Source: Gammaproteobacteria bacterium
GTDB taxonomy: Bacteria; Pseudomonadota; Gammaproteobacteria; UBA4575
Reading direction: 5' to 3'
Assembly (NCBI GenBank): GCA_965221955.1
Contig: CBDCTA010000018.1
Span: 160,001 to 224,000 of the forward strand
DNA length: 64,000 bases
Shown here: positions 1 through 64,000 of the stretch, piece after piece
How the letters are laid out: the number at the start of each line of letters is the position of its first letter
How positions within the stretch are numbered: position 1 is the stretch's first letter
Made by a program: the position numbers and the translations under genes
The notes under the pieces: generated by a model
Database searches by the model: none
Told to the model about the DNA's origin: nothing
What the model saw: only the letters and a program-made list of their open reading frames with translations

Positions 1-786
1 CCAATAATTACTGGGATTGTATTAGCAATTCTGGTAGGCCTTGTGATTATTGGTGGTGTCAAACGTATTGGTGAAGTCGCTGGAAAGCTTGTCCCGATCA
101 TGGCCATCGCATATATAGCGGGTTCGTTAATCGTAATCTTTGCTAATTTTGACCAAATTGGAAATGCTTTCAGTCTTATTTTTTCCAGCGCATTTAGTGG
201 CACCGCTGCAACCGGTGGATTTGCTGGTGCGGCAGTGTGGGCTGCAATTCGTTTTGGTGTAGCACGAGGTGTATTTTCTAACGAAGCAGGTTTGGGTAGT
301 GCGCCCATTGCGCATGCAGCAGCACAAACAGATGACCCTGTACGCCAAGGCATGATTGGTATGCTTGGAACGTTCATCGACACTATTATTGTTTGCACAA
401 TGACGGCACTCGTTATTTTATTAACTGGCGCTTGGACCAGTGGTGAAACCGGCGCGTCTCTTTCAACTTTAGCTTACGGACAAGGAATTAGCGGTGGAAA
501 TTATATTGTAACCATCGGTTTAGTCATCTTTGCATTTACAACACTAATTGGTTGGAGCTATTACGGCGAACGTTGTGCAGAATTTATTTTTGGCACCGCC
601 ATCATCATTCCTTATAGAATCGTATGGGTAGTAGCCGTAATGACCGGCGCATTAATCAAACTTAATTTTGTATGGTTACTAGCAGATGTGATGAATGGCT
701 TCATGGCAATACCTAACTTAATTGCACTTGCCCTATTAAGCCCAGTGATCTTTAAAGTTACTAAAGATTACTTAAATAAAAATTGA
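1..786 (+). CDS. Sodium:alanine/glycine symporter (AGCS family), 5'-truncated by window edge
   Basis: Frame open from base 1 (PIITGIVLAILVGLV...); AGCS motifs RGVFSNEAGLGSAPIAHA, FIDTIIVCTMT, GWSYYGE. Confidence 0.93.
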   Translation, partial: PIITGIVLAILVGLVIIGGVKRIGEVAGKLVPIMAIAYIAGSLIVIFANFDQIGNAFSLIFSSAFSGTAATGGFAGAAVWAAIRFGVARGVFSNEAGLGSAPIAHAAAQTDDPVRQGMIGMLGTFIDTIIVCTMTALVILLTGAWTSGETGASLSTLAYGQGISGGNYIVTIGLVIFAFTTLIGWSYYGERCAEFIFGTAIIIPYRIVWVVAVMTGALIKLNFVWLLADVMNGFMAIPNLIALALLSPVIFKVTKDYLNKN

Positions 787-812
787 AGGCGATTAACTAT
801 TAAGCTAATGGA

Positions 813-1667
813 ATGAACTTAACCAGTCATAGCAAGGAAGCGCTAAAAGAAATCAAGCAATCAGTCAGTATCGCCCTGAAAGAAGATGTCGGCGATGGTG
901 ATGTAACTGCTGCTTCATTTACCAATAATGAAACTGCTTGCGCCAAGGTAATCTGTCGCGAGCAAGCTGTTCTGTGTGGTCAACAATGGTTCGAACTGTC
1001 GTTTCACCAACTAGACCCTGATATCACAATTGAATGGATGCTTCGTGACGGCGATGTAATGGAACAAGACACTACAATTTGCTCATTAAATGGTAATGCT
1101 CAAGCTATTCTAACCGGCGAACGCACGGCATTGAATTTTTTGCAAGCATTATCTGGCACTGCTACCAAAACAAAAACCTATGTAGATCGTATTTCAGGCA
1201 CTGGTGCACAAATCCTTGATACACGCAAAACACTTCCTGGAATGCGCTATGCACAGAAATATGCGGTACGTTGTGGAGGTGGAAAAAATCACCGCATGGG
1301 CCTATACGACGCAATTTTAATTAAAGAAAATCACATTGCTACTTCCGGCTCCGTTTCAAAAGCAGTGGAGAACGCGAAACAACAATACCCTTCACTTAAA
1401 TTAGAAGTTGAAGTAGAGAACACCGAACAACTCAAAGAAGCATTGGCCACACAAGCCGATGTGATCTTGCTAGATAATTTTTCTTTAGCAGAATTAGAAA
1501 ATGCAGTCGCGCTCAATGATGAGAAAAAGAAACTCGAAGCTTCAGGCAACATGACACTAGAGAATATTCGCGAAGTTGCGAAAACAGGCGTCGACTATAT
1601 TTCTATTGGCGCAATCACAAAGCATTTAACTGCAGTAGATTTTTCTATGCGTTTTGAAACCAATTAA
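813..1667 (+). CDS. nadC: Nicotinate-nucleotide pyrophosphorylase (quinolinate PRTase)
   Basis: ERTALNFLQ, DTRKTLPG, NHRMGLYDAILIKENH, EASGN motifs. Confidence 0.97.
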   Translation: MNLTSHSKEALKEIKQSVSIALKEDVGDGDVTAASFTNNETACAKVICREQAVLCGQQWFELSFHQLDPDITIEWMLRDGDVMEQDTTICSLNGNAQAILTGERTALNFLQALSGTATKTKTYVDRISGTGAQILDTRKTLPGMRYAQKYAVRCGGGKNHRMGLYDAILIKENHIATSGSVSKAVENAKQQYPSLKLEVEVENTEQLKEALATQADVILLDNFSLAELENAVALNDEKKKLEASGNMTLENIREVAKTGVDYISIGAITKHLTAVDFSMRFETN

Positions 1668-1668
1668 A

Positions 1669-2442
1669 TTAAGCAAGCTCTTTTTTCGCTAGTTGCCAAT
1701 ATTCTTCTAACTCTTCTAGCGAACACTCATCTATTTTTTTGTCGTCAAGATTTAAACGTTCTTCAATATTTTGAAATCTCTTAATAAATTTTTTATTACT
1801 TTTACGCAATGCCTCTTCCGCATTGATTTTTATATGCCTACTAAGATTAACCACTGAAAACAGCAAATCACCTAACTCTTCCTCCAAATCAGCCAATTGA
1901 TTACCAGTATTGATCACCTCTTTAAGTTCATTTAGTTCTTCCTCAACTTTTTCAATCACCTGATTCAGTTCCGACCAATCAAAGCCAACTGTTGCTACTC
2001 GCTTTTGAATTTTTTTAGCGCGTAATAATTGGGGCATGGCGGCAGGTATCTCATTCAGCAAACTATTCGTAGCCGATTTCTCTTCACGCTCTTGTTGCTT
2101 AATCTGCTCCCAACTTTTTAGCTGTTCAGTATTGTCTTTATCAAATACATGTGGATGACGACGTACTAACTTATTACAAATATTTTCTGCTACATCTTCA
2201 AAATTAAATAGCTCTTTTTCTTTGGCCATTTGAGTGTAGTAAACAATTTGCAATAACAAATCACCAAGCTCATCTTTAAGCTGCACAAAATCTTGCCTAT
2301 CGATCGCATCTGCCACCTCATAAACTTCTTCGATGGTATACGGCAAAATGGTTTGAAAAGTTTGTTCAACATCCCAAGGGCAACCATTTTCAGGGTCTCG
2401 TAGTGTTTGCATGATGTTGAGTAGACGAAACAGATTATCCAT
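1669..2442 (-). CDS. mazG: Nucleoside triphosphate pyrophosphohydrolase MazG
   Basis: LRDPENGCPWD, EEVYEVADAI, ELGDLLLQ, KLVRRHPHVF; second EEELGDLLF repeat. Confidence 0.97.
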   Translation of the reverse strand: MDNLFRLLNIMQTLRDPENGCPWDVEQTFQTILPYTIEEVYEVADAIDRQDFVQLKDELGDLLLQIVYYTQMAKEKELFNFEDVAENICNKLVRRHPHVFDKDNTEQLKSWEQIKQQEREEKSATNSLLNEIPAAMPQLLRAKKIQKRVATVGFDWSELNQVIEKVEEELNELKEVINTGNQLADLEEELGDLLFSVVNLSRHIKINAEEALRKSNKKFIKRFQNIEERLNLDDKKIDECSLEELEEYWQLAKKELA

Positions 2443-2606
2443 AGCACCTCATTTTCGACACTTGTGTGAAAAAACCACCATTATATTAGCTTTCTCTAAT
2501 ATTCTAATTTATCTCAGATTCGCTCTTTCGGCCTGAAAGGCTTCTTTATTTATCAATACGTTCCGAGAACTTTTCAAACCACTTTTTTTGTATAGTAATG
2601 TGAAAT

Positions 2607-2651
2607 TTGTCATACTATTGTCATGATATTCGAATGATAATGATATGACAC
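2607..2651. promoter_or_regulatory. Symmetric TGTCAT heptamer array (RHH operator or Pho-box-like)
   Basis: TTGTCAT at 2607 and 2618 (11-bp period), inverted ATGATAA at 2634 and ATGACAC at 2645, the last overlapping the RHH gene start. Confidence 0.5.
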
Positions 2652-2839
2652 CGCCAAACGATAAAAAGCCCCCCGATTCAGCACTACTGCAAGTACGGAT
2701 ATCTCGTGATTTACGCGATGAATTTATGCGCCAAGTCAAGGAAGAGGATGATAGCGCCTCACGCTTGGTGCGGCAGTGGATACGTCAATACATAAAGGCG
2801 AATGCCCAAAGCAGCCTTTTTAAAGGGGAATCTATCTAG
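2645..2839 (+). CDS. Small ribbon-helix-helix (CopG/Arc-like) DNA-binding protein
   Basis: 64 aa; LQVRISRDLRDEF...ASRLVRQWIRQYI strand-helix-helix pattern. Confidence 0.7.
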   Translation: MTPPNDKKPPDSALLQVRISRDLRDEFMRQVKEEDDSASRLVRQWIRQYIKANAQSSLFKGESI

Positions 2840-2842
2840 CTC

Positions 2843-5434
2843 GTGATTCGAACTATCGACAAACGCTACAAAAACAAGATGAGCGCCAACCACGCACATG
2901 ATGGCAGCGATTCAAACCAGTTTTCAAATATGGCGATAAAAGTATCTTTAGTGAATGTTGGCAAAGATCTCTGGACCTATCTTTGTCGCCACACTCCGCC
3001 TCCACTAGCAATCTCTAATCTTGCTAGTGAACAACAGCTTACTGAAATTTTGCATGATGGTCATATCGATAGCCGAGTAATTGTACTGGGCCATCATATG
3101 AAAGAACCTTTGCATGTAATTAATTGGATTCTTGAACACGACAAAACAATTAAAATATTTTTACTGCGCAAGCCTACTGACTTTGATTTATTAGACCAAG
3201 CCATTAAAGAAGACCCTGAATTAGCAAATGATGTTGAAGTGTGGTCAACCGCCAACATCAAAGCTTTGCCCACTGCATTAAAAAATTCACTAGAAAAAAT
3301 TAATGTAGAAAAAGATGAGTTGATTGAGTTTGAATCTTCTCTAGTAACTGAGCCAGAAATTACCCCAATAACTCAAGATATTGCTCCAGAAAACAAGCTC
3401 GATACGATTTTAGAAGTTGCTTCGATTGGGCTATTAAGTGTTGACGAAGAAGACACGATTGTAGAACTCAATACTACAGCGGCTATGATGCTCAACCTTG
3501 ATGAACAAGATTCACTAGGTACACCGCTTTCTTTGATTTTTGAACAGTCCGAAATCATAAAATTGCATCATATTATTAACACCTGTGAAGATGATTCCGA
3601 TGATCTTTCTCCAGATATCAAATTTATCGCATCTGATGGATACCTAAAATTTTTCCGTGTCTCTGCCTTTTATGAAAATGATAGTACACAAAATATTTTT
3701 AACTTAATTTTGCAAGATATCACCAAGACCGCGATTACAGAAAACAAACTCGAACAAGAAAAACAACGCAATCGCATTACATTAAAGTTACTTAAAGATG
3801 GTGTGATCGCCACCGATATGAAATGTAATATTGAATCAATGAACCCTGTGGCAGAAGGTTTAACTGGTTGGCCTAGTTACGAAGCTAAAAGCAATCACAT
3901 AGACAACATCCTCAAACTAATCGATGCTAATACTCGTGAGCGTATTACTAACTTAGGCAAAAACTGTATAGATACGGGTAAAGCAATTGAGTCTAAAAGC
4001 AATCTAATATTATTAGACCGCTTTAATAACGAGCATCCAATCGAATTATCCATCACTCCAAGTAGTTCGCTAAATCTAGAAAGTGGCGGTTTAGTACTCA
4101 TCTTTAAAGACGCCTCAGAAACCAAACGACTCACGCAAGAAATCAGCCACCAAGCATCACACGATTCATTAACTGGTTTATTAAACAGACAAGAGTTTGA
4201 ATATAGATTAGAAGGCGCGATATCTAGTGCCGCAACTCATGATGTGCAGCATGTGCTGTGCTATTTAGATTTAAATCAATTTAAAATTATTAATGCACAA
4301 GCGGGACATACAGCTGGCGACATTGTTCTCAAACAAGCTGCTGATCATATGAAACAACATATGCGCAGCATTGATGTGTTTGCGCGTTTGGGTGGCGATG
4401 AATTCGCTCTGTTGCTCGTGAACACTACTGTTGACCAAGCTAAACTTATTGCTCAAGAACTTATCAATACAATTCGCAATTCAACGTTTAAATGGCGAGA
4501 TCAGCATTTTGAAATTGGTATTAGCATAGGTTTAATCACCATCGATAAAAATTCTCAAGATCCGGCACATATGTTAACGCGAGCAGAATTAGCATGCTTT
4601 ACTGCAAAAGATCACGGGCGCAACAAATTACACATTTATAGACAAGAAGACGATGAGTTAACTCGTCGTCATACCGAAATGATGCGTGCTGCAGGAGTTA
4701 CCGGCGCGCTTCAAGAAGATCGTTTTAAAATTTATTGCCAACCTATTGTTGCATTATCGCCGCAAAATAAAGAGTCGCTGCATTACGAATTATTAATACG
4801 CTTAACCGATCCTAAAGGCGATCTCATCATGCCTGCAAGCTTTATTCCTGCAGCAGAACGCTATGGCTTAATGACAAGTCTTGATCGCTGGATGATTAGC
4901 ACGGCCTTCCATAGCTATAACGACATATTCGGCAAAGAATCGGGTGTGCAAATTGCGATTAACTTATCTGGAAACTCATTAAACGATGATTCTTTATTAG
5001 ACTTTATTAAAGACGAAATTGCTAAAACTGAGATTGAGCCATCAAACGTTTGCTTTGAAATAACTGAAACAGCGGCAATTAGCAATCTTGATCAGGTAAG
5101 CCAATTAATTCTCGAACTCAAACGCATCGGCTGTCGCTTCGCACTCGATGACTTTGGTAGTGGCTTATCTTCATTTACTTATCTAAAGAATCTTCCTGTT
5201 GATTATTTAAAGATTGACGGTAGCTTTGTGCACGACATGATTGACGACACCATTGACCATGCAATGGTAGAAGCGATCAATCAAGTGGGACACATCATGG
5301 GTATCGGCACTATCGCAGAATGTGCTGAAAGCGAAGAAGTTGTCGAGATGTTGCGCGAACTTGGCGTTGATTACGCACAAGGTTTTGCTATGGGGTCACC
5401 AGTACCCATTGAAGGCTTGAAGCAGGTTAATTAA
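2843..5434 (+). CDS. PAS-PAS-GGDEF-EAL c-di-GMP signalling protein (true start may be ATG 2879)
   Basis: HDSLTGLLNR, ARLGGDEF, YELLIRL, FEITET, DDFGSGLSSF, KIDGSFV. Confidence 0.93.
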   Translation: MIRTIDKRYKNKMSANHAHDGSDSNQFSNMAIKVSLVNVGKDLWTYLCRHTPPPLAISNLASEQQLTEILHDGHIDSRVIVLGHHMKEPLHVINWILEHDKTIKIFLLRKPTDFDLLDQAIKEDPELANDVEVWSTANIKALPTALKNSLEKINVEKDELIEFESSLVTEPEITPITQDIAPENKLDTILEVASIGLLSVDEEDTIVELNTTAAMMLNLDEQDSLGTPLSLIFEQSEIIKLHHIINTCEDDSDDLSPDIKFIASDGYLKFFRVSAFYENDSTQNIFNLILQDITKTAITENKLEQEKQRNRITLKLLKDGVIATDMKCNIESMNPVAEGLTGWPSYEAKSNHIDNILKLIDANTRERITNLGKNCIDTGKAIESKSNLILLDRFNNEHPIELSITPSSSLNLESGGLVLIFKDASETKRLTQEISHQASHDSLTGLLNRQEFEYRLEGAISSAATHDVQHVLCYLDLNQFKIINAQAGHTAGDIVLKQAADHMKQHMRSIDVFARLGGDEFALLLVNTTVDQAKLIAQELINTIRNSTFKWRDQHFEIGISIGLITIDKNSQDPAHMLTRAELACFTAKDHGRNKLHIYRQEDDELTRRHTEMMRAAGVTGALQEDRFKIYCQPIVALSPQNKESLHYELLIRLTDPKGDLIMPASFIPAAERYGLMTSLDRWMISTAFHSYNDIFGKESGVQIAINLSGNSLNDDSLLDFIKDEIAKTEIEPSNVCFEITETAAISNLDQVSQLILELKRIGCRFALDDFGSGLSSFTYLKNLPVDYLKIDGSFVHDMIDDTIDHAMVEAINQVGHIMGIGTIAECAESEEVVEMLRELGVDYAQGFAMGSPVPIEGLKQVN

Positions 5435-6544
5435 ATGGCAACTTTACCTCATATTGAAGAAGAAATTACTGAGATTGACGCATTGCGCAATCGGCTTGAA
5501 TCTTTAGTGCATGATGCACGAAGAAATGAAGTTACTCTGCGCAAATTTCAAAACCTAGAGTTAAGGTTATTAAGTTGTAGCTCACTTGCTGAGCTTATGC
5601 AGCTAGTTGCACACAAAAGTAAATCCACCTTCGGTTGGGATGTATTAACGATTGTTTTACACGATGAACATCAGGATATAAAAAGATTATTGCGGGATGT
5701 AGGCGAAGACACTAGCCGTTACCCTGAACTAATTTTTACCAGCGACATCTTAAGTCTCAAAAAATTTTATGGGCGTTACAAAAAGCCATTACTTGGCGCA
5801 TTTGATATTAACCTCCACGAAGATTTATTTTTAAATGATCGAAAATATCCTCGTAGTGTAGCTCTACTCCCGCTGTTCAGAAAAAACAAGCTCCTAGGTA
5901 GTCTTAATTTAGGCAGCTTTCAACTGAACCGATTTAATAAACAAGATGCTACAGACTTTTTAGAGCATCTTGCTGCAGTCTTAGCAACTTGTCTTGATAC
6001 GACCATTGCGCAAGAAAAACTTAAACAAGCTGGTTTAACGGATTCTTTAACAGGTGTAAACAATCGTAGGTTTTTCGATCAACGTTTAAATGAAGAAATT
6101 TCACGTGCGCAACGTTTACAATCCTCTGTAAGCTGCTTATTTATTGACATTGACCATTTCAAAGTGGTGAATGATAGCTTCGGACACGAAACTGGCGATA
6201 TCGTATTAACTAAAGTTGCTGAATTGATACGCGCGCAACTACGCAATATAGATGTAGTAGCTCGTTATGGCGGTGAAGAATTCGCAGTGTTGCTCGAACA
6301 ATCAGGTCAAGATTACGCAGAAGAAGTTGCAGAACGTATTCAACAAAGTATTTCTGAAACTACCTTTGTCGATGGAGAAAACTGCTCTTTAACGGTTTCA
6401 ATTGGCGTATCAACAATCGAACGACCCAATACCAAACAAAATACATTCGACCTGGGACGCGAGTTATTACGCAAAGCTGATAAAGCGCTGTATCAAGCTA
6501 AGCAAGATGGGCGCAATAAAGTTGTACTCCACAGCACGTTATAA
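5435..6544 (+). CDS. GAF-like (DUF484-type) sensor diguanylate cyclase
   Basis: TDSLTGVNNRR, DIDHFK, ARYGGEEF, ADKALYQAKQDGRN; N-terminal SVALLPL..GSLNLGS GAF-like region. Confidence 0.92.
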   Translation: MATLPHIEEEITEIDALRNRLESLVHDARRNEVTLRKFQNLELRLLSCSSLAELMQLVAHKSKSTFGWDVLTIVLHDEHQDIKRLLRDVGEDTSRYPELIFTSDILSLKKFYGRYKKPLLGAFDINLHEDLFLNDRKYPRSVALLPLFRKNKLLGSLNLGSFQLNRFNKQDATDFLEHLAAVLATCLDTTIAQEKLKQAGLTDSLTGVNNRRFFDQRLNEEISRAQRLQSSVSCLFIDIDHFKVVNDSFGHETGDIVLTKVAELIRAQLRNIDVVARYGGEEFAVLLEQSGQDYAEEVAERIQQSISETTFVDGENCSLTVSIGVSTIERPNTKQNTFDLGRELLRKADKALYQAKQDGRNKVVLHSTL

Positions 6545-6583
6545 ATTGCTAGATAGATTACTAAACAAATAATTAGAAATTAC

Positions 6584-6919
6584 TCATCTCAAACTTGGAA
6601 ATTCTCCAAGCGGTCTTTTAAATGTAAACTCAGCTGGTTCTTTTACCAACTTCTCTCTTGCCTGCTTCTCATTTCCACCCAACAAACTAAACGGTAACGA
6701 AACCACATATACCGCTGAACCTACTACAGTGGAAACCAAACCTACCGGCCTAGCAATCACTACGTCCGCTACCATCGCTTCCGCAGAACCCGATGCTCCG
6801 AACCCATTGCCATAGTAAGCATGGTGATCGTATGAAGAATCGCTTGCTAATACTTTCATGGGCAACATGAACAAAACACTTAATAAAGCGAACAAATAAA
6901 CCAAATATCTTCTATGCAT
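6584..6919 (-). CDS. Small exported/membrane conserved hypothetical protein
   Basis: ATG 6919 preceded by GGGAGAG; signal peptide; ADVVIARPVG...SLPFSLLGGN...FTFKRPLG pattern. Confidence 0.7.
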   Translation of the reverse strand: MHRRYLVYLFALLSVLFMLPMKVLASDSSYDHHAYYGNGFGASGSAEAMVADVVIARPVGLVSTVVGSAVYVVSLPFSLLGGNEKQAREKLVKEPAEFTFKRPLGEFPSLR

Positions 6920-7239
6920 AGTCACTCTCCCAGTTATTTTTCCCATTTTTTCATTACCCAAGCACTTGGCATGCAATTTTTTTCAATACCTTACTTAACT
7001 ATAACGGAATTTGTTCACATTTCTTGTTAAAAATACAAACAGGAAAACATAAATAAAATTAATTCGTTATGTTGCACTACTAACCAAAGTGTACTCACTA
7101 TTTCACTACTAATTTCCATGTAACTCTAGTTAAATTATAAGGTTATTTGTGTGCCACTTATTAAATAAGTAAAGTTCGCATACAAATAAAAACACTAAAA
7201 ATAAATTCAACTTTATTCAATTAGCGCCGTTACATAGAC

Positions 7240-7365
7240 AACGTAAAAGGCAAACTCGTCGAAAGATGAGGACGCAAAGTCACCGGTCTAAGGGTTTTTA
7301 GCCAAACATCACATGGCAATGCCATGTGAAACTGCTAGAAATCTATGGCAGCGGGTCCGCCGAAT
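7240..7365 (+). ncRNA. Cyclic di-GMP-I (GEMM-I) riboswitch
   Basis: GGCAAAC-TCGTC-GAAA-GATGAG-GACGCAAAG..CCGGTCTAA...GGCAGCGG..GCCG matches the c-di-GMP-I consensus including GNRA tetraloop and receptor. Confidence 0.92.
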
Positions 7366-7444
7366 GAAGCAACGAGGTATAAATTCTAACTACCTCTTCG
7401 AGTGGTCTCATATTTCTGTGTACTTTGCGCAATAGGAATATGAG

Positions 7445-7987
7445 ATGAAAGCAACAACAAACTATTTTTTACATCTAGCAATAGTATTTTTAATTGCAAG
7501 CTTTAGTGGAACATGTTTGGCTGCCTCACAAGGCAGTTTAGGTAAAACTTCATCAGGCTCAGTTGAAATTTCAGTGCATGTAAGTCAAACACTAAATACT
7601 GTAAGCCCAAATGAATTATTATTAAATCAGTCTAGTAACTCATTAAACAAAAACTCCAAGCCTTTTTGTATTGCGCATTATGGCTTTAACCAAAACGCTG
7701 GGGTTCCATATAAACTTAAAGTTGATAATTTATTCTCAGCAAAATCAAACGATGCTTTTCCATACAAAGTATATTTAGAAGATAATCATTCGTTTAAAAA
7801 TAAGTTACCTCTTGCAGTTGGGATGTCTGTGCCTAAACAAAGCAACATAACAATTAGTAAGGATTTACAACAAGAATGTGTAGCATCAGGTTTATCACTC
7901 TCTATCGAAATGAGCGAAAAGCATAAAAATAACAGTCCAGAACAACTTCATCCTGGTTTAATGCTTCTGATGGTCGAGCCCATCTAA
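7445..7987 (+). CDS. Secreted beta-rich protein, possibly fimbrial/pilin-like
   Basis: Signal peptide then ASQGSLGKTSSGSVEISVHV; two Cys in mature part; directly downstream of riboswitch. Confidence 0.6.
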   Translation: MKATTNYFLHLAIVFLIASFSGTCLAASQGSLGKTSSGSVEISVHVSQTLNTVSPNELLLNQSSNSLNKNSKPFCIAHYGFNQNAGVPYKLKVDNLFSAKSNDAFPYKVYLEDNHSFKNKLPLAVGMSVPKQSNITISKDLQQECVASGLSLSIEMSEKHKNNSPEQLHPGLMLLMVEPI

Positions 7988-8212
7988 AACATGCTGTAAT
8001 TAAACTTCTTAATTTAAGCGTCTAAAAAATACACATTAAATTATATCTCCTAAGAGATAGGGTGTTTAGAAACCTCGTAATAAACCCCTTCTTGAGTCTT
8101 ATATCTTTACCTTCCCTATGTATAATCGGTAGCTCCTATTTTTAATGCTTGCTCACTATAAAAATTACTAGAGCAAGCAATATAACTTTCATTTAAAAAC
8201 AAGGAATTACAG

Positions 8213-9970
8213 ATGAGTACGACGAATGATGCCCTGGCGAAATGGGTAGAAGAGGTAGCGGCACTTACACAACCAGATAATATCGTGTGGTGTGATGGCA
8301 GTGATGCGGAATATGACCGCATGATTGATCAAATGCTAGAAACCGGAACCTTACTTAAACTTAACGAAGAAACACACCCTAACTGCTACTTACATCGTTC
8401 TGATCCTTCAGATGTAGCACGTGTTGAGCACTTAACTTTTGTTTGTTCAAAAGAAGAAGAAGATGCTGGTCCAAATAACCATTGGATGGATCCACAAGAA
8501 GCACATAAAAAACTTGATGATTTATTTGAAGGCTGTATGAAAGGCCGTACCATGTATGTGATTCCTTATTGCATGGGTCCAATTGATTCTCCTCTTTCTC
8601 GCAACGGTGTAGAAATTACAGACAGCCCTTATGTTGTAGCCAATATGAAAATCATGGCACGCATTGGAACACCTGCATTAAAGCGCATTGAGAAAGATGG
8701 CACATTTGTAAGAGGCATGCACTCAACAGGTGATTTAGATCCTGAAAAACGTTTTATTATGCACTTCCCTGAAGAGCTTCTTATTAGAAGTATTGGTTCA
8801 GGCTACGGTGGCAATGCACTGCTTGGCAAGAAGTGTCACGCATTACGTATTGCGAGCTGGCAAGCACGTACTGAGGGTTGGCTAGCAGAACACATGCTAA
8901 TCATGGGATTGGAAAGTCCAGAAGGCGAAACGCACTACGTTGCCTGCGCATTCCCTTCAGCATGCGGTAAAACAAATCTCGCAATGTTAATTCCACCCGA
9001 GCAATACAAAGGTTGGAAAGTAACAACCGTAGGTGATGACATTTGCTGGTTACATCTTCGCGATGATGGCCGTTTATGGGCCATCAACCCAGAATCGGGT
9101 TACTTCGGAGTGATTCCAGGCACAAACGAACATTCAAATAAAAATGCATATGAATGCTTAAAGCATGATGCAATTTTTACTAATGCTGGTACTACTGCAG
9201 ATAACCAACCTTGGTGGGAAGAAAAAGACGATGGTATGGAACCAACAACAGATTGGAAAGGCAATGCTTATGATCCTGATGTTGGCCCGGCTGCACATCC
9301 AAATTCTCGTTTCACAGTATCGGCTAAAAACAATCCAGTTTATTCACCGATGGCAGATGACCCGAATGGTGTACCTATTAGTGCAATTATTTTTGGTGGT
9401 CGACGTAAAGAATTGGCTCCTCTCGTATATGAAGCCAAAGACTGGGAGCACGGTGTATTAGTCGGTGCTTCATGCGCGTCTGAAATGACTGCAGCTGCAA
9501 TTGGTGGAGCCGGCCAAGTTCGTCGCGACCCAATGGCGATGAAACCATTCTGTGGTTATAACTTTGCTGACTACTTCGCACATTGGCTAACCTTTGGTCC
9601 TAAATCTGATAAGTTGCCAAAAATTTTCCACTGTAATTGGTTCCGCCGCGACAGCGATGGTAAATTTATGTGGCCAGGCTTTGGTGAGAACATGAGAGTT
9701 TTATCTTGGGTGCTTGACCGAGTAGAAGGCAAAGCAGATGCAAGAGAGACCCCCATAGGATTCTTGCCTAATGTGGATGATATTGACATTGAAGGTTTAG
9801 ATGTTTCTAAAGAAACCATGGAAGCTTTGCTCAGTGTAAACGCAGATCAATGGCAGGAGGAAGTGGCCGCGATAGGTGAGTACTTAGATGAATTTGGTGC
9901 TCGCACACCACAAGCCCTAAAAGACGAGTTAGCTAAAATTTCTACAGCATTGCAAGCCAAGGCTGCTTAG
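8213..9970 (+). CDS. pckG: Phosphoenolpyruvate carboxykinase (GTP)
   Basis: GSGYGGNALLGKKC, EGWLAEHM, FPSACGKTNLAM, GDDI, HPNSRF, NWFR. Confidence 0.97.
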   Translation: MSTTNDALAKWVEEVAALTQPDNIVWCDGSDAEYDRMIDQMLETGTLLKLNEETHPNCYLHRSDPSDVARVEHLTFVCSKEEEDAGPNNHWMDPQEAHKKLDDLFEGCMKGRTMYVIPYCMGPIDSPLSRNGVEITDSPYVVANMKIMARIGTPALKRIEKDGTFVRGMHSTGDLDPEKRFIMHFPEELLIRSIGSGYGGNALLGKKCHALRIASWQARTEGWLAEHMLIMGLESPEGETHYVACAFPSACGKTNLAMLIPPEQYKGWKVTTVGDDICWLHLRDDGRLWAINPESGYFGVIPGTNEHSNKNAYECLKHDAIFTNAGTTADNQPWWEEKDDGMEPTTDWKGNAYDPDVGPAAHPNSRFTVSAKNNPVYSPMADDPNGVPISAIIFGGRRKELAPLVYEAKDWEHGVLVGASCASEMTAAAIGGAGQVRRDPMAMKPFCGYNFADYFAHWLTFGPKSDKLPKIFHCNWFRRDSDGKFMWPGFGENMRVLSWVLDRVEGKADARETPIGFLPNVDDIDIEGLDVSKETMEALLSVNADQWQEEVAAIGEYLDEFGARTPQALKDELAKISTALQAKAA

Positions 9971-9990
9971 TTTTTAACTAACTAAAAAAT

Positions 9991-10026
9991 AAAAAGCCCG
10001 CGAGCTTCTACTCGCGGGCTTTTTTT
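9991..10026. terminator. Bidirectional rho-independent terminator
   Basis: AAAAAGCCCGCGAG-cttcta-CTCGCGGGCTTTTTTT between convergent genes. Confidence 0.92.
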
Positions 10027-10078
10027 ATGCTTCTCTGTAAAAAAGATTCACTTACTTATCAGCAAGAACTCTCATTCA

Positions 10079-10885
10079 CTAGTTAAAAATATTATCGAAA
10101 AAAGCTTGCATTCGATCCCACGAGTCTTGATCTGCATGCTGGTCATATTGCAAAGCAGGCAAACCAAACTTCTCACTAAATTCATCTGCCCGGGGATTAG
10201 TAAAACTATGCTTAACATCTGGGTATGCAACAAACTCATATTGCACACCTGCATTTTGCATTTCTTGCTTAAAAGTTTCGACCTGTTCATGCGGAATAAA
10301 CGGATCTTCCTCTCCATGCAGCACTAATACTCTTGCTTTTACATGGTCTTTTTGCGCCGGACTTTCAGTATTTAAGCTACCATGAAAACTAACAACACCG
10401 TCAATATCCGTACCAATACGTGCTAAATGCAACACCATTCCGCCTCCAAAACAATAGCCAATAGCAGCTGTTTTTGTCGCATCGGTAACGGCTTGTTGAT
10501 TCAATACTTCTAAGGCAGCACTCATGCGCTTTTCTGCTAAAGGTATATTGCTTGTAACTTCTCGCATAAATTTTCCTGCATCATCAGGATGTTGTGCGAG
10601 CTTGCCATCACCATACATATCTACAGCAAACGCAACATACCCAAGCTCGGCCAACATCTCTGCACGATTTCTCGCATATTGATTATGCCCCCACCACTCA
10701 TGCACAACTAATACTCCTGGACGCTTACCCTTCATTGCAGCGTCATAAGCCATATAACCTGTCAACTTTACATCTTCAACATGGTATTCAATTTCTTGTG
10801 TAACGATATCAGCTTTAACAGCATCTTCTGCATGCACATATATAGAATAAACCATAAGCGTTACAAATAAGATAACAAGCTTCAT
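10079..10885 (-). CDS. Dienelactone hydrolase family protein (exported)
   Basis: VHEWWG, GYCFGG nucleophile motif, HSFTNP; signal peptide from ATG 10885. Confidence 0.92.
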   Translation of the reverse strand: MKLVILFVTLMVYSIYVHAEDAVKADIVTQEIEYHVEDVKLTGYMAYDAAMKGKRPGVLVVHEWWGHNQYARNRAEMLAELGYVAFAVDMYGDGKLAQHPDDAGKFMREVTSNIPLAEKRMSAALEVLNQQAVTDATKTAAIGYCFGGGMVLHLARIGTDIDGVVSFHGSLNTESPAQKDHVKARVLVLHGEEDPFIPHEQVETFKQEMQNAGVQYEFVAYPDVKHSFTNPRADEFSEKFGLPALQYDQHADQDSWDRMQAFFDNIFN

Positions 10886-10962
10886 TTTCAAACCTTTGTA
10901 GTCATTTATCATATTGATGAAATACGATGTTCAGTCATTTAAAAATATTCGATAAATATAGT

Positions 10963-11319
10963 TTACTTTGTACAGCTATATTCCTTATATAAAATATCTT
11001 CTACTAAAACAGAACCTGAATTTTTTAATCCTTTGCGTCTCTCTTTCAAAGATTGAGTCACTACAGATAAGACTTCGTTTTTAGTAATTTCATCAGGCAC
11101 ACAGATATGTTGCTTTTCAGACAGGTGGTCAAATATCCCACCCACATATCCAGAAAACTCCGAAACCAAATGCAGATCCGCTTGTTTAGGATTAGATTGT
11201 GATTTTTCCCATTCAAGTGCAGCTTCCACCAAACCTTCACCATTAAAAAAATGATATACCGTTGCATTGGCAGGAACTAACACAAATGCAAGCAATAGCA
11301 CAAAAACTAATTTATTCAT
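10963..11319 (-). CDS. Rap1a/Tai-family immunity-like exported protein
   Basis: ATG 11319 with TGGAG; signal peptide; NGEGL...GYVGGIFD...ICVPDEIT...YSC pattern. Confidence 0.65.
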   Translation of the reverse strand: MNKLVFVLLLAFVLVPANATVYHFFNGEGLVEAALEWEKSQSNPKQADLHLVSEFSGYVGGIFDHLSEKQHICVPDEITKNEVLSVVTQSLKERRKGLKNSGSVLVEDILYKEYSCTK

Positions 11320-11467
11320 TGATTTCTCCAGTAACAACGCCAAACTTGATAGAAAGCAGACGCAATAAGTCTGATTCATTGAATGGAGTAAAACTATAGA
11401 AGAAAGTTCCAAACATGGCAAAATATACAGCTCAACAAATTCAACTTTATACTTACACGCTGAAATA

Positions 11468-12646
11468 ATGCATTTAAAATTACTTATAGCATTTACACTT
11501 TTCTCACTAGTGGGTTGCGCAACATCCATTTCACACACTCCTGCCCCGGAACACTTAATTTCAAAAGCTACTATCATTAATTCCGCATCCATCCGTTTCT
11601 GGGGAGATGAACACGCACATAAATTTCAAAAAATAGAGCTAACTGCATGGTTAGAACAACGCAGTCAAGAATGGGAAAAACATCAATCTAACCCGATACT
11701 TAATTTTCTTGCCCTATCCGGCGGAGGTGAAGATGGTTCGTTTGCTGCAGGTATTATTACAGGATGGACTCGCAATGGTGACCGACCTACATTTGATGTG
11801 GTAACTGGTGTCAGTGCAGGTGCTTTAGCTTCACCTTTCATTTTTCTTGGGTCAGACTATGACGATATATTGTTTGAAGTTTATGAAAATTTAGGTGAGA
11901 AAGATATTTATCGAACTCAGTTTTTGGATGGTCTATTAGGTGGGACAGCAATATTTGATACGCGGCCTTTAAAAGAATTGATTAGCCGTTATGTCACACA
12001 GGAAATATTAAATCAGATTGCTCTAGAACAGCGTAAAGGTCGGCGTTTATGGGTCGGCACCACCAATTTGGATGCAGGCCGACCGGTAATCTGGGATATT
12101 GGCAGAATAGCTGCAAGCAAGGATCCTAATGCACTCAACTTATTCCATGATATTTTACTCGCATCCTCCGCCGTACCTGGAATCTTCCCCCCCATATTAA
12201 TTGATGTAAATATAAATAACCAAAAATTTACTGAAATGCATGTAGATGGAGGTGTAACTCGGCAAGTATTTTTATACCCACCACAGTTCGTTGAAGCCAA
12301 CCTTATCGACACATTAGGTAAAGATATTGAACGAAGACTTTTCATAATTCGCAATGGTCGCAGTCAAGCTATTTATGAACCGGTTGAAACCAATATGTAC
12401 TCTATTGCGCTTAGAGCACTCAACATGACTATAGAAAACAAAGCCATTGGTGATTTATATAGAATATATGATATTGCAGAACGCGATGGCATCGATTACA
12501 ACCTAGCCATCATTCCAAATTCATTTAAGCTAAAACCAAATAGTTCATTTGATCCAGAGTACACAAAAGCACTTTTTGATCTTGGTTATAAACTAGCAAA
12601 AGATGGATATAACTGGCATAAAGCCCCACCTGAAAGCAAACGTTAA
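11468..12646 (+). CDS. Patatin-like phospholipase, lipoprotein
   Basis: Lipobox LVGC; LSGGGEDG, GVSAG nucleophile, ASSAVPG, DGG. Confidence 0.92.
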   Translation: MHLKLLIAFTLFSLVGCATSISHTPAPEHLISKATIINSASIRFWGDEHAHKFQKIELTAWLEQRSQEWEKHQSNPILNFLALSGGGEDGSFAAGIITGWTRNGDRPTFDVVTGVSAGALASPFIFLGSDYDDILFEVYENLGEKDIYRTQFLDGLLGGTAIFDTRPLKELISRYVTQEILNQIALEQRKGRRLWVGTTNLDAGRPVIWDIGRIAASKDPNALNLFHDILLASSAVPGIFPPILIDVNINNQKFTEMHVDGGVTRQVFLYPPQFVEANLIDTLGKDIERRLFIIRNGRSQAIYEPVETNMYSIALRALNMTIENKAIGDLYRIYDIAERDGIDYNLAIIPNSFKLKPNSSFDPEYTKALFDLGYKLAKDGYNWHKAPPESKR

Positions 12647-12657
12647 TAATAAGTCGT

Positions 12658-13410
12658 ATGGATGTTACTTTTTTAAATGACCAAGGCGAACAGCTTGCTG
12701 GAATCATCGACCAAGTTAATAGACCAATCGCACAAGCCATTTTTACACATTGTTTTACTTGCTCAAAAGACCATACTGCCAGCTATCGCATCTGCAAAGC
12801 CCTTGCAAAACATGATATACAAGTTTTACGCTTTGACTTTACAGGCCTTGGAAAAAGCCAAGGAGATTTTTCTACCACGGATTTCTCAAGCAATATTAAT
12901 GACATTAAAGCTGCAGTTGAATTTTTAGCGAACCATCACCAAAGCCCACAACTACTTATTGGTCATAGTCTTGGGGGTATTGCGGCAACCGCAGCAGCCT
13001 GTGAGCTTACAGAAATTCAGGCTGTAGCAACCATTGCTTCACCCAACCGCCCTGCTCATATCCTTGATCACTTTGAACAGCATATACCAAAAATTTTGAA
13101 ACAAGGATTTGATGATGTAAGCGTATTTGGCCGTTCGCTCAGACTAAGCAAAGACTATATTCAAGATCTTAAAAGTTACGACGAAAGACATTTCATTAGA
13201 AAATTAAACAAACCTATCCTTATTTTTCATTCGCCATTTGATGAGGTTGTTTCAATTGACGAAGCTGCAAAAATTTTTAAAGAAGCCAAACACCCTAAAA
13301 GCTTTATATCACTGGATGAAACTGATCATTTAATATCCAGAAAATCTGATGCCGAATACATTGCCGAAAATATTGCATGTTGGGCTAAACGTTACATCAA
13401 GCCATTTTAA
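12658..13410 (+). CDS. Alpha/beta hydrolase
   Basis: HCFTCSKD, RFDFTGLG, GHSLGG, HPKSFISLD..DHL. Confidence 0.9.
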   Translation: MDVTFLNDQGEQLAGIIDQVNRPIAQAIFTHCFTCSKDHTASYRICKALAKHDIQVLRFDFTGLGKSQGDFSTTDFSSNINDIKAAVEFLANHHQSPQLLIGHSLGGIAATAAACELTEIQAVATIASPNRPAHILDHFEQHIPKILKQGFDDVSVFGRSLRLSKDYIQDLKSYDERHFIRKLNKPILIFHSPFDEVVSIDEAAKIFKEAKHPKSFISLDETDHLISRKSDAEYIAENIACWAKRYIKPF

Positions 13411-13504
13411 CCCACGCTGATAAATTGAACTTTATCGCCCAAATGGGGTTTAAAGTTATAATGCTAAAGTTATTACAATATTCTTATCTCTTGAGGATAT
13501 CTTC

Positions 13505-14206
13505 ATGAACGCAATCACACGTAAATGCGCACTCACATTTTTTGTCTTTACATGTTTTTTATTTGTTTCCACATCGCAACTATATGCCACTACTGCAACC
13601 GCTGAAGCACTCGTAGATGCGGCTACAGAATCAGTAAATACTTTTACTGTTGACCCAGATATGAAATGGTTTCGTGACAATATGAATAAAGCCAAGGGTG
13701 TATTAATCGTACCCTCCCTTGTTAAAGGTGGCTTTATCTTTGGTGGCTCGGGAGGCAGCGGTGTATTGTTAGTCAAAGGAGATGGCAATATTTGGAGCGA
13801 TCCTGCTTTCTATACTATGGGTTCAGGCACTGTAGGCTTTCAACTTGGAGTCGAAGTATCGGAAATCATTCTTATGGTGATGACTGAAATAGGCATTGAT
13901 GCTTTACTCACCTCATCATTTAAATTAGGTGGCGATGTAAGCATTGCAGCAGGTCCTATTGGTGCAGGCGCCAAGGCACAAACAGCAGATATACTCGCAT
14001 TTTCCAGAACCAAGGGTATTTATGGTGGAATTAACATAGAAGGTGCAGTATTAAAAATTCGCAATGATTGGAATCATGATTATTATGGCAAAGAAACTTC
14101 TCCACGCACCATTCTAATCGAACGTAGCGAATCCAATCCTCATGCCGATAGTTTACGCAACGCAGTTGCTAATCTTGCTATTCGAAGCAGTACTTCAACA
14201 AAATAA
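13505..14206 (+). CDS. Lipid-binding SYLF (Ysc84) domain protein
   Basis: AKGVLIVPSLVKGGFIFGGSGGSGVL, GFQLGV, AAGPIG, FSRTKGIYGG. Confidence 0.88.
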   Translation: MNAITRKCALTFFVFTCFLFVSTSQLYATTATAEALVDAATESVNTFTVDPDMKWFRDNMNKAKGVLIVPSLVKGGFIFGGSGGSGVLLVKGDGNIWSDPAFYTMGSGTVGFQLGVEVSEIILMVMTEIGIDALLTSSFKLGGDVSIAAGPIGAGAKAQTADILAFSRTKGIYGGINIEGAVLKIRNDWNHDYYGKETSPRTILIERSESNPHADSLRNAVANLAIRSSTSTK

Positions 14207-14310
14207 TCACGATTCAAATTAAGAACCCCAAAACTTATATGGAATAAGGCACACAGTTACATGCAATAATATTAACTTTCGCAGGTAAAGAGGTTACATG
14301 CAAAAGCTCT

Positions 14311-17037
14311 ATGACTACGCTGCCTGAATATAAAGACAACCCTTCACGACTAGCAGCCCTTTCTCGCTATCGTGACTTAGACTATTCGTCTGATTCTGAA
14401 TTTCAAACAATTACTGAATTAGCTACTGAATTTTGTGATGCATCAATGAGTGTTATCACTTTAGTAGATGAAAACGAAGTCAAATTTATATTTTCTCATG
14501 GAATCGAAAGTGTTTCTTGTGTACCAAGAGACAACGCCTTTTGTGAAAAAACAGTATTTCAAGGTAGCCCATTAAATATTCCTGACACGCTTTTAGATCC
14601 TGAATTCAAAAACAACCCACTCGTTAAAAATGAACCGCATATTCGGTTTTATGCTGGGCAACCCTTGATTACATATGATGGGCATGCGATTGGTACATTA
14701 TGCGTCTTGGACACTCAGCCTAAATTTCTTTCGAAGTTTCAAAGTAATTCGTTATCTCAACTGAGCAAAATTGCAACTAAATTATTTGAATCAAAACTTC
14801 TTGAATCCATTTCAAGAACAAATGAGTCATTTGTGCAAGCCATTGATGAAATTGTTTATGACCATGACATACAAAATAAGAAAATAAAATGGTCGGGTGC
14901 TTATACAAGGATATTAGGATTCAACGAAGAAGAAATGGGTTCAGATGAGAATAGCTGGATAAACAAAGTTCACCCTGATGATTTATCTGCAGTTTTACTT
15001 GAATATGAAAAAGTAAAGAAGGACCATCGACTGTATGATTTTGAATATCGATTTGCTCAGCAAGATGGTAACTATATTTGGGTACATGACCGTGGTGTGC
15101 TGCATTTTGATAATAATAACAAACCCATGCAAACCATAGGCGTTATCAGAGATGTTCACAAAAGAAAACTTACCGAACTAGCTTTACAAGAACGTGAAAC
15201 TCGTTATTCCACACTAGTGAATAATGCAATTGTGTGTATACACGAAATCGACCTTGATGGCTGCTTCATTAGCATGAACCCAAGTGGACTTAACATGCTT
15301 GAAGCAAAAAACGAAGAAGAAATTAAAGGACTATCTTATTTAGAAGGTGTAGATCCAAAAGATAACAAACGCATCAAACAATTACTTGATAAAGCCTTAC
15401 TTGGCGAGAAATCTACGTTTGAATTTACAGGCACTTCTGGAAAAATATATGCTTCATGTTTTATTCCAATAAAAAACACTCATGGCCAAGTTGAAAAACT
15501 TATGGGTGTCTCTGAAGACATAACCGATCGAAAACTAGCCGAATTAACTGTAAAAGAAGAAAAAGAGCGCCTTGAGCTCGTTATGCGTGCCACAAACGAC
15601 TGCGTTTGGGATTTAGACAAAACTACTAACACAGTATGGTGGAATGAAACGTACACTAAAAACTTTGGCCGGCCTTCTGAAGAAAACACATGGGATTGGT
15701 GGTTAGAGAGAATCCATCCTGGCGATCGTGAGCGCGTCAAAACTTCTCTTGAAACTATTCCAAATACCGATGCTGAGCGTTGGGATGAGGATTATCGGTT
15801 TAAAAAACCAAATGGTGAATACTGTTATGTCTTAGATCGTGCCTATATTGCTCGCGACCAATCAGGCAACGCAACTAGAGTTCTTGGTGCGATGTCTGAC
15901 ATCACAAAACAGAAACGAGCTGAACAGGATTTACGTGAAGTGAACATGGCTCTTTCCCACTCCATGCCAGGCATTGCACGGTTAGATCTCGATGGTCATT
16001 ACACATATGTAAATGAAATTTATGCTGCATTACTCGGCTATACAACTGATGAACTAATTGGCCAGTCATGGGAAATAACCGTTGACCCGAGTGATATTGA
16101 TTTAGGAAAACGTGGTTATCAAAAAATGCTGGTCGAAGATAATGTTGAATTTGATATCAAAGGAATTAAAAAAGATGGTTCGCCACTCTTCAAACATGTA
16201 TTAATTTCCAAACGGCTAGATGACAATGGAGTATTCATTGGTCATCGATGTTTTATGAAAGATATAACCACGAAGGTTGAGGTCGAACAGAAACATAAAC
16301 AATTACAGAACGAACTAAATCATGTGGCGCGACTTAGCAATATGGATGAAATGGCAACGGGACTTGCACATGAAATTAATCAGCCCCTAACAGCAATATC
16401 AAACTATTGTGATGCAGCACATTCATTTGTATCGTCTGAACCATCACCTAATAGCAAACTAATTGAGCTTTTGCAGGGTGCTAGTGAGCAAGCTCATAGA
16501 GCGGGCGAAATCGTGCGACATTGCAGACAATTTGCCAGCAAACAACCTATGGAGAAAAATATAGTTGATCTCAATGAGTTGACCAATGAGACGGTGCGCT
16601 TTTTAGATTCTGATGCACGCGATAAAAAAGTAGAAATTCAAATTACTTTAGATAAAAAAATACCACCAGTAAAAATTGATAAAGTCCAAATCCAACAAGT
16701 ACTAGTCAACCTTCTTCGCAATGGCATAGAAGCCATGCAGAACAACAACGGGAAAGTGCGTAAACTTAGTATTTATACTCATTTGAATGGTAAAAGCAGC
16801 TCACAACCAGAAGCTCAAGTAACCGTCAAAGATACAGGTCAAGGCTTAGAGCTATCTCAAATCGAAAACTTGTTTCAACCTTTTTATACAACAAAAAAAA
16901 ATGGCATGGGTATGGGCCTTTCCATTAGCCGCACTATAATTTCTGCACATGGAGGCAAGCTTTGGTTTGACAATCAAGAATATCGCAATACGAAATTTCA
17001 TTTCACTTTACCCATTGAAAAGAACGAAGCTTTATGA
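14311..17037 (+). CDS. GAF + multi-PAS sensor histidine kinase (FixL-like transmitter)
   Basis: GAF (NPLV..EPHIRFYAG), PAS repeats (HPDD/HPGD), LAHEINQPL, QVLVNLLRN, DTGQG, GMGMGLSISR. Confidence 0.93.
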   Translation: MTTLPEYKDNPSRLAALSRYRDLDYSSDSEFQTITELATEFCDASMSVITLVDENEVKFIFSHGIESVSCVPRDNAFCEKTVFQGSPLNIPDTLLDPEFKNNPLVKNEPHIRFYAGQPLITYDGHAIGTLCVLDTQPKFLSKFQSNSLSQLSKIATKLFESKLLESISRTNESFVQAIDEIVYDHDIQNKKIKWSGAYTRILGFNEEEMGSDENSWINKVHPDDLSAVLLEYEKVKKDHRLYDFEYRFAQQDGNYIWVHDRGVLHFDNNNKPMQTIGVIRDVHKRKLTELALQERETRYSTLVNNAIVCIHEIDLDGCFISMNPSGLNMLEAKNEEEIKGLSYLEGVDPKDNKRIKQLLDKALLGEKSTFEFTGTSGKIYASCFIPIKNTHGQVEKLMGVSEDITDRKLAELTVKEEKERLELVMRATNDCVWDLDKTTNTVWWNETYTKNFGRPSEENTWDWWLERIHPGDRERVKTSLETIPNTDAERWDEDYRFKKPNGEYCYVLDRAYIARDQSGNATRVLGAMSDITKQKRAEQDLREVNMALSHSMPGIARLDLDGHYTYVNEIYAALLGYTTDELIGQSWEITVDPSDIDLGKRGYQKMLVEDNVEFDIKGIKKDGSPLFKHVLISKRLDDNGVFIGHRCFMKDITTKVEVEQKHKQLQNELNHVARLSNMDEMATGLAHEINQPLTAISNYCDAAHSFVSSEPSPNSKLIELLQGASEQAHRAGEIVRHCRQFASKQPMEKNIVDLNELTNETVRFLDSDARDKKVEIQITLDKKIPPVKIDKVQIQQVLVNLLRNGIEAMQNNNGKVRKLSIYTHLNGKSSSQPEAQVTVKDTGQGLELSQIENLFQPFYTTKKNGMGMGLSISRTIISAHGGKLWFDNQEYRNTKFHFTLPIEKNEAL

Positions 17038-17654
17038 CTACCCAAGGAATTGTTCATGTAGTAGACGATGATCCAGCGATTAGAAATGCACTAACGGCTT
17101 CATTAGAAATTCGCGGATTAACAGTCAAGGAATTATGAATCAGCCGAAACCTTTCTTAATTCGTATGAAGATAATCAAATTGGCTGCTTAGTACTGGATA
17201 TTAGAATGCCAGGAATTAATGGATTAGAACTACAACAAATTTTAGTTAAAAAAAATTACGGCAATTCCAATCATCTTTGTTACAGGACATGGAGATGTAC
17301 CAATGTCTGTAAAGGCACTCAAAAACGGTGCAATCGATTTTCTAGAAAAGCCATATCGACAAGAAATCTTACAAAAACGGATTGAACAAGCATTAGAACA
17401 GTGCAAATCTAATCAAGAAAGAAATTGAAGAGAAAAATAACTGCCTTGAATGCTTTGAGCGTTTGACGCCACGAGAAAAACAAGTCATGGCGATATTGGT
17501 TAATGATTATGCAAATGCTTCAAATAAGAAAATTGCCGAGAAGTTAGAAATCAGTCCGCGAACGGTTGAAAACCACCGGGAAAAAATAATGCAAAAGATG
17601 CAAGTGAACTCACTCCTCGATCTGGTTAAAAAAGCAGAAGCTTGTGCTTGCTAA
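17034..17654 (+). pseudogene. FixJ-family response regulator split by three +1 frameshifts (probably sequencing errors)
   Basis: ATGA overlap with kinase; segments VHVVDDDPAIR / CLVLDIRMPG / IIFVTGHGDVPM..DFLEKPY / LTPREKQVM..ISPRTVENHR lie in successive frames. Confidence 0.88.
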
Positions 17655-17747
17655 TTGTCTGTAAAACGTTGGAAAGACCAACATTCTTGAATTACAGCTC
17701 AACAATTACCTCTATCTTGTATCAAATCTAAAGATTTCCGTGTGTTG

Positions 17748-17763
17748 TCCGTATTTATACGGA
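17748..17763. promoter_or_regulatory. Palindrome TCCGTA-N4-TACGGA, putative FixJ-family box
   Basis: Same CGTA-N4-TACG core found at 32364 and 34346 beside the second FixLJ-like pair. Confidence 0.45.
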
Positions 17764-17905
17764 TTTACCTATTGGATTATCGCCCTCATACTTACAGTTA
17801 TAGGAAGAAATAATAGGGGCTATTGCTAAAAACTAAGCTTCGAGACACTACTAAAAAATAGACTGGGTTTAGGGACAAATAGGAGTTATAGCTAGCTGGT
17901 CTTCC

Positions 17906-18331
17906 TTAACGCGTTGTTTTTAAAAGTCGTGCTAGCGCTTTAGATGCATTTGCATCACCGTCTTTATGCCAATACCTTGCAGAGTTATAGCCAATTTCTG
18001 TACCCCACTGCATATTTGGATCTTTAGCCTGTTCGACAATAATCTTCGCTTCCATTACCGATTGCTTACTCGATAAGCCTTGACGCTGTAAATAAGCGTC
18101 TAGTACCAAAATTTGTTCTGCTTCAGGGACTTCGTGCAATTCTGATAAATAAATTAGTGCACCATACGTGTACATGGTCAGTACTGCTTGTTGAGGAGGC
18201 GTATATTCGCGAATAGGAATTGGGGATTGAGATTTACTCTCAATCATGAATTTCTGTACTAAACCTAAAATTGCATCATAAGCATCAAAATTTGGTTTTC
18301 TCCTACCAATAATAGTTTCAAGCACAGACAC
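17906..18331 (-). CDS. Hypothetical protein
   Basis: 141-aa ORF, GTG start with upstream AGGA; no recognised motif. Confidence 0.6.
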   Translation of the reverse strand: MSVLETIIGRRKPNFDAYDAILGLVQKFMIESKSQSPIPIREYTPPQQAVLTMYTYGALIYLSELHEVPEAEQILVLDAYLQRQGLSSKQSVMEAKIIVEQAKDPNMQWGTEIGYNSARYWHKDGDANASKALARLLKTTR

Positions 18332-18521
18332 TAATATGTTCCTAGAGGCAATTTATTTAAAATGATTGAATGATCATTATCCTTATGAATTTCAATTGTT
18401 TATATTGAGCCATCCAGGGTCAAGCCATGCGTACCAACGTGTATAAAAAAGCCGATAAAAACCGCTAAGTAGTTGTATTGTTAAAACAATTTGACCCAAA
18501 AATACGCTGATAAGCTCATCT

Positions 18522-19640
18522 TTAAAATGCTTTTTGATACCCAAACGTGAACACCCAATCCGTTTCTAATTGCGGCCCATTTAAGTGTTGATAGATCGGG
18601 GCTCCAATTTCAAAAGCCACACGGTGCCCCGCCAAGACTCCAGTTTGCCCAAGCAAATTAACACCAAACAAAAGTTCGACTCGCTCACCGCCTTGATTAT
18701 TCGGATCTGCAGTTTGCACTGGAGCGACAATATCAAGATTTTGGCCATCAATTTTATCTATTGTTTGACCTGCGATTCGTGCAGAAGTACTAATCCATGG
18801 TTTCCATAGATAACTCCCCCAGGCAGTGATGTGATGTTCATCGCCCAAGCTATAGTCTTTATAGTTCTCATCTTCCAGACGAATCACCCCAGAATATTGC
18901 GCCCCCCACCCCATGTTTCCAGACTTACCGGCATAAGTAATACCTGGTAAGAAATCAAAAGTGCCTGAACCTAATTGCATAGGATAAGGTAAAGTCAATT
19001 TAGGCATGGTCCCTAACGGAGTTAACACATCATCTTCTTCACTAATTGATCCTGTTGGTAAACTGATTCCAGCATTCAAATGAAAATGATGCGTATCATC
19101 TTCATACAAACGAAACAAACCACTTAACTTGGTATCTCCAAACCCACTTGAACGTGTAGTAAAACTACCGCGAACCGTCGTACCCACAGGTCCCATATAC
19201 GTAATGTGATCCATTTCTTTTTTTATATAAGAGGTCATCAACATTAAGGTTACCCAGTCAGTAGGTGCATACATTGCTCCCAACATATGCATATCCATCG
19301 TCATCTGTGTTGGCACAACCCTTAATGTCGGCGGTTGCATAGGTTGCCCAAAAAATGGATTCGCAACGGTAGTTACAATTTCATCAGGGTTAATACTGCT
19401 TGTACCATCACGACTATTTTTCATTTCCATTCGCATATAACGGTAGGAAACCATCCATTCTCCCTTCGCGTGCATATGATCGCCCATCACCTCGATAGGC
19501 GCATGACTATCTGCTGTATGTGCACCATGACTGCCAATACTCATATTCACTGGCGGATGCTGATGGTTATCTTCACCTGCATTCACTATGCCTAAAAGTA
19601 ATAGATATATAACTGCAATTTTATATTTAGATATGCACAC
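18522..19640 (-). CDS. His/Met-rich outer-membrane beta-barrel protein
   Basis: Signal peptide, ADSHAPIEVMGDHMH, MTMDMHM, GFGDTKL, QLGSGTFD, C-terminal YQKAF. Confidence 0.8.
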   Translation of the reverse strand: MCISKYKIAVIYLLLLGIVNAGEDNHQHPPVNMSIGSHGAHTADSHAPIEVMGDHMHAKGEWMVSYRYMRMEMKNSRDGTSSINPDEIVTTVANPFFGQPMQPPTLRVVPTQMTMDMHMLGAMYAPTDWVTLMLMTSYIKKEMDHITYMGPVGTTVRGSFTTRSSGFGDTKLSGLFRLYEDDTHHFHLNAGISLPTGSISEEDDVLTPLGTMPKLTLPYPMQLGSGTFDFLPGITYAGKSGNMGWGAQYSGVIRLEDENYKDYSLGDEHHITAWGSYLWKPWISTSARIAGQTIDKIDGQNLDIVAPVQTADPNNQGGERVELLFGVNLLGQTGVLAGHRVAFEIGAPIYQHLNGPQLETDWVFTFGYQKAF

Positions 19641-19705
19641 TCACTTAACTCCTTAAAGAAATTATTGTTATGCAGATATTTTATGATGAATTTTTATAAG
19701 CAATG

Positions 19706-19722
19706 TGCGACATAGTGTCGCA
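19706..19722. promoter_or_regulatory. RegA/PrrA/RegR-type binding site
   Basis: Perfect palindrome TGCGAC-N5-GTCGCA between divergent barrel gene and regB; resembles the RegR box GCGGC-N5-GTCGC. Confidence 0.75.
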
Positions 19723-19824
19723 GCCAGTACAGACAATCGAACTAAAAAGAGATATTTCCGTAATCCCTTTATGGATGGGTATCCCATAAAGCGCTTAATA
19801 TTGATTTATAATCTGCGTTGAATA

Positions 19825-21117
19825 ATGAATACAAAAACCATGCAAACCCTTAACAATTCTTTACATCAAGAACATCGCATTAATTTACGTTTATTAGTTT
19901 GGTTACGAGTTTTTGCGATTGCAGGTCAATTTGCAGCCGTTTATTTTGCTAGCCATATACTTGGCATCGAATTACAAGTCAAAACGCTATATTCATGGAT
20001 TGGCATCTATACTCTAATTAACGTTCTCACTTTTTTACGTATATATAGCAATATTGAAATTCGCCGTAGTGAATTTTTTATTCATCTACTAATAGATATT
20101 TTTATACTAACGATCTTATTCAAATTTTCTGAAGGCGGGGCTAATCCTTTTGTCTCGCTTTATTTAATTCCTTTAACCATTTCCGCCATTACCCTTCCCA
20201 GCATTTTCACTTGGGCCTTGGCAGCAATTACCATTTCCTGCTATAGCCTTTTAATGTGGGTGTTTAGTCCCATGAACGAACATAGCTTCCATGCACATAA
20301 TTTTGATGTACACGTCACTGGCATGTGGTTAGGTTTTGTAATCAGTGCACTGATAGTCGCCTTTTTTGTTGTAAGGATGGGCCGTACTATTCAACAACAA
20401 CAAAAACGACTTTCCGACCAAGAAACCCAGGCCTTACAAAACGAACAGCTTGTAAAACTTGGCACTATAGCTGCAAGCACGGCTCACGAACTTGGCACCC
20501 CACTTGGCACGATGCAACTTGTGGTTGAAGAATTAGCAGAAGACGAAAATATTAATAAAAATAGTTACCAGCTCAATACACTTAAAACCCAAATTAAACG
20601 CTGCAAAGATGCACTATCCATTTTATCTGCATCAGTAGGTAGTGCACCTCTTGAAAAAGGTGAACCCATGTTGATTCATAGTTTTTTCAGTGAATTAGTA
20701 CAAGATTGGCAAGATTCTCGCCCCGAAGTAAATATTAAAACCTCATGGCAAGGTGAAACACCCGGACCAAAAATCATCGCAGAACGTTCACTTAAACAAG
20801 CAATTAAAAATATTCTCGATAATGCAGCAAATGTTTCCCCTGAATATGTAAATTGTGAGGCAGTACTAGAATCACATACATTAAAACTTCTGGTAACGGA
20901 TCGTGGCCCTGGACTTGATTTAGATGATTCAGAAAATATTGGTCAACAACCGTTTATCCAATCACATAACAACCAGTCCAAAGGCTTAGGTTTAGGTTTA
21001 TTTTTATCACATGGAATTGTCAAACGTTTTGGTGGCAAAGTTTCATTAAAAAATAGCAGTAAAGGAGGGCTACAAACTACTATATTGCTACCCTTACAAA
21101 ACCTAGTCGTAACATGA
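19825..21117 (+). CDS. regB: RegB/PrrB/ActS-family sensor histidine kinase
   Basis: LVWLR, multiple TM helices, GGANPF, AHELGTPL, IKRCKD redox Cys, GLGLGLF. Confidence 0.85.
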   Translation: MNTKTMQTLNNSLHQEHRINLRLLVWLRVFAIAGQFAAVYFASHILGIELQVKTLYSWIGIYTLINVLTFLRIYSNIEIRRSEFFIHLLIDIFILTILFKFSEGGANPFVSLYLIPLTISAITLPSIFTWALAAITISCYSLLMWVFSPMNEHSFHAHNFDVHVTGMWLGFVISALIVAFFVVRMGRTIQQQQKRLSDQETQALQNEQLVKLGTIAASTAHELGTPLGTMQLVVEELAEDENINKNSYQLNTLKTQIKRCKDALSILSASVGSAPLEKGEPMLIHSFFSELVQDWQDSRPEVNIKTSWQGETPGPKIIAERSLKQAIKNILDNAANVSPEYVNCEAVLESHTLKLLVTDRGPGLDLDDSENIGQQPFIQSHNNQSKGLGLGLFLSHGIVKRFGGKVSLKNSSKGGLQTTILLPLQNLVVT

Positions 21118-21648
21118 ACACAAAAAAATTATTAATCATTGAAGATGACGATGCATTCTCTTCAACATTAAGTAATGCACTGGAGAAAAAAGGTTTTACT
21201 ACATGTATTGCAGATACTATCGACAATGCGCTCGAATCTACAAACACATTCAACCCTGATTTTGCTTTACTAGACTTACGCTTGGGAAAAGATTCTGGTC
21301 TAAAAATCATTCCCAACCTTATAGAACAGAATTCAAATATAAAAATAGTAGTGTTAACAGCTTATGCCAGCATTGCTACTGCTGTTGAAGCAATCAAACT
21401 TGGTGCGATTCAATATCTAACCAAACCCACTAGTAGTGACGAAATCATTCAGGCTTTTTTTAAGAGTAATGGGGGATACCCAACAACAAATCGAATCTAA
21501 CCCCATGTCCGTTAAGCGTTTAGAATGGGAACACATACAGAAAGTTTTATGTGAAAATGAAGGCAACCTCTCTGCCACTGCACGTGCACTAGGCATGCAT
21601 AGAAGAACATTACAAAGAAAATTAGGCAAAAGACCTGCAAAGTCTTAG
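21114..21648 (+). pseudogene. regA: RegA/PrrA-family response regulator with a +1 frameshift (probably sequencing error)
   Basis: Receiver TAYASIATAVEAIKLGA in one frame; PMSVKRLEWEHIQKVL..SATARALGMHRRTLQRKL in the next; shift at T7 (21455-61) or G5 (21471-75). Confidence 0.88.
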
Positions 21649-21953
21649 CTAGAAACTACGCGCCAACCAAGCCCGCTCCTCATAAGAAGGAGAATTAGCT
21701 TCACTCAAACCGTCACTCAATACTATAAGTGTGCCACTGCATATATGTGGTGTTTATGGCCAACTTTAACTGTAAAAAAATACATAAAAAACAGCCTATT
21801 AGCATCAAAAAATGACTACACCAACCCTCTATCGACTCAACCATTACTAGGAACTTACCTCCTATATTCTTTATAGATCTCAACCCTGCCAACAAGCTTC
21901 AGGAATATTGGCTGCCGCCGATATAACCCATTAACTCAACAAGAATTTACGAA

Positions 21954-23904
21954 ATGGCAACTTCCAATCTTCCTGACAATCCACGCTTTCGCCTGGGTTT
22001 CCGCGACACCTTTCGGATCTTATGGCCTTACGGTAAACGAAAACTTTATGAGCCAGATTGAAGGAATTTGGTTTATTGTTTTTTACCTTATTATTTTCCA
22101 GCTACTCGTCTTACAGCTACCCATTGTATATGCCGCAATGATTGCCGTTGGAATATTTATTGTGGCACTTGGCTTGATGTTCTTCATGGAAGGGCTACGG
22201 CTGGGATTAATGCCACTTGGCGAAATCATTGGTAGTGTTTTACCACGTAAAAGTGGTATGCCACTTATTTTGATATTCGCTTTTTTACTCGGTGCAGGCG
22301 CAACATTTGCAGAACCTGCAATTGCAGTTCTAAAAGCAGCAGGCAGCGGAGTACGTGCTAGCGAAGCACCATTGTTATATAGCTTGCTAAATGATTTTTC
22401 TAGCCAGCTTGTAAGCAGTGTTGGTGTCGGTGTAGGACTTGCAGTGATGCTTGGCATACTTCGTTTTTTCTATGCATGGCCACTCAAGTATCTTGCCATT
22501 CCCGCAGTGATGGGATTACTTGGATTATCGTTTTATTTTAGTCAGGTACCAGCACTACGTGATGTGTTAGGCCTAGCATGGGACTGCGGCGCGGTTACAA
22601 CCGGGCCGGTTACAGTGCCTTTAGTGTTAGCACTTGGAATTGGCGTTTGTCGTGTTGTTAGCAGTGGCTCAGGCGGTGGCGGCGGACACTCAGGATTTGG
22701 AATTGTCACCCTAGCCTCTTTATTCCCAATTCTTGCCGTTTTGTTACTCGCATTATTCCATTATGCCAGTAACGACTATTATGGCGCTTCAAATTACAAA
22801 GGAAACAAAATTGTTGAGACGAAAACCGTAACTACACTCGATGATACTACATCACTTGATTCAAAACTCGAAGCCATAACAGAAGAAGAGTTTTCTACTT
22901 ACTTAAAAACAGGTGCTTTGCCAAATAGGTATGAATTAGATTTTGATGGAGGCAAAGCAGAACTCGTAGACGGAAAAATTGTTATTACAGATCCAAATCT
23001 TGTCGTGAAAAAGATTTACTCACGTGATTTTAAATTGATTAGTGAAAGCACTTGGGATGAAAATTATTCAATTTCAGATCAGTTACGGGAAGCTTTCGTT
23101 GGTGCATTACGCGCAATAATTCCTTTATGTTTATTTTTATATTTTGTCTTACGTCTAATACTGAATCAACGTTTAGATAAAGGAAATGACGTAGGAATCG
23201 GGGTTACTTTTGCACTAGTAGGAATGGCTTTATTTGGATTAGGGATTGCCCTTGGCCTCACTCCACTTGGTGGACAATTAGGAAGCAATATACCGCTTGC
23301 ATTTGCTGAAATTGTTCCATGGGGATTTGAACATGTTGAAGGACCATTGTTTGGCGATGGCCATGCAGGAAAATTAGTTGCAATAGGGTTTGCATTTTTT
23401 TTAGGCTATGGAGCAACCCTAGCAGAACCTGCTTTAAATGCATTGGGTGATACGGTTGAGCGTATAACGGTTGGCGCATTTCGCAAAAAACTTCTCATGC
23501 AAGCAGTTGCTATAGGTGTAGGTTTAGGAATTGCTGCAGGTATTGTGAAAATGGCCTACAACTTACCTTTAATTTGGATGCTAATCCCGCCATATGCCTT
23601 AGTCCTTCTTTTAACTTGGCGCGCACCAGACAGCTTCGTTAATTTTGGTTGGGATAGTGCCGGCGTAACGACTGGCCCTATAACAGTGCCTTTAGTTTTA
23701 GCCATGGGTCTTGGTGTAGGCGCAAACATACCTGGTGTAAGTGATGGATTCGGAATTCTAGCACTCGCATCTGTTGGACCGATTTTAACGGTACTATCTG
23801 TTGGACTATACACACAAAGAAATGAGAAAAAAGCTGAGAAAGAAAACTTACCTGACCCAGGAATTGAATTAGATAGCGATTCTACAGAATTAGGAACAAC
23901 ATAA
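21954..23904 (+). CDS. Tandem DUF1538 membrane protein (N-terminus joined by a +1 frameshift near 22040)
   Basis: Two repeats of AEPA...WD(C/S)(G/A)(A/G)VTTGP(V/I)TVPLVLA.G.G...GFGI; upstream ATG 21954 reads RLGFRDTFRILWPY, one frame off the main ORF. Confidence 0.8.
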
Positions 23905-23906
23905 TT

Positions 23907-25109
23907 ATGTTTAATACTAAACACGAAATATCACATATTACTGCTGTATTACCTACGAATTCAGCAGACACTGTCGTGAGCACACTTACTTCAAGAGAAG
24001 TAACTGATGTTTTAGTCTCACAAGCTCGCGGCACGTTACTTCGTGATCATTGGTGGAAGTCTTGGGTACCGCCTATTAGCCCTTCTAAAACCATGTTACA
24101 GATGGTTGTACCTGTACACGATGTTGACCGTGTTGTCGGATTAGTTATTGAAGAAGGAAAGTTAGACATGCAAGCATCTGGGGCTGTTTTTAGCACACCC
24201 TGTGAAAGTGCATACGTAGGTTCTTTGTTTCACAATTTACGCACAACTGAAACATTAGAGATCAACAATAATTCACATAAGCTTTCTGAAAATCTCTGCG
24301 CAATCTTCTGTAGCATTAGCCATGTGCAAAGCGATCGTGTAGCAAAAGCCGCAATCAATGCTGGCGCACATGGTCCAGTTGTTTATTACGCTGAAGGAAA
24401 AGGTCTACGAGACCGTCTTGGCTGGTTACGCATCACAAAAGATAGCGAACAAGAAGTTATGATGGTGCTTGCCGATAATTCCGATGTAGAGGAAATATTC
24501 ACAGCAATGGCTAAAGCTGGAGAATTTCATTTACCTGCACGTGGGTTCATGTATAGCCTACCTATCGATAAAGGCATGTTTAATTTGCCAAGTAGAATCG
24601 CTAATCCACATTACCCTGCTAATACACAGCAAATAATTCATGCCATTGACCACTTAACAGGTCATACTCATTGGCGGGATCAAGCAGTTTTCGATGTTGG
24701 TGGAGAAGGCAAAGGCACTGGTCTTAAGTTTTTACAACAAAACAAAGAATCCTTAACGAATCAAGTATGTTTCTCAGCTGTAGTAAATCGTGACCAATCA
24801 CAAGATTTTATGGATTTGATGTTGGATTCTGGCGCACCTGGTCTTAATGTTAGTTATTCACGATTTGTAGCTATGGGTGACGATGACTATGAACTCGCAC
24901 ATGCAAATGTAAATCATGAATATGCAACGATTCGTTGCATTACTAATCAAAAAACTGCTGACACAATTACACAAAAAATAGAGTCAAGTGCAGAACAAAA
25001 AGGAATTCAAGATCTTTGTGTTCTAACACATGCCGTGCCACGTATCGCAAAATATGTACCTGGTGAAAAAGATCATCGCAAAAACCCAAAATTAGCGATG
25101 GCTTCATAA
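23907..25109 (+). CDS. P-II-like regulator, apparently multi-domain
   Basis: Immediately follows DUF1538 gene; AAINAGAHG..AEGKG..EQEV..ARGFMYSLP and similar repeats. Confidence 0.6.
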   Translation: MFNTKHEISHITAVLPTNSADTVVSTLTSREVTDVLVSQARGTLLRDHWWKSWVPPISPSKTMLQMVVPVHDVDRVVGLVIEEGKLDMQASGAVFSTPCESAYVGSLFHNLRTTETLEINNNSHKLSENLCAIFCSISHVQSDRVAKAAINAGAHGPVVYYAEGKGLRDRLGWLRITKDSEQEVMMVLADNSDVEEIFTAMAKAGEFHLPARGFMYSLPIDKGMFNLPSRIANPHYPANTQQIIHAIDHLTGHTHWRDQAVFDVGGEGKGTGLKFLQQNKESLTNQVCFSAVVNRDQSQDFMDLMLDSGAPGLNVSYSRFVAMGDDDYELAHANVNHEYATIRCITNQKTADTITQKIESSAEQKGIQDLCVLTHAVPRIAKYVPGEKDHRKNPKLAMAS

Positions 25110-25115
25110 ATGCTG

Positions 25116-25141
25116 CTTTAGCTAACGCACAATAGCTAAAG
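25116..25141. terminator. Hairpin after PII-like gene, possible terminator
   Basis: CTTTAGCTA-N8-TAGCTAAAG; weak T-tract. Confidence 0.35.
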
Positions 25142-25322
25142 TACATTTCATATTTATCAGCTCATGAGATAACTAACTTATAACTTCTTATACTTCATTG
25201 ATTAACAAGCAGAATACGATACATTTTATTTTGACATATAGATTGTTATCCATGATTTAAGTAGTAGACAGAAATTTAAATATGTTAGTTTTGAATTCAA
25301 GCAAAACTTTCGATGCAATAAA

Positions 25323-25583
25323 TTAATTTAGAATCCAGTTAAAGATCGCTAAACACCAAGCAATAGATAACAATACTAGACTGACAAAAACTGCCGCTGA
25401 ACTAATATCCTTACTCGCTTAGATAACTCGTGAGATTCAGTGCTAATACGATCTACTACCACCTCAACGCATGTATTAAGCAATTCAACAATTATCACAA
25501 GAAACACTGTGAACATTACCAGACATAGAATTCAAAAAAGCACTATGAATTCTTTTAAATCCTATATTTGGAGTGGTTTCCAT
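25323..25583 (-). pseudogene. dgkA: Diacylglycerol kinase remnant (internal deletion plus frameshifts)
   Basis: Manual translation: METTPNIGFKRIHSAFLNSMSG / LVIIVELLNTCVEVVVDRISTESHELSKR / KDISSAAVFVSL..W; the EAAFRQE region is missing. Confidence 0.85.
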
Positions 25584-25610
25584 CTTTAGTGTTTTTTCGG
25601 TTTCTAATTT

Positions 25611-27557
25611 CTAATTATAAGTTTCATCTTTGTACATCATGCTTGCCCAGAGCGCATGAGCCAATGCTGTACGGCCCAGTTCATCTAAATCTTCACTAAC
25701 ATTAGGTGTAAAAAATGTATCTATATATTTACCCTTTAGAGGCATCTTTCCGGGTCTCAAAACTACTAACGAATCGCCTTCTAGATAAGCTTGATGGTCA
25801 TTGAACTGCATAATGGCTCTACCTACGTACAGTTCATCCACCATTGTCAAATCAGTACCAATCATTGGGTTATTTGAACTTACCCCAAGTAAACTAAGCA
25901 GAGTTGGTGGTAAATCAATTTGGCTTGCCACACTATTAATTATTTTTGGCTGAACATCACCGCCAAGAATTAAACCTGGTATCCGGAACCCTTCGACAGG
26001 AAAATACTTAACACTTTTTTCTAGATTATCTTGGTCAGTTTTAATAATAAAGTCTGATACCCTCTGATCGTGATCGGCCACTATTAAGAAATATGTATCT
26101 TTCCAATAGCTAGACTTTTTAGCTTTTTCTAAAAATCCCCCTAGTGCTTTATCCGCATAACGGATAGCATTTTCGCGAGACTTTATTGGATTAGTGAAAC
26201 TATCATCTAAACTGACAGGAAAATCAAAAGGCGTATGATTAGAGGTAGTTAATACAACAAGTAATTTTGGTTGATTCGTATTTTGTGTAAGATCTTGATG
26301 CATACGTTGGAAGACATCTTCATCAGACACACCCCACGAACCTATAAACTTTGGATTTTTATAATCTTTCTGCTCAATAACTTTATGGAATCCATTCCCA
26401 AGAAAAAACCCTTTCATATTATCAAAATGCGCATTACCACCATAATAAAATTGGTTTCGATAACCATATTTACGTAGCAATGAAGCCAAGGTGAAAAAGT
26501 TTGATTGAGAATTTGAAAGTTTTACTACACTGCGACCTGGTGTAGGAAGAAAACCTGTAATAACCGCTTCAATCCCGCGCACTGAACGAGTTCCGGTAGC
26601 ATATAAGTTATTAAACCACCAACCTTCATCAGCAAGCTTATTTAAATTAGGTGTTAACGCCACCCCACCCAGTCTTTCTACATACCTTGCGCCCAAACTT
26701 TCTTCGAGAATAATGACCAAGTTTTTGTATTCATTTTCAATCTCAGTATTTTCAATATTATTTATCGCATTAATATTATTTTTTATATATTCATCATTCA
26801 CATAAGTAAGTATTTCCTCTCTAGTAAGATCTCCATAAACGTCACTTGCATTAGCCTCATCTTTAAGGCGGTAAACTGCGTACAGAACAGAATAGAATGA
26901 ATTGAGCGGCAAACTGTTTACCAAAGCATCGTCAGTAAAGGCGACCATACTTGGATTGATAGGTCGGTGATCAACGCTAGAACGAATACATGCAAATATA
27001 ACAAACAATATGATGGGGAAAATCCAAATAAACCGCTTATTATGCCAAGTACTTAAATCAGTATATGTGTGCTTAACTAATCGATATAAAAATGGGATAA
27101 CTATCCCTAACACACCCAGAATTATAACCGTTGCAATTCCATACATACCCCACAACATTAATAAGACTTCTTTTGGATCTGTTAGGTATTCAAAAAACTT
27201 ACGCTCTGGTCGCACCCCATACTCAATCATGTAGAAAGGAGTAATAATCTCAATAAACACCAGCACCATTGCAATGGCAACCGTCCAATAAATGAATATG
27301 GTTTTAAAAGGCCTTTCGATTGGCTTAATAAAAGTGTGTAAAATCGAATATAAAATAATTGGTACACCAAACACATACGCCATAACCACCAGGTCTATTC
27401 GTATACCATTTAATAAAATAGACAGTAGTTGTTGGTAGCTATCCAGATGATCAGAAAAGATAGAGGTATGAACAAACCTGGCTACTGAAAGGAAGGCTAG
27501 TAATACTATGCATATATATATGTAAGGATAAATTGGCCCTAAAGCGCGTTTCCACAC
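25611..27557 (-). CDS. LTA synthase family (membrane sulfatase-like phosphoglycerol transferase)
   Basis: N-terminal TM helices, NLVIILEES, GTRSVRGIEA, TTSNHTPF, ADHD, SQIDLPPT. Confidence 0.9.
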   Translation of the reverse strand: MWKRALGPIYPYIYICIVLLAFLSVARFVHTSIFSDHLDSYQQLLSILLNGIRIDLVVMAYVFGVPIILYSILHTFIKPIERPFKTIFIYWTVAIAMVLVFIEIITPFYMIEYGVRPERKFFEYLTDPKEVLLMLWGMYGIATVIILGVLGIVIPFLYRLVKHTYTDLSTWHNKRFIWIFPIILFVIFACIRSSVDHRPINPSMVAFTDDALVNSLPLNSFYSVLYAVYRLKDEANASDVYGDLTREEILTYVNDEYIKNNINAINNIENTEIENEYKNLVIILEESLGARYVERLGGVALTPNLNKLADEGWWFNNLYATGTRSVRGIEAVITGFLPTPGRSVVKLSNSQSNFFTLASLLRKYGYRNQFYYGGNAHFDNMKGFFLGNGFHKVIEQKDYKNPKFIGSWGVSDEDVFQRMHQDLTQNTNQPKLLVVLTTSNHTPFDFPVSLDDSFTNPIKSRENAIRYADKALGGFLEKAKKSSYWKDTYFLIVADHDQRVSDFIIKTDQDNLEKSVKYFPVEGFRIPGLILGGDVQPKIINSVASQIDLPPTLLSLLGVSSNNPMIGTDLTMVDELYVGRAIMQFNDHQAYLEGDSLVVLRPGKMPLKGKYIDTFFTPNVSEDLDELGRTALAHALWASMMYKDETYN

Positions 27558-27710
27558 GAATACTTAACCTCATCACTAACGACAGAAAAATTGGTTTGTA
27601 GTCACTCATGAGCTCTAGCATTAGTGACTAGAGATAAGTGGTTGAAACTAATGAGGATAATTTATCTTTAGATGCTCTTAAGCTGCTATGTGCATGTGCC
27701 TAAATCATTA

Positions 27711-27761
27711 TAGACATATGTCTAATGTCCCTTGCACTCAAAGAGCTTTATCATTAGACAT
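27711..27761. promoter_or_regulatory. TAGACAT repeat cluster, putative operator of adjacent LuxR-type regulator
   Basis: Perfect palindrome TAGACATATGTCTA 27711-27724 plus a third TAGACAT at 27755, between divergent genes. Confidence 0.5.
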
Positions 27762-27832
27762 TAGCTCATGATCGAAAATCATCTGTTAAAAATACTCAGC
27801 CTTTTAATATTGAGAATAGGTAGATATAGAAC

Positions 27833-28378
27833 ATGACAACAGTCTCAAACAGACATGATAAAAATATAGACCTTGCTTCCCATATTGTGAAATTTCGATC
27901 TGGCAAAAAATTCAGTCTAAGTTACTTATCACTCATAGTATTAATAATTGCAGGTATTTTTTTCATAGAAGACATATATATTGATATTTTCGTTGAAGGA
28001 AAGGGATTTCCACATGTCTTTATTGAATCCGGTGTATTCATTAGCATATGTCTAGTACTGGCACTGGAAGTCAGACATGCAATCAAGCTATCTTCAACAA
28101 TTTCTAATATTCAAGATGAAATTTTTCGGCTTAAAAAACACTTAAACGAATTAATTTATGAAGAGTTTGATCGCTGGAAATTAACTAAAACAGAACAAGA
28201 TATCGCCATAATGTTAATCAAGGGTTATTCAATGCAAGAAATTGCAGAGTTAAGGGGTGTGAAAGAAAAGTCTGTGCGACAACAAGCTACGGGGATTTAT
28301 TCAAAAGCAAACTTATCAAATAGATATGAGCTTACATCTCATTTTATTGAAGATTTACTCGCAGTTCCGACAAGTTAA
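27833..28378 (+). CDS. Membrane-anchored LuxR-type HTH regulator
   Basis: Two TM helices then WKLTKTEQDIAIMLIKGYSMQEIAELRGVKEKSVRQQATGIYSKA. Confidence 0.88.
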   Translation: MTTVSNRHDKNIDLASHIVKFRSGKKFSLSYLSLIVLIIAGIFFIEDIYIDIFVEGKGFPHVFIESGVFISICLVLALEVRHAIKLSSTISNIQDEIFRLKKHLNELIYEEFDRWKLTKTEQDIAIMLIKGYSMQEIAELRGVKEKSVRQQATGIYSKANLSNRYELTSHFIEDLLAVPTS

Positions 28379-28580
28379 AAAATTCAGACTCAGCTTTTAC
28401 ACGCAAGCCTATTATAAATAAATATTGACAGACTTATGACGAACTTGTTGTGCTTTGTTATGCACACAAAAGAAATTAAACGTTGCGATCGCCCAATGTG
28501 TTTTAATAAAAACAATTACTTATTTTTGAAATCTGGATCTTTGAGTCGTACTACTGCTGGACAATAGTTGTGAATATTTA

Positions 28581-30272
28581 TCAGTTATTCATGGCATCAG
28601 TAGCAATACCAAGATAATTTTCACTTGCCATTAGTGTCGTTTCAGAAAATGTAGGATGTGGATGTATGACATGAGCTAAATCTTGCGGCGTTAAACCAAG
28701 ATCAATTGCTAAGGTAAGTTCTGTTATTAAGTCTCCCGCATTTGGACCAATGATTCCAGCTCCTAGAATTTTATCGGTTTCTGGATCAACTAATATTTTA
28801 GTCAAACCGATATTTTGACCATGGCATAATAATCGTCCGTTAATATTCCAATTTACTTTTCCAGTATTGTAATCAATATTATTTGATTTAGCTTTTTCCT
28901 CAGTTAACCCTACCCATGCGATTTCAGGGTCTGTATATACAACAGCAGGAATTGAGGGTAATCGAATGCTAGGAGAGCACCCCATGATTAGTTCTGCAAC
29001 AGCCTTCCCCTCATATACAGCCTTATGAGCTAACATAGGGCCACCTATTACATCGCCGATTGCATAAATACCTGAAACAGATGTTTGAAGATTTTCATCT
29101 ACTTCAATAAATCCGCGCTCAGTGCTTGTAATATTAATTCTTTCAATATTTAATTCGGTTGTTCGCGGTTTTCTCCCTATTGCCACTAGCACCTTATCAA
29201 CCTTCTCAAAATAATCTTTATTGGCCTTTGATATAGTTACGGCAATTCCATCCTTATCAAATTCTGCACAAGATACTTTTGATTGCAAGTAAAGATTTTC
29301 ATAGCCTTCTAGTTTCTCTTTCTCAAACGCAGATACAAGGTCAGGGTCTACTCCAAATAATATAGAACTTCCCAATTCAACTAATGTTACTCGAGACCCT
29401 AAAGCTTGATAGACACTAGCCATCTCCATACCAATAACCCCGCACCCGATTACCATTAATCGGTTCGGAATTTCTTCAATTTCAAGGGCATTATCCGATG
29501 ACATTACTTTATCATGCGTGATATCAAAGTGTTTATGCTGGATAGGATAGGAGCCTGTTGCAATTATCGCATGCTTAAATGCGACTACAGTTGTTTGCGC
29601 ATCACAGTTTATGCTTATTTTATTTTTTGACTCGAAGGAGGCACATCCTGTTAAGACAATTATATTTCGTTTACTAGCTAAATGCTTAATTCCACCTGTG
29701 AGCTTTGCAACAACTGAGTTTTTCCAGTTACGCAGCTTATGAATATCTATAGCAAAACTTTTGAAGCTAATTCCTAGCTGCGCACTATCTTCTACTTCTT
29801 GAATAACATTGGCAGCATGAAGCAAAGCTTTGGAGGGAATACACCCAACATTCAAACAAGTTCCCCCTAAGCTTGAATCTTTATTAACTAGTAAAACTTT
29901 TGCCCCAAGGTCCGCACAGCGAAATGCAGCTGTATATCCCCCGGGTCCAGCGCCTATAACAACAACATCAACATCATACGAATCTGTATTATCTGATGTA
30001 TTTACAGTTTCATTATCATTTTTTTCAGAAGAAGTAGTTTCTAGCTTTATTAACAAATGGGTTGATGTAATTACACTACCAACAATTACATTAACCAAGT
30101 TTACTACTCCTGGGTGTTCTGCTGAAATTTCCAGCGTTGTTTTTTCTCCCTCAACTACAACTAATAGATCACCTTGATTAACTACATCGCCTTTAGACAC
30201 ATGCACTTCGGTCACATCATATTCTGATGTGTCAAGTTCATCTGACACACAAACATCTATTATATTTGACAT
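28581..30272 (-). CDS. lpdA: Dihydrolipoyl dehydrogenase with N-terminal lipoyl domain
   Basis: Lipoyl domain (VEGEKTTLEI), GAGPGG, GGTCLNVGCIPSK, MLAHKA, HPHPTFSE. Confidence 0.92.
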   Translation of the reverse strand: MSNIIDVCVSDELDTSEYDVTEVHVSKGDVVNQGDLLVVVEGEKTTLEISAEHPGVVNLVNVIVGSVITSTHLLIKLETTSSEKNDNETVNTSDNTDSYDVDVVVIGAGPGGYTAAFRCADLGAKVLLVNKDSSLGGTCLNVGCIPSKALLHAANVIQEVEDSAQLGISFKSFAIDIHKLRNWKNSVVAKLTGGIKHLASKRNIIVLTGCASFESKNKISINCDAQTTVVAFKHAIIATGSYPIQHKHFDITHDKVMSSDNALEIEEIPNRLMVIGCGVIGMEMASVYQALGSRVTLVELGSSILFGVDPDLVSAFEKEKLEGYENLYLQSKVSCAEFDKDGIAVTISKANKDYFEKVDKVLVAIGRKPRTTELNIERINITSTERGFIEVDENLQTSVSGIYAIGDVIGGPMLAHKAVYEGKAVAELIMGCSPSIRLPSIPAVVYTDPEIAWVGLTEEKAKSNNIDYNTGKVNWNINGRLLCHGQNIGLTKILVDPETDKILGAGIIGPNAGDLITELTLAIDLGLTPQDLAHVIHPHPTFSETTLMASENYLGIATDAMNN

Positions 30273-30287
30273 TTATCTACACACAGA

Positions 30288-30324
30288 AAAGTCTCTCAAG
30301 ACCGCAGCAAACTTGAGAGACTTT
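30288..30324 (-). terminator. Intra-operon hairpin between osmC-like gene and lpdA
   Basis: AAAGTCTCTCAAG-N11-CTTGAGAGACTTT, 13-bp perfect stem. Confidence 0.55.
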
Positions 30325-30388
30325 ATTTAGGAGGAGTATCTACTATGAATCTGCGGATATGTTGCTTTAGTTAATTTAATATAACTCA

Positions 30389-30919
30389 CTATGCAGCATT
30401 TGATACAGAGCCGTTAATGCTGACTTCTTTATCTACCTCAACACTTCTAACCATCATATCCAGCACAGGACACTGTGCATCAACAGCATTTGCTAATTGC
30501 TCTAATGACTCTTGGTCGGCTGGACTTTCAATCGATGTTTTATAAGTAATTTTAGTAAAGCCTGGTGGAACTCCATCACCCATCCCTAATAATCCACGAA
30601 CATCAAGGTCACCCTGTAATTTCACGGAACATTTTGTTAACGGAATTCCCATAACCGAAGCCAGTGCTGCATACATTATTTCCTGACAAGTACCTAATGC
30701 TACTAATACCATCTCAACTGGGCTTGGCCCTAAATCACTGCCACCAAACGGTGGTGGCTCATCAATAGTTATCGTTGGAAATTTTCTGACATTTGCTGTG
30801 CAACGTACATCTTCTTCCCAATTTGTTGATACATCATATTTAAACTGACCAGATTTTGGGTTAGCAGTAACGCCTTCAATTATTTTTGTAACTGCATTTT
30901 TAATATCTTCTTGAGACAT
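30389..30919 (-). CDS. OsmC/Ohr-family protein
   Basis: IDEPPPFGGSDLGPSPVEMVLVALGTC and QCPV (both Cys retained). Confidence 0.9.
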   Translation of the reverse strand: MSQEDIKNAVTKIIEGVTANPKSGQFKYDVSTNWEEDVRCTANVRKFPTITIDEPPPFGGSDLGPSPVEMVLVALGTCQEIMYAALASVMGIPLTKCSVKLQGDLDVRGLLGMGDGVPPGFTKITYKTSIESPADQESLEQLANAVDAQCPVLDMMVRSVEVDKEVSINGSVSNAA

Positions 30920-30948
30920 GTCTAACTCCTGAATTATTTATATTTTAT

Positions 30949-32220
30949 TTAAAATTTAATCGTCCATGCGATATCTGCATCAAAACCTGACTCGTATCCT
31001 ATTCGTGTCCCTTCTCCTACCTGACTAAATAAGTCACCACTTCCGTCATCTTTTTCAGTGTGACCTAATTTGTACACGATACTTGCAGCGATTGAGTTTC
31101 TTTTAGTTTTACCGAATGCATATTCACCACCAGCAGCAATACTAGTTTGATATACAGTTGGAGCTAATGAGTTTGCAAAGACAACATCAGATCGAACGGG
31201 TGATCTTCCATAATTGACACCCGCTCGCAAAGTAATGTTTGGTGTGTATTTATATTGTGTGCCTAAACCTACGGTGTGTTGATCAACGTAACCAAAGCCG
31301 CCTTCAGTGGGCTCTTTTTCAAAAAGTCTAATTTCTTCCCACCCAATCCATTTGTAATCAAGTGTAAGATCCCATTTTGGTGTGACATGCCATGCAAGCC
31401 CTACTCGAAATTCAGGCGGTAATTCAAAATCTGGAATAACATCTTTATATGGACCAAATTCTTCAAAGCGTGTTTTTGCTTGATAGGCGACACCAACAGA
31501 CCATTGATCATTAAAGTCATAGATCAAGCCTACATGTGGTGCATATCCATATGAAATTTCAAGATCACCACTGCCTTCTGTTTGAGGAAAAGCAGCAGGA
31601 GTTGCACTTGGTGTGGGAACCGCAAAATCTCCAGAAAAGAAGGCCGCACTTATTTGCAATGAAGCGCCTAGGGTAAGGTTTTCGTACAAATCATAAGATA
31701 CGGCCGGAACGGCTTTGAGTACAAACAAGAAGGATTCAGTATCATAATCTTGATCGCCTTCAAGTAACGCAGGATTCAATCTTGGTGTTTCGTACTGGGC
31801 ACCTTCACCTGCGACACCTGCAATGGTGGCTCCAAATGCCCACTTAGAATCCTCAGCTTTATATGACACTCCAGAGAAAGGAGTTATATAAACAGTTTGA
31901 CCACTTTTTTCTTTACCAGAGTTAGGATTAGCGACACCTGCTCCTACTGTATTTCGCAAGTCTCTAAAGCGTTCTGCTTTTAACCAATGTGCACCTATGT
32001 CAACATGATTCCCTAACTTACCCAAACCTGCTGGGTTAACTAAAATTGTTGAGGTATCAACAGGTAATGCCCCATTTGCACCCCCCATTGCTCTATTTCT
32101 TGGACCAACGCCATAAAAAATTAAACCATTAATAGCCATTGCATCGGTTGCAATAATTGAAACAAAAACCACAAGGCCAATAAGATATTTATAAATATTA
32201 TTTTTTATATAGTTCTTCAT
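30949..32220 (-). CDS. OmpP1/FadL/TodX-family outer-membrane channel
   Basis: Signal peptide; NGLIFYGVGPRNRAMGG..VNPAGL hatch motif; LRAGVNYG; C-terminal Phe. Confidence 0.88.
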   Translation of the reverse strand: MKNYIKNNIYKYLIGLVVFVSIIATDAMAINGLIFYGVGPRNRAMGGANGALPVDTSTILVNPAGLGKLGNHVDIGAHWLKAERFRDLRNTVGAGVANPNSGKEKSGQTVYITPFSGVSYKAEDSKWAFGATIAGVAGEGAQYETPRLNPALLEGDQDYDTESFLFVLKAVPAVSYDLYENLTLGASLQISAAFFSGDFAVPTPSATPAAFPQTEGSGDLEISYGYAPHVGLIYDFNDQWSVGVAYQAKTRFEEFGPYKDVIPDFELPPEFRVGLAWHVTPKWDLTLDYKWIGWEEIRLFEKEPTEGGFGYVDQHTVGLGTQYKYTPNITLRAGVNYGRSPVRSDVVFANSLAPTVYQTSIAAGGEYAFGKTKRNSIAASIVYKLGHTEKDDGSGDLFSQVGEGTRIGYESGFDADIAWTIKF

Positions 32221-32363
32221 ACTTCCTCCCTACTTGTTAGGAAGGTATTAAACCTTTACGAAGATGCTATTTATATACGGGCAATTACTTCATGTAATTG
32301 TGTTAATACGATTTAAATTAAGTGATGATATAGAAATATATTGTAGTTAGTACGTACTTTGAA

Positions 32364-32396
32364 CGTAAAAGTACGTATAAATATAGTATTTATACG
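32364..32396. promoter_or_regulatory. Tandem CGTA-N4-TACG boxes upstream of fadL-like gene
   Basis: CGTA-aaag-TACG at 32364 and aGTA-ttta-TACG at 32385 (21 bp apart). Confidence 0.55.
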
Positions 32397-33019
32397 CTTA
32401 AATCGTTTTGACTTTTTTCAATTTGCAATAAATTAACTAAAAGTTCTTGCGATGTTTTTGCATTCATCTTTTTTAAGATACTTGAGCGATGTCCCTCAAT
32501 AGTGCGATGACTAACATTCATTTTTTTAGCAATTTCTTTTGAACGCAAACCTTCTACAATATAATTACATACTTCTTTCTCTCGATCTGTTAGTTCATCA
32601 TAGAGCGTGTTGAACTTTGATTGCTCAGAAAAGGATTTTCTAGCCTGTATATCTAGTTTAATTGCTTTACTAATACGGTCCAGAAGTGTTTGGTTTCGAA
32701 ATGGCTTTTCAATAAAATCGATTGCACCTTTTTGAATTACTTCAACAGCCATGGGAATATCACCATGTCCAGAAATTATGATAACTGGTAATTGTATATT
32801 TCTATCAATCAACCATTCCTGCAGCTCTAAACCGCCCATTCCATTCATACGAACATCTAAAATTAGTATAGATGGTATTTTTGCATCAAAAGTTGATATG
32901 AATGACTCTGCAGATTGATGACTAACTGGGTTAAGCCCAATAGACTCTACTAATTTAGCCACAGCATCACGTACCGCAGCATCATCGTCAATTATATGTA
33001 TTATGTAATCTTCATGCAT
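32390..33019 (-). CDS. FixJ/TtrR-family response regulator
   Basis: IIDDDAAVR, LDVRM, SGHGDIPMAV, DFIEKPF, LTDREKEV..SHRTIEGHR. Confidence 0.93.
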   Translation of the reverse strand: MHEDYIIHIIDDDAAVRDAVAKLVESIGLNPVSHQSAESFISTFDAKIPSILILDVRMNGMGGLELQEWLIDRNIQLPVIIISGHGDIPMAVEVIQKGAIDFIEKPFRNQTLLDRISKAIKLDIQARKSFSEQSKFNTLYDELTDREKEVCNYIVEGLRSKEIAKKMNVSHRTIEGHRSSILKKMNAKTSQELLVNLLQIEKSQNDLSV

Positions 33020-34232
33020 ATTGCTTTTCTAGGTTTGAAACGCTATTTACATTGCTTAGCGAAAAGATAAATTCTGTTCCTAAGTTATTGCTTTCTTTAA
33101 TCCAAATATTTCCTTTATGAGCTTTAATTATAGACCTACAGATAGAAAGACCCATACCCAGTCCATCGCGCTTAGTTGTAAAGTAAGGATTAAGAACTTG
33201 AGATCTGTTTTGCTCAGAAATGCCTCCACCATTATCTTTTACACTTACTAAGACATTGTTATCAGAATTACTTTGAGCATTTATATAAATCTCTCGCCTT
33301 CTGAAATCATTTGGCATCGCTTCAGTTGCGTTTTTAATTAAATTAATGAAAACGTGCTCTAACTGTACTCGATCACCAATCACTAATGGTAGGTTTTTGT
33401 CTGTTTGAAGTATCAGATTGGTTTTATGTTGTTCAAGGAAATAATTAATCATTAATTTAACATCAACAAGCAGTTCATTAAGATCAACTTCAGTGAAATT
33501 CATATCCCGTTTGCTTGCCAAACTTCTAATCCAAGATACAATTTGACTAGCTCTCTGTGCTTGTTCTGATATCAAGTTCAATGTTTCTGATATAGACTCT
33601 GAACCGGAATCATTTGTCTTAAGCAATGTATTACACGTTTCTGCATAGCTTGAGATAGCACATAATGGTTGATTCAATTCATGGGCAATTCCAGATGCGA
33701 CCTCACCCATCGTGCTAACTTTGCATACATGGTCAAGCTCAAGTTGACGTTTTTGTAGCTTTCGCTCAAGTTGCATCCTTTCTGTTACGTCGCGTGTTAT
33801 TGCCAGTAGAGCAGTTATTTGTTTGTTTTGGTCACGCAAAGGAACAGCATTTGACTCCAACCAACGTTCAGTACCTTTTTGACCACGTATTTTAAATGTC
33901 ATGCTTTGATGCATACCATTAAATACATTTTCAGTTAATTGTTTATATTGCGGATGATGCTCACTACTAATAAACTCATATACCGTTTTACCTAATACAT
34001 CTGTAGCATTTTCTACTTCAAGTAAATTAAGCCCTGCCTGATTCATTTCAAGCACATAACCATCTTTATCTTGAAGTTTTACGCACTCAGGTTGCGACTC
34101 GATAACTGTCGTCAATCTTATTTCTTTTTCTTTTAATTTTTTTCTTATATTAAGAAGAATGATCAAGAGTATTGATAACGTTGCTATCAATAAAAAAATA
34201 GCTCCAAAGTAAACGAAGGGAACACTGGCCAT
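33012..34232 (-). CDS. PAS sensor histidine kinase (FixL-like)
   Basis: N-terminal TM, PAS (SQPECVK..MNQAGL), IAHELNQPL, DRVQLEHVFINL, GLGMGLSIC. Confidence 0.92.
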   Translation of the reverse strand: MASVPFVYFGAIFLLIATLSILLIILLNIRKKLKEKEIRLTTVIESQPECVKLQDKDGYVLEMNQAGLNLLEVENATDVLGKTVYEFISSEHHPQYKQLTENVFNGMHQSMTFKIRGQKGTERWLESNAVPLRDQNKQITALLAITRDVTERMQLERKLQKRQLELDHVCKVSTMGEVASGIAHELNQPLCAISSYAETCNTLLKTNDSGSESISETLNLISEQAQRASQIVSWIRSLASKRDMNFTEVDLNELLVDVKLMINYFLEQHKTNLILQTDKNLPLVIGDRVQLEHVFINLIKNATEAMPNDFRRREIYINAQSNSDNNVLVSVKDNGGGISEQNRSQVLNPYFTTKRDGLGMGLSICRSIIKAHKGNIWIKESNNLGTEFIFSLSNVNSVSNLEKQYA

Positions 34233-34345
34233 GTAACACCTCTAAACAATATAAATGCTTAAATATATTGTATACCCACACGCAAAAAATGCTCGGAATT
34301 AGCACATGAAATCTTGATAAATCTGAAAATATTTTTACTTATGCA

Positions 34346-34379
34346 CGTAGAACTACGCATTTCTCATAGTATAAATACG
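34346..34379. promoter_or_regulatory. Tandem CGTA-N4-TACG boxes upstream of the sensor kinase
   Basis: CGTAG-aa-CTACG at 34346 and aGTA-taaa-TACG at 34368 (22 bp apart). Confidence 0.55.
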
Positions 34380-34709
34380 CACATGCAAACTGAAAATCAA
34401 TTAAACCCATATAAAAGTAGTGATTAAATAAGACTGCTTTCGACAAAGTGAAATGTCGTTTTTTAAGCTTTATTCTTACTATATACGAATCAATGCATAC
34501 GCTTTATAGAAATGAGAAAAATAATTGTATTAAGATATTTAAATACAATTTACGGACTCGTTGCGCTTCGTTGAGCACAAAAAATAAATTAAGCATTGAT
34601 TGTAAGAAACCAATACAAGAACTTAGTAAGCAAAATATGCTTATTGAATTTCACAATAAAGTATCTAAAATTAATTAATTACTTTAAGTTTTTAAAACTC
34701 GATTAATAG

Positions 34710-35222
34710 TCAGCACTTTCTCCACAAATTAAATAACTGTGAAATAATTATGATTATTAAAACGTTTATCAATATTGGAGTTATAAGCAATTGGTATCCG
34801 AACTGATGCACTGCGGGGCCTCCTATTACTGCAAATAAAGTAGTAGCGCCAGCAGGAGGGTGTGTGCAACGAGCGTAGTACATGGCAGTAATTGAAACGC
34901 CTACTGCTGCACCAGCCGCAATCAAGTCAACACTAATATATTTCGCACAAGTAATACCAATAAATCCTGAAATTAAATGGCCGCCAAGCACATTCCATGG
35001 TTGTGTCAAAGAACTATATGGTGCTGCAAAAAGCAAGACTGCTGACGAGCCCATTGACGCAATAATGAATAGAGCAGTCATCTCGTTATAAATATAGATA
35101 TTACAAATAAAATAAATGCTCGCGATCCCAATAAAGCCTCCGAGACCGGACATGAATCCTTCAATATGATTGAGCGACTGTGTATGTACGCCCAACACTT
35201 TGAGTAATTTATTTTCCTTCAT
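34710..35222 (-). CDS. HPP family membrane protein
   Basis: ASMGSSAVLLFAAPYS.LTQPWNVLGGH and CTHPPAGAT. Confidence 0.92.
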   Translation of the reverse strand: MKENKLLKVLGVHTQSLNHIEGFMSGLGGFIGIASIYFICNIYIYNEMTALFIIASMGSSAVLLFAAPYSSLTQPWNVLGGHLISGFIGITCAKYISVDLIAAGAAVGVSITAMYYARCTHPPAGATTLFAVIGGPAVHQFGYQLLITPILINVLIIIIISQLFNLWRKC

Positions 35223-35260
35223 TATGGTTATTTATTTTATTAATTTGTATTATTTTTAAA

Positions 35261-35893
35261 TTACTTAAATATTTTGATAATCAAAAATAAAGAAAATATT
35301 CCTGCGACATATAAAATACTTTCACCTAATATTTTTTGTTCATCTATCAAGTAATAATTGCATAACCGAACAGGTGCCTCGATATACAACCATGCGAGCA
35401 CAAACAACATACTTATTAAGTTTGTACAAATAAATGATTTGGTTATTTCACCAGAGCTTTTCCAACCTAAAACAAATGTCGCGCCCAATAATAATGGCAA
35501 TGAAATAAATTTAAGCGCCTCAAATGAACCATGTTCCAGTGAAGCATCTAAGTTACGTGGCAACATCCAGAACATTGCAGTAGTCAGTGCGATAATGAGC
35601 AATGGCAATGCAAAATGATATGCAATGCGTAGTTGAAATTTATTTATAAAGTGGTTTATCATCCATGCACCACATAACACTAATAGTGGAATTTGCACCA
35701 ACATATGTGAAAGCATGGACTGTTCTAGGAAACTTCTTGCCACAGGTGTTGCTAGCAGCAAATAAATCACCAACACAAACCACAAGCAATATTTATTGAA
35801 CATAATAAAAACAGATGTGGATTTGGCTTTAACTAATGATGCATCTGCGTCATAGGCACTTGGTGATGTATAGAGTGTAGATTTAACTTGCAT
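35261..35893 (-). CDS. Membrane protein of the sNOR cluster (assembly-factor-like)
   Basis: Multi-TM; LEQSMLSHMLVQIPLL, FWMLPR, APVRLCNYYL; follows the SCO gene; start uncertain. Confidence 0.65.
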   Translation of the reverse strand: MQVKSTLYTSPSAYDADASLVKAKSTSVFIMFNKYCLWFVLVIYLLLATPVARSFLEQSMLSHMLVQIPLLVLCGAWMINHFINKFQLRIAYHFALPLLIIALTTAMFWMLPRNLDASLEHGSFEALKFISLPLLLGATFVLGWKSSGEITKSFICTNLISMLFVLAWLYIEAPVRLCNYYLIDEQKILGESILYVAGIFSLFLIIKIFK

Positions 35894-35899
35894 GTTACT

Positions 35900-36523
35900 T
35901 TACATCTGATGTGTAACATCTAAAGAAATGAAACTTAAGTCTTTCGCAATTGGATCGATCAATTCGTAATCATAAATTTTGGCAAGCTTTCCATATTGAT
36001 TTACTAAGTGTATGGCGCCATTGTGCTCAAACTGATTGTTGGGTGCAGGAATGACAACAATACCAAACACATCTAACAGCTCTTGTAAATCATGTTGTTT
36101 TTTTACAGTTGCAAATTTCCAGAATGTTGAATCAGCCTTCACAGATTCAGCGTACTTGGATAACTTTTTTGTGGTATCTCGTTCAGGATCAAAGCTTACC
36201 GTAAGCAGTACAACTTGATCTTGTAGATTTTTTTGTACTAATTTTTCTTGTATTTTAATAAAGCTTTGCGTCATCATCGGACAAATACCAACGCAATTAG
36301 TAAAAATAAAATCTACTAATACATGTTTTCCTTTCAAATCTTGAAAATAGATAACTTCATTACTTGAACTCATTAATGGAATATTTGGTATATCTACAGG
36401 GCTCTTCATTATTTGATGGCGTCGAAGACCCTCAGAGGTAAATACCGTTAAGCCATTAGTCGAATAAAATAGAAACACGACACATAAGGTCAGTGTTAGT
36501 GCCGTGTTAACTATTGCTTTCAT
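35900..36523 (-). CDS. SCO/SenC copper chaperone
   Basis: DFIFTNCVGICP (CxxxC), SFDPERD, conserved His in FEHNG. Confidence 0.93.
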   Translation of the reverse strand: MKAIVNTALTLTLCVVFLFYSTNGLTVFTSEGLRRHQIMKSPVDIPNIPLMSSSNEVIYFQDLKGKHVLVDFIFTNCVGICPMMTQSFIKIQEKLVQKNLQDQVVLLTVSFDPERDTTKKLSKYAESVKADSTFWKFATVKKQHDLQELLDVFGIVVIPAPNNQFEHNGAIHLVNQYGKLAKIYDYELIDPIAKDLSFISLDVTHQM

Positions 36524-36543
36524 ACAAATGTACTTATTTGCTA

Positions 36544-37980
36544 TTACGCAGGCTTAGATTTTAAACGAAAGATAAATCGTATGGTGAAGATAGTGGCTCC
36601 TAGTAAAACAAATATTGCAATGATCGATGCAATATTTGAATAGCTTTGCCACTCCGGGAAATGCACTGCAAATCTTCTAGCTACACCTTCTTTACCAGAA
36701 ACAAGAAACATGAATACAAATGCTGTGCCTGCAATGGCATACATCCAGAAACCACCGCGATCAAGAGCATTATCCTGTTGTTGTTTTTCGGCTTTTATTA
36801 AGTAATACATAAAACCAAATACCATCGCTACCATTCCAAGTATCAGATAGAAATGGAAATGGCCCGGCACCCACATAGTGTTGTGCATGACATGATTAAT
36901 CGCAATGGTTCCATCAATTACGGCTGGAACAACTCCACCGGCCCAGCCGAAGATTGATAAGAATAATAATCCAGACGCCATGTCCCATTTAATTCCGGAA
37001 CGATGCACAATAGCTAAAGTTCCCAACGTAGTCACTAGTAACACTGGGAATCCACTTGCATAAGAAATGACTTGACCCATCACCAACATCCAAGTAGGCA
37101 TAACAAAATCCATAAATAAATGATGAGGGTAAACGATCAACACCATAATCGTAGATGCTGTCCAAGCTGCTAAGAATACTTTATTCGATTTCCATGGGCG
37201 ATTTGTATAACGAGGCATAATTTCGTATACAGAAATGATCGCCATGTAGATAGTGGCGTTTATAAAAGTATGTCCAAAAAAGTAAATTAAGTTTTTGGCA
37301 AGTAGCGGATTAATGTTAAATGAAGGCACCAATATATTGATAATCATCATGATTAATATTGAAGCACCTGCAACTAATGCCAAGGTATTTACTATAGTAA
37401 CCATAGTACTAGCTACGACGGTAGGGGGCGGTGCATTTCCATCGTCATTACCAAACAACTGCGGCCAGCCTAATGACTTACCAAAACCACCGTATTTGGA
37501 AATAATTGCGCGCGCAGAATCCAAATAAAACAATAAGAAACCAACCCCAACTAACAACACGCCTGTAAGAAAAAGTACTGCCGAACCAGGTGACCATGCA
37601 CCTGCAGATTTTCCAGGTAAAGGATATAAGAATGTCCAAGCACCACCAAATTTTCCAAGAAAAATTGACGCTAAGATACAAACTACACCCGCAAGAAACA
37701 GCAATAAGTTAGTAACTAAAATACCGGTAGATAATTCAACATATTGTCGTAGGAAGTACCACATAATTGCAGCACCTCCTAAGCCGGCAATTCCCACCAT
37801 ACCCACACCATGTGCGGTCATTATTTGGTAAAACAAATCAGGGCCAAGGTTAACTGACCCACCCTGTGCAGCGCGCATGATTAAACCAAGCAACATCATT
37901 AGTACAACTACTGCTCCAAAGATTGCAATGTAAGCATAGATCGTACGCTTACCGCCTTCCGGAATGGTTAATGTATTCAT
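36544..37980 (-). CDS. Heme-copper oxidase superfamily subunit I, sNOR-type nitric oxide reductase
   Basis: MTAHG, WTFLYPL, FFGHTFIN (Asn at the cross-link Tyr position), YPHH, MHNTMWVPGHFH; GGAGG before ATG 37980. Confidence 0.8.
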   Translation of the reverse strand: MNTLTIPEGGKRTIYAYIAIFGAVVVLMMLLGLIMRAAQGGSVNLGPDLFYQIMTAHGVGMVGIAGLGGAAIMWYFLRQYVELSTGILVTNLLLFLAGVVCILASIFLGKFGGAWTFLYPLPGKSAGAWSPGSAVLFLTGVLLVGVGFLLFYLDSARAIISKYGGFGKSLGWPQLFGNDDGNAPPPTVVASTMVTIVNTLALVAGASILIMMIINILVPSFNINPLLAKNLIYFFGHTFINATIYMAIISVYEIMPRYTNRPWKSNKVFLAAWTASTIMVLIVYPHHLFMDFVMPTWMLVMGQVISYASGFPVLLVTTLGTLAIVHRSGIKWDMASGLLFLSIFGWAGGVVPAVIDGTIAINHVMHNTMWVPGHFHFYLILGMVAMVFGFMYYLIKAEKQQQDNALDRGGFWMYAIAGTAFVFMFLVSGKEGVARRFAVHFPEWQSYSNIASIIAIFVLLGATIFTIRFIFRLKSKPA

Positions 37981-37998
37981 TATTTTTTCCTCCATTAA

Positions 37999-38514
37999 TT
38001 ATTCACTTACAGTAATTTCAGCTACCATGGCATGGTGCGCGAGACCACAATATTCAAGACACAGAACTTTATAAGTCCCCGCCTTGGGGAAATTCACGAG
38101 TAAATTATTTTCGTAATCAGGCATCGCTTGAGTTTGCGCTAAAACATTCATATCTGGGTCATAAATTGCAAACCCATGATTTACGTCTGCTGAAGTCACT
38201 TTATATAAAACATGTTCACCTACCTTCGCTGTCATATCATCAATTTTCCAATACCATTGATAACCTATAGCGTTAACTGTTTTTGATGCGACAGGATCAC
38301 TAACATATGGCACTTTTGTTAAGGTAAACCCAATGACAGGAATCACTACTAATAAAAATAAAATAAACAACTTTTTTCTTAGACTGTATGCATTTTTTTG
38401 AATGGGCGCATATTCAGCAGAGCTACTTGATGCGCTCAATGCATATTTGATAAAAATTAACGCTAACAGTCCTACTAATATAATTGTCGTTATCCAGGAA
38501 ATATTTTGGTACAT
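37999..38514 (-). CDS. CuA-containing subunit II of the sNOR-type complex
   Basis: GYQWYW, SADVNHGF, CLEYCGLAHHAM; AGGAGAG before ATG 38514. Confidence 0.88.
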   Translation of the reverse strand: MYQNISWITTIILVGLLALIFIKYALSASSSSAEYAPIQKNAYSLRKKLFILFLLVVIPVIGFTLTKVPYVSDPVASKTVNAIGYQWYWKIDDMTAKVGEHVLYKVTSADVNHGFAIYDPDMNVLAQTQAMPDYENNLLVNFPKAGTYKVLCLEYCGLAHHAMVAEITVSE

Positions 38515-38524
38515 AATCTCTCTC

Positions 38525-38848
38525 CTATTCGCATGACAGGCTGGCATAGAATGCCGCCAAGTTTTGAATATCTTCTTCTGATAATGAAGCAACAATTGGA
38601 GCCATCATTGCATTTGTGCGACTACCATTTTTATAAGCCGTGATCGCACTCATTAAATACTGTTCTTTTTGGCCTGCTAAATTAGGGTAAATTGGTATTG
38701 GACTAATGCCCTCCGGCCCATGACATGCGGCACATACTGCAGATTTTTCTTTGCCTACTTGTACATCTTCAGCTTTAGATGGGGAAAAATTCACTGAAAA
38801 AATTACAAATAAAATAAATAAAGTTATTGTTTTATAAGGAAATATCAT
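38525..38848 (-). CDS. Monoheme cytochrome c (c553/c4-like)
   Basis: Signal peptide, CAACH, YPNLAGQ, axial Met in NAMM. Confidence 0.93.
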
Positions 38849-38860
38849 AATATTTACTCC

Positions 38861-38939
38861 TTATCCCATAAGATCTATTTAAAATAAATGGTTAAGCTAT
38901 ACATTATTCAATCTAAATTAAATAGATCTTATGGGATAA
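38861..38939. repeat. Perfect 22-bp inverted repeat containing NsrR-like half sites
   Basis: TTATCCCATAAGATCTATTTAA (38861-38882) and its reverse complement (38918-38939), 35-bp spacer. Confidence 0.9.
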
Positions 38940-38994
38940 AATTATAGAACTTAAAACTGATAGAGTGATTGAAACGTATATAAAGGATTTATTT

Positions 38995-39429
38995 ATGAGA
39001 GTGACAAAATTTTCAGATTATGCATTGCGAGTATTGATATATCTCGCAAGCAAACCTGACGATGAATTAACTACCATTTCACAACTTGCTGATGCTTATT
39101 CTATATCTGTGCATCATGTGCGAATGGTTGTTCATAAATTAGGCCAATTAGGCTATATCAATTGTGTTCAAGGTAAAGGTGGTGGAATTGAACTTGCGTA
39201 TGAACCCCGTGAGATTTCGATAGGTGATGTTATAAGTAATACAGAATCAGATTTTTACTTGGTTGAATGCTATAACCCTGAAGGTAATTGTTCCATTGTT
39301 AATGCTTGTAAGTTGCAGCATATATTAAATGATGCACTGAAAGCATTTTTAGAAACTTTAAATAAATATACATTGGAAGATATTACTAATAACAAAAAAA
39401 GTATTATGAGATTGTTGCCAGTAGCGTAA
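38995..39429 (+). CDS. nsrR: Rrf2-family NO-sensing repressor NsrR
   Basis: MRVTKFSDYALRVLIYLA, QGKGGG, three Cys (VECY..GNCSI..ACKL); divergent from the NO reductase cluster. Confidence 0.82.
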   Translation: MRVTKFSDYALRVLIYLASKPDDELTTISQLADAYSISVHHVRMVVHKLGQLGYINCVQGKGGGIELAYEPREISIGDVISNTESDFYLVECYNPEGNCSIVNACKLQHILNDALKAFLETLNKYTLEDITNNKKSIMRLLPVA

Positions 39430-39629
39430 CTAAATATTTCAGCATACTTATTTTGAGCTTTTTAAAAGATAACGAAAGGTATGCGAGTCGATACATAGTA
39501 GGTAATAACAATAGCGTGTTCTTGGGAATTTAAACAATTACCAAAAGAATATTCTGGCAAGCCGCTAAAAATTAGCGAACTGATTAACTATGGTCATATA
39601 CTTTGGGCGCAATAAAAAACAAATTCAAA

Positions 39630-39657
39630 ATGTCTGCTAACGACCCAAAGCGGACAT
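39630..39657. repeat. Short palindromic element ATGTCTGCT-N10-AGCGGACAT
   Basis: Imperfect 9-bp inverted repeat upstream of the 39727 gene; half copy AAAGCAGACAT at 40418-40428 after it. Confidence 0.5.
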
Positions 39658-39726
39658 GCTTATATTATTTTAGTAGCTGCGACATTTATGCAACATTGCT
39701 ATGGATTAAGATACTAGGAGTATTTC

Positions 39727-40407
39727 ATGCAATCCTATTCAGAGTTAATAGCAAAGGCTCTTGACAATCTTAAGCACATTAAATTTTATCGAAGAAATAT
39801 ATACCAGCTCTACATGGTGTGTTTATACTGCACGATACTAGAGCTTTCTGAAACACTAATTTTTCTTACAAAGAATAAGAAAGGTGTGGGAATACCAATT
39901 TTGAGCCGTACATTACTTGAAGCGTATGTGGACTTAAAAAATTTAGAGCTAAATCCAGATTATTGCTACAGCATGGACGCAAGCAATATCAAAGAGTGGT
40001 TGAGAATAGCAACAGAAGCCGGAACTCTTGAAAATGATTATCTAAGAAAGTTAGCGGATCATGAAGATTTAAATGATCAAATCACTGAGTGGAAGAAAGA
40101 ACTAGAGCAACTAAGTCAAAATGGCCATCAAGTTTTAAATCAACTTGAAAAATTTCGTAATGTCGAGATGCAGGAGGAATATCGATCTATTTATAATTTT
40201 TTGTGCTGCGAAACTCACAACAATATTAGGTCGTTACAAAAACGACACATACAATTCATCAATGATGAGGCTGATTTTAAAGTGGTCGCATTTACTGAAT
40301 TTATAAGTAACGAAGATGATAGTTATTTAAATATATGCCAAGAGCTCCTTGAAGAAGCGTGCAAGGCAATCCATAGTACTTTCAAAACTGGCAGATGGAA
40401 TGATTAA
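39727..40407 (+). CDS. DUF5677-like hypothetical protein
   Basis: ILSRTLLEAYVDL and YRSIYNFLCCETH patterns; AGGAG RBS. Confidence 0.6.
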   Translation: MQSYSELIAKALDNLKHIKFYRRNIYQLYMVCLYCTILELSETLIFLTKNKKGVGIPILSRTLLEAYVDLKNLELNPDYCYSMDASNIKEWLRIATEAGTLENDYLRKLADHEDLNDQITEWKKELEQLSQNGHQVLNQLEKFRNVEMQEEYRSIYNFLCCETHNNIRSLQKRHIQFINDEADFKVVAFTEFISNEDDSYLNICQELLEEACKAIHSTFKTGRWND

Positions 40408-40547
40408 TAAATAGTAAAAAGCAGACATATATAAGTGTTAAAGTACTAAATAGCTTCTAAACGATAATATATGCAGGAATTGTGCAGGAACATAAGTTTC
40501 CACACCCTAAAAATTAGTCTAATAATTATATAACTTATTGATTATTA

Positions 40548-40624
40548 TGGTGGCTATGGTTGGACTTGAACCAACGACCCCAGCATTATGAATGCTGTGC
40601 TCTAACCAGCTGAGCTACATAGCC
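40548..40624 (-). tRNA. tRNA-Met (CAT), elongator type
   Basis: GGCTATGTAGCTCAGCTGGTTAGAGCACAGCATTCATAATGCTGGGGTCGTTGGTTCAAGTCCAACCATAGCCACCA. Confidence 0.96.
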
Positions 40625-40691
40625 ATACATTAAGAACCGGATGGCGGACCTTATAAAACGACCCGCAAACTGTCAATTCTACCCAAAAGCT

Positions 40692-41783
40692 CTATACATT
40701 AAACCTAAAATGAACTACATCCGCTTCCTGCATCACATAATCTTTGCCCTCTAGTCGCCATTTGCCGACTTCTTTGGCACCTGCTTCTCCACCAGCGTCT
40801 ACATAATCCTGATATGCCACAACTTCAGCGCGTATAAATCCTTTTTCAAAGTCGGTGTGAATTTTACCAGCTGCTTGCGGCGCCGTAGCACCTTTTGAAA
40901 CCGTCCACGCACGCGCCTCTTTCGGCCCTGCAGTAAAAAAGGTTTGTAATCCCAATAATTCATAGCCGGCACGAATGACCCGATTCAATCCAGGCTCTTC
41001 TAAACCTAATTCGGCTAAATACTCTTTTTGTTCAGCATTATCCAATTGTGCAAGTTCTGCTTCAATTTGCGCGCAAACTGGAATGACTTGAACTGATCTC
41101 TTGCTAGCAAGCTCTTGTAATTTTGCAAGATGTTTATTATTTTCAAATCCATCTTCTGCAACATTTGCAATATAAAACGCAGGTTTAGCGGTTATTAAAT
41201 GCAGCTCGCGTAGTAGTGGTGCTTGTTCTTTACTAATTTCAAAACTAAATGCAACTTCTTCGTTTTCTAAATGCGCCTTTAACTTTTTATATAACTCTAC
41301 TTGTGCAATTGCCTCTTTATTTCCAGATTTTGCAACACGCTCTACTCTTGCAATGGCTTTTTCAACCGATTCTAAGTCAGCCAAAATAAGTTCTGTATAT
41401 ATCGTTTCAAGATCAGACAGTGGATCGATCTTTCCATCTACATGAATGATATTTTCGTCATCAAAACAACGTACTACATGCGCGATAGCATCCGTTTCAC
41501 GTATATGTCCTAAAAACTGGTTACCTAAACCTTCGCCTTTTGATGCACCAGCCACTAAACCTGCAATGTCTACGAACTCTATTGTTGTAGGGATAACCTC
41601 AGCAGAATTTGCGATTTTTGCTAATGTATCTAAACGCGGATCAGGAACAGGTACGATTCCCACATTAGGATCGATGGTGCAGAACGGGTAATTTTCTGCT
41701 GCGATTTCAGTTGCAGTTAATGCGTTAAATAAAGTCGATTTTCCAACGTTGGGTAAACCTACAATGCCACATTTAAACCCCAT
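40692..41783 (-). CDS. ychF: Redox-regulated ATPase YchF
   Basis: [43 protein letters not shown]. Confidence 0.98.
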
Positions 41784-41787
41784 TGCA

Positions 41788-42372
41788 TCAACCTTTTGTA
41801 TGCAGCTTCTTCATAGCAGATTCTAAGTTGCCTTCTACACATTCTTCTATACAGTTCATGGCATCAATGATCGCATTATCAATTTCAGCACGATCTTGTT
41901 GATTCACTCTTTTAAGCACGTAATTAACAACTTGGTCTTTATGCCCAGGATGCCCAACACCAATACGTAGGCGCCAAAAGTTTTTATTTATATGTGAAAA
42001 TATGCTGCGCAGACCATTGTGCCCTCCATGGCCACCCGACCATTTGATTTTGATTTCACCATTGGGAAGATCAATTTCGTCATGTGCAACTAATATTTGT
42101 TCGCTGGGAATTTTATAAAAATCACAAAATGGACGTAGCGACTCACCACTATCATTCATATAGGTCTGAGGTTTCAATAACCAGATTTTTTCACCCTGAC
42201 AAGTGAAATGCGCAACTTCACCTTTAAATTTAGCTTCGTGTTTAAATGTTGCGTGTTCTCTTTGAGCGAGTGTATCCACAAACCAAAACCCGGCGTTATG
42301 CCGGGTTTGTTCGTGTTTTTCACCTGGATTGCCTAGACCGACAATCAGGCGTATGCCTTTATGATTAGACAC
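41788..42372 (-). CDS. pth: Peptidyl-tRNA hydrolase
   Basis: [34 protein letters not shown]. Confidence 0.98.
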
Positions 42373-42400
42373 CTAGGACATTAAAAAATAGGGGGATAAA

Positions 42401-43108
42401 TTACGAATCATCTCCTGATGATTTATCTTCAGCTTTATCGTCACCTTCTGCTTTAGTCTCTGCTTCGCCCTCTGCAGCTTCTTCACCTTCCGCAGCAGCA
42501 ACAGGCTCTTCTTCTTCAACCGCACGTTTAACATGCACAGAAACTACAACATGGTCATGACCTTCACCATGAGATAGTTCAACGATGGTTACACCTTCTG
42601 GTACTTTAACATCGCTTAAGTGAAGTGCTTCATTTAATTTTAGATCAGCAGTATCAACCTCGATAAATTCTGGTAAATCTTTTGGTAAACATGATATTTC
42701 AATCTCAACAATGTTGTGACTGATCGCACCACCTTCCATTTTCACACCGTGACAAGTGTCTTCATTTAAGAAGTGTAATGGCACGTGAACATTAATTGCA
42801 GTGTCTTCACGAACACGCAATAAATCCATATGCAAAACAGATGGCTTATAAGGGTGGCGCTGTAAGTCACGTAAAATTGCGCGCTGCGACTTACCTTCAA
42901 CATCTACATTTAAAATATGAGAATAAAATGCCTCTTGCTCCAAGCTGTGCATTAACGAGTCATGATCAAATGTAACCGAAACTGGATCTTCGCCACCGCC
43001 ATAAATAACAGCGGGCACTTTGCCCATACGGCGTAGTCGGCGACTTGCGCCCTTGCCTAACTGCGACCCGTCTCGCACTTCTGCATTTAATGTAAAATCG
43101 ACACTCAT
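42401..43108 (-). CDS. rplY: 50S ribosomal protein L25/Ctc
   Basis: [27 protein letters not shown], acidic tail; start 43108 (or 43114). Confidence 0.97.
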
Positions 43109-43169
43109 ATTCATCTACTCCAAACTTTCCCTAATTCTGTGCTATTTGCTACCCCTTAGCCCATATACC

Positions 43170-44144
43170 TTAATCCATATATAGGGTGCTCACAGATTCT
43201 TCTTGATTGATTCGACGCATGGATTCAGCCACCAAACCCGAGACTTCCACTTGACGGATCCGAGTGCAGTGTGCGGCTTCTTCGTGGAGCGGGATTGTAT
43301 CAGTTACCACCAATTCATCCAGCACAGAATTCTCAATATTTTCTACCGCCTTACCTGAAAGTACAGGGTGAGTGGCATAGGCTCTAACACTCTTTGCCCC
43401 ATGCTCTTTAAGCGCTCTAGCAGCTGCACATAAGGTACCCGCCGTATCGACTAAGTCATCAATGATGTAGCAGGATTTACCCTCAACCTCACCGATGATA
43501 TGCATGACTTCTGACTTATTCGCCTCAGGACGACGTTTATCGATAATCGCAAGATCTGCATCGTCTAATCGTTTTGCCAATGCACGAGCACGTACTACAC
43601 CACCCACATCCGGGGACACCACAATTAAGTCAGGGTCTTTACGTTTATACACATCACCCAACAAAATGGGTGAGGCGTAGATATTGTCAACAGGAATATC
43701 AAAAAAGCCTTGGATTTGATCAGCATGCAAATCAACCGTCAGCACGCGATCCGCTCCTGCAACCTGCAGCAGGTTGGCTATCACTTTGGCGGAGATGGGT
43801 ACTCTAATTGAGCGCACTCGACGATCTTGTCGCGAATAACCAAAATAAGGCATAACGGCTGTAATACGCTCCGCAGAAGAACGTTTTAACGCATCGATCA
43901 TAATCAACAATTCCATGACATTGTCATTAGTAGGCATACATGTAGGCTGCACCACAAAAACATCTTTGCCGCGTACATTTTCTTGAATCTCTACTTGCAC
44001 TTCGCCATCACTAAATTGACTAATAAATGCTTTACCAATTGGAATGTTTAAGTCATCGCAAATATTTTGCGCAAGTGTTGGATGCGCATTTCCAGAAAAC
44101 ACCATTAAGTTACTATCAGCAGGTAAGGTTCTTTGACCAATCAT
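43170..44144 (-). CDS. prs: Ribose-phosphate pyrophosphokinase
   Basis: [36 protein letters not shown]. Confidence 0.98.
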
Positions 44145-44445
44145 AGTGTGTGCTGCCTTAACATTAAAAAGTCGAAAAGATAATTAATAATTTGGCTGGG
44201 CCGGCATGCCTCATGCTATACCGGGACCTAGCTTTTTCAATTAGTTATCGGAAGCTCCAAGTCTGTTAACTGCTTCCTGATCCCATAAGTGTATTTTAAG
44301 TATTGTTAATAAAGTTGTGTATAGTATATCAGCGCTATTCTTTATTAAAACCAAACATTAAAAATTAAGCTAAATTCATTTCATTAGTAGTACCAAAAAT
44401 TGAAGAAATATTTTTCAGAAAAAGACTAGTGAACTATGAGATAAA

Positions 44446-45579
44446 TTATTGGAAAGGCTCACCAGCTTTTTCAAGCACTGCTTTTACAGCATCTACTATT
44501 TGTTCACAGTATCTTGAATTTAGATGAAAATATGTTGGCAGTAAACCTTCGCCTTCATACCGAAAAGTAATTGGTTTATCCGTTGTCCTATACTCTTGTA
44601 ATGTTACGCAATGAGGATCAATGTCTGGTTGTGTAGTATTTACACGAATGTGGGTAGCAAAGTGTGAAGCATTCATGTCTGGTATTTCGGCTAAAACTTC
44701 TTCCTTACTTGGTTGTGGCGAGTTATTCCAATTATGATCAACAGGCGGAATTAAATAGACTGCAGAGCGCTTATATTCTGCATCTGCATTTGGAGTTGCT
44801 GGAGGATCAGAGAAATCAAGTATCCTAATTACTAAGAAATCATTCCAATAATCTACTTTCTTAAAAATTGGTACTAATCCAATACCTTCTTCTGGTCTAT
44901 AAACATGATTAACATAAAGAATGTCAGTAATTTTTGTAATACGATTATTTTGCCTTATTGCTAATTCATATCCACCGCCAAATGCAAGCTGAGGTCCAAT
45001 GCCACTAATATCATAAAACCACATTCTTGCAGCAGTGGTAATTAAACGACTATACGACTTATTCCATTTATCCTCAGAAGTAAAACTAGATTCTATTTCT
45101 AATGTCTCCATTATAAAATCTTCTCCAGTTCCAGCAGCTACAGCATTTTCACCCCAAGGTGTAATGAATTTTTTTGAAGCACTTCCGAAATGTTTCAAGC
45201 TCCACCTATCATCATTTGCAATAACAGCAATTAATGAAACATCTTTTAAACCAAGATTATCAACACAAAGTAGTACAGAACTTAACTGCTCAAAATCTGT
45301 AGGATCAATTTCATTGTATTTTTTGCGAATAGCTTTAATTGCAGTTTTCGCTTCAATCAAACTTCCTGCCCATCCGATCATCATATGTGGGCCAATACTA
45401 TTTAGCTTCTGCTGGAAATCAGTAAAGTAGTGTGTATCCCATCTTATTGGTGTATCTACCGATTGTTGTCCTGAGACAGGTAAAGTTACATTTTTATTTG
45501 GTGGAATAGTTGAAGAGATCATAATATCCCCTAGAAGACAGGGAATATCATTATCAAGATAACCAACCACTACTGTCAT
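44446..45579 (-). CDS. Putative Ntn-hydrolase, proteasome-beta/HslV-like fold with C-terminal extension
   Basis: After Met removal: Thr1, Gly5, Asp17; QKL..I...MMIGWAGS; AAGTG; FGGG. Confidence 0.6.
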   Translation of the reverse strand: MTVVVGYLDNDIPCLLGDIMISSTIPPNKNVTLPVSGQQSVDTPIRWDTHYFTDFQQKLNSIGPHMMIGWAGSLIEAKTAIKAIRKKYNEIDPTDFEQLSSVLLCVDNLGLKDVSLIAVIANDDRWSLKHFGSASKKFITPWGENAVAAGTGEDFIMETLEIESSFTSEDKWNKSYSRLITTAARMWFYDISGIGPQLAFGGGYELAIRQNNRITKITDILYVNHVYRPEEGIGLVPIFKKVDYWNDFLVIRILDFSDPPATPNADAEYKRSAVYLIPPVDHNWNNSPQPSKEEVLAEIPDMNASHFATHIRVNTTQPDIDPHCVTLQEYRTTDKPITFRYEGEGLLPTYFHLNSRYCEQIVDAVKAVLEKAGEPFQ

Positions 45580-45601
45580 TTATATTAGAAGCCCTACTAA
45601 T

Positions 45602-46147
45602 CTAGCCAATTTTTATATCCCAACCAAACTCATAAACAGGATTATCGTTTTCATGAACACTTACAATCATTTGTCTTTTGAATTTTCCAGTTCCTTCATC
45701 AGCTTCCATTGCTGATGTTGTTTGTTTTACATCGAATTTTGGAAATCTATCTAGCATATTTAAATTAGACAGTTCTCTAAATATAGCTTCAAGACATAAA
45801 TCTAATTCGTCCCATGTAAATGTTTCTGATATTTCATGACCTACATCATTTCTTCGATCTCTCCATTTATCAATATCATCATAATCTTTTAGCAGGCTTT
45901 GATTATTTAATTCTTGAAGTCGATGAAATAATTTTGGGTTAGGATTTTCAATTGTTATGTTTTGATTTTTTATGTATTCAACCAATACTTTATCTAAAAA
46001 CGAAACACTTCTAATTAAAAGTCCAGATACAATTGCACTATCAAGTTCCGCGATTCTCATTCCATGGTTGTTATGCCCTATCCAGTAATAATTGCGGGCT
46101 ATAACCACATCTATTAGTAAATTGTTCCATTCTTTAGGAATATTCAT
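45602..46147 (-). CDS. Putative HEPN-domain protein
   Basis: Helical pattern with IDKWRDRRNDVGHE (R-x4-H) and upstream LIRSVSFLDKVL helix. Confidence 0.62.
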   Translation of the reverse strand: MNIPKEWNNLLIDVVIARNYYWIGHNNHGMRIAELDSAIVSGLLIRSVSFLDKVLVEYIKNQNITIENPNPKLFHRLQELNNQSLLKDYDDIDKWRDRRNDVGHEISETFTWDELDLCLEAIFRELSNLNMLDRFPKFDVKQTTSAMEADEGTGKFKRQMIVSVHENDNPVYEFGWDIKIG

Positions 46148-46252
46148 GCAGAATTTATGGAGTCTGCAGGGTGGGTATCACTGAATCCTGCGTTTCTTGC
46201 AGACTTCACTGTGGATAAGTCTAAAATCTTCAATAAAATCAATGAGTTATAG

Positions 46253-46327
46253 TGGCTGGGCCGGCAGGATTCGAACCTGCGAATGCCGGGATCAAAACCC
46301 GGTGCCTTACCACTTGGCGACGGCCCA
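46253..46327 (-). tRNA. tRNA-Gln (TTG)
   Basis: TGGGCCGTCGCCAAGTGGTAAGGCACCGGGTTTTGATCCCGGCATTCGCAGGTTCGAATCCTGCCGGCCCAGCCA. Confidence 0.97.
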
Positions 46328-46381
46328 ACGATTTGTTGCCCACAGAAATTTCCAAGGAGAAAATTTCTAAAAAGAAAAATC

Positions 46382-47251
46382 CTATGCGCAATTATACTCA
46401 CTTGGCAAAAAAGCAGGCGACTGATTTAAGCCTTTTACAACATAAGCCGCAAACTCTTTTGTACATTCTTTAGCGATATTGTCTGCTTGCTGTTTTGATG
46501 AACAACGTGCAAATAATGCACTCCCCGATCCTGTCAAACGCGGCGAAGCATACTGCATTAGCCATTGAAATGCTCGTTCCACTTCTGGCTGGCGACGCGC
46601 GATAGGCTCAAATACATTCTGAGTTTGATCCAAATCGGATAGCTTCTCACCTCTTAACGGCAAGAAGTCGCGTATTTTGAGCGGCGCGCAATTACGTGTC
46701 AAATCTGGATCAGCAAACATTTGCTGAGTATTCAAATGTACATTTGGATACACCACAATAAACCAAGATTCTTCTGTAGAAGCCGGTGTAAGCTGCTCGC
46801 CTATGCCTTCCACCCAACAAGACTGCCCGCGTATAAATACAGGCACATCCGCACCTAAGCACTCACCTATTTGCTCAAGCTCTGCTTGCTCTAGCCCACA
46901 ATTCCACATTTTATTAAGTGCCAATAAAGTAGTCGCAGCGTCTGAGCTACCCCCTCCCAATCCTGCACCGAGAGGAATGTTTTTCCTCACTTGTATCTCT
47001 ACACCTTGTTTTACTTCTAACTGATCTTGTAGCAGTAATGCTGCTTTTACACATAAATCATCTTGTGGCTGAATCGTTGCATTAGAGTTTTCACAACTTA
47101 TATTGGAATCCGAACGCAAACAAAACGTGAGCTGATCACATAGGTCTATCAGCTGAATTACACTTTGCAATAAATGGTAACCATCCTCTCGCTGCCCAAC
47201 GATGTGCAAAAAAAGATTTAACTTTGCAGGTGCAAGCCAGGTTTGCATCAC
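46382..47251 (-). CDS. ispE: 4-diphosphocytidyl-2-C-methyl-D-erythritol kinase
   Basis: APAKLNLFLHI, DGYHLLQS, GAGLGGGSSDAA, GADVP, LTGSGS. Confidence 0.97.
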   Translation of the reverse strand: MMQTWLAPAKLNLFLHIVGQREDGYHLLQSVIQLIDLCDQLTFCLRSDSNISCENSNATIQPQDDLCVKAALLLQDQLEVKQGVEIQVRKNIPLGAGLGGGSSDAATTLLALNKMWNCGLEQAELEQIGECLGADVPVFIRGQSCWVEGIGEQLTPASTEESWFIVVYPNVHLNTQQMFADPDLTRNCAPLKIRDFLPLRGEKLSDLDQTQNVFEPIARRQPEVERAFQWLMQYASPRLTGSGSALFARCSSKQQADNIAKECTKEFAAYVVKGLNQSPAFLPSEYNCA

Positions 47252-47283
47252 AACATCAACTTTTCAAACTTATAGATTTAAAC

Positions 47284-47925
47284 TTATTGATCAAGAGCCC
47301 AACGATCGATCTTTATGTTGGCATGTAGACTCGGATTCGAAATCTGCATCAGTGCCGGCAAAGATGGTGTACTTTCATGATAACGTTTGTAGTCAATTAA
47401 CCACCCTGCCTGATTAAGCTGCATTAAACGCCCCTGCTCATCCAGCTCTAAAGACACGTGTGGTTGTTTGGGGTCAGGAATTCCCAACAACCAATGCCGC
47501 AAACCGTTCACCGGTAATGAATACCCAAACAAAGTTTGCATTAACTCTTCTGGGTCAGTGGCCTCAAAACTTTCGCCCTTAGAAGTTTTTAATTGCACAT
47601 TGCCTTGCCTACCGGTAATAACTGCGACTTTGCGGCCCAACGGTCCATGCAAATCGATTACAAATTGTTGTTGCTGTTGCATCCAACTGACTCCAGCACG
47701 AAAACCTTCATCATTAGACTTTCCTGCCACGCGCCCTTTTAATTTCCAAGTTTGTAAAGTTTGAATATTGGCTTTGTGTGTTTCCCAAAGCGCTTGCTTG
47801 TTAATTTCTGAATCTGCAGGAAGTGGATGCTTTTCAACTGTGACACAGGCGCTGAGCATGAGTAGCAGAAAAAAAAGAAATCCCATTTTGCAAAATGCAT
47901 ATGGGTAAAGTGCGGAACACTTCAT
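47284..47925 (-). CDS. lolB: Outer-membrane lipoprotein insertion protein LolB
   Basis: Lipobox LSAC, LHGPLG, LPVNGLRHWLLGIP, QAGWLIDY; position upstream of ispE. Confidence 0.92.
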   Translation of the reverse strand: MKCSALYPYAFCKMGFLFFLLLMLSACVTVEKHPLPADSEINKQALWETHKANIQTLQTWKLKGRVAGKSNDEGFRAGVSWMQQQQQFVIDLHGPLGRKVAVITGRQGNVQLKTSKGESFEATDPEELMQTLFGYSLPVNGLRHWLLGIPDPKQPHVSLELDEQGRLMQLNQAGWLIDYKRYHESTPSLPALMQISNPSLHANIKIDRWALDQ

Positions 47926-49748
47926 TACTGAAGTCTTTGTTTTAACTCTAGTATGTACTCGTCATCAGGATAGCGCTCTAGCATGTCATCCATGACTTTT
48001 TTCGCTTCGTCATAATTGCCTTGTGCCCATAATAATTCTACAAGATGGCCTGCAATTTCAGCGTCTTCTAACAAGCCAAAAGCTTTACGTAGATAGGTTT
48101 CGGCTTCAGCCAAGTTGCCAAGACGAAACTGCACCCAACCCATACTATCAATCACAGCAGGATCATCCGGGCGAATTTCTAGCGCTTTTTTAATATAACC
48201 AAGTGCTTCATTGATTCTAAAATTATGATCTGCCAGAGTGTAGCCCAAAGCATTTAATGCCGATGCATTTTCAGGGTCTTCATTAAGTATAGCTTTTAAA
48301 TCTTGCTCCAATAAATCAATACGATCAATTTCCTCTGCCATCAAGGCACGCGCATAGAGCAAATCACTATGGCCAGGAAATTCTTGTAAGCCTTCACTGT
48401 ATAAATCCATTGCTGCAACGTATAACTTTTCATCATGCAACAACTGCCCTTCAATCAAATACACTTCAACAATCGCTTCAGGTGCACTCAGCGAGCGTCG
48501 TAAATCTTTTAAATAATTTTGAGCTTTAGTGATATTGTCTCGCACTGCATAAATCGACGCGATCCTAGCTTTTGCATCAATGTAATATTGACCTTGAGGA
48601 ACTTTTTCAAATTCTGCAATGGCTTCTACATATTTTTTTTGCTCTTCGTTTGCACGACCAATGTAATAATGCGCTTCATCCGTGCGCTGCTTACGTTCAA
48701 CTAATCTTTGGAATTTAAGTTTTGCTTTAGCGTAATCTTCTTTTTGCAAATATAGTAAACCTAAGCGATAAATGAGCTCGGCATCGTTTGGATTTTCTCG
48801 CAATAACAATTCAAATTCGTCTATCGCTTCATCGTAACGCTCAGCATTGATCAACATTCGTGAATACGCCATGCGCATTTCACGATTACCTGGCTTTTCT
48901 TCAACGATGTGCTTCATTTCTGACAAGGCTTTGTCAGTTTCATCAAGATTCATCAACGCTTGCGCACGCATTGCACGCGCTTCAATTAAATCCGGTTTAA
49001 AACCTAATGCAATTTCACTTTCGTCTATAGTGCGTTGAAAATCTTGTGCCTGAAAAGCAAGGCTTGCCATTGTTAAGTGACCATAAGGATTTTCAAAATG
49101 TTTATTAACTAATATCTCAAGCAGTCTAAGTGAAGATTCTGAGTCAGGTTCACGCGCCAACACCGCGCCGATGATACTGAAACCTTTGGCTGGTGAATCA
49201 TCAGCAGCCAACATAATTTTTTCAAAATGTGGAACAGCTCCATCGACATTGCCATTACGAAGCTCCATCACACCAAGAATTTGGCTGATCTCTAAATTAT
49301 CACCTACCAATTCTTGCCATCGAGACGCAGCTTGCAATCCAGATGCCCAGTCTTTGGCAAACATCGCGATACGCGTAGCACGCTCAGCCACCGCAGGGTC
49401 ATCTGTTAGTTGTGCAGCATTTACATAATGCGCTAATGCTTGCTCGACATCGCCAAATTGACCGGATAGCTCACCGACCAGTACCTCATACATGAGATCA
49501 GATTGGGCATCGTATTTTTCGGTCTGAGGTTCACGGATTTGGATGGCCTGATCAGGGTCCGCAGTGGATCTACTTTGCATACTGGCGCAGCTGGCTAGCA
49601 AAATAGCCAAAATAGCTGCTAAAGACAGCCTAAGTGGGTAGGGAATCCGTGGAATTGTGGCGTTGATCTTCAATATACTATGTTGTGTTATTAGCTCGAT
49701 TAAACTATACCTAATTTTACTGCAGTTATCTGAGCAATTGGTACGCAT
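47925..49748 (-). CDS. Tetratricopeptide repeat lipoprotein (start uncertain)
   Basis: TPR repeats, ALNALGYTLAD, IDSMGWVQFRLG; usual position between hemA and lolB. Confidence 0.88.
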   Translation of the reverse strand: MRTNCSDNCSKIRYSLIELITQHSILKINATIPRIPYPLRLSLAAILAILLASCASMQSRSTADPDQAIQIREPQTEKYDAQSDLMYEVLVGELSGQFGDVEQALAHYVNAAQLTDDPAVAERATRIAMFAKDWASGLQAASRWQELVGDNLEISQILGVMELRNGNVDGAVPHFEKIMLAADDSPAKGFSIIGAVLAREPDSESSLRLLEILVNKHFENPYGHLTMASLAFQAQDFQRTIDESEIALGFKPDLIEARAMRAQALMNLDETDKALSEMKHIVEEKPGNREMRMAYSRMLINAERYDEAIDEFELLLRENPNDAELIYRLGLLYLQKEDYAKAKLKFQRLVERKQRTDEAHYYIGRANEEQKKYVEAIAEFEKVPQGQYYIDAKARIASIYAVRDNITKAQNYLKDLRRSLSAPEAIVEVYLIEGQLLHDEKLYVAAMDLYSEGLQEFPGHSDLLYARALMAEEIDRIDLLEQDLKAILNEDPENASALNALGYTLADHNFRINEALGYIKKALEIRPDDPAVIDSMGWVQFRLGNLAEAETYLRKAFGLLEDAEIAGHLVELLWAQGNYDEAKKVMDDMLERYPDDEYILELKQRLQ

Positions 49749-49839
49749 TTTGACAGAAAATACGTGTACTTAGGCAATATTGGCTAAGCTTAGATACCCA
49801 CATTTTTACTCATATAAAACACGCAAACCTTACACATTC

Positions 49840-51105
49840 ATGTCCTTACTCACACTTGGCATCAACCATACTACCGCCCCAGTCGAGGTACGCGAGCGCG
49901 TAGCAATTGATGAACAAAATTTAGGACATGCACTAAAAAAATTAATCAACGTGCCACAAGTAGATGAGGCCGCCATTATTTCTACCTGTAATCGCACTGA
50001 ACTTTACTGTGAAGTCAACCATATTGACCAAGGAAAGAATGAAATTCTTAGTTGGTTAAATAGTTTTCACAATCTAAGCTCTGATGACACACAGCCTTAT
50101 ATCTATGACCATCTTGATCACTCCGTAGTTCGACATATTTTTCGTGTAGCGTGTGGACTTGATTCTATGGTATTGGGTGAACCACAAATTTTGGGACAGT
50201 TGAAATCCGCTTATCAAGATGCCGTACAAGCCGACACGTTAGGTAGAAATTTAAATCAACTGTTTCAACGCGCATTTAGTGTCGCAAAAAAAGTGCGCAC
50301 ACATACTGAAATCGGGGCAAACCCTGTTTCGGTTGCATCGGCTGCAGTTTCTTTGTCGAAAAAAATATTTGGAGACTTTCAAGATCATTCTGCATTGCTA
50401 TTGGGTGCAGGCGAAACCATAGAGCTTGCGGCTGAACATTTAAAAAGCGCCGGCATTGGCAACATCGTGGTGGCAAATCGTAGTGTAGAACGTGCACAAA
50501 ACATTGCCGATAAGGTCGGCGGTCATGGTGTAAGTTTAAGCTATGTTGGTGAAGCACTACCAAAATCAGAAATCGTCATTACTGCAACGGCAAGCACCTT
50601 GCCGATCTTAGGTAAAGGTTTAGTAGAAAGCGCATTAAAACAGCGCAAACACAAACCAATATTCATGGTCGACCTTGCCGTTCCAAGAGACATCGAACCT
50701 GAAGTAGCTAAATTATCTGATATTTATCTTTACACTATAGATGATTTACAAAACGTGATTGAGCATAATCTAAAATCCCGCAAAGAAGCGGCAGACGAAG
50801 CAGAAAGTATCATTGACCATGAAGTACAAGAGTTTGCACTGTGGTTACGTGGTCAGGGCGTAGTGGATACAGTACGTGCGTTTCGCACTAAAGCAGAGTT
50901 TCAGCGCGATACAGTATTAGAAAAAGCGCAGAAAATGCTCGAACAAGGCAAACCTGTGGACGAAGTTTTACAGTTTTTGGCTCACACACTCACCAACAAA
51001 CTTACTCATGAACCAACCGAAGCATTACATATGGCGGGCAAAGAAGGTAAAAATGAGTTGATTGATGCAGCAAGAATCCTGTTAAATATCCCTCCTAATG
51101 AATAA
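49840..51105 (+). CDS. hemA: Glutamyl-tRNA reductase
   Basis: GINHTTAPVEVRE, STCNRTE, GLDSMVLGEPQILGQ, DLAVPRDIE; start at MSLLTLG. Confidence 0.97.
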   Translation: MSLLTLGINHTTAPVEVRERVAIDEQNLGHALKKLINVPQVDEAAIISTCNRTELYCEVNHIDQGKNEILSWLNSFHNLSSDDTQPYIYDHLDHSVVRHIFRVACGLDSMVLGEPQILGQLKSAYQDAVQADTLGRNLNQLFQRAFSVAKKVRTHTEIGANPVSVASAAVSLSKKIFGDFQDHSALLLGAGETIELAAEHLKSAGIGNIVVANRSVERAQNIADKVGGHGVSLSYVGEALPKSEIVITATASTLPILGKGLVESALKQRKHKPIFMVDLAVPRDIEPEVAKLSDIYLYTIDDLQNVIEHNLKSRKEAADEAESIIDHEVQEFALWLRGQGVVDTVRAFRTKAEFQRDTVLEKAQKMLEQGKPVDEVLQFLAHTLTNKLTHEPTEALHMAGKEGKNELIDAARILLNIPPNE

Positions 51106-51248
51106 GCAGCAATCACAATCTCTAAATAGCGTGACCTCACGAGTCACCTGCACACTACAATTTCATTAGCTATTCAGCAATAGCCTTATCACTGTGTGCT
51201 CTTAGACAATAGGGCATACAAACAATTAATTATTTTCCTTAACAGCTA

Positions 51249-52331
51249 ATGAAAGACTCGATTTTAAAAAAACTTGAAAACTTGAAAGAACGGCATGAAG
51301 AAATTGCAGCTGAGCTTTCGGATGCAGATGTAATTAATAACCAACAAGAATTTACTAAACTCTCTAAAGAATATGCTCAGCTTGAACCTATCGTTGCGAA
51401 ATTCAACCAACATTTGCAAGCCGTAGACGATCTAGAAACTGCCAAGGAAATGGCTAACGACTCTGACAAAGATATGAAAACCATGGCGCAAGAAGAAATT
51501 AAAAGCGCTGAACAAATCTTAGAGCAACTGGAAACTGAGCTGCAAACCTTACTACTCCCCAAAGACCCTCATGATGAAAGTAATGTATTTTTAGAAATCC
51601 GCGCAGGTACCGGTGGCGATGAAGCCGCCATATTTGCGGGCGATTTATTTCGCATGTATTCACGTTATGCCGAAAATAAAGGTTGGAAAGTAGAAGTCAT
51701 TAATGAAAATGAAGGCGATCACGGCGGTTATAAAGAAATCATCGCCAAAATTAATGGCAAAGAAGTATTTTCAAATTTAAAATTTGAATCAGGTGCACAC
51801 CGAGTACAGCGTGTACCCGAAACAGAATCTCAAGGTCGTGTACACACCTCAGCGGCAACTGTTGCCATCATGCCGGAAGTAGATGAAATTGATGAAGTAG
51901 AAATTGATAACTCTGATTTGCGTATCGACACCTTTCGTGCTTCAGGCGCCGGCGGACAACATGTCAACAAAACTGATTCCGCAATTCGCATTACCCATAT
52001 TCCAACTGGTATTGTGGTGGAATGCCAAGATGAGCGTTCACAACATAAAAATAAAGCACGCGCGATGTCTTTACTGAGTGCACGTATGCTCGATCAAGAA
52101 CGCAAAAAACAAATGGATGAGCAAGCTGCCACCAGGCGCAACTTAGTCGGTAGTGGTGATCGCTCTGAACGCATCCGCACTTATAATTTTCCCCAAGGAC
52201 GCGTAACTGATCACCGCATCAATCTCACACTGTATAAATTAGACGAGATGATGCAAGGCAATGTAGATCAAATCGTGCAGCCTTTACGTAATGAGCATCA
52301 AGCAGACCTACTCGCTTCGATGTCAGAGTAA
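51249..52331 (+). CDS. prfA: Peptide chain release factor 1
   Basis: [14 protein letters not shown] (PxT), [11 protein letters not shown]. Confidence 0.98.
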
Positions 52332-52333
52332 AA

Positions 52334-53164
52334 ATGACTTTTCAACAAGCGGTTGAATTTGCCACCGCTAAACTTTCTGCTATCAGCGAGAGCGCAAAAC
52401 TTGATGCACAACTCCTCATCTGCCACGCATGTAATATCGAACAGACTCAACTCATTGCACATCCTGAGCAAGAGTTAAATGAACAACAGATAGAAGAATT
52501 TAAACTATTCTTAAATCGACGTGTAAAGGGCGAACCACTTGCTTATATAACGGGTACAAAAGAATTTTGGTCATTAGACTTTAAAGTGAATGAGCATGTG
52601 CTTATCCCTCGCCCAGAAACAGAATTATTAGTTGAACAAACACTCCTCGCAATACAGGATAAGCCATCCGCACGAATTTTAGATTTAGGTACAGGTTCGG
52701 GCACGATTGCGATATCAGTTGCCAAGCATCACCCTGACTGCCATATCGTAGCCACAGACGTTTCCCGCTCTGCCTTAGTAATCGCAAAACAAAATGCACA
52801 AATACATGAAACTATGATCAATTTCATATGTAGCAATTGGTTTGAAAATATTGAAGAAAATGAATTTGATGTGATTGTATCTAATCCTCCTTATATCGCT
52901 AAAAATGATTCTAATCTTGATAAATTCGTTTCATTTTATGAACCCGATGAGGCCTTAATAAGCAAACATGATGGCCTTTCTGATTTAAACCTAATCATCA
53001 CACAGGCTAGAAAATTTTTATCTCCTTTTGGCGCATTAATTGTCGAGCATGGATATCAACAGGGAGAATCTGTGCGTAATTTATTTACGAATGCAAAATT
53101 TTGTAACGTAAAAACACATCTAGATATAGCCGGTCTTGAACGCTGTACCAGTGGCAGCACTTAA
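52334..53164 (+). CDS. prmC: Release factor glutamine methyltransferase
   Basis: VLIPRPETE, DLGTGSG, SNPPY. Confidence 0.97.
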   Translation: MTFQQAVEFATAKLSAISESAKLDAQLLICHACNIEQTQLIAHPEQELNEQQIEEFKLFLNRRVKGEPLAYITGTKEFWSLDFKVNEHVLIPRPETELLVEQTLLAIQDKPSARILDLGTGSGTIAISVAKHHPDCHIVATDVSRSALVIAKQNAQIHETMINFICSNWFENIEENEFDVIVSNPPYIAKNDSNLDKFVSFYEPDEALISKHDGLSDLNLIITQARKFLSPFGALIVEHGYQQGESVRNLFTNAKFCNVKTHLDIAGLERCTSGST

Positions 53165-53309
53165 AGACGTTTTCAACAATATACATTTACAACTTATTTT
53201 TTGCTAACTAATAATAAGTATTCATTTCAAAAAATTGTTTAATTAATTTCAACATGTAAAACAGCTTGATAAAACAAGTGTTTTTTTAAACACCTATTTG
53301 CGCAATACA

Positions 53310-53582
53310 ATGACCTCAATTGCAACACATGATAGAACGCTAATTACAAAAAATTATTTACATTCAGTAATTAATTGCATAGAAACCAATGGTTATGATC
53401 TTAAAGATTTCGAAATTTCAACGGAGCGCGTGCAAGGCTACACAAAGGGTAAACTGACCCCTAAAGCAATAATTTATGTGTTTCGTGCCAGCACAGAAAT
53501 TGAAAAAAACTATGTGTTAGAAGGCGATATGAGCTTTTCAGATGCACTTTGCAAAGATTTAGAAACACAAGTATTTGACTGA
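53310..53582 (+). CDS. Hypothetical protein
   Basis: ~90-aa ORF from ATG 53310, no recognised motif. Confidence 0.45.
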   Translation: MTSIATHDRTLITKNYLHSVINCIETNGYDLKDFEISTERVQGYTKGKLTPKAIIYVFRASTEIEKNYVLEGDMSFSDALCKDLETQVFD

Positions 53583-53613
53583 TCTTTATTTAGATTGAAT
53601 CATCACACAGAAA

Positions 53614-53979
53614 CTATTGACCGAAATCTAAAAAAGGCTTAATTGAAAAATAAAGAACGATCGCTGCAATCGCGGTGTAAATAATAGCTTGAATGGGACT
53701 TTCTATAAGACTTGAAATTAAACCCTGCGAGCTGCCTTCTTCTTTTGCCCTTTCTCGCTCAAGTTTTGCATTTTTGAAACGCTGTTGTTGATATTCTTCG
53801 ATTAATGCTTTTGCTCGTTCAAGTTGATCGTCTTCTTGTAACCAGATAGCCGGCATAGAAATACCCCAATTCCCTGCTGGAGTCTCATAAAAATCGATAT
53901 GATGGTTTGTTAATAGATTACGAATGTCTTCAGCTTCATCATCCGGAACATTCCTTAATCTAAATAATTGGACGGCCAT
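53614..53979 (-). CDS. Conserved hypothetical protein (DUF6164-like)
   Basis: LFRLRNVPDDEAEDIR..FYETPAGNWGISMPAIW; C-terminal TM; GAGG before ATG 53979. Confidence 0.75.
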   Translation of the reverse strand: MAVQLFRLRNVPDDEAEDIRNLLTNHHIDFYETPAGNWGISMPAIWLQEDDQLERAKALIEEYQQQRFKNAKLERERAKEEGSSQGLISSLIESPIQAIIYTAIAAIVLYFSIKPFLDFGQ

Positions 53980-53996
53980 TGACCTCGTCAAAAAAA

Positions 53997-55430
53997 TTAT
54001 TTTAGCTTTTCTTTTAAAAGTACGTTCACTTGTTGCGGATTGGCTTTCCCTTTCGAAAGCTTCATCACTTGCCCAACAAAAAAGCCGAACACCTTATCCT
54101 TTCCAGACTTATATTGTTCAACTTGACCAGGGTTATCCGCAATCACTTGATCAACCAAACCCTCAATTTCACCACTGTCTGTAATTTGCTTTAAGCCTTT
54201 TGCTTCAATAATTTCATCGACATTTCCCTCACCCGCCCACATCGCCTGAAAAACTTCTTTGGCAATTTTGTTAGAGATCGTGTTGTCTTCAATACGCCCT
54301 AATAGCTCCGACAACATTTTTGCAGACACTGGACTATCCGCAATTTCAGTTTCATGTTGATTTAATGCTGCTGTGAGCTCACCCAATACCCAGTTGGCTG
54401 CTAACTTCGCTTTGCCAGCACCAGCATTTACGACTTGTTCAAAATACTCAGCCATGTCTTTATCCATCACTAGGCTTTCTGCATCATAATCGCTCAACTC
54501 ATAGTCTTGCTTAAAGCGCACAATCTTTGCGGCAGGAAGTTCAGGCAGCTCTTTCTTAAAAGCTTCCAACTCTTCACTTGTAATAATTACAGGCAATAAG
54601 TCAGGATCAGGAAAATAGCGGTAATCATTAGCTTCTTCTTTGCTACGCATGGAACGCGTTTCATCTTTATTGGCATCATAAAGACGGGTTTCTTGCACCA
54701 CTTCTCCGCCGTCTTCTAGCACATCTATTTGACGCTCGATTTCATGGTTAATCGCACGTTCTACAAATCTAAACGAATTAAGATTTTTAGTTTCTGTACG
54801 CGTACCAAATTCTTCTTGCCCTTTAGGACGCATCGAAACATTCGCATCACAACGAAAAGAACCTTCTTGCATATTGCCATCAGAAATTCCTAGATAGCGC
54901 ACAATAGAATGGATCTTTTTCATGTACGCCACCGCTTCTTCTGCAGAGCGCATATCAGGTTCCGATACAATTTCAATTAGAGGCGTGCCACAGCGGTTTA
55001 AATCAATACCGGTCGAATCAGGAAATTCTTCATGCAAAGATTTCCCTGCATCTTCTTCTAAATGTGCACGTGTAATACCTATGGTTTTACGTTCACCATC
55101 ACTTAGCACAATTTCTAATTTACCGTGTTCAACAATCGGCAATTCAAACTGACTGATTTGATACCCTTTAGGCGAGTCCGGGTAAAAATAATTTTTCCGC
55201 GCAAACACTGAACGTTCAGCAACTGTAGCACCCACCGCAAAGCCAAACATGGCAGCCATCTTCACCGCTTCTTTATTTAATACCGGCAATACGCCTGGCA
55301 AGCCTAAATCGACTGCACAGGCTTGTGTATTGGGTTCAGCCCCATACGCTGTAGAAGCAGCAGAAAAGATCTTACTTTGTGTCGCAAGCTGCACATGTAT
55401 TTCTAAACCGATGACTGTTTCCCACTGCAT
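53997..55430 (-). CDS. gatB: Asp/Glu-tRNA amidotransferase subunit B
   Basis: [43 protein letters not shown]. Confidence 0.98.
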
Positions 55431-55432
55431 GA

Positions 55433-56884
55433 CTATTCGAACCCTTTAGGAACTTGCTGATGCCAATCTGTATCTTGCTGATATTGGTGCGCAAAATTAA
55501 GCAAGGTTTCTTCAGCAAAATAATTGCCGATTAATTGCATACCAATAGGTAGTCCATCTTTGAACCCACAAGGAACAGACATTGCGGGCAGTCCGGCTAA
55601 GTTAATTGAAATAGTGTAGATGTCTGATAAATACATCGTGACGGGATCATCGGTTTTCTCACCAATTTTAAAAGCAGGCGAAGGTGTTGTGGGCCCTAAA
55701 ATTACATCCACTTCTTCAAACGCTTTTTTAAAGTCATCGCTGATTAAACGTCGTATCTGTTGTGCTTTTAAATAATAGGCATCGTAATACCCCGCGGACA
55801 ATGCATAGGTGCCAATCATAATGCGACGTTTCACTTCATCACCAAACGCTTCACTTCGACTGCGATCATAAAGATCTCGCAAATCTTTTGGATCCTCACA
55901 ACGATAGCCAAATCGCACACCATCATAACGCGACAAGTTAGAGGAACATTCTGCTGGCGCAATTACATAATAAGCAGGGATAGCTAAATTCGTATTTGGC
56001 AAACTAATACTTCTTATTTCACAGCCTTGTTGTTCATACCATGTAAGCGCATCTTCAATGATTTCCTTAACACCAGCATCCAAACCTTCACTAAAATATT
56101 CTTCTGGTACACCAATCACTTTATCTTTGATTGAATCGTTTAGGCTTTGTGAATAATCCGGAACTTCTCTGTCTAAACTTGTAGAGTCTTTTTCATCAAA
56201 CCCCGCCATGGTTTGCAATAACAATGCACAGTCTTGTGCAGAAACACCAAATGGCCCACCTTGATCTAAGCTGGAAGCATAGGCAATCATTCCATATCGT
56301 GACACGCGCCCATAGGTGGGTTTAATTCCAGTAACACCACACAGTGCGGCGGGTTGGCGAATCGATCCACCTGTATCGGTGCCGGTTGCCAAAGGTGCAA
56401 TACGCGCCGCAACCGCTGCTGCTGAACCACCCGATGATCCACCTGGTACACATTCTGTATTCCAAGGATTTTTAACGGGACCGTAGAAACTGGTTTCATT
56501 AGATGAGCCCATCGCAAATTCATCCATGTTTGTTCTACCAATCGTAATACAACCTGCTTGATCAAGTTTATGTGTAACGGTTGCATCGTAGGGTGCATAA
56601 AAATTATCTAACATCTTTGAACCACAAGATGTCTTCACGCCGTACATACAAAAAATATCTTTTGATGCAATAGGAATTCCGGTTAATGGACCATTCTTTT
56701 TTTGTTTAATAAGTTTGTCCGCATGATCCGCTTGCAGTATGGCACGCTCACCGAGCTCAGTAATAAAAGCATTAAGCTCACTAAATTTTTGCATGCGTTC
56801 CACATAGTGTTTGGTTAATTCAACACTAGAGAATTCGCCATTGCATAAACCTTCAGCAAGTTGTGAAACAGAACGATCGTGCAT
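55433..56884 (-). CDS. gatA: Asp/Glu-tRNA amidotransferase subunit A
   Basis: Amidase signature [29 protein letters not shown]. Confidence 0.98.
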
Positions 56885-56913
56885 GTTATTTTTATTTTCT
56901 TGAAATAAGCGAG

Positions 56914-57201
56914 CTATTCAATCACTTTAGGTACTAAATAAAGTCCTTTTTCTGCAGCAGGTGCAACGGTTTGGAATTTATCGCGTTGGTTATCTTCTTT
57001 CACAACATCTTCACGTAATCTCTGTGTGGCGTCTAAAGGATGCGCCATAGGTAAAATATCTTTGGTATCCACCGCATTCATTTGCTCAACCAAATTGATA
57101 ATGTTGGAAAGGTCTTTTGCATATTGCTCAACCTCGTCAGACTGAATTTCCAGTCTTGCCAGGTTTGCAATTTTTAGAACTTCTTCAGGTGTAATCGACA
57201 T
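56914..57201 (-). CDS. gatC: Asp/Glu-tRNA amidotransferase subunit C
   Basis: [24 protein letters not shown]; start at MSITPEE. Confidence 0.96.
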
Positions 57202-57278
57202 GGTGTATATATATAAATGAACGAACGGCAAACTACCACACTTATGCGGCACATATAATGGCTTGCCGAAAATTTTAG

Positions 57279-58379
<1,101 letters not shown>

Positions 58380-58472
58380 GCCTTAAACACTCTTCACTGA
58401 CGGATAGCGAGTAATTCGTTATCATAGCCTCGCCTTTATGAATGTTTACAATTTTATTGAGGAGAATTTGCT

Positions 58473-59387
58473 ATAAAACCGCTGTTCAGCCTCGGCCCTT
58501 CTGTTTCTACTAAATTATTACTCCTCATTATTGCGTCTATCGTCATGATGACGGTCGACCATCACTTTAATCACTTACGAAAAGTACGCCAAACCATTAG
58601 TGTGGCGATGTATCCAATCGAATATTTGGCCGGCTTACCTTCTAAAGTGTACAACTGGAGTTCTGAATCCTTTGCTTCACGCAATAAATTATTACGCGAC
58701 AACGCAGGACTGCGTGCTGAACAAATACGTTTAGAATTACGACTACAAAAACTTGAAACCTTAGAAGAGGAAAACCAACGTCTGCGTGAAATGCTGTCTT
58801 CTGCACAATATTTCACAGAAGAACGTGTGTTGATTGGTGAATTGTTATCAGTGGACTTAGATCCCTACCGACAACGCATTGTGGTAAACAAAGGTACACG
58901 TGATGGTATTTATGATGGCCAACCTCTTTTAGGCGCAAAAGGCATTATTGGACAAATTGATAAAGCCGGACCGTTTAATTCCATCGCAATTTTAATGACC
59001 GATCCTAATCATGCATTATTAGGTGAAGTGGCACGCAGCAGACAACGAAGTTTAGTGGTCGGCACAGGTAACATTCAAAAATTAGAACTTCTACATTTAA
59101 CCAACACCGCTGATATTCAAATTGGTGATTTAGTCATTACATCTGGGCTCGATGGTCGCTACCCGAGTGATTATCCGATAGCTGAAATCACCAGCATCCA
59201 ACAAATCTCGGGGGATGCATTTGTAAAAGTAGAAGCCAAACCGCTTGTTGATCTAAACAGTATTCGTGAAGTATTACTCATTTGGACGGGCGAACAAGAA
59301 TCAGAACTCAATACTGCAGAGAGTCTTCAAAGCAAGGCTGAAGACAATCTAACAAACCAAGAAGTTATATCTACTAGCAATGAATAA
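58473..59387 (+). CDS. mreC: Rod shape-determining protein MreC (probable ATA start)
   Basis: In-frame IKPLFSLGPS upstream of first ATG; ENQRLREML, ITSGLDGRYP. Confidence 0.93.
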   Translation: MKPLFSLGPSVSTKLLLLIIASIVMMTVDHHFNHLRKVRQTISVAMYPIEYLAGLPSKVYNWSSESFASRNKLLRDNAGLRAEQIRLELRLQKLETLEEENQRLREMLSSAQYFTEERVLIGELLSVDLDPYRQRIVVNKGTRDGIYDGQPLLGAKGIIGQIDKAGPFNSIAILMTDPNHALLGEVARSRQRSLVVGTGNIQKLELLHLTNTADIQIGDLVITSGLDGRYPSDYPIAEITSIQQISGDAFVKVEAKPLVDLNSIREVLLIWTGEQESELNTAESLQSKAEDNLTNQEVISTSNE

Positions 59388-59862
59388 CGGCCCTAAATTT
59401 CTAACCATTTTCGCATCGTTCATTATTGCGATGATGCTGATGCTCATGCCCTTGCCAGACTGGGCGCGACCCTATCGTCCCGAGTGGCTTGTGCTTGCAC
59501 TCATCTATTGGAACATAACCTTTCCTAAAAAAGTTGGTGTAGGCATAGCTTGGATATTAGGTTTATGTGTAGATGTCATCCAAGGCGCACTACTTGGCCA
59601 ACATGCACTAGGTTTTGCCATTACTGCATTCATTGCGATTCGTTTTCACCAACGTGTTAGGGTGTATCCATTGCACCAGCAAGCCATGTTTGTGGGAATG
59701 ATCTTATTACCTTATATGAGCTTATCGTTATGGATTTTAGGCATTCTAGGCGAAGACCCTAAAACTTGGGTCTACTGGGCACCGGTTGTTACCAGTGTTC
59801 TTGTTTGGCCATGGATTTATTTAGTAATGCGCGCAGTTAGCAAAAAAGCTTCAATATATTAA
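59380..59862 (+). CDS. mreD: Rod shape-determining protein MreD
   Basis: RPEWLVLALIYW, LLGQHAL; follows mreC. Confidence 0.95.
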   Translation: MNNGPKFLTIFASFIIAMMLMLMPLPDWARPYRPEWLVLALIYWNITFPKKVGVGIAWILGLCVDVIQGALLGQHALGFAITAFIAIRFHQRVRVYPLHQQAMFVGMILLPYMSLSLWILGILGEDPKTWVYWAPVVTSVLVWPWIYLVMRAVSKKASIY

Positions 59863-59900
59863 ATTTCAGTTTTGGCTAATTAATTATTGCTTGACTCGAT

Positions 59901-61310
59901 TTAATTCTGGCCTGAAGGATTGGTGTACTCATCGTTTAATGTTTGTACGAATCGATCCGCTGCTTCGCGAATTTGCATGAGTTTTGTACGTGCGTGTTTA
60001 TTCCAACCCACAATGAAAGGGCGCCATAATGGTTGCCAGCATTTTGTATTTCGCAAAAAACCGCCTTTTACACTTCCGGTTAATTCCCTTTCAGGTAAAG
60101 ACTTAGCCACCCATTTACTGACTACGTTTCTAATTAAGTGGTGAATAACTAATAACAACAATAAGGCCAAAATTATGGCGGCCCACATACCTGTTGCGCC
60201 ATACTGATCAAACGCAGTGCCTGAACCAAAATGTTTAATAAAGTAAATTAACATGGCTAAGAAAACGGGTACTAACACAAGAACATCGATCATCAGTACG
60301 CGTTTGGCCCATTTGTGCGTGGCTTCTTGCACTTGAGGCACAATGTTATTTTCGATTTGATTTGCAGTATTTTCGAGTGAACCAATAATGCGATATACAC
60401 GTTCGACACTGACTTCTGAAATACGCTGGTAGATTTCTCCTAAATCATTATCGCGTTTACGTTTGTAGCGCTCTTGTAAGGCTTTATCTTCTATTTGTAC
60501 TGCGGCCTCTTCATTATAGGTTGCGTAAAAACGCCCACTCACTAGCCCACCAGATGCTAAAGCACGCTGCCAAGCAGCAACCACTTCTTCGGCATTATCT
60601 TCTGCTGCAGTGGTATCAATTTGGTTGAGAATAAACAACACCTTGTTTGAATCATTGCGGCGCACTGTTCCAGCAACCAAGTGCTCCAAAGTATCGCGCA
60701 TTGCACCGGGCTCTGGATGGCGGGCATCAAACAACACCAACACTAAGTCTGAAAGATTTATAATGTGATCGGTAATTCGCAAGGTTGAAGTACGCTGCGC
60801 ATCGGCATCAAACCCTGGAGAGTCAATAAAAATTTTGCCTTTAATTAAATCAGATGGGCAGGTTTTTAATTGTAAGTAGGTATCAATGCGCGAGCCTTCG
60901 CCGGCAGATACTTTTTCAATTTCTTCGCTAATTTGATAAAACGGAAAACGTGGATCTGCATCTAGGGCTAATCCTGGCAAGACTCTTACTTTGTCATCAC
61001 TGCTAAAACATATCACAGTAAATTTATCATCTACCGCTTGATTGCCCGTTTTTTGTAGATCGGTTTGCACATAGTGATTGATAAAGGTCGATTTCCCTGC
61101 CGAAAATGTCCCCAATACAGAGATGAGCGGCCACCATGATATGTCAGTGGTGTAAGACTCTTTGCTGGTGAGAATACCGAGCTTGTAGGCAAGTTTATCC
61201 AGCTCACAAAAATGATCCACTACATCTACTAGTAGCGGGTTTTCATTTGAAATATGGCTGCGAAGACTTTTTATTCTTGCTTTAAGATTAGCATCGGGCC
61301 CGATGAGCAT
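59901..61310 (-). CDS. Dynamin-family (EHD-like) NTPase with two C-terminal TM helices
   Basis: GTFSAGKST, DSPG, LNQID; hydrophobic hairpin near C-terminus. Confidence 0.82.
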   Translation of the reverse strand: MLIGPDANLKARIKSLRSHISNENPLLVDVVDHFCELDKLAYKLGILTSKESYTTDISWWPLISVLGTFSAGKSTFINHYVQTDLQKTGNQAVDDKFTVICFSSDDKVRVLPGLALDADPRFPFYQISEEIEKVSAGEGSRIDTYLQLKTCPSDLIKGKIFIDSPGFDADAQRTSTLRITDHIINLSDLVLVLFDARHPEPGAMRDTLEHLVAGTVRRNDSNKVLFILNQIDTTAAEDNAEEVVAAWQRALASGGLVSGRFYATYNEEAAVQIEDKALQERYKRKRDNDLGEIYQRISEVSVERVYRIIGSLENTANQIENNIVPQVQEATHKWAKRVLMIDVLVLVPVFLAMLIYFIKHFGSGTAFDQYGATGMWAAIILALLLLLVIHHLIRNVVSKWVAKSLPERELTGSVKGGFLRNTKCWQPLWRPFIVGWNKHARTKLMQIREAADRFVQTLNDEYTNPSGQN

Positions 61311-61404
61311 TTAATGTCCTATTAAATGTAAGCTGTGTAAATATCTGTTGGGCATTGTCGCATATACCTTTCTGCCTGCAAACAAGCTAAAAGGTATTAG
61401 ATTC

Positions 61405-62358
61405 TCATGGAGTTTGCCTATGCTGCATACTTTTCAATTGTTTTCGAAATTTCACACAGGGATCTTCGTTGGTATGACTGGGCGTGAAATACAGTACGTC
61501 ATATAAATGATGACGATCTTGAAAATATTCTTGTGGTTCTTGTAACTCTTCTTGTACGGATATATAGGACACTGACAAATAGGAGGTTTGGTTATATTTT
61601 CTTCTAAGTTGCATTGGTACTGCATAGTCATTTCTGACATGACCACTGCCGGCAATAAAAACGACTGGCAATGGTTTATTTAAAAGTGCATTAGCCATTA
61701 CATGATCTCGATGCATTTGTGCACGTGACATAAATTTCACAAAGCCTTCATTCGCATGACCACAATGAGAGTCAATTATATTTTTGTTTAAAAGATTAAT
61801 TTCATCTTGAGTATATGAATATTCACTCTTCGCCAAATTATCATCTTCAAACTTCTGATCATTTGCCCACTGATGCAACTCTTCACTTCCAATATTACCC
61901 GCATGTAAACGTAGTTGATGCTGCACAACTGAATTCAATACCGGTGTATATAACTCCCAAGGCCAGCCTTCGTTTATCATAGCTACCAGTTCTAACAGCT
62001 CAGGAAGTTTTTTCCAAGTTAATGGCTGCTCTTTCCAACCCTCAATCGATAACATTTCCATCACAACTGTTGGTTGTGCGCCTGATTTCACCAAAGACTC
62101 TAAAACCTTGGATTGCAAATAATGGTGATCCGGGTGATTATGAACTTCGCCCAATAAAATATAATCGTAATAAAGTAATTCTTTATAAAACTGATGATCA
62201 GTAAGCCATGTTTGTTTATGCGTATCCCATATTTTGCCTACCAGTACATGATCTTTATAAAAATCTGCTTGCCAGTCATTAGCTGCTACACTACTTAGGT
62301 GAAAAAACCCTGCAAACAACAAAATTGTTAAAATAAATTTTACGACTTTAATTAGCAT
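61405..62358 (-). CDS. ChaN-family (heme-binding/iron-regulated) protein
   Basis: ILLGEVHNHPDHH, VMEM, AQMHRDHVMA, IAGSGH. Confidence 0.82.
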   Translation of the reverse strand: MLIKVVKFILTILLFAGFFHLSSVAANDWQADFYKDHVLVGKIWDTHKQTWLTDHQFYKELLYYDYILLGEVHNHPDHHYLQSKVLESLVKSGAQPTVVMEMLSIEGWKEQPLTWKKLPELLELVAMINEGWPWELYTPVLNSVVQHQLRLHAGNIGSEELHQWANDQKFEDDNLAKSEYSYTQDEINLLNKNIIDSHCGHANEGFVKFMSRAQMHRDHVMANALLNKPLPVVFIAGSGHVRNDYAVPMQLRRKYNQTSYLSVSYISVQEELQEPQEYFQDRHHLYDVLYFTPSHTNEDPCVKFRKQLKSMQHRQTP

Positions 62359-62371
62359 TTACGCGATCAAA

Positions 62372-63481
62372 ATGGACTTTAGATTACTCACCTCTATCAA
62401 AGAATTAGATGCGTTTTGCAACGCATCTTCTACTATGCAGTGGTTAGCACTTGATACTGAGTTTATACGTGAAAAGACCTACTATCCAAACCTATGTTTA
62501 GTGCAAATTGCATCTGAAAATGAAGTTGTCTGCATTGACCCTATTGCAATTAGTGACTTATCGTCATTAAAAAATTTAATCTACCAAAATACCATTACCA
62601 AAATTTTTCATTCTGCCAGCCAAGATCTCGAAATTTTTGTCAATCTTTTCGATGAGGTACCTACCCCCATGTTTGATACTCAGATTGCGGCCAGCCTACT
62701 GGGCTATGGTGAACAAGTAAGTTATGCGCATTTAGTAAATGAGATTTGTGATATTGAACTTGATAAATCACTCTCTCGCACCAATTGGGAACGTCGACCA
62801 CTTTCAACTGAAGAGCTTAAATACGCAGCAGATGATGTGAAGTATTTAGCAAACGTTTACCAATTTTTAAAACAAGAATTAGATAAACATGAGCGGAATC
62901 ATTGGGCGGAATTCGAATGCAACAACTTATCCTCAATCGATAAATATAAAATTGATACCAACAAAATCTGGGAAACTATAAAAGGTGCTGGAAAACTAGA
63001 TTCCAATCAACTAAATGTTTTACAGCAACTTGCGAAGTGGCGTGAGCTACAAGCCATTGCTGAAAACAAACCACGCCGCTGGATCGTTAGCGATAAATTA
63101 TTACTTCAACTCGCTATTGCACAACCCACTGATCTTAACGCTTTAGGTTCTATAGAAGGCATTCAACAAGAACATATTGGTTATGCAGATGTTCTCATCG
63201 AAGAAATAATCTCTGCTCAAAAAATTCCTGAAAGTGACTGGCCGCCTGCTTACAATGTTGGACCCCTAAGCACCGAACAACGCAAGCTAGTGAAACAAGC
63301 GCAAAGCTTCATTCGTGATCGCGCAGAGGAATTGAATATTGCGCCAAGCTTGTTAGCCACGCGGAATGTAGTAGAGAAACTCGTTCGAGGGAAACGTGAA
63401 CTCGAAGTCCTTTCTAGCTGGAAAAAAGATTTAGTGGGCGATGAACTTGTCGCCTTAATTGAGGCAAACAATCCTTTCTAA
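62372..63481 (+). CDS. rnd: Ribonuclease D
   Basis: ALDTEFIREKTYYP, FDTQIAA, W..RPLS, YAADDV, HRDC region. Confidence 0.96.
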   Translation: MDFRLLTSIKELDAFCNASSTMQWLALDTEFIREKTYYPNLCLVQIASENEVVCIDPIAISDLSSLKNLIYQNTITKIFHSASQDLEIFVNLFDEVPTPMFDTQIAASLLGYGEQVSYAHLVNEICDIELDKSLSRTNWERRPLSTEELKYAADDVKYLANVYQFLKQELDKHERNHWAEFECNNLSSIDKYKIDTNKIWETIKGAGKLDSNQLNVLQQLAKWRELQAIAENKPRRWIVSDKLLLQLAIAQPTDLNALGSIEGIQQEHIGYADVLIEEIISAQKIPESDWPPAYNVGPLSTEQRKLVKQAQSFIRDRAEELNIAPSLLATRNVVEKLVRGKRELEVLSSWKKDLVGDELVALIEANNPF

Positions 63482-63543
63482 TTATCACTTTATATGGCCT
63501 ATGCGATATAGCCTGTCAAGGCGCTTAGTAGATAATTGTTGAC

Positions 63544-63792
63544 ATGACAACCGATGAAATAGAAAAACTTATTGAAGCCGGAGTACCCAACTCTAAAGCC
63601 ATAGTGAGTGGTGGCGAAGGCAAATATGAAGCAATCGTAATTAGCGATAGCTTTGCTGATTTAAGTATGGTGAAAGAACACCAAATGGTATACGCAACGG
63701 TGAAACCACAAATCGCGAGTGGCGAATTACATGCTTTAAGTATAAAAGCGTTTACTCCCGAAGAATGGGAGCAACAGAAAAATAATTTTTAG
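63544..63792 (+). CDS. BolA/IbaG family protein
   Basis: ISDSF..LSMVKEHQMVY, ELHALSIKAFTPEEW. Confidence 0.92.
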   Translation: MTTDEIEKLIEAGVPNSKAIVSGGEGKYEAIVISDSFADLSMVKEHQMVYATVKPQIASGELHALSIKAFTPEEWEQQKNNF

Positions 63793-63807
63793 GTTTTCGT
63801 TTTAATT

Positions 63808-64000
63808 CTAGTGGCTAGAATCATCATCGATATTCACGACACTCAGTCCGCCACCCAGGTTTGCATAATAAGCTGAAACATTCTTCATTTCTTCTTCACT
63901 TAATGCAGTCACGATGCCTGCCATAATGGCATTCTTGCGATCACCATTCTTATAAGCTTTTAATGAATGAAACATATAATCCGCATGCTGACCTGCTAAA
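63808..64000 (-). CDS. Cytochrome c (c4/c553-like), 5' part outside window
   Basis: Manual translation LAGQHADYMFHSLKAYKNGDRKNAIMAGIVTALSEEEMKNVSAYY; stop at 63808-63810. Confidence 0.85.
   Translation of the reverse strand, partial: LAGQHADYMFHSLKAYKNGDRKNAIMAGIVTALSEEEMKNVSAYYANLGGGLSVVNIDDDSSH

Follow-up and report, generated by a model that had tools for sequence, protein, structure and literature searches.

Gene content and layout

The window, a stretch of 64,000 nucleotides of DNA, carries five genes of interest, all on the minus strand and all verified as open reading frames. From the upstream end they encode a membrane-anchored PAS histidine kinase of 406 aa with a FixL-type kinase core (33012..34232; Pfam PAS_4, HisKA and HATPase_c), a FixJ/NarL-type response regulator of 209 aa (32390..33019; Response_reg and GerE), a TodX/FadL-family outer-membrane channel of 423 aa with a signal peptide and an N-terminal hatch (30949..32220; Toluene_X), a cytoplasmic OsmC-family thiol protein of 176 aa from a 2OPL-like subfamily (30389..30919; OsmC), and a dihydrolipoyl dehydrogenase (Lpd) of 563 aa with its own N-terminal lipoyl domain (28581..30272; TIGR01350 and Biotin_lipoyl). 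The host is a marine bacterium. Successive gaps from kinase to lpd are -8, 169, 29 and 116 nt; the kinase and regulator genes share 8 nt, and the barrel gene lies 29 nt upstream of osmC. An earlier note on this DNA had described five co-oriented genes of this content, which the coordinates and family matches confirm, and had reported no E1 or E2 genes nearby, which was borne out: no E1, E2 or glycine-cleavage genes are among the open reading frames scanned from 8213 to 53164, and the E2 domains (PF00198) of the genome lie on contigs C13, C22 and C12, with none on the 291-kb contig of the window. The five-gene set is best read as a redox module under regulation and not as a fragment of a 2-oxoacid dehydrogenase.

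Whether the set forms one operon, as had been proposed, is less clear. In the 116-nt gap between osmC and lpd, RNA folding revealed a terminator-like hairpin (30281..30324, minus strand) with a 13-bp stem followed by a U-run (-28.1 kcal/mol, z -3.0). A hairpin with U-run occupies the same position in two related loci, L046 (z -4.8) and L048 (z -3.4), where the sequences are unrelated. This conserved placement makes it doubtful that lpd is transcribed together with fadL-osmC, co-oriented though the genes are. A consensus terminator scan did not include the osmC-lpd hairpin in its list. No clear ribosome-binding site precedes lpd.

The Lpd, OsmC-family and barrel proteins

The Lpd matches TIGR01350 at 505 bits (cut-off 408.8) and, at its N-terminus, Biotin_lipoyl at 40.3 bits (cut-off 22.1), and has redox residues Cys139/Cys144, a CLNVGC motif and HPHPTFSE at residue 537. 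The lysine of its EGEKT motif is Lys44 (codon 30141-30143), which aligns with the lipoyl-lysine of the genome's own E2 proteins, as in all five fused Lpds compared; Glu41 and Lys44 are invariant in 43 fused Lpds. The earlier claim of an LpdA with its own lipoyl domain and a retained EGEKT lysine thus holds. The protein is a paralogue additional to the housekeeping Lpd, which is encoded next to an E2 on contig C13. Fused lipoyl-Lpds are very common: 1015 proteins match at E <= 1e-100, and the listing covered 120 of them.

The OsmC-like protein matches Pfam OsmC at 67.1 bits (cut-off 27.5) and the NCBIfam 'OsmC-related (seleno)protein' model at 79.6 bits, under its cut-off of 95. It was introduced as a two-Cys OsmC-family protein; the family stands, but there are four cysteines, three of them conserved. 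Among 51 subfamily sequences Arg45, Glu54 and Cys150 are invariant and Cys40 and Cys78 are at least 90% conserved, while Cys97 is not conserved. In Foldseek searches its model (pLDDT 94.8) resembles 2opl (TM 0.87) more closely than E. coli OsmC and Ohr (TM 0.52-0.58), and profile alignment places Cys78 and Cys150 on the two cysteine positions of OsmC-family structures. The subfamily, itself uncharacterised, is neither canonical OsmC nor Ohr; its named members come from Methylophaga, Sulfuriferula and Sulfuritalea. The closest relatives, in genomes G016 (74% identity) and G011 (67%), have no barrel, FixJ-type pair or Lpd nearby.

The barrel matches Pfam Toluene_X at 80.9 bits (cut-off 29.7), and its AlphaFold model (pLDDT 89.2) has TodX 3bs0 (E 9e-37, TM 0.68) and FadL (TM 0.70) as top Foldseek matches. 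Sequence matches in the PDB are 1e-18 to 1e-15 for TodX/TbuX/CymD and 5e-5 for E. coli FadL, so that the FadL/TodX assignment made earlier is right as to family, but by sequence the barrel appears much nearer to TodX/TbuX/CymD than to FadL. Asn62-Pro63-Ala64-Gly65 is invariant in 38 subfamily members. No orthologue was found in any of the 55 other genomes of the family (best 30-32% identical). Some relatives of the barrel have no OsmC neighbour, namely those of L052, of two planctomycete-type loci and of a Chlamydiales MAG. The genome's second TodX-like barrel lies inside a DsrE2-barrel-TusA sulfur-relay operon.

Recurrence in other bacteria

Co-conservation across loci was a check set beforehand. 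A gene of this OsmC subfamily stands beside a TodX-family barrel, in either gene order, at nine independent loci (the window, L040, L041, L042, L046, L048, L079, L080 and L081). The PAS kinase and FixJ-type regulator are adjacent in seven of these (not L041 or L081), and kinase orthologues of 40-53% identity adjoin the module in L040, L042, L046, L048, L079 and L080. A lipoyl carrier is present in seven of the nine, fused to Lpd in three (the window, L046, L048) and as a separate GcvH-like protein with an ES-x-K motif in four (L041, L042, L079, L080); Lpd itself is found in five. The fused Lpds form a clade from which the unfused ones of L041 and L080 are far removed, and therefore two non-orthologous solutions provide the same pair of functions. 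With the functional set found in several orders and in differing gene order, these comparisons indicate that it is not a chance neighbourhood.

Regulatory site

A palindrome of 12 bases, CGTAG-N2-CTACG, occurs as a single exact copy in the 2,693,489-base genome, CGTAGAACTACG at 34346..34357, 114 nt upstream of the kinase start, and is a candidate operator of the regulator. It precedes the kinase, not the barrel gene. Exact copies were found in three of 58 fetched loci (L040, L046 and L047, the last a copy of L046), each intergenic and next to the barrel or kinase gene, and the regulator-osmC gap of L080 has a copy with one mismatch. A copy with two mismatches lies in the window at 32364..32375, 144 nt upstream of the barrel gene; alone it is within chance, because 10 matches with up to two mismatches were observed in the window where 9.6 are expected. 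The 3,538 nt of module intergenic DNA, by comparison, hold 9 such sites, against 9.6 expected per 64 kb. In silico, conserved adjacency and the common palindromic site support control of the set by the neighbouring two-component pair.

Neighbouring genes

Upstream of the module and co-oriented with it is a block (34710..38848, minus strand) of cytochrome c (38525-38848), CuA subunit II (37999-38595), heme-copper subunit I without the active-site tyrosine (36544-37995), SCO1/SenC (35900-36523), a membrane protein of 210 aa (35261-35893) and an HPP protein (34710-35222), as assigned with Pfam. Subunit I has GHTFIN, or His-x3-Asn, at the site of His-x3-Tyr in oxygen reductases. The order subunit II-subunit I-SenC-membrane protein resembles the norSY-senC-orf1 cluster of ammonia oxidisers. 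Tyrosine-less enzymes of another type (His-x3-Glu, AHNLME) adjoin the module in L041, L042 and L080, giving four of nine module loci. Murali et al. 2024 treat the missing tyrosine as marking families that do not reduce oxygen and putatively reduce NO (PMC11214002). Divergent from the block is an Rrf2-family regulator (38965..39429, plus strand; Pfam Rrf2, 121 bits), whose best NCBIfam model is NsrR at 134.1 bits, under the cut-off of 182 (RirA, 115.4 bits). In L046 lpd is followed by an HPP gene and a globin like the globin domain of NO-inducible flavohemoprotein, and L048 has a truncated globin.

Sulfur genes form a further setting. L079 has a methanethiol oxidase (NF052453, 730 bits, cut-off 650), an enzyme whose reaction yields H2O2, in the order MtoX-SCO1/MauG-MauG-redoxin; MtoX-SCO1-MauG is also found on contig C28 of this genome. 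L081 has an MBL-fold protein, DsrE and a type III SQR as neighbours, and L046 a rhodanese. On contig C2 a paralogous cluster runs sfnG-msuE-...-osmC-osmC-acs-lipoyl-lpd, in which the paralogues adjoin the dimethylsulfone monooxygenase SfnG, a flavin enzyme accompanied by an FMN reductase; SfnG adjoins them in genome G232 as well. This cluster keeps OsmC with lipoyl-Lpd in all seven loci fetched, and the two are immediate neighbours in G017.

Proposed function and alternatives

All parts of the module have intact catalytic features. As proposed here, electrons from NADH would pass to the FAD of the extra Lpd and to its Cys139/Cys144 disulfide, and from there to a lipoyl group carried on Lys44 of the same protein; the resulting dihydrolipoyl group would then re-reduce the Cys78-Cys150 disulfide of the OsmC-family protein, whose thiols would be spent on a small oxidant. 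The TodX-type barrel would pass a small hydrophobic molecule (substrate, inducer or product) across the outer membrane, and the PAS kinase and FixJ-type regulator would respond to a signal by switching the set on, probably via the palindrome. From sequence, a relay from NADH through Lpd and lipoyl to OsmC appears likely. The self-contained NADH-FAD-lipoyl-OsmC chain envisaged in the earlier note gains comparative support from the repeated company of OsmC with a lipoyl carrier and Lpd in two non-orthologous forms and from the constant paralogous cluster. A link to an imported hydrophobic molecule, as also suggested there, draws its support from the barrel adjacency conserved in nine loci; the substrate may be any of several candidates, among which the note's organosulfur or sulfane sulfur option fits the setting of MtoX, SQR/DsrE, rhodanese and SfnG genes.

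The set recurs beside genes that oxidise sulfur gases, with a channel, a thiol enzyme and a recharging protein, and because of this its task is probably the disposal of a sulfur compound or of a reactive by-product. For the acceptor, analogy with characterised OsmC/Ohr enzymes would make lipoyl-dependent reduction of a hydroperoxide or peroxynitrite the most likely chemistry, an assignment that we make tentatively. The role would be a protective one, attached to the oxidation of volatile organosulfur compounds and sulfide and to nitrosative stress. Neighbours with a tie to peroxide or NO agree with this: the H2O2-yielding methanethiol oxidase of L079, SfnG with its FMN reductase beside the paralogues, the tyrosine-less heme-copper enzymes of four loci, the NsrR-like regulator of the window and the globins of L046 and L048. 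Taken whole, a regulated relay with a peroxide-type acceptor and a protective role is our best explanation, held at just short of even confidence. Of all the partners it is the barrel that is kept most constantly, and yet a peroxidase has no obvious use for an import channel. Further points against this explanation are that the subfamily stands apart from canonical OsmC and Ohr, that its nearest relatives in G016 and G011 occur alone, that the 55 other genomes of the family have no orthologue of the barrel and some barrel relatives no OsmC neighbour, that the hairpin parts osmC from lpd, and that the exact palindrome of the window precedes the kinase rather than the barrel gene.

Import would be sensible if the compound were itself the substrate, and the same relay could, somewhat improbably, serve an NADH-dependent reductase of a hydrophobic S-S compound entering through the TodX-type channel, such as dimethyl disulfide or trisulfide, organic polysulfanes or elemental sulfur. 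Cys78 would attack the S-S bond, Cys150 would resolve the mixed disulfide, lipoyl-Lpd would recycle the enzyme, and the released thiol or sulfide would pass on to methanethiol oxidase and the enzymes of sulfide oxidation. An S-S substrate agrees with the sulfur-gene neighbourhoods at least as well as a peroxide does: such genes stand beside the module in L079, L081 and L046, SfnG beside the paralogues, MtoX on contig C28 and the second barrel in the DsrE2-TusA operon, and the subfamily includes Methylophaga, Sulfuriferula and Sulfuritalea. However, no OsmC-family protein is known to reduce disulfides or polysulfanes, and a different role is suggested by the globins, the NsrR-like regulator and the tyrosine-less heme-copper enzymes. 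The gene for dimethyl disulfide reductase (EC 1.8.1.21) is described as unidentified in a 2026 review (PMC13039779), which suits an S-S substrate, as do two expression studies. In Methylophaga thiooxydans, transcripts on DMS versus methanol were 1469 vs 18 for a TodX-family membrane protein, 1007 vs 15 for dihydrolipoamide dehydrogenase, 2348 vs 15 for a previously unannotated 549-nt ORF and 601 vs 21 for a truncated globin (PMC6548844, Table S6), all rising strongly with mtoX; in Rhodococcus, an OsmC-like protein next to SQR is reported to be induced during disulfide catabolism (PMC5157978). Yet both groups of authors favour stress defence for the induced peroxidase-type proteins.

Those heme-copper and globin genes would fit a nitrosative-stress island, where the tyrosine-less enzyme would remove NO and OsmC/lipoyl-Lpd peroxynitrite or S-nitroso compounds, with NO or low oxygen as the signal sensed by the PAS kinase. 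The His-x3-Asn site with its putative NO-reducing meaning, the norSY-like order, the divergent NsrR-like regulator, the His-x3-Glu enzymes and the globin and HPP genes of L046 all agree with such an island, but it is improbable: an oxidase of this kind is found in only four of the nine module loci, the score of the Rrf2 protein is under the NsrR cut-off (134 vs 182), NO does not require a channel, the sulfur contexts would go unexplained, and the sNOR class has yet to be characterised in biochemical terms. Least probable is that the genes are neighbours without a joint task, the Lpd serving ordinary lipoyl enzymes, OsmC general stress and the barrel fatty-acid uptake. The hairpin and U-run, the solitary OsmC orthologues of G016 and G011 and the abundance of fused lipoyl-Lpds would allow this; the recurrence of the set in several orders with non-orthologous Lpd and carrier forms, the separate housekeeping Lpd next to E2, the palindrome common to the promoters and a barrel that is TodX-like rather than FadL-like argue against it.

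Comparison with known systems

For the relay, a 2026 preprint describes a GcvH-like protein of Hyphomicrobium denitrificans as probably giving electrons to a neighbouring OsmC, and cites by title Ohr as a lipoyl-dependent peroxidase and an OsmC acting with H and L proteins in Trichomonas. The titles of PDB entries 6ebg and 6ebd refer to Ohr/OhrB interacting with dihydrolipoamide, and an abstract reports reduction of fatty-acid hydroperoxides and peroxynitrite by Ohr. The nearest structure, 2opl, is an uncharacterised protein with serine at the second cysteine position. The M. thiooxydans genes are likened to those of the window by description, not by sequence. As for FixLJ, the kinase matches the NCBIfam FixL model over residues 143-393 only (190 bits, cut-off 850), its closest solved chains are the FixL kinase chimeras 8a7f and 4gcz (E about 1e-50), and the best model for the regulator is FixJ (184.9 bits, under the cut-off of 255; TtrR, 162.4 bits, cut-off 290). 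The heme-PAS part of FixL is unmatched, and the earlier notion of a FixLJ-like pair therefore holds for architecture and kinase core only.

Genes and products of the module

On the minus strand, a histidine kinase with PAS_4, HisKA and HATPase_c domains and a single N-terminal membrane helix (33012-34232) is followed by a response regulator with Response_reg and GerE domains (32390-33019), an outer-membrane barrel matching Toluene_X (PF03349; 80.9 bits against a cut-off of 29.7; 30949-32220), an OsmC-family protein (PF02566; 67.1 bits against 27.5; 30389-30919) and a dihydrolipoyl dehydrogenase, Lpd (28581-30272). The Lpd has the features of a true dihydrolipoyl dehydrogenase, namely a TIGR01350 score above the equivalog cut-off (505.2 bits against 408.8), a CxxxxC redox disulfide and a C-terminal His-Glu motif, and its catalytic motifs are intact (CLNVGC at residue 139, HPHPTFSE at residue 537). 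The earlier note had described an Lpd with a lipoyl domain of its own and a retained lysine, and this was borne out: a Pfam Biotin_lipoyl domain (PF00364; 40.3 bits against 22.1) occupies the N-terminus; in all five fused Lpds compared, Lys44 (in 'EGEKT') lines up with the lipoyl-lysines of the E2 proteins that the same genome encodes, and it is unchanged across 43 fused Lpds. The predicted acceptor lysine is thus at the hairpin position. The E2 domains of the same genome are found on contigs C13, C22 and C12, none being on the window's contig, and the housekeeping Lpd is the copy adjoining the C13 E2. Also as claimed, no E1, E2 or glycine-cleavage gene was found among the ORFs scanned between 8213 and 53164.

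The predicted model of the OsmC-like protein (pLDDT 94.8) has the OsmC fold, with 58 PDB matches at E <= 0.001; among the matches listed, titles are those of OsmC/Ohr-family proteins or of unnamed structural-genomics entries. The nearest structure is the uncharacterised GSU2788 (2opl; TM 0.87), whereas TM is only 0.52-0.58 for the structures of E. coli OsmC and of Ohr, and a sequence search against structures returned 2opl (E 3.5e-17) and 9wo1 only. NCBIfam model NF041052 scores 79.6, under its cut-off of 95, and neither the canonical OsmC nor the Ohr subfamily provides the closest relatives. The protein is therefore assigned to the superfamily, as a member of neither characterised subfamily. 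It had been described as a two-Cys protein; in fact four cysteines are present and three are conserved. Profile alignment places Cys78 and Cys150 on both Cys positions of the OsmC-family structures 9wo1 and 1lql, and Cys78 additionally on those of 2opl, 2onf and 1vla, so that the putative catalytic pair is there, the first on the long helix and the second in a Cys-Pro motif. Among 51 subfamily sequences Cys150 is invariant and Cys40 and Cys78 are each at least 90% conserved. Arg45 and Glu54 are unchanged throughout the subfamily and are, by sequence conservation, candidate counterparts of the catalytic Arg and Glu of Ohr/OsmC. The third conserved cysteine, Cys40, stands five residues ahead of the invariant Arg45; we know of no counterpart to it in characterised OsmC/Ohr enzymes. 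A complex prediction for the OsmC dimer with the lipoyl domain (residues 1-85), run without controls, scored 0.01 against a mark of 0.32. Selenocysteine in OsmC homologues was also considered, as a class-wide search had flagged in-frame TGA codons in genomes G200 and G366, but on translation with TGA=U the G200 codon proved to be the stop at the protein end.

The barrel had been called FadL-like, but its sequence is far closer to TodX, TbuX and CymD (E ~1e-18) than to FadL (5e-5). Its model (pLDDT 89.2) matches TodX (E 9e-37) and FadL (TM 0.70) in Foldseek, and an NPAG hatch motif (N62-P63-A64...) is unchanged in 38 relatives. The NPA motif is a feature of the FadL/TodX family, at which the words 'delta NPA' in the name of PDB entry 2r4o also hint. 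Profile match, barrel with N-terminal hatch and conserved NPA together place the protein among the FadL/TodX channels, where it belongs to a distinct subfamily of ~40 proteins (40-82% identity) in a large protein collection. None of the 55 other genomes of the window's taxonomic family has an orthologue, the best matches there being 30-32% identical.

Conservation of the barrel-OsmC pairing and its lipoyl supply

Scans with the barrel alignment gave 6 loci on genome contigs and 9 on metagenome contigs. After merging of duplicates (L047 with L046, L049 with L048, and L050 and L051 with L041), 10 distinct loci, the window counted, have a barrel at least 45% identical. In 6 of these an OsmC-subfamily gene adjoins the barrel gene: the window, L040 (a Thiotrichales MAG), L041 (a Thiohalobacter MAG), L042 (Pelomicrobium sp. 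G1), L046 and L048. The full order kinase-regulator-barrel-OsmC-lipoyl-Lpd is preserved in L046 and L048, with identities to the window of 78-79% for the barrel, 66-69% for OsmC, 48-53% for the kinase and 38-42% for the Lpd. The barrel stands without an adjacent OsmC gene in the other four, L043 (a Chlamydiales MAG), L044, L053 and L052, the last adjoining formaldehyde-detoxification genes. L044 (1992-11192) and L053 (2557-10268) are planctomycete-type loci in which the barrel orthologue, 45-50% identical, neighbours the gene for selenocysteine synthase SelA and a group of 2-hydroxyacyl-CoA-dehydratase-like (HGD-D) and BcrAD/BadFG ATPase genes.

Starting from OsmC instead, a profile search covering 400 genomes of the class detected the subfamily in 16 of them, and 16 loci were fetched from the 15 foreign genomes. 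The nearest orthologues, in genomes G016 (74% identity) and G011 (67%), have different neighbours. In L079, L080 and L081 the gene adjoining osmC encodes a remote TodX-family barrel (hhalign probability 97-99%), which brings the independent OsmC-barrel loci to nine, with both gene orders seen. These counts stem from two query families, barrel and OsmC, and describe those samples and not all genomes. Kinase and regulator genes are adjacent in seven of the nine, the exceptions being L041 and L081; a lipoyl carrier is encoded in seven, fused to Lpd in three and GcvH-like with an ES-x-K motif in four (L041, L042, L079, L080). An Lpd is encoded in five of the nine.

Quick tree searches were made for both redox proteins. 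The unfused Lpds of L041 and L080 fall far outside the fused-Lpd clade, so the pairing of carrier and flavoprotein reductase has come about by two non-orthologous routes, a result that is difficult to account for if the two had no functional link. Within the Lpd tree the window clade, the L046/L048 clade and the clade of the paralogous cluster on contig C2 form an unresolved trichotomy with long branches. The OsmC tree is weakly supported; its sole well-supported group (99) consists of L079, L080, L094, L042, L041, L081 and L083, which are the loci with the order osmC-then-barrel.

Transcription and a candidate operator

The genes had been taken as a single operon, but the 116-nt gap between osmC and lpd contains a 13-bp hairpin with a U-run, resembling a terminator. 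Such a hairpin and U-run stand directly before lpd in the window, L046 and L048 (z -3.0, -4.8 and -3.4), in unrelated sequences. The barrel and osmC genes are therefore read as a tight unit, lpd being reached by read-through or separately controlled. A promoter and terminator scan gave sites no more numerous than in shuffled sequence, and missed this hairpin.

A palindrome, CGTAGAACTACG, is located 114 nt upstream of the kinase gene. It is the sole exact CGTAG-N2-CTACG in the 2.69 Mb genome, where base composition predicts 1.3; by itself a single occurrence proves nothing. Of the 58 fetched loci, three (L040, L046 and L047, the last a duplicate of L046) have exact copies, all intergenic and flanking barrel or kinase genes. 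A copy with one mismatch lies between the regulator and osmC genes of L080, and copies with two mismatches lie upstream of the window's barrel gene, in L042 and in L079. The intergenic DNA of the modules, 3,538 nt in total, thus has 9 sites, where 9.6 would be expected in a full 64 kb. The natural reading is that the regulator, as a dimeric LuxR-type protein, would bind CGTAGAACTACG, which becomes a candidate operator for a new FixJ-type regulon.

Genomic surroundings and paralogous clusters

Upstream of the kinase, on the same strand as the module, Pfam and motif searches identified a heme-copper operon (34710-39429, including a divergent Rrf2 gene) for cytochrome c, a CuA subunit II, subunit I, SCO1/SenC, a 210-aa membrane protein and an HPP protein. 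In subunit I, GHTFIN (His-x3-Asn) replaces His-x3-Tyr, while PHH and GHFHF are present; subunit II matches the COX2 and NosZ CuA models, and the best model for the Rrf2 regulator is NsrR (134 bits, under the cut-off of 182). According to Murali et al. (PMC11214002), loss of this Tyr marks non-oxygen-reducing, putative NO-reducing heme-copper families, and the locus looks like one for a putative sNOR-type NO reductase. Heme-copper oxidases without the active-site Tyr are encoded in four of the nine OsmC-barrel loci, those of L041, L042 and L080 having His-x3-Glu. A long inverted repeat with ~20-nt arms (ATCCCATAAGATCTATTTAA ... TTAAATAGATCTTATGGGAT), in the gap at ~38860-38940 that separates the Rrf2 gene from the start of cytochrome c, may be the Rrf2 operator. 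On the module's other side, 22048-25109 encodes a DUF1538 membrane protein (618 aa) and then a 400-aa protein with an N-terminal P-II domain.

Other loci have sulfur genes and globins as neighbours: a methanethiol oxidase (MtoX; 730 bits against 650) with SCO1/MauG, MauG and a redoxin in L079; an MBL-fold protein, DsrE and a type III SQR in L081; a rhodanese, an HPP gene and a globin in L046; and a truncated globin and DUF1326 in L048. The products of methanethiol oxidase are formaldehyde, H2S and H2O2 (PMC5739008). In Methylophaga thiooxydans grown on dimethyl sulfide (DMS) as against methanol, transcripts rise for a TodX-family membrane protein (1469 vs 18), dihydrolipoamide dehydrogenase (1007 vs 15), an unannotated 549-nt ORF (2348 vs 15), a truncated globin (601 vs 21), a Sco1 protein (454 vs 12) and mtoX (17350 vs 37) (PMC6548844, Table S6); by annotation these are candidate homologues of the window's genes. 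The OsmC subfamily does have members in Methylophaga, Sulfuriferula and Sulfuritalea.

Elsewhere in the window's genome, a paralogous OsmC/lipoyl-Lpd cluster is found on contig C2 (L011, 56000-72000, at 4289-12577 of that locus) and is conserved in six relatives, the C2-type cluster being retained in 7 of 7 fetched loci. It encodes the dimethylsulfone monooxygenase SfnG (551 bits against 383), an MsuE-like FMN reductase, a 106-aa ORF, a NUDIX protein, two OsmC proteins, acetyl-CoA synthetase, a lipoyl-Lpd and a 96-aa ORF. The two OsmC paralogues are in tandem, one with Ser at the first Cys position, and this second lipoyl-Lpd is 45% identical to the window's; in genome G017 the osmC and lipoyl-lpd genes are immediate neighbours. 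A third OsmC paralogue, on contig C8, adjoins a GST gene and has no Lpd. Contig C28 (L097, 122000-141999) carries MtoX-SCO1-MauG and then two AhpC/TSA-type redoxins at 6865-13478, with a second tandem mtoX copy interrupted by a stop codon (pieces of 278 and 134 aa). On contig C22 (L013, 400000-412000), at 5340-8704, a second TodX-family barrel lies between the DsrE2-like and TusA genes of a sulfur-gene operon that also has an SCP2-like gene and a divergent ArsR-type regulator; this points to a sulfur species with an outer-membrane channel of its own.

Proposed function and its significance

The functional statements are drawn from sequence, models and gene neighbourhoods. Electrons would pass from NADH to the FAD and Cys139/Cys144 of Lpd, from there to lipoyl-Lys44, and then to Cys78/Cys150 of the OsmC protein. 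This relay is the best-supported part of the proposal and probably correct, and by analogy it matches known lipoyl-OsmC chemistry. The final oxidant is a more tentative matter. A peroxide or peroxynitrite has somewhat short of an even chance of being the acceptor; it agrees with precedent in the family and with neighbours that generate peroxide or NO, and it leaves the constant channel partner unexplained. A hydrophobic S-S compound, which would account for both the channel and the sulfur neighbourhoods, is a somewhat less likely candidate. We know of no OsmC-family enzyme that reduces such compounds. It would also supply a gene for dimethyl disulfide (DMDS) reductase, which according to a 2026 review (PMC13039779) has none identified.

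In its most specific form, which we consider improbable, the S-S proposal makes the module the missing NADH-dependent reductase of DMDS (or methyl polysulfane), equipped with a sensor and a channel for uptake. Volatile and hydrophobic, the S-S compound would enter via the TodX-type barrel and be split by the Cys pair of the specialised OsmC-fold protein, the self-lipoylated Lpd would recharge that protein from NADH, and the released methanethiol would pass to methanethiol oxidase. If true, the orphan EC 1.8.1.21 would gain a gene, disulfides would join peroxides as substrates of the OsmC fold, and volatile sulfur compounds would be added to the range of the FadL family.

Lipoyl-dependent OsmC/Ohr chemistry is known, to our knowledge, only as an enzyme borrowing lipoyl proteins from central metabolism or an H protein; here the entire relay, together with an outer-membrane channel, would form a unit that can be transferred and has regulation of its own. 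The module recurs in Thiotrichales, Thiohalobacter and Pelomicrobium records and in several genomes of the window's class, its recurrent neighbours being methanethiol/sulfide-oxidation genes or genes probably reducing NO. It would be a candidate explanation for the otherwise unexplained 60- to 80-fold rise of 'dihydrolipoamide dehydrogenase' and 'porin' transcripts in DMS-grown Methylophaga, and for a marine sulfur-cycle step that still lacks a gene it supplies candidates open to test. All its components come from known families, and the lipoyl-OsmC principle is not new either. Among the open-access papers that the literature searches listed, none describes a barrel-OsmC-lipoyl-Lpd module; the one listed paper with both OsmC and FadL concerns an avian E. 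coli vaccine. What appears to be undescribed there is the conserved combination of a channel of the TodX type, an OsmC of the 2opl type, a lipoyl carrier and Lpd of the module's own (fused in this case) and a FixJ-type pair, together with the shared candidate operator and the recurrent placement beside methanethiol/sulfide-oxidation genes and Tyr-less heme-copper enzymes.

Comparison with known systems

The regulatory pair had been likened to FixL/FixJ. The FixL-like DHp and ATPase core of the kinase and the FixJ-like receiver and LuxR-type output domain of the regulator uphold this likeness, but both proteins score under the NCBIfam equivalog cut-offs (regulator, top model FixJ, 184.9 bits against 255; kinase, FixL, 190.1 bits against 850). 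The FixL model covers residues 143-393 alone, which make up the kinase half, and gives no sign of a heme-binding PAS domain; the kinase also differs from FixL in its one N-terminal membrane helix. The TodX/TbuX/CymD channels and their TodS/TodT control offer a second parallel. These FadL-family barrels of the 14-strand type with a hatch are nearest by sequence to the window's barrel, and todX is encoded beside todST, just as the window's barrel gene adjoins those of a PAS kinase and a NarL/FixJ-type regulator. Identity to TodX is, however, only ~20%, genes of aromatic catabolism are absent from the vicinity, the barrel is partnered by a thiol redox protein, and the PAS domain has no specific likeness to TodS among the structure matches listed.

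Lpds with an N-terminal lipoyl domain form a large family (1015 proteins at E <= 1e-100) and share the architecture and catalytic motifs of the window's Lpd. The latter belongs to a small, long-branched group, with four close relatives at 58-79% identity among the matches listed, and its gene stands with osmC and a channel gene and away from dehydrogenase-complex genes.

A further parallel is with the lipoyl-dependent Ohr/OsmC systems, namely Xylella Ohr with lipoylated proteins, Trichomonas OsmC with its H and L proteins, and GcvH_1-OsmC of Hyphomicrobium denitrificans, whose electron path is the one proposed here. According to a 2026 preprint, a GcvH-like protein is probably the electron donor to the neighbouring OsmC of H. 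denitrificans, and the preprint cites work on the lipoyl-dependent peroxidase activity of Ohr and on the Trichomonas OsmC/H/L system; PDB entry titles likewise describe Ohr/OhrB interacting with dihydrolipoamide. Shared with the window are a grouping of the gene for an OsmC-fold two-Cys protein with those for a lipoyl carrier and a dihydrolipoyl dehydrogenase, and a location away from E1, E2 and the glycine-cleavage catalytic subunits. In contrast to these systems, the window's OsmC is of the 2opl-like uncharacterised subfamily (~176-185 aa), with an additional N-terminal helix and a third conserved Cys, and in its module the lipoyl carrier is fused to Lpd and is accompanied by an outer-membrane channel, a conserved partner, and by a two-component system of the module's own.

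Follow-up and report, generated by a model that had tools for sequence, protein, structure and literature searches.

An integrase-less islet at a tRNA-Gln gene carries two sporadic accessory genes, a HEPN-like candidate RNase and a proteasome-like candidate hydrolase

The window (the whole 64,000-nucleotide stretch of DNA that was analysed) contains a tRNA-Gln gene with anticodon UUG on the minus strand (46253..46327; ARAGORN, Rfam tRNA 66.3 bits). The 3' terminal 14 nt of this tRNA (46253-46266) recur as an exact direct repeat, TGGCTGGGCCGGCA, whose left copy (44193..44206) resembles an attL core. The two copies enclose an islet of 2,046 bp, or 2,060 bp with one repeat copy counted. Between them lie two ORFs of at least 50 aa that have homologues, both on the minus strand; the other listed ORFs are short overlapping frames. 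Gene 1 (45602..46147) encodes a HEPN-like candidate RNase of 181 aa and gene 2 (44446..45579) a 377-aa candidate for a proteasome-beta-like Thr1 N-terminal-nucleophile hydrolase. They are separated by a 22-bp spacer (45580..45601). The 105 bp between the start codon of gene 1 and the end of the tRNA (46148..46252, minus strand) presumably hold the promoter; a promoter scan found 9 sites, against 9.7 expected in shuffles. Downstream of gene 2 the islet ends in a non-coding tail of 239 bp (44207..44445, minus strand) with no ORF longer than 37 aa, no Rfam match and an RNA fold that does not stand out from those of shuffled sequences (z = 0.60). The flanking host genes, also on the minus strand, encode proteins of 324 aa (43170..44144), which we take to be prs (ribose-phosphate pyrophosphokinase), and 289 aa (46382..47251), presumably ispE. 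Homologues of the left protein lie beside tRNA-Gln in three genomes of the same genus (G008, G009 and G013; 93.5-94.5% identity) and in G001 (87%), and homologues of the right flanking ORF also border the tRNA in relatives. The GC content of the islet is 33.7% (gene 1, 30.6%; gene 2, 35.6%), compared with 38.8% for the window and 44.7% and 43.8% for the left and right flanking ORFs; only 4.2% of 2,046-bp segments reach so low a value. Repeat, ORFs and GC content bear out the first-pass annotation, which had described a 14-bp tRNA-Gln repeat bracketing two co-oriented, AT-rich genes 22 bp apart with no integrase.

The 14-mer occurs at just these two sites in the whole 2,693,489-base assembly (backwards-read control, 0). 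A gap of 48 bp separates its left copy from the start of the left flanking ORF, placing it exactly where the tRNA ends in the empty sites of G008 and G013; in the alignment, both of these same-genus genomes have the same 48-bp spacer. A 174-nt contig from run X4 (study P2, a different study's metagenome) joins 44192 directly to 46253, with 0 mismatches over 134 + 40 nt and identical flanks. Since the left copy sits where the tRNA of relatives ends in the empty site, and the X4 contig skips exactly 2,060 bp, the repeat goes beyond chance. The locus is a discrete, horizontally acquired mobile islet at the 3' end of tRNA-Gln, as had been proposed, and it is polymorphic in the natural population, the empty site being present in relatives and in a near-identical strain. 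It is hardly conceivable that the ORFs or the repeat arose by chance and that nothing here is functional or mobile. Such a reading could draw on the promoter scan, no better than shuffles, and on the missing matches in curated libraries. However, full-length homologues at 41-59% identity exist for both ORFs, the distant relatives of gene 2 number in the hundreds and have invariant residues, and the repeat, unique in the genome, coincides exactly with the limits of a presence/absence polymorphism. The homologues, their conservation and the X4 empty-site contig refute it.

A search of 40 relatives, including 14 from the same genus, turned up neither gene. The islet contains no recombinase gene, and its two genes are the whole cargo. 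The genome has four tyrosine-recombinase matches, all on other contigs, and its sole phage-type integrase match (a 437-aa frame on contig C29) has no tRNA alongside in the 3.5 kb examined. Integrative islands that target tRNAs, and cargo-only remnants, are represented in marine bacteria by the tycheposons (bioRxiv 10.1101/2020.12.28.424599). The islet shares with such elements its position at a tRNA 3' end, the short tRNA-end repeat, strain variability and a small cargo, but differs from them in having no integrase or mobility gene. It may be transferred in trans, which is no more than a guess.

The first-pass annotation had read gene 2 as carrying proteasome-beta/HslV landmarks, and every motif that it quoted for the two proteins is present at the residues given here and below. 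The gene 2 protein begins with MTVVVG and has D18 (position 17 after Met removal), QKL (57-59), GWAGS (69-73), AGTG (149-152) and FGGG (200-203). The initiator Met before the Thr is assumed to be removed. A core of approximately residues 1-215 includes an insertion of ∼ 24 residues near the putative active site, between Asp18 and Lys58, and is followed by a C-terminal region of ∼ 160 aa of no assigned fold. The family comprises 804 representatives (50%-identity clusters) at E ≤ 0.001, 277 of them at E ≤ 1e-10; its members are ∼ 370 aa long, nearly all 350-400 aa, and align from residue 1. The landmarks are retained in the 122 aligned members, which are ∼ 20% identical to the protein of the window: T2 in 119 (plus two with Ser), D18 in 122, K58 in 121, G72 in 116, G150 in 122, [ST]151 in 117, G152 in 119, G201 in 122, G202 in 116 and E205 in 119. 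Among 139 unselected proteins of at least 330 aa, 124 start with [MVL][TS], and in 6 of the other 15 the signature lies 4-24 residues further in, behind a start that was apparently over-called.

A search of PDB sequences with the A3 profile returned 27 rows at E ≤ 10; 22 of these are proteasome or HslV chains, as is every one of the 15 rows below E 0.01, with proteasome alpha7 best (3.9e-4) and HslV at 1.3e-3. A narrower 11-sequence profile again placed HslV first (E 0.12). The QK...AWAG stretch of the family aligns with RK...AFAG of alpha7 and with HslV. In addition, the Atlas model of a 54%-identical homologue (P0004, pTM 0.83) has an archaeal proteasome beta subunit as its first named structural neighbour, with 183 residues aligned and TM scores of 0.41 by query and 0.60 by target, which meets the bar for a name. 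Local profile-profile comparisons were weak. The hhalign run of A3 with the HslV of relatives was marginal (P 0.008-0.07; reversed control 0.26), and with four Anbu-like proteins it did no better than its control (P 0.28; reversed, 0.24). The gene 2 protein has no significant match in Pfam, NCBIfam, PADLOC or PHROGs and does not reach the PF00227 threshold; one of the 122 family members gives a Pfam Proteasome match, a weak one (E 0.0052). The family has a link to proteasome and HslV subunits at the level of sequence profiles, set against the weak Pfam and hhalign results, and it conserves their catalytic landmarks. The PDB profile matches and the P0004 model agree with the landmark reading, and we regard gene 2 as a candidate proteasome-beta-like Thr1 Ntn hydrolase.

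Bacterial proteasome homologues are far more diverse than had been thought, and Fuchs, Alva and Lupas described 22 new families in 2021, with no functional context reported in the available part of their study (PMC8665760). According to the same text, all homologues except most beta and HslV subunits have the Thr right after the initiator Met and no propeptide (PMC8665760), and gene 2 resembles these homologues. With proteasome beta, HslV, Anbu and BPH it shares the conserved Asp and Lys, the oxyanion Gly, and the GSG-like and GG loops. An extra C-terminal domain of unknown fold is also described for RPC, DAH, FC4 and 'DGH', and an insertion before the Lys strand for PMI-5, PMI-6 and connectase (PMC8665760). 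However, gene 2 differs from proteasome homologues in its length (∼ 370 aa compared with ∼ 180-250 aa), in the spacing of Asp18 and Lys58 (40 residues; 16 in proteasome beta) and in falling below the Pfam Proteasome threshold. None of the accessions listed in the available part of the study is among the gene 2 cluster members that were looked up (PMC8665760). We guess, by breadth of phyla and size only, that the family is PMI-4. A further parallel may be connectase, which in the accessible text combines a proteasome-like core with an insertion by the active site, some variants adding a C-terminal domain, and which acts as a specific enzyme and not as a degradation barrel, the point on which we compare the gene 2 candidate with it (PMC7980362). 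Unlike gene 2, connectase is archaeal (methanogens) and is described as being without helices H1 and H2 (PMC8665760); we saw no sequence match between the two.

Gene 1 consists of a helical part (approximately residues 1-132) and a tail of ∼ 50 aa. The HEPN signature is an Rx4-6H motif with a polar residue after the Arg, in the definition given by the part of PMC3710099 available to us. R99-N-D-V-G-H104 fits this definition in all eight members, consistent with the HEPN-type Rx4H motif noted previously. The motif lies within RRNDVGH (98-104), and W95, R96, R98, R99, N100, V102, G103 and H104 are invariant in 8/8 homologues of a tiny family, for which seven close homologues were found. The Atlas model of one homologue (P0010) has DUF4145 (TM 0.52/0.66) and NTase_sub_bind/HepT-like clusters as nearest neighbours, at TM ∼ 0.5 over residues 1-132 and all under the bar for naming; by features it falls near the RiboL-PSP-HEPN and RnlA clusters. 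The sole named neighbours are HEPN-clan families. Sub-threshold Pfam matches point the same way (HEPN_RiboL-PSP in 3/8 members, HEPN_Cthe2314 in 2/8); no curated HEPN model exceeds its threshold for gene 1 (best HEPN_RiboL-PSP or HEPN_Cthe2314, E 0.013). R96, N100 and H104 align onto R..GN...H of DUF4145, and hhalign of A2 with 21 DUF4145 domains gave a weak P of 0.061. Against PDB sequences profile A2 returned only chance-level rows, as did profile A1. Pfam, NCBIfam, PADLOC and PHROGs give no significant match to the gene 1 protein. We consider gene 1 likely to be a HEPN-type RNase, judging its fold and activity from the motif and from the model of its homologue.

In its R-N-x3-H motif, its helical character and its size, gene 1 resembles DUF4145- and RiboL-PSP-type HEPN RNases. 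The available parts of the literature describe RAZR as a single-gene abortive-infection protein of the DUF4145 HEPN type (PMC13017515) and report DUF4145 genes in operons with R-M systems (PMC3710099). Gene 1 differs from RAZR in having no zinc-finger domain, as far as the accessible description of RAZR allows comparison, and from HepT systems in having no MNT partner; it also has a 50-aa C-terminal tail of its own. In PADLOC-DB 2.0, 0 families matched either protein at E ≤ 10; the first-pass annotation had not recognised the pairing from a named system.

A profile search found no gene 1 homologue in any of the five other genomes that carry a gene 2 homologue. The gene 1 model itself works, as it reaches E 6.7e-88 in the genome of the window. 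None of five gene 2 contexts scanned with the gene 1 profile has a gene 1 homologue nearby, and a sixth (L055) has none by annotation. The closest genome-borne homologue of gene 2 (L021, 54% identity) stands alone beside an Lrp/AsnC regulator. Conversely, no gene 2 homologue appears in the 1,319 bp of one gene 1 context (L024), close homologues of gene 1 and of gene 2 have no contig in common (by recorded sizes), and no fused or longer form of gene 2 was found among 7,998 candidates, which is weak evidence. All this weighs against the proposal that the genes form one obligate system, defensive or toxin-antitoxin-like, in which the Thr-protease would sense or process a protein and thereby switch the HEPN RNase on or off. 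The proposal does gain from the arrangement in the islet, where the genes share a strand, lie 22 bp apart without an intervening terminator-like site, are the only cargo, moved together and are both missing from the 40 relatives; the extra tail of gene 1 could also be a cleavable lid. On balance we judge such a system decidedly unlikely, and a protease that gates the RNase, as first suggested, is unsupported. The first-pass annotation had also held that homologues never found adjacent would refute a joint system, and in the small sample covered members of the two families were nowhere adjacent outside the islet. As the genes stand apart elsewhere, each is probably an accessory gene in its own right, likely for defence, a view drawn from few contexts. 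The 22-bp spacing, the shared strand and the joint transfer would also fit an operon with cooperating products in this particular islet. A complex prediction for the two proteins returned 'no answer' (score 0.00 in both runs, no controls) and is evidence neither way.

The gene 2 family is rare and patchy, with homologues in 2/400 and 1/399 sampled genomes, the latter count resting on an unpublished genome (G459). The phage records and viral contigs searched contained no relatives of either protein; a plasmid search yielded one record for gene 2 homologues and none for gene 1. Four of six gene 2 contexts lie beside restriction-type or STAND-type genes. On plasmid NC_019763.1 the homologue is translationally packed into a type I R-M operon, with hsdS on one side and hsdR on the other, starting 1 bp past the end of hsdS and overlapping hsdR by 20 bp, and it adjoins a multiubiquitin/E2/ThiF/DUF6527 cluster. 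The other three neighbourhoods hold a STAND NTPase with an LmuA-like end (L023), a PDC-S36/type IV REase-like protein with a MazE-like gene (L020) and an HNH protein (L022). Abortive-infection genes such as PrrC are embedded in type I R-M operons, and the plasmid homologue is PrrC-like in its location (one record), whereas the copy in the window has no R-M neighbour. The families of PMC8665760 come without functional context in the available text, in contrast to the gene 2 family with its one member inside an R-M operon. The remaining two homologues (L019 and L021) are solitary amid housekeeping genes, and that of L019 is an AT-rich copy within a GC-rich genome. The defence association of the family is drawn from these six contexts.

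The solitary copies would suit a reading in which gene 2 has no part in defence and is a connectase-like specific processing enzyme or ligase, the islet being a decayed remnant of a larger island whose genes have no joint meaning. Connectase is indeed a monomeric proteasome homologue that works as a sequence-specific ligase, according to the accessible parts of two studies (PMC7980362, PMC8665760), and the 22 new families of Fuchs et al. have no function-pointing context in the part of that paper available (PMC8665760). The islet also contains no integrase or other island gene. However, the R-M operon site of the plasmid homologue, the patchy rarity of the family and the AT-rich L019 copy are typical of conflict genes and count against this reading, as do the other restriction-type and STAND-type neighbours and the HEPN-type partner in the islet itself. 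We consider it unlikely.

We suggest instead, with a probability of about one half, that the locus is an integrase-less tRNA-Gln islet carrying two unrelated, sporadic accessory genes, which are most likely independent conflict genes. What we infer here comprises the folds, the catalysis, the defence role and the independence of the genes. Site-specific recombination would have placed the islet at the 3' end of tRNA-Gln, and each gene may act on its own in an anti-phage or abortive-infection role. If the gene 1 product works like other HEPN proteins, it would dimerise, with R99, N100 and H104 making up the active site, and the 50-aa tail may hold the RNase silent until it is triggered. In the gene 2 product, removal of the initiator Met would expose the Thr nucleophile, assisted by Asp18 and Lys58, with Gly72 and the G-[ST]-G and GG loops shaping the active site. 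The insertion of ∼ 24 residues and the C-terminal region of ∼ 160 aa could recognise the substrate or detect a trigger, which would let the enzyme cut or join specific proteins and not serve general degradation.

A bolder version, which we offer tentatively as possible rather than probable, is that the ∼ 370-aa Thr1 proteasome-like proteins are widespread, unrecognised single-gene anti-phage or abortive-infection effectors whose insertion and C-terminal domain sense a phage product. Here such an effector would have been newly joined with a HEPN RNase in a minimal, integrase-less, strain-variable defence cassette. If true, the family would provide the first immune protease (or protein ligase) on the proteasome fold. 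Our literature search, which covered few subscription journals, found no paper that connects proteasome homologues with either phage defence or HEPN partners. Among the diverse homologues of the 2021 study, as far as its available text describes them, the islet points to one family or a neighbour of it (PMC8665760) that is large, has a full catalytic set and is rare and patchy. Family size, catalytic set, rarity and the four of six restriction or STAND contexts together make a proteasome-fold enzyme in phage defence a testable hypothesis. Should the defence reading fail, the locus would still be a well-delimited case of two orphan families. It is also a clean natural case of a 2-kb cargo-only tRNA insertion, with the filled and the empty site both represented in environmental data.

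Two further candidates in and around the locus were rejected. The tRNA-Gln site was considered as an insertion hotspot; the distance from the tRNA to the left flanking ORF is 31-127 bp in seven relatives, and the larger gaps of G014, G011, G022 and G007 are filled by ordinary genes, with no integrase among them, a check made by Pfam for G022, by eye for G014 and G007, and by gap size alone for G011. The low-GC stretches at ∼ 32.7-34.2 kb and 38.2-38.7 kb of the window, considered as additional islands, contain ordinary genes (a two-component system and a cytochrome oxidase).

The final 14 nt of a tRNA-Gln (UUG) gene (46253–46327, minus strand; ARAGORN and Rfam), TGGCTGGGCCGGCA, recur exactly at 44193–44206, and these two islet borders are the only sites of the 14-mer in the 2.69-Mb assembly (the backwards-read control gave none). 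The interval separating the copies holds two minus-strand ORFs spaced by 22 bp, gene 1 (45602–46147, 181 aa) and gene 2 (44446–45579, 377 aa); the rest is leader (105 bp) and tail (239 bp). The tail contains no ORF above 37 aa, matches no Rfam family and has no unusual RNA fold. Inspection of the islet ORFs found no recombinase gene between the repeats. The repeat-bracketed, integrase-free islet described in the first-pass annotation is thus confirmed. Its GC content is 33.7%, below the 38.8% of the window and the ∼ 44% of the flanking genes (43170–44144 and 46382–47251, both minus strand), which from their sequences are putatively prs and ispE; just 4.2% of equally long windows have a GC content as low.

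The segment is a recent insertion. The strongest evidence is a contig from X4, a public marine metagenome run from a study other than that of the probable source runs, that joins 44192 to 46253 and skips exactly 2,060 bp, with no mismatches in either the 134 nt matched on one flank or the 40 nt matched on the other; the contig is short (174 nt) and its 40-nt side is tRNA, which is conserved in the genus, whereas the 134-nt side is not conserved. In X4 the flanks are covered at 100% identity and the islet not at all. A near-identical strain carrying exactly this empty site thus occurs naturally. The tRNA-Gln lies 31–127 bp from the prs-like gene in seven relatives. Two genomes of the genus, G008 and G013, have a 48-bp spacer, equal to the distance from the left repeat copy to the prs-like start in the window, with which it aligns. 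Both genes were absent from the 40 relatives searched, 14 of them same-genus. These data show the islet to be mobile and provide the empty tRNA-Gln–prs site that the first-pass annotation had suggested looking for in relatives. Just inside the left repeat (44207–44232), ATACCGGGACC resembles the tRNA-body sequence ATGCCGGGATC (46267–46300) in the empty-site alignment; the element may have brought a longer tRNA copy that has since decayed, or the likeness may be due to chance.

We rejected tRNA-Gln as an insertion hotspot: the larger tRNA–prs gaps in four other relatives contain ordinary genes and no integrase, and therefore reflect a gene-order difference (G014 and G007 by visual reading, G011 from gap size alone). 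Four tyrosine-recombinase matches were found in the window's genome, all on other contigs; a 437-aa frame on contig C29 has the size of a phage integrase, and no adjoining tRNA was seen within the 3.5 kb inspected. The islet could be the remnant of a larger island, or could have moved in trans. The recombinase matches on contigs C14 (9472–9993) and C23 (9235–9756) have identical scores and frame lengths (310 aa), which may mean that an element is duplicated or that the contigs are redundant (the assembly contamination estimate is 4.3%). Elsewhere in the window, a ∼ 34% GC stretch just before a tRNA-Met (40548–40624, minus strand) encodes a DUF5677 protein of 226 aa (39727–40407, plus strand; Pfam E 8.1e-18), possibly a further small accessory gene linked to a tRNA.

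Gene 2 gave no match in Pfam, NCBIfam, PADLOC or PHROGs, and a word-indexed search found only six close relatives (44–59% identity). A profile built from them matched 804 proteins at E ≤ 0.001 (277 at ≤ 1e-10) among 1.84 billion cluster representatives, nearly all of 350–400 aa and aligned from the first residue. The alignment retained 122 of 155 sequences, the 33 left out being fragments and matches not beginning at the first residues; its members are ∼ 20% identical to the window's protein. Near-invariant positions in these 122 are T2 (119, plus two Ser), G17 (118), D18 (122), Q57 (117), K58 (121), W70 (112), G72 (116), A77 (115), G150 (122), [ST]151 (117), G152 (119), G201 (122), G202 (116), E205 (119), K216 (116) and Y244 (121). 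This selection favours proteins that start at the match, hence a second count made without it: 124 of 139 proteins of at least 330 aa start with [MVL][TS], and of the other 15, six carry the signature 4–24 residues inside an apparently over-called start, while most of the remainder begin downstream of it.

The family has the catalytic residues listed for proteasome beta-type enzymes (Thr1, Asp17, Lys33 and Gly47; PMC8665760), together with GSG-like and GG loops. Searched against PDB sequences, the 122-sequence profile matched proteasome alpha7 chains (E 3.9e-4) and HslV (1.3e-3); proteasome or HslV accounted for 22 of 27 matches at E ≤ 10 and for all 15 below 0.01. An 11-sequence profile also placed HslV first (E 0.12), and hhalign against the relatives' HslV set Thr, Asp, Lys, AWAG/GFAG and GSG in register (P 0.008–0.07). 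Alignment to four Anbu-like proteins scored the same as the reversed control, and Pfam Proteasome weakly matched a single one of the 122 members. The sequence statistics thus agree to a modest degree. For P0004, a homologue 54% identical to gene 2, the structures closest to its ESM Atlas model (pTM 0.83) are three unnamed clusters of this family, then archaeal proteasome beta (TM 0.41 by query and 0.60 by target across 183 aligned residues, above the tool's threshold for naming), then eukaryotic beta and archaeal alpha subunits. We therefore consider the proteasome-beta/HslV-like assignment of the first-pass annotation probably right, and put at about 0.8 the probability that residues 1–215 form a proteasome-like Ntn domain. 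Gene 2 has a ∼ 24-residue insertion between Asp and Lys and a conserved extra region (residues ∼ 216–377; K216, K241, Y244, L249, P279). Fuchs, Alva and Lupas described 22 new families of proteasome homologues, several with C-terminal domains of unknown fold or with insertions at the same site as in gene 2, and they state that gene context pointed to no function (PMC8665760). Since the gene-2 family keeps its active-site residues and has had members in nr from 2012 or earlier, it is probably among these 22; its size and spread of phyla suggest that it is perhaps PMI-4. In a relative, a second, weak match to Pfam Proteasome is a 193-aa frame starting M-S-T-I-V-A-V (G018 contig C3, 54200–55500); it resembles neither HslV nor the Anbu-like proteins of four other relatives and may be another small proteasome homologue.

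Gene 1 has seven close homologues (41–49% identity), and W95, R96, R98, R99, N100, V102, G103 and H104 are invariant in all eight. R99-N-D-V-G-H104 is of the Rx4H type with Asn after Arg, in line with the HEPN definition, which requires a polar residue there (PMC3710099). Pfam matches are sub-threshold: HEPN_Cthe2314 for gene 1 itself (E 0.093) and, over the eight members, three to HEPN_RiboL-PSP and two to HEPN_Cthe2314 (best E 0.013). Aligned by hhalign to 21 DUF4145 domains from genomes of the class, R96, N100 and H104 fall on R..GN...H (P 0.061). The closest neighbours of the Atlas model of the homologue P0010 (pTM 0.78) are DUF4145 (TM 0.52/0.66 over residues 1–132) and NTase_sub_bind/HepT-like clusters, and by features it lies near RiboL-PSP-HEPN and RnlA clusters; all neighbours belong to the HEPN clan and score below the tool's threshold for naming. 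We consider it likely that gene 1 is a HEPN protein, as first proposed, with residues 133–181 as an extra tail. One metagenomic homologue (L024, 552–1150) is split over two frames near 740, by a frameshift or by misassembly.

The common strand, the 22-bp spacing and the status of sole cargo of one islet would suit an obligate pair, but this evidence is local. The gene-1 profile matches the window's genome at E 6.7e-88 but had no match in five other gene-2-bearing genomes or at five gene-2 loci scanned, and no gene-1-like gene is annotated around the homologue on plasmid NC_019763.1. Conversely, L024, the one gene-1 context read (1,319 bp, homologue frameshifted), holds no gene-2 homologue. The recorded lengths of the contigs bearing close gene-1 and gene-2 homologues never match, P0010 also occurring on further, shorter contigs beyond those compared, and no fused form was found, which is weak evidence. 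We therefore regard an obligate pair as unlikely and prefer two independent cargo genes. The suggested mechanism, a protease gating an RNase, is accordingly unsupported.

The gene-2 family is rare and patchy (2 of 400 sampled phylum genomes, 1 of 399 class genomes, none of 40 relatives), the class count resting on an unpublished genome (G459) whose frame covers model positions 43–331, has two in-frame TGA codons and may be a decayed copy. Members come from several phyla, including Alphaproteobacteria, Cytophagales, a planctomycete, a cyanobacterial plasmid and Silicimonas. T2, D18, K58, G72, G150, G152 and G201–G202 are kept in all six homologues whose contexts were read. Two of these (L019, L021) are solitary amid housekeeping genes, L019 being AT-rich in a GC-rich genome. 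At L020 the gene is preceded by a MazE-like gene and followed by one for a PDC-S36/type IV restriction-like protein, at L022 its neighbours encode an SH3-domain protein on the upstream side and an HNH protein on the downstream side, and at L023 it is convergent with a 1,425-aa STAND NTPase with an LmuA-like N-terminus. On the Oscillatoria nigro-viridis plasmid NC_019763.1, WP_015211639.1 is encoded within a type I R-M operon, with hsdS on one side and hsdR on the other; its gene starts 1 bp past the hsdS end, overlaps hsdR by 20 bp and is adjoined by a multiubiquitin/E2/ThiF/DUF6527 cluster. Four of the six contexts are thus beside conflict genes, which is suggestive but no statistic. Our literature search found nothing tying proteasome homologues to phage defence or HEPN partners. 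The family is a lead worth following as a candidate proteasome-fold defence enzyme. The plasmid region (26579–43736) is a dense defence island, where, besides that cluster and the R-M operon holding the gene-2 homologue and a SprT-like metalloprotease, there are an ImmA/HTH pair, a DUF4258 gene and another type I M/S gene.
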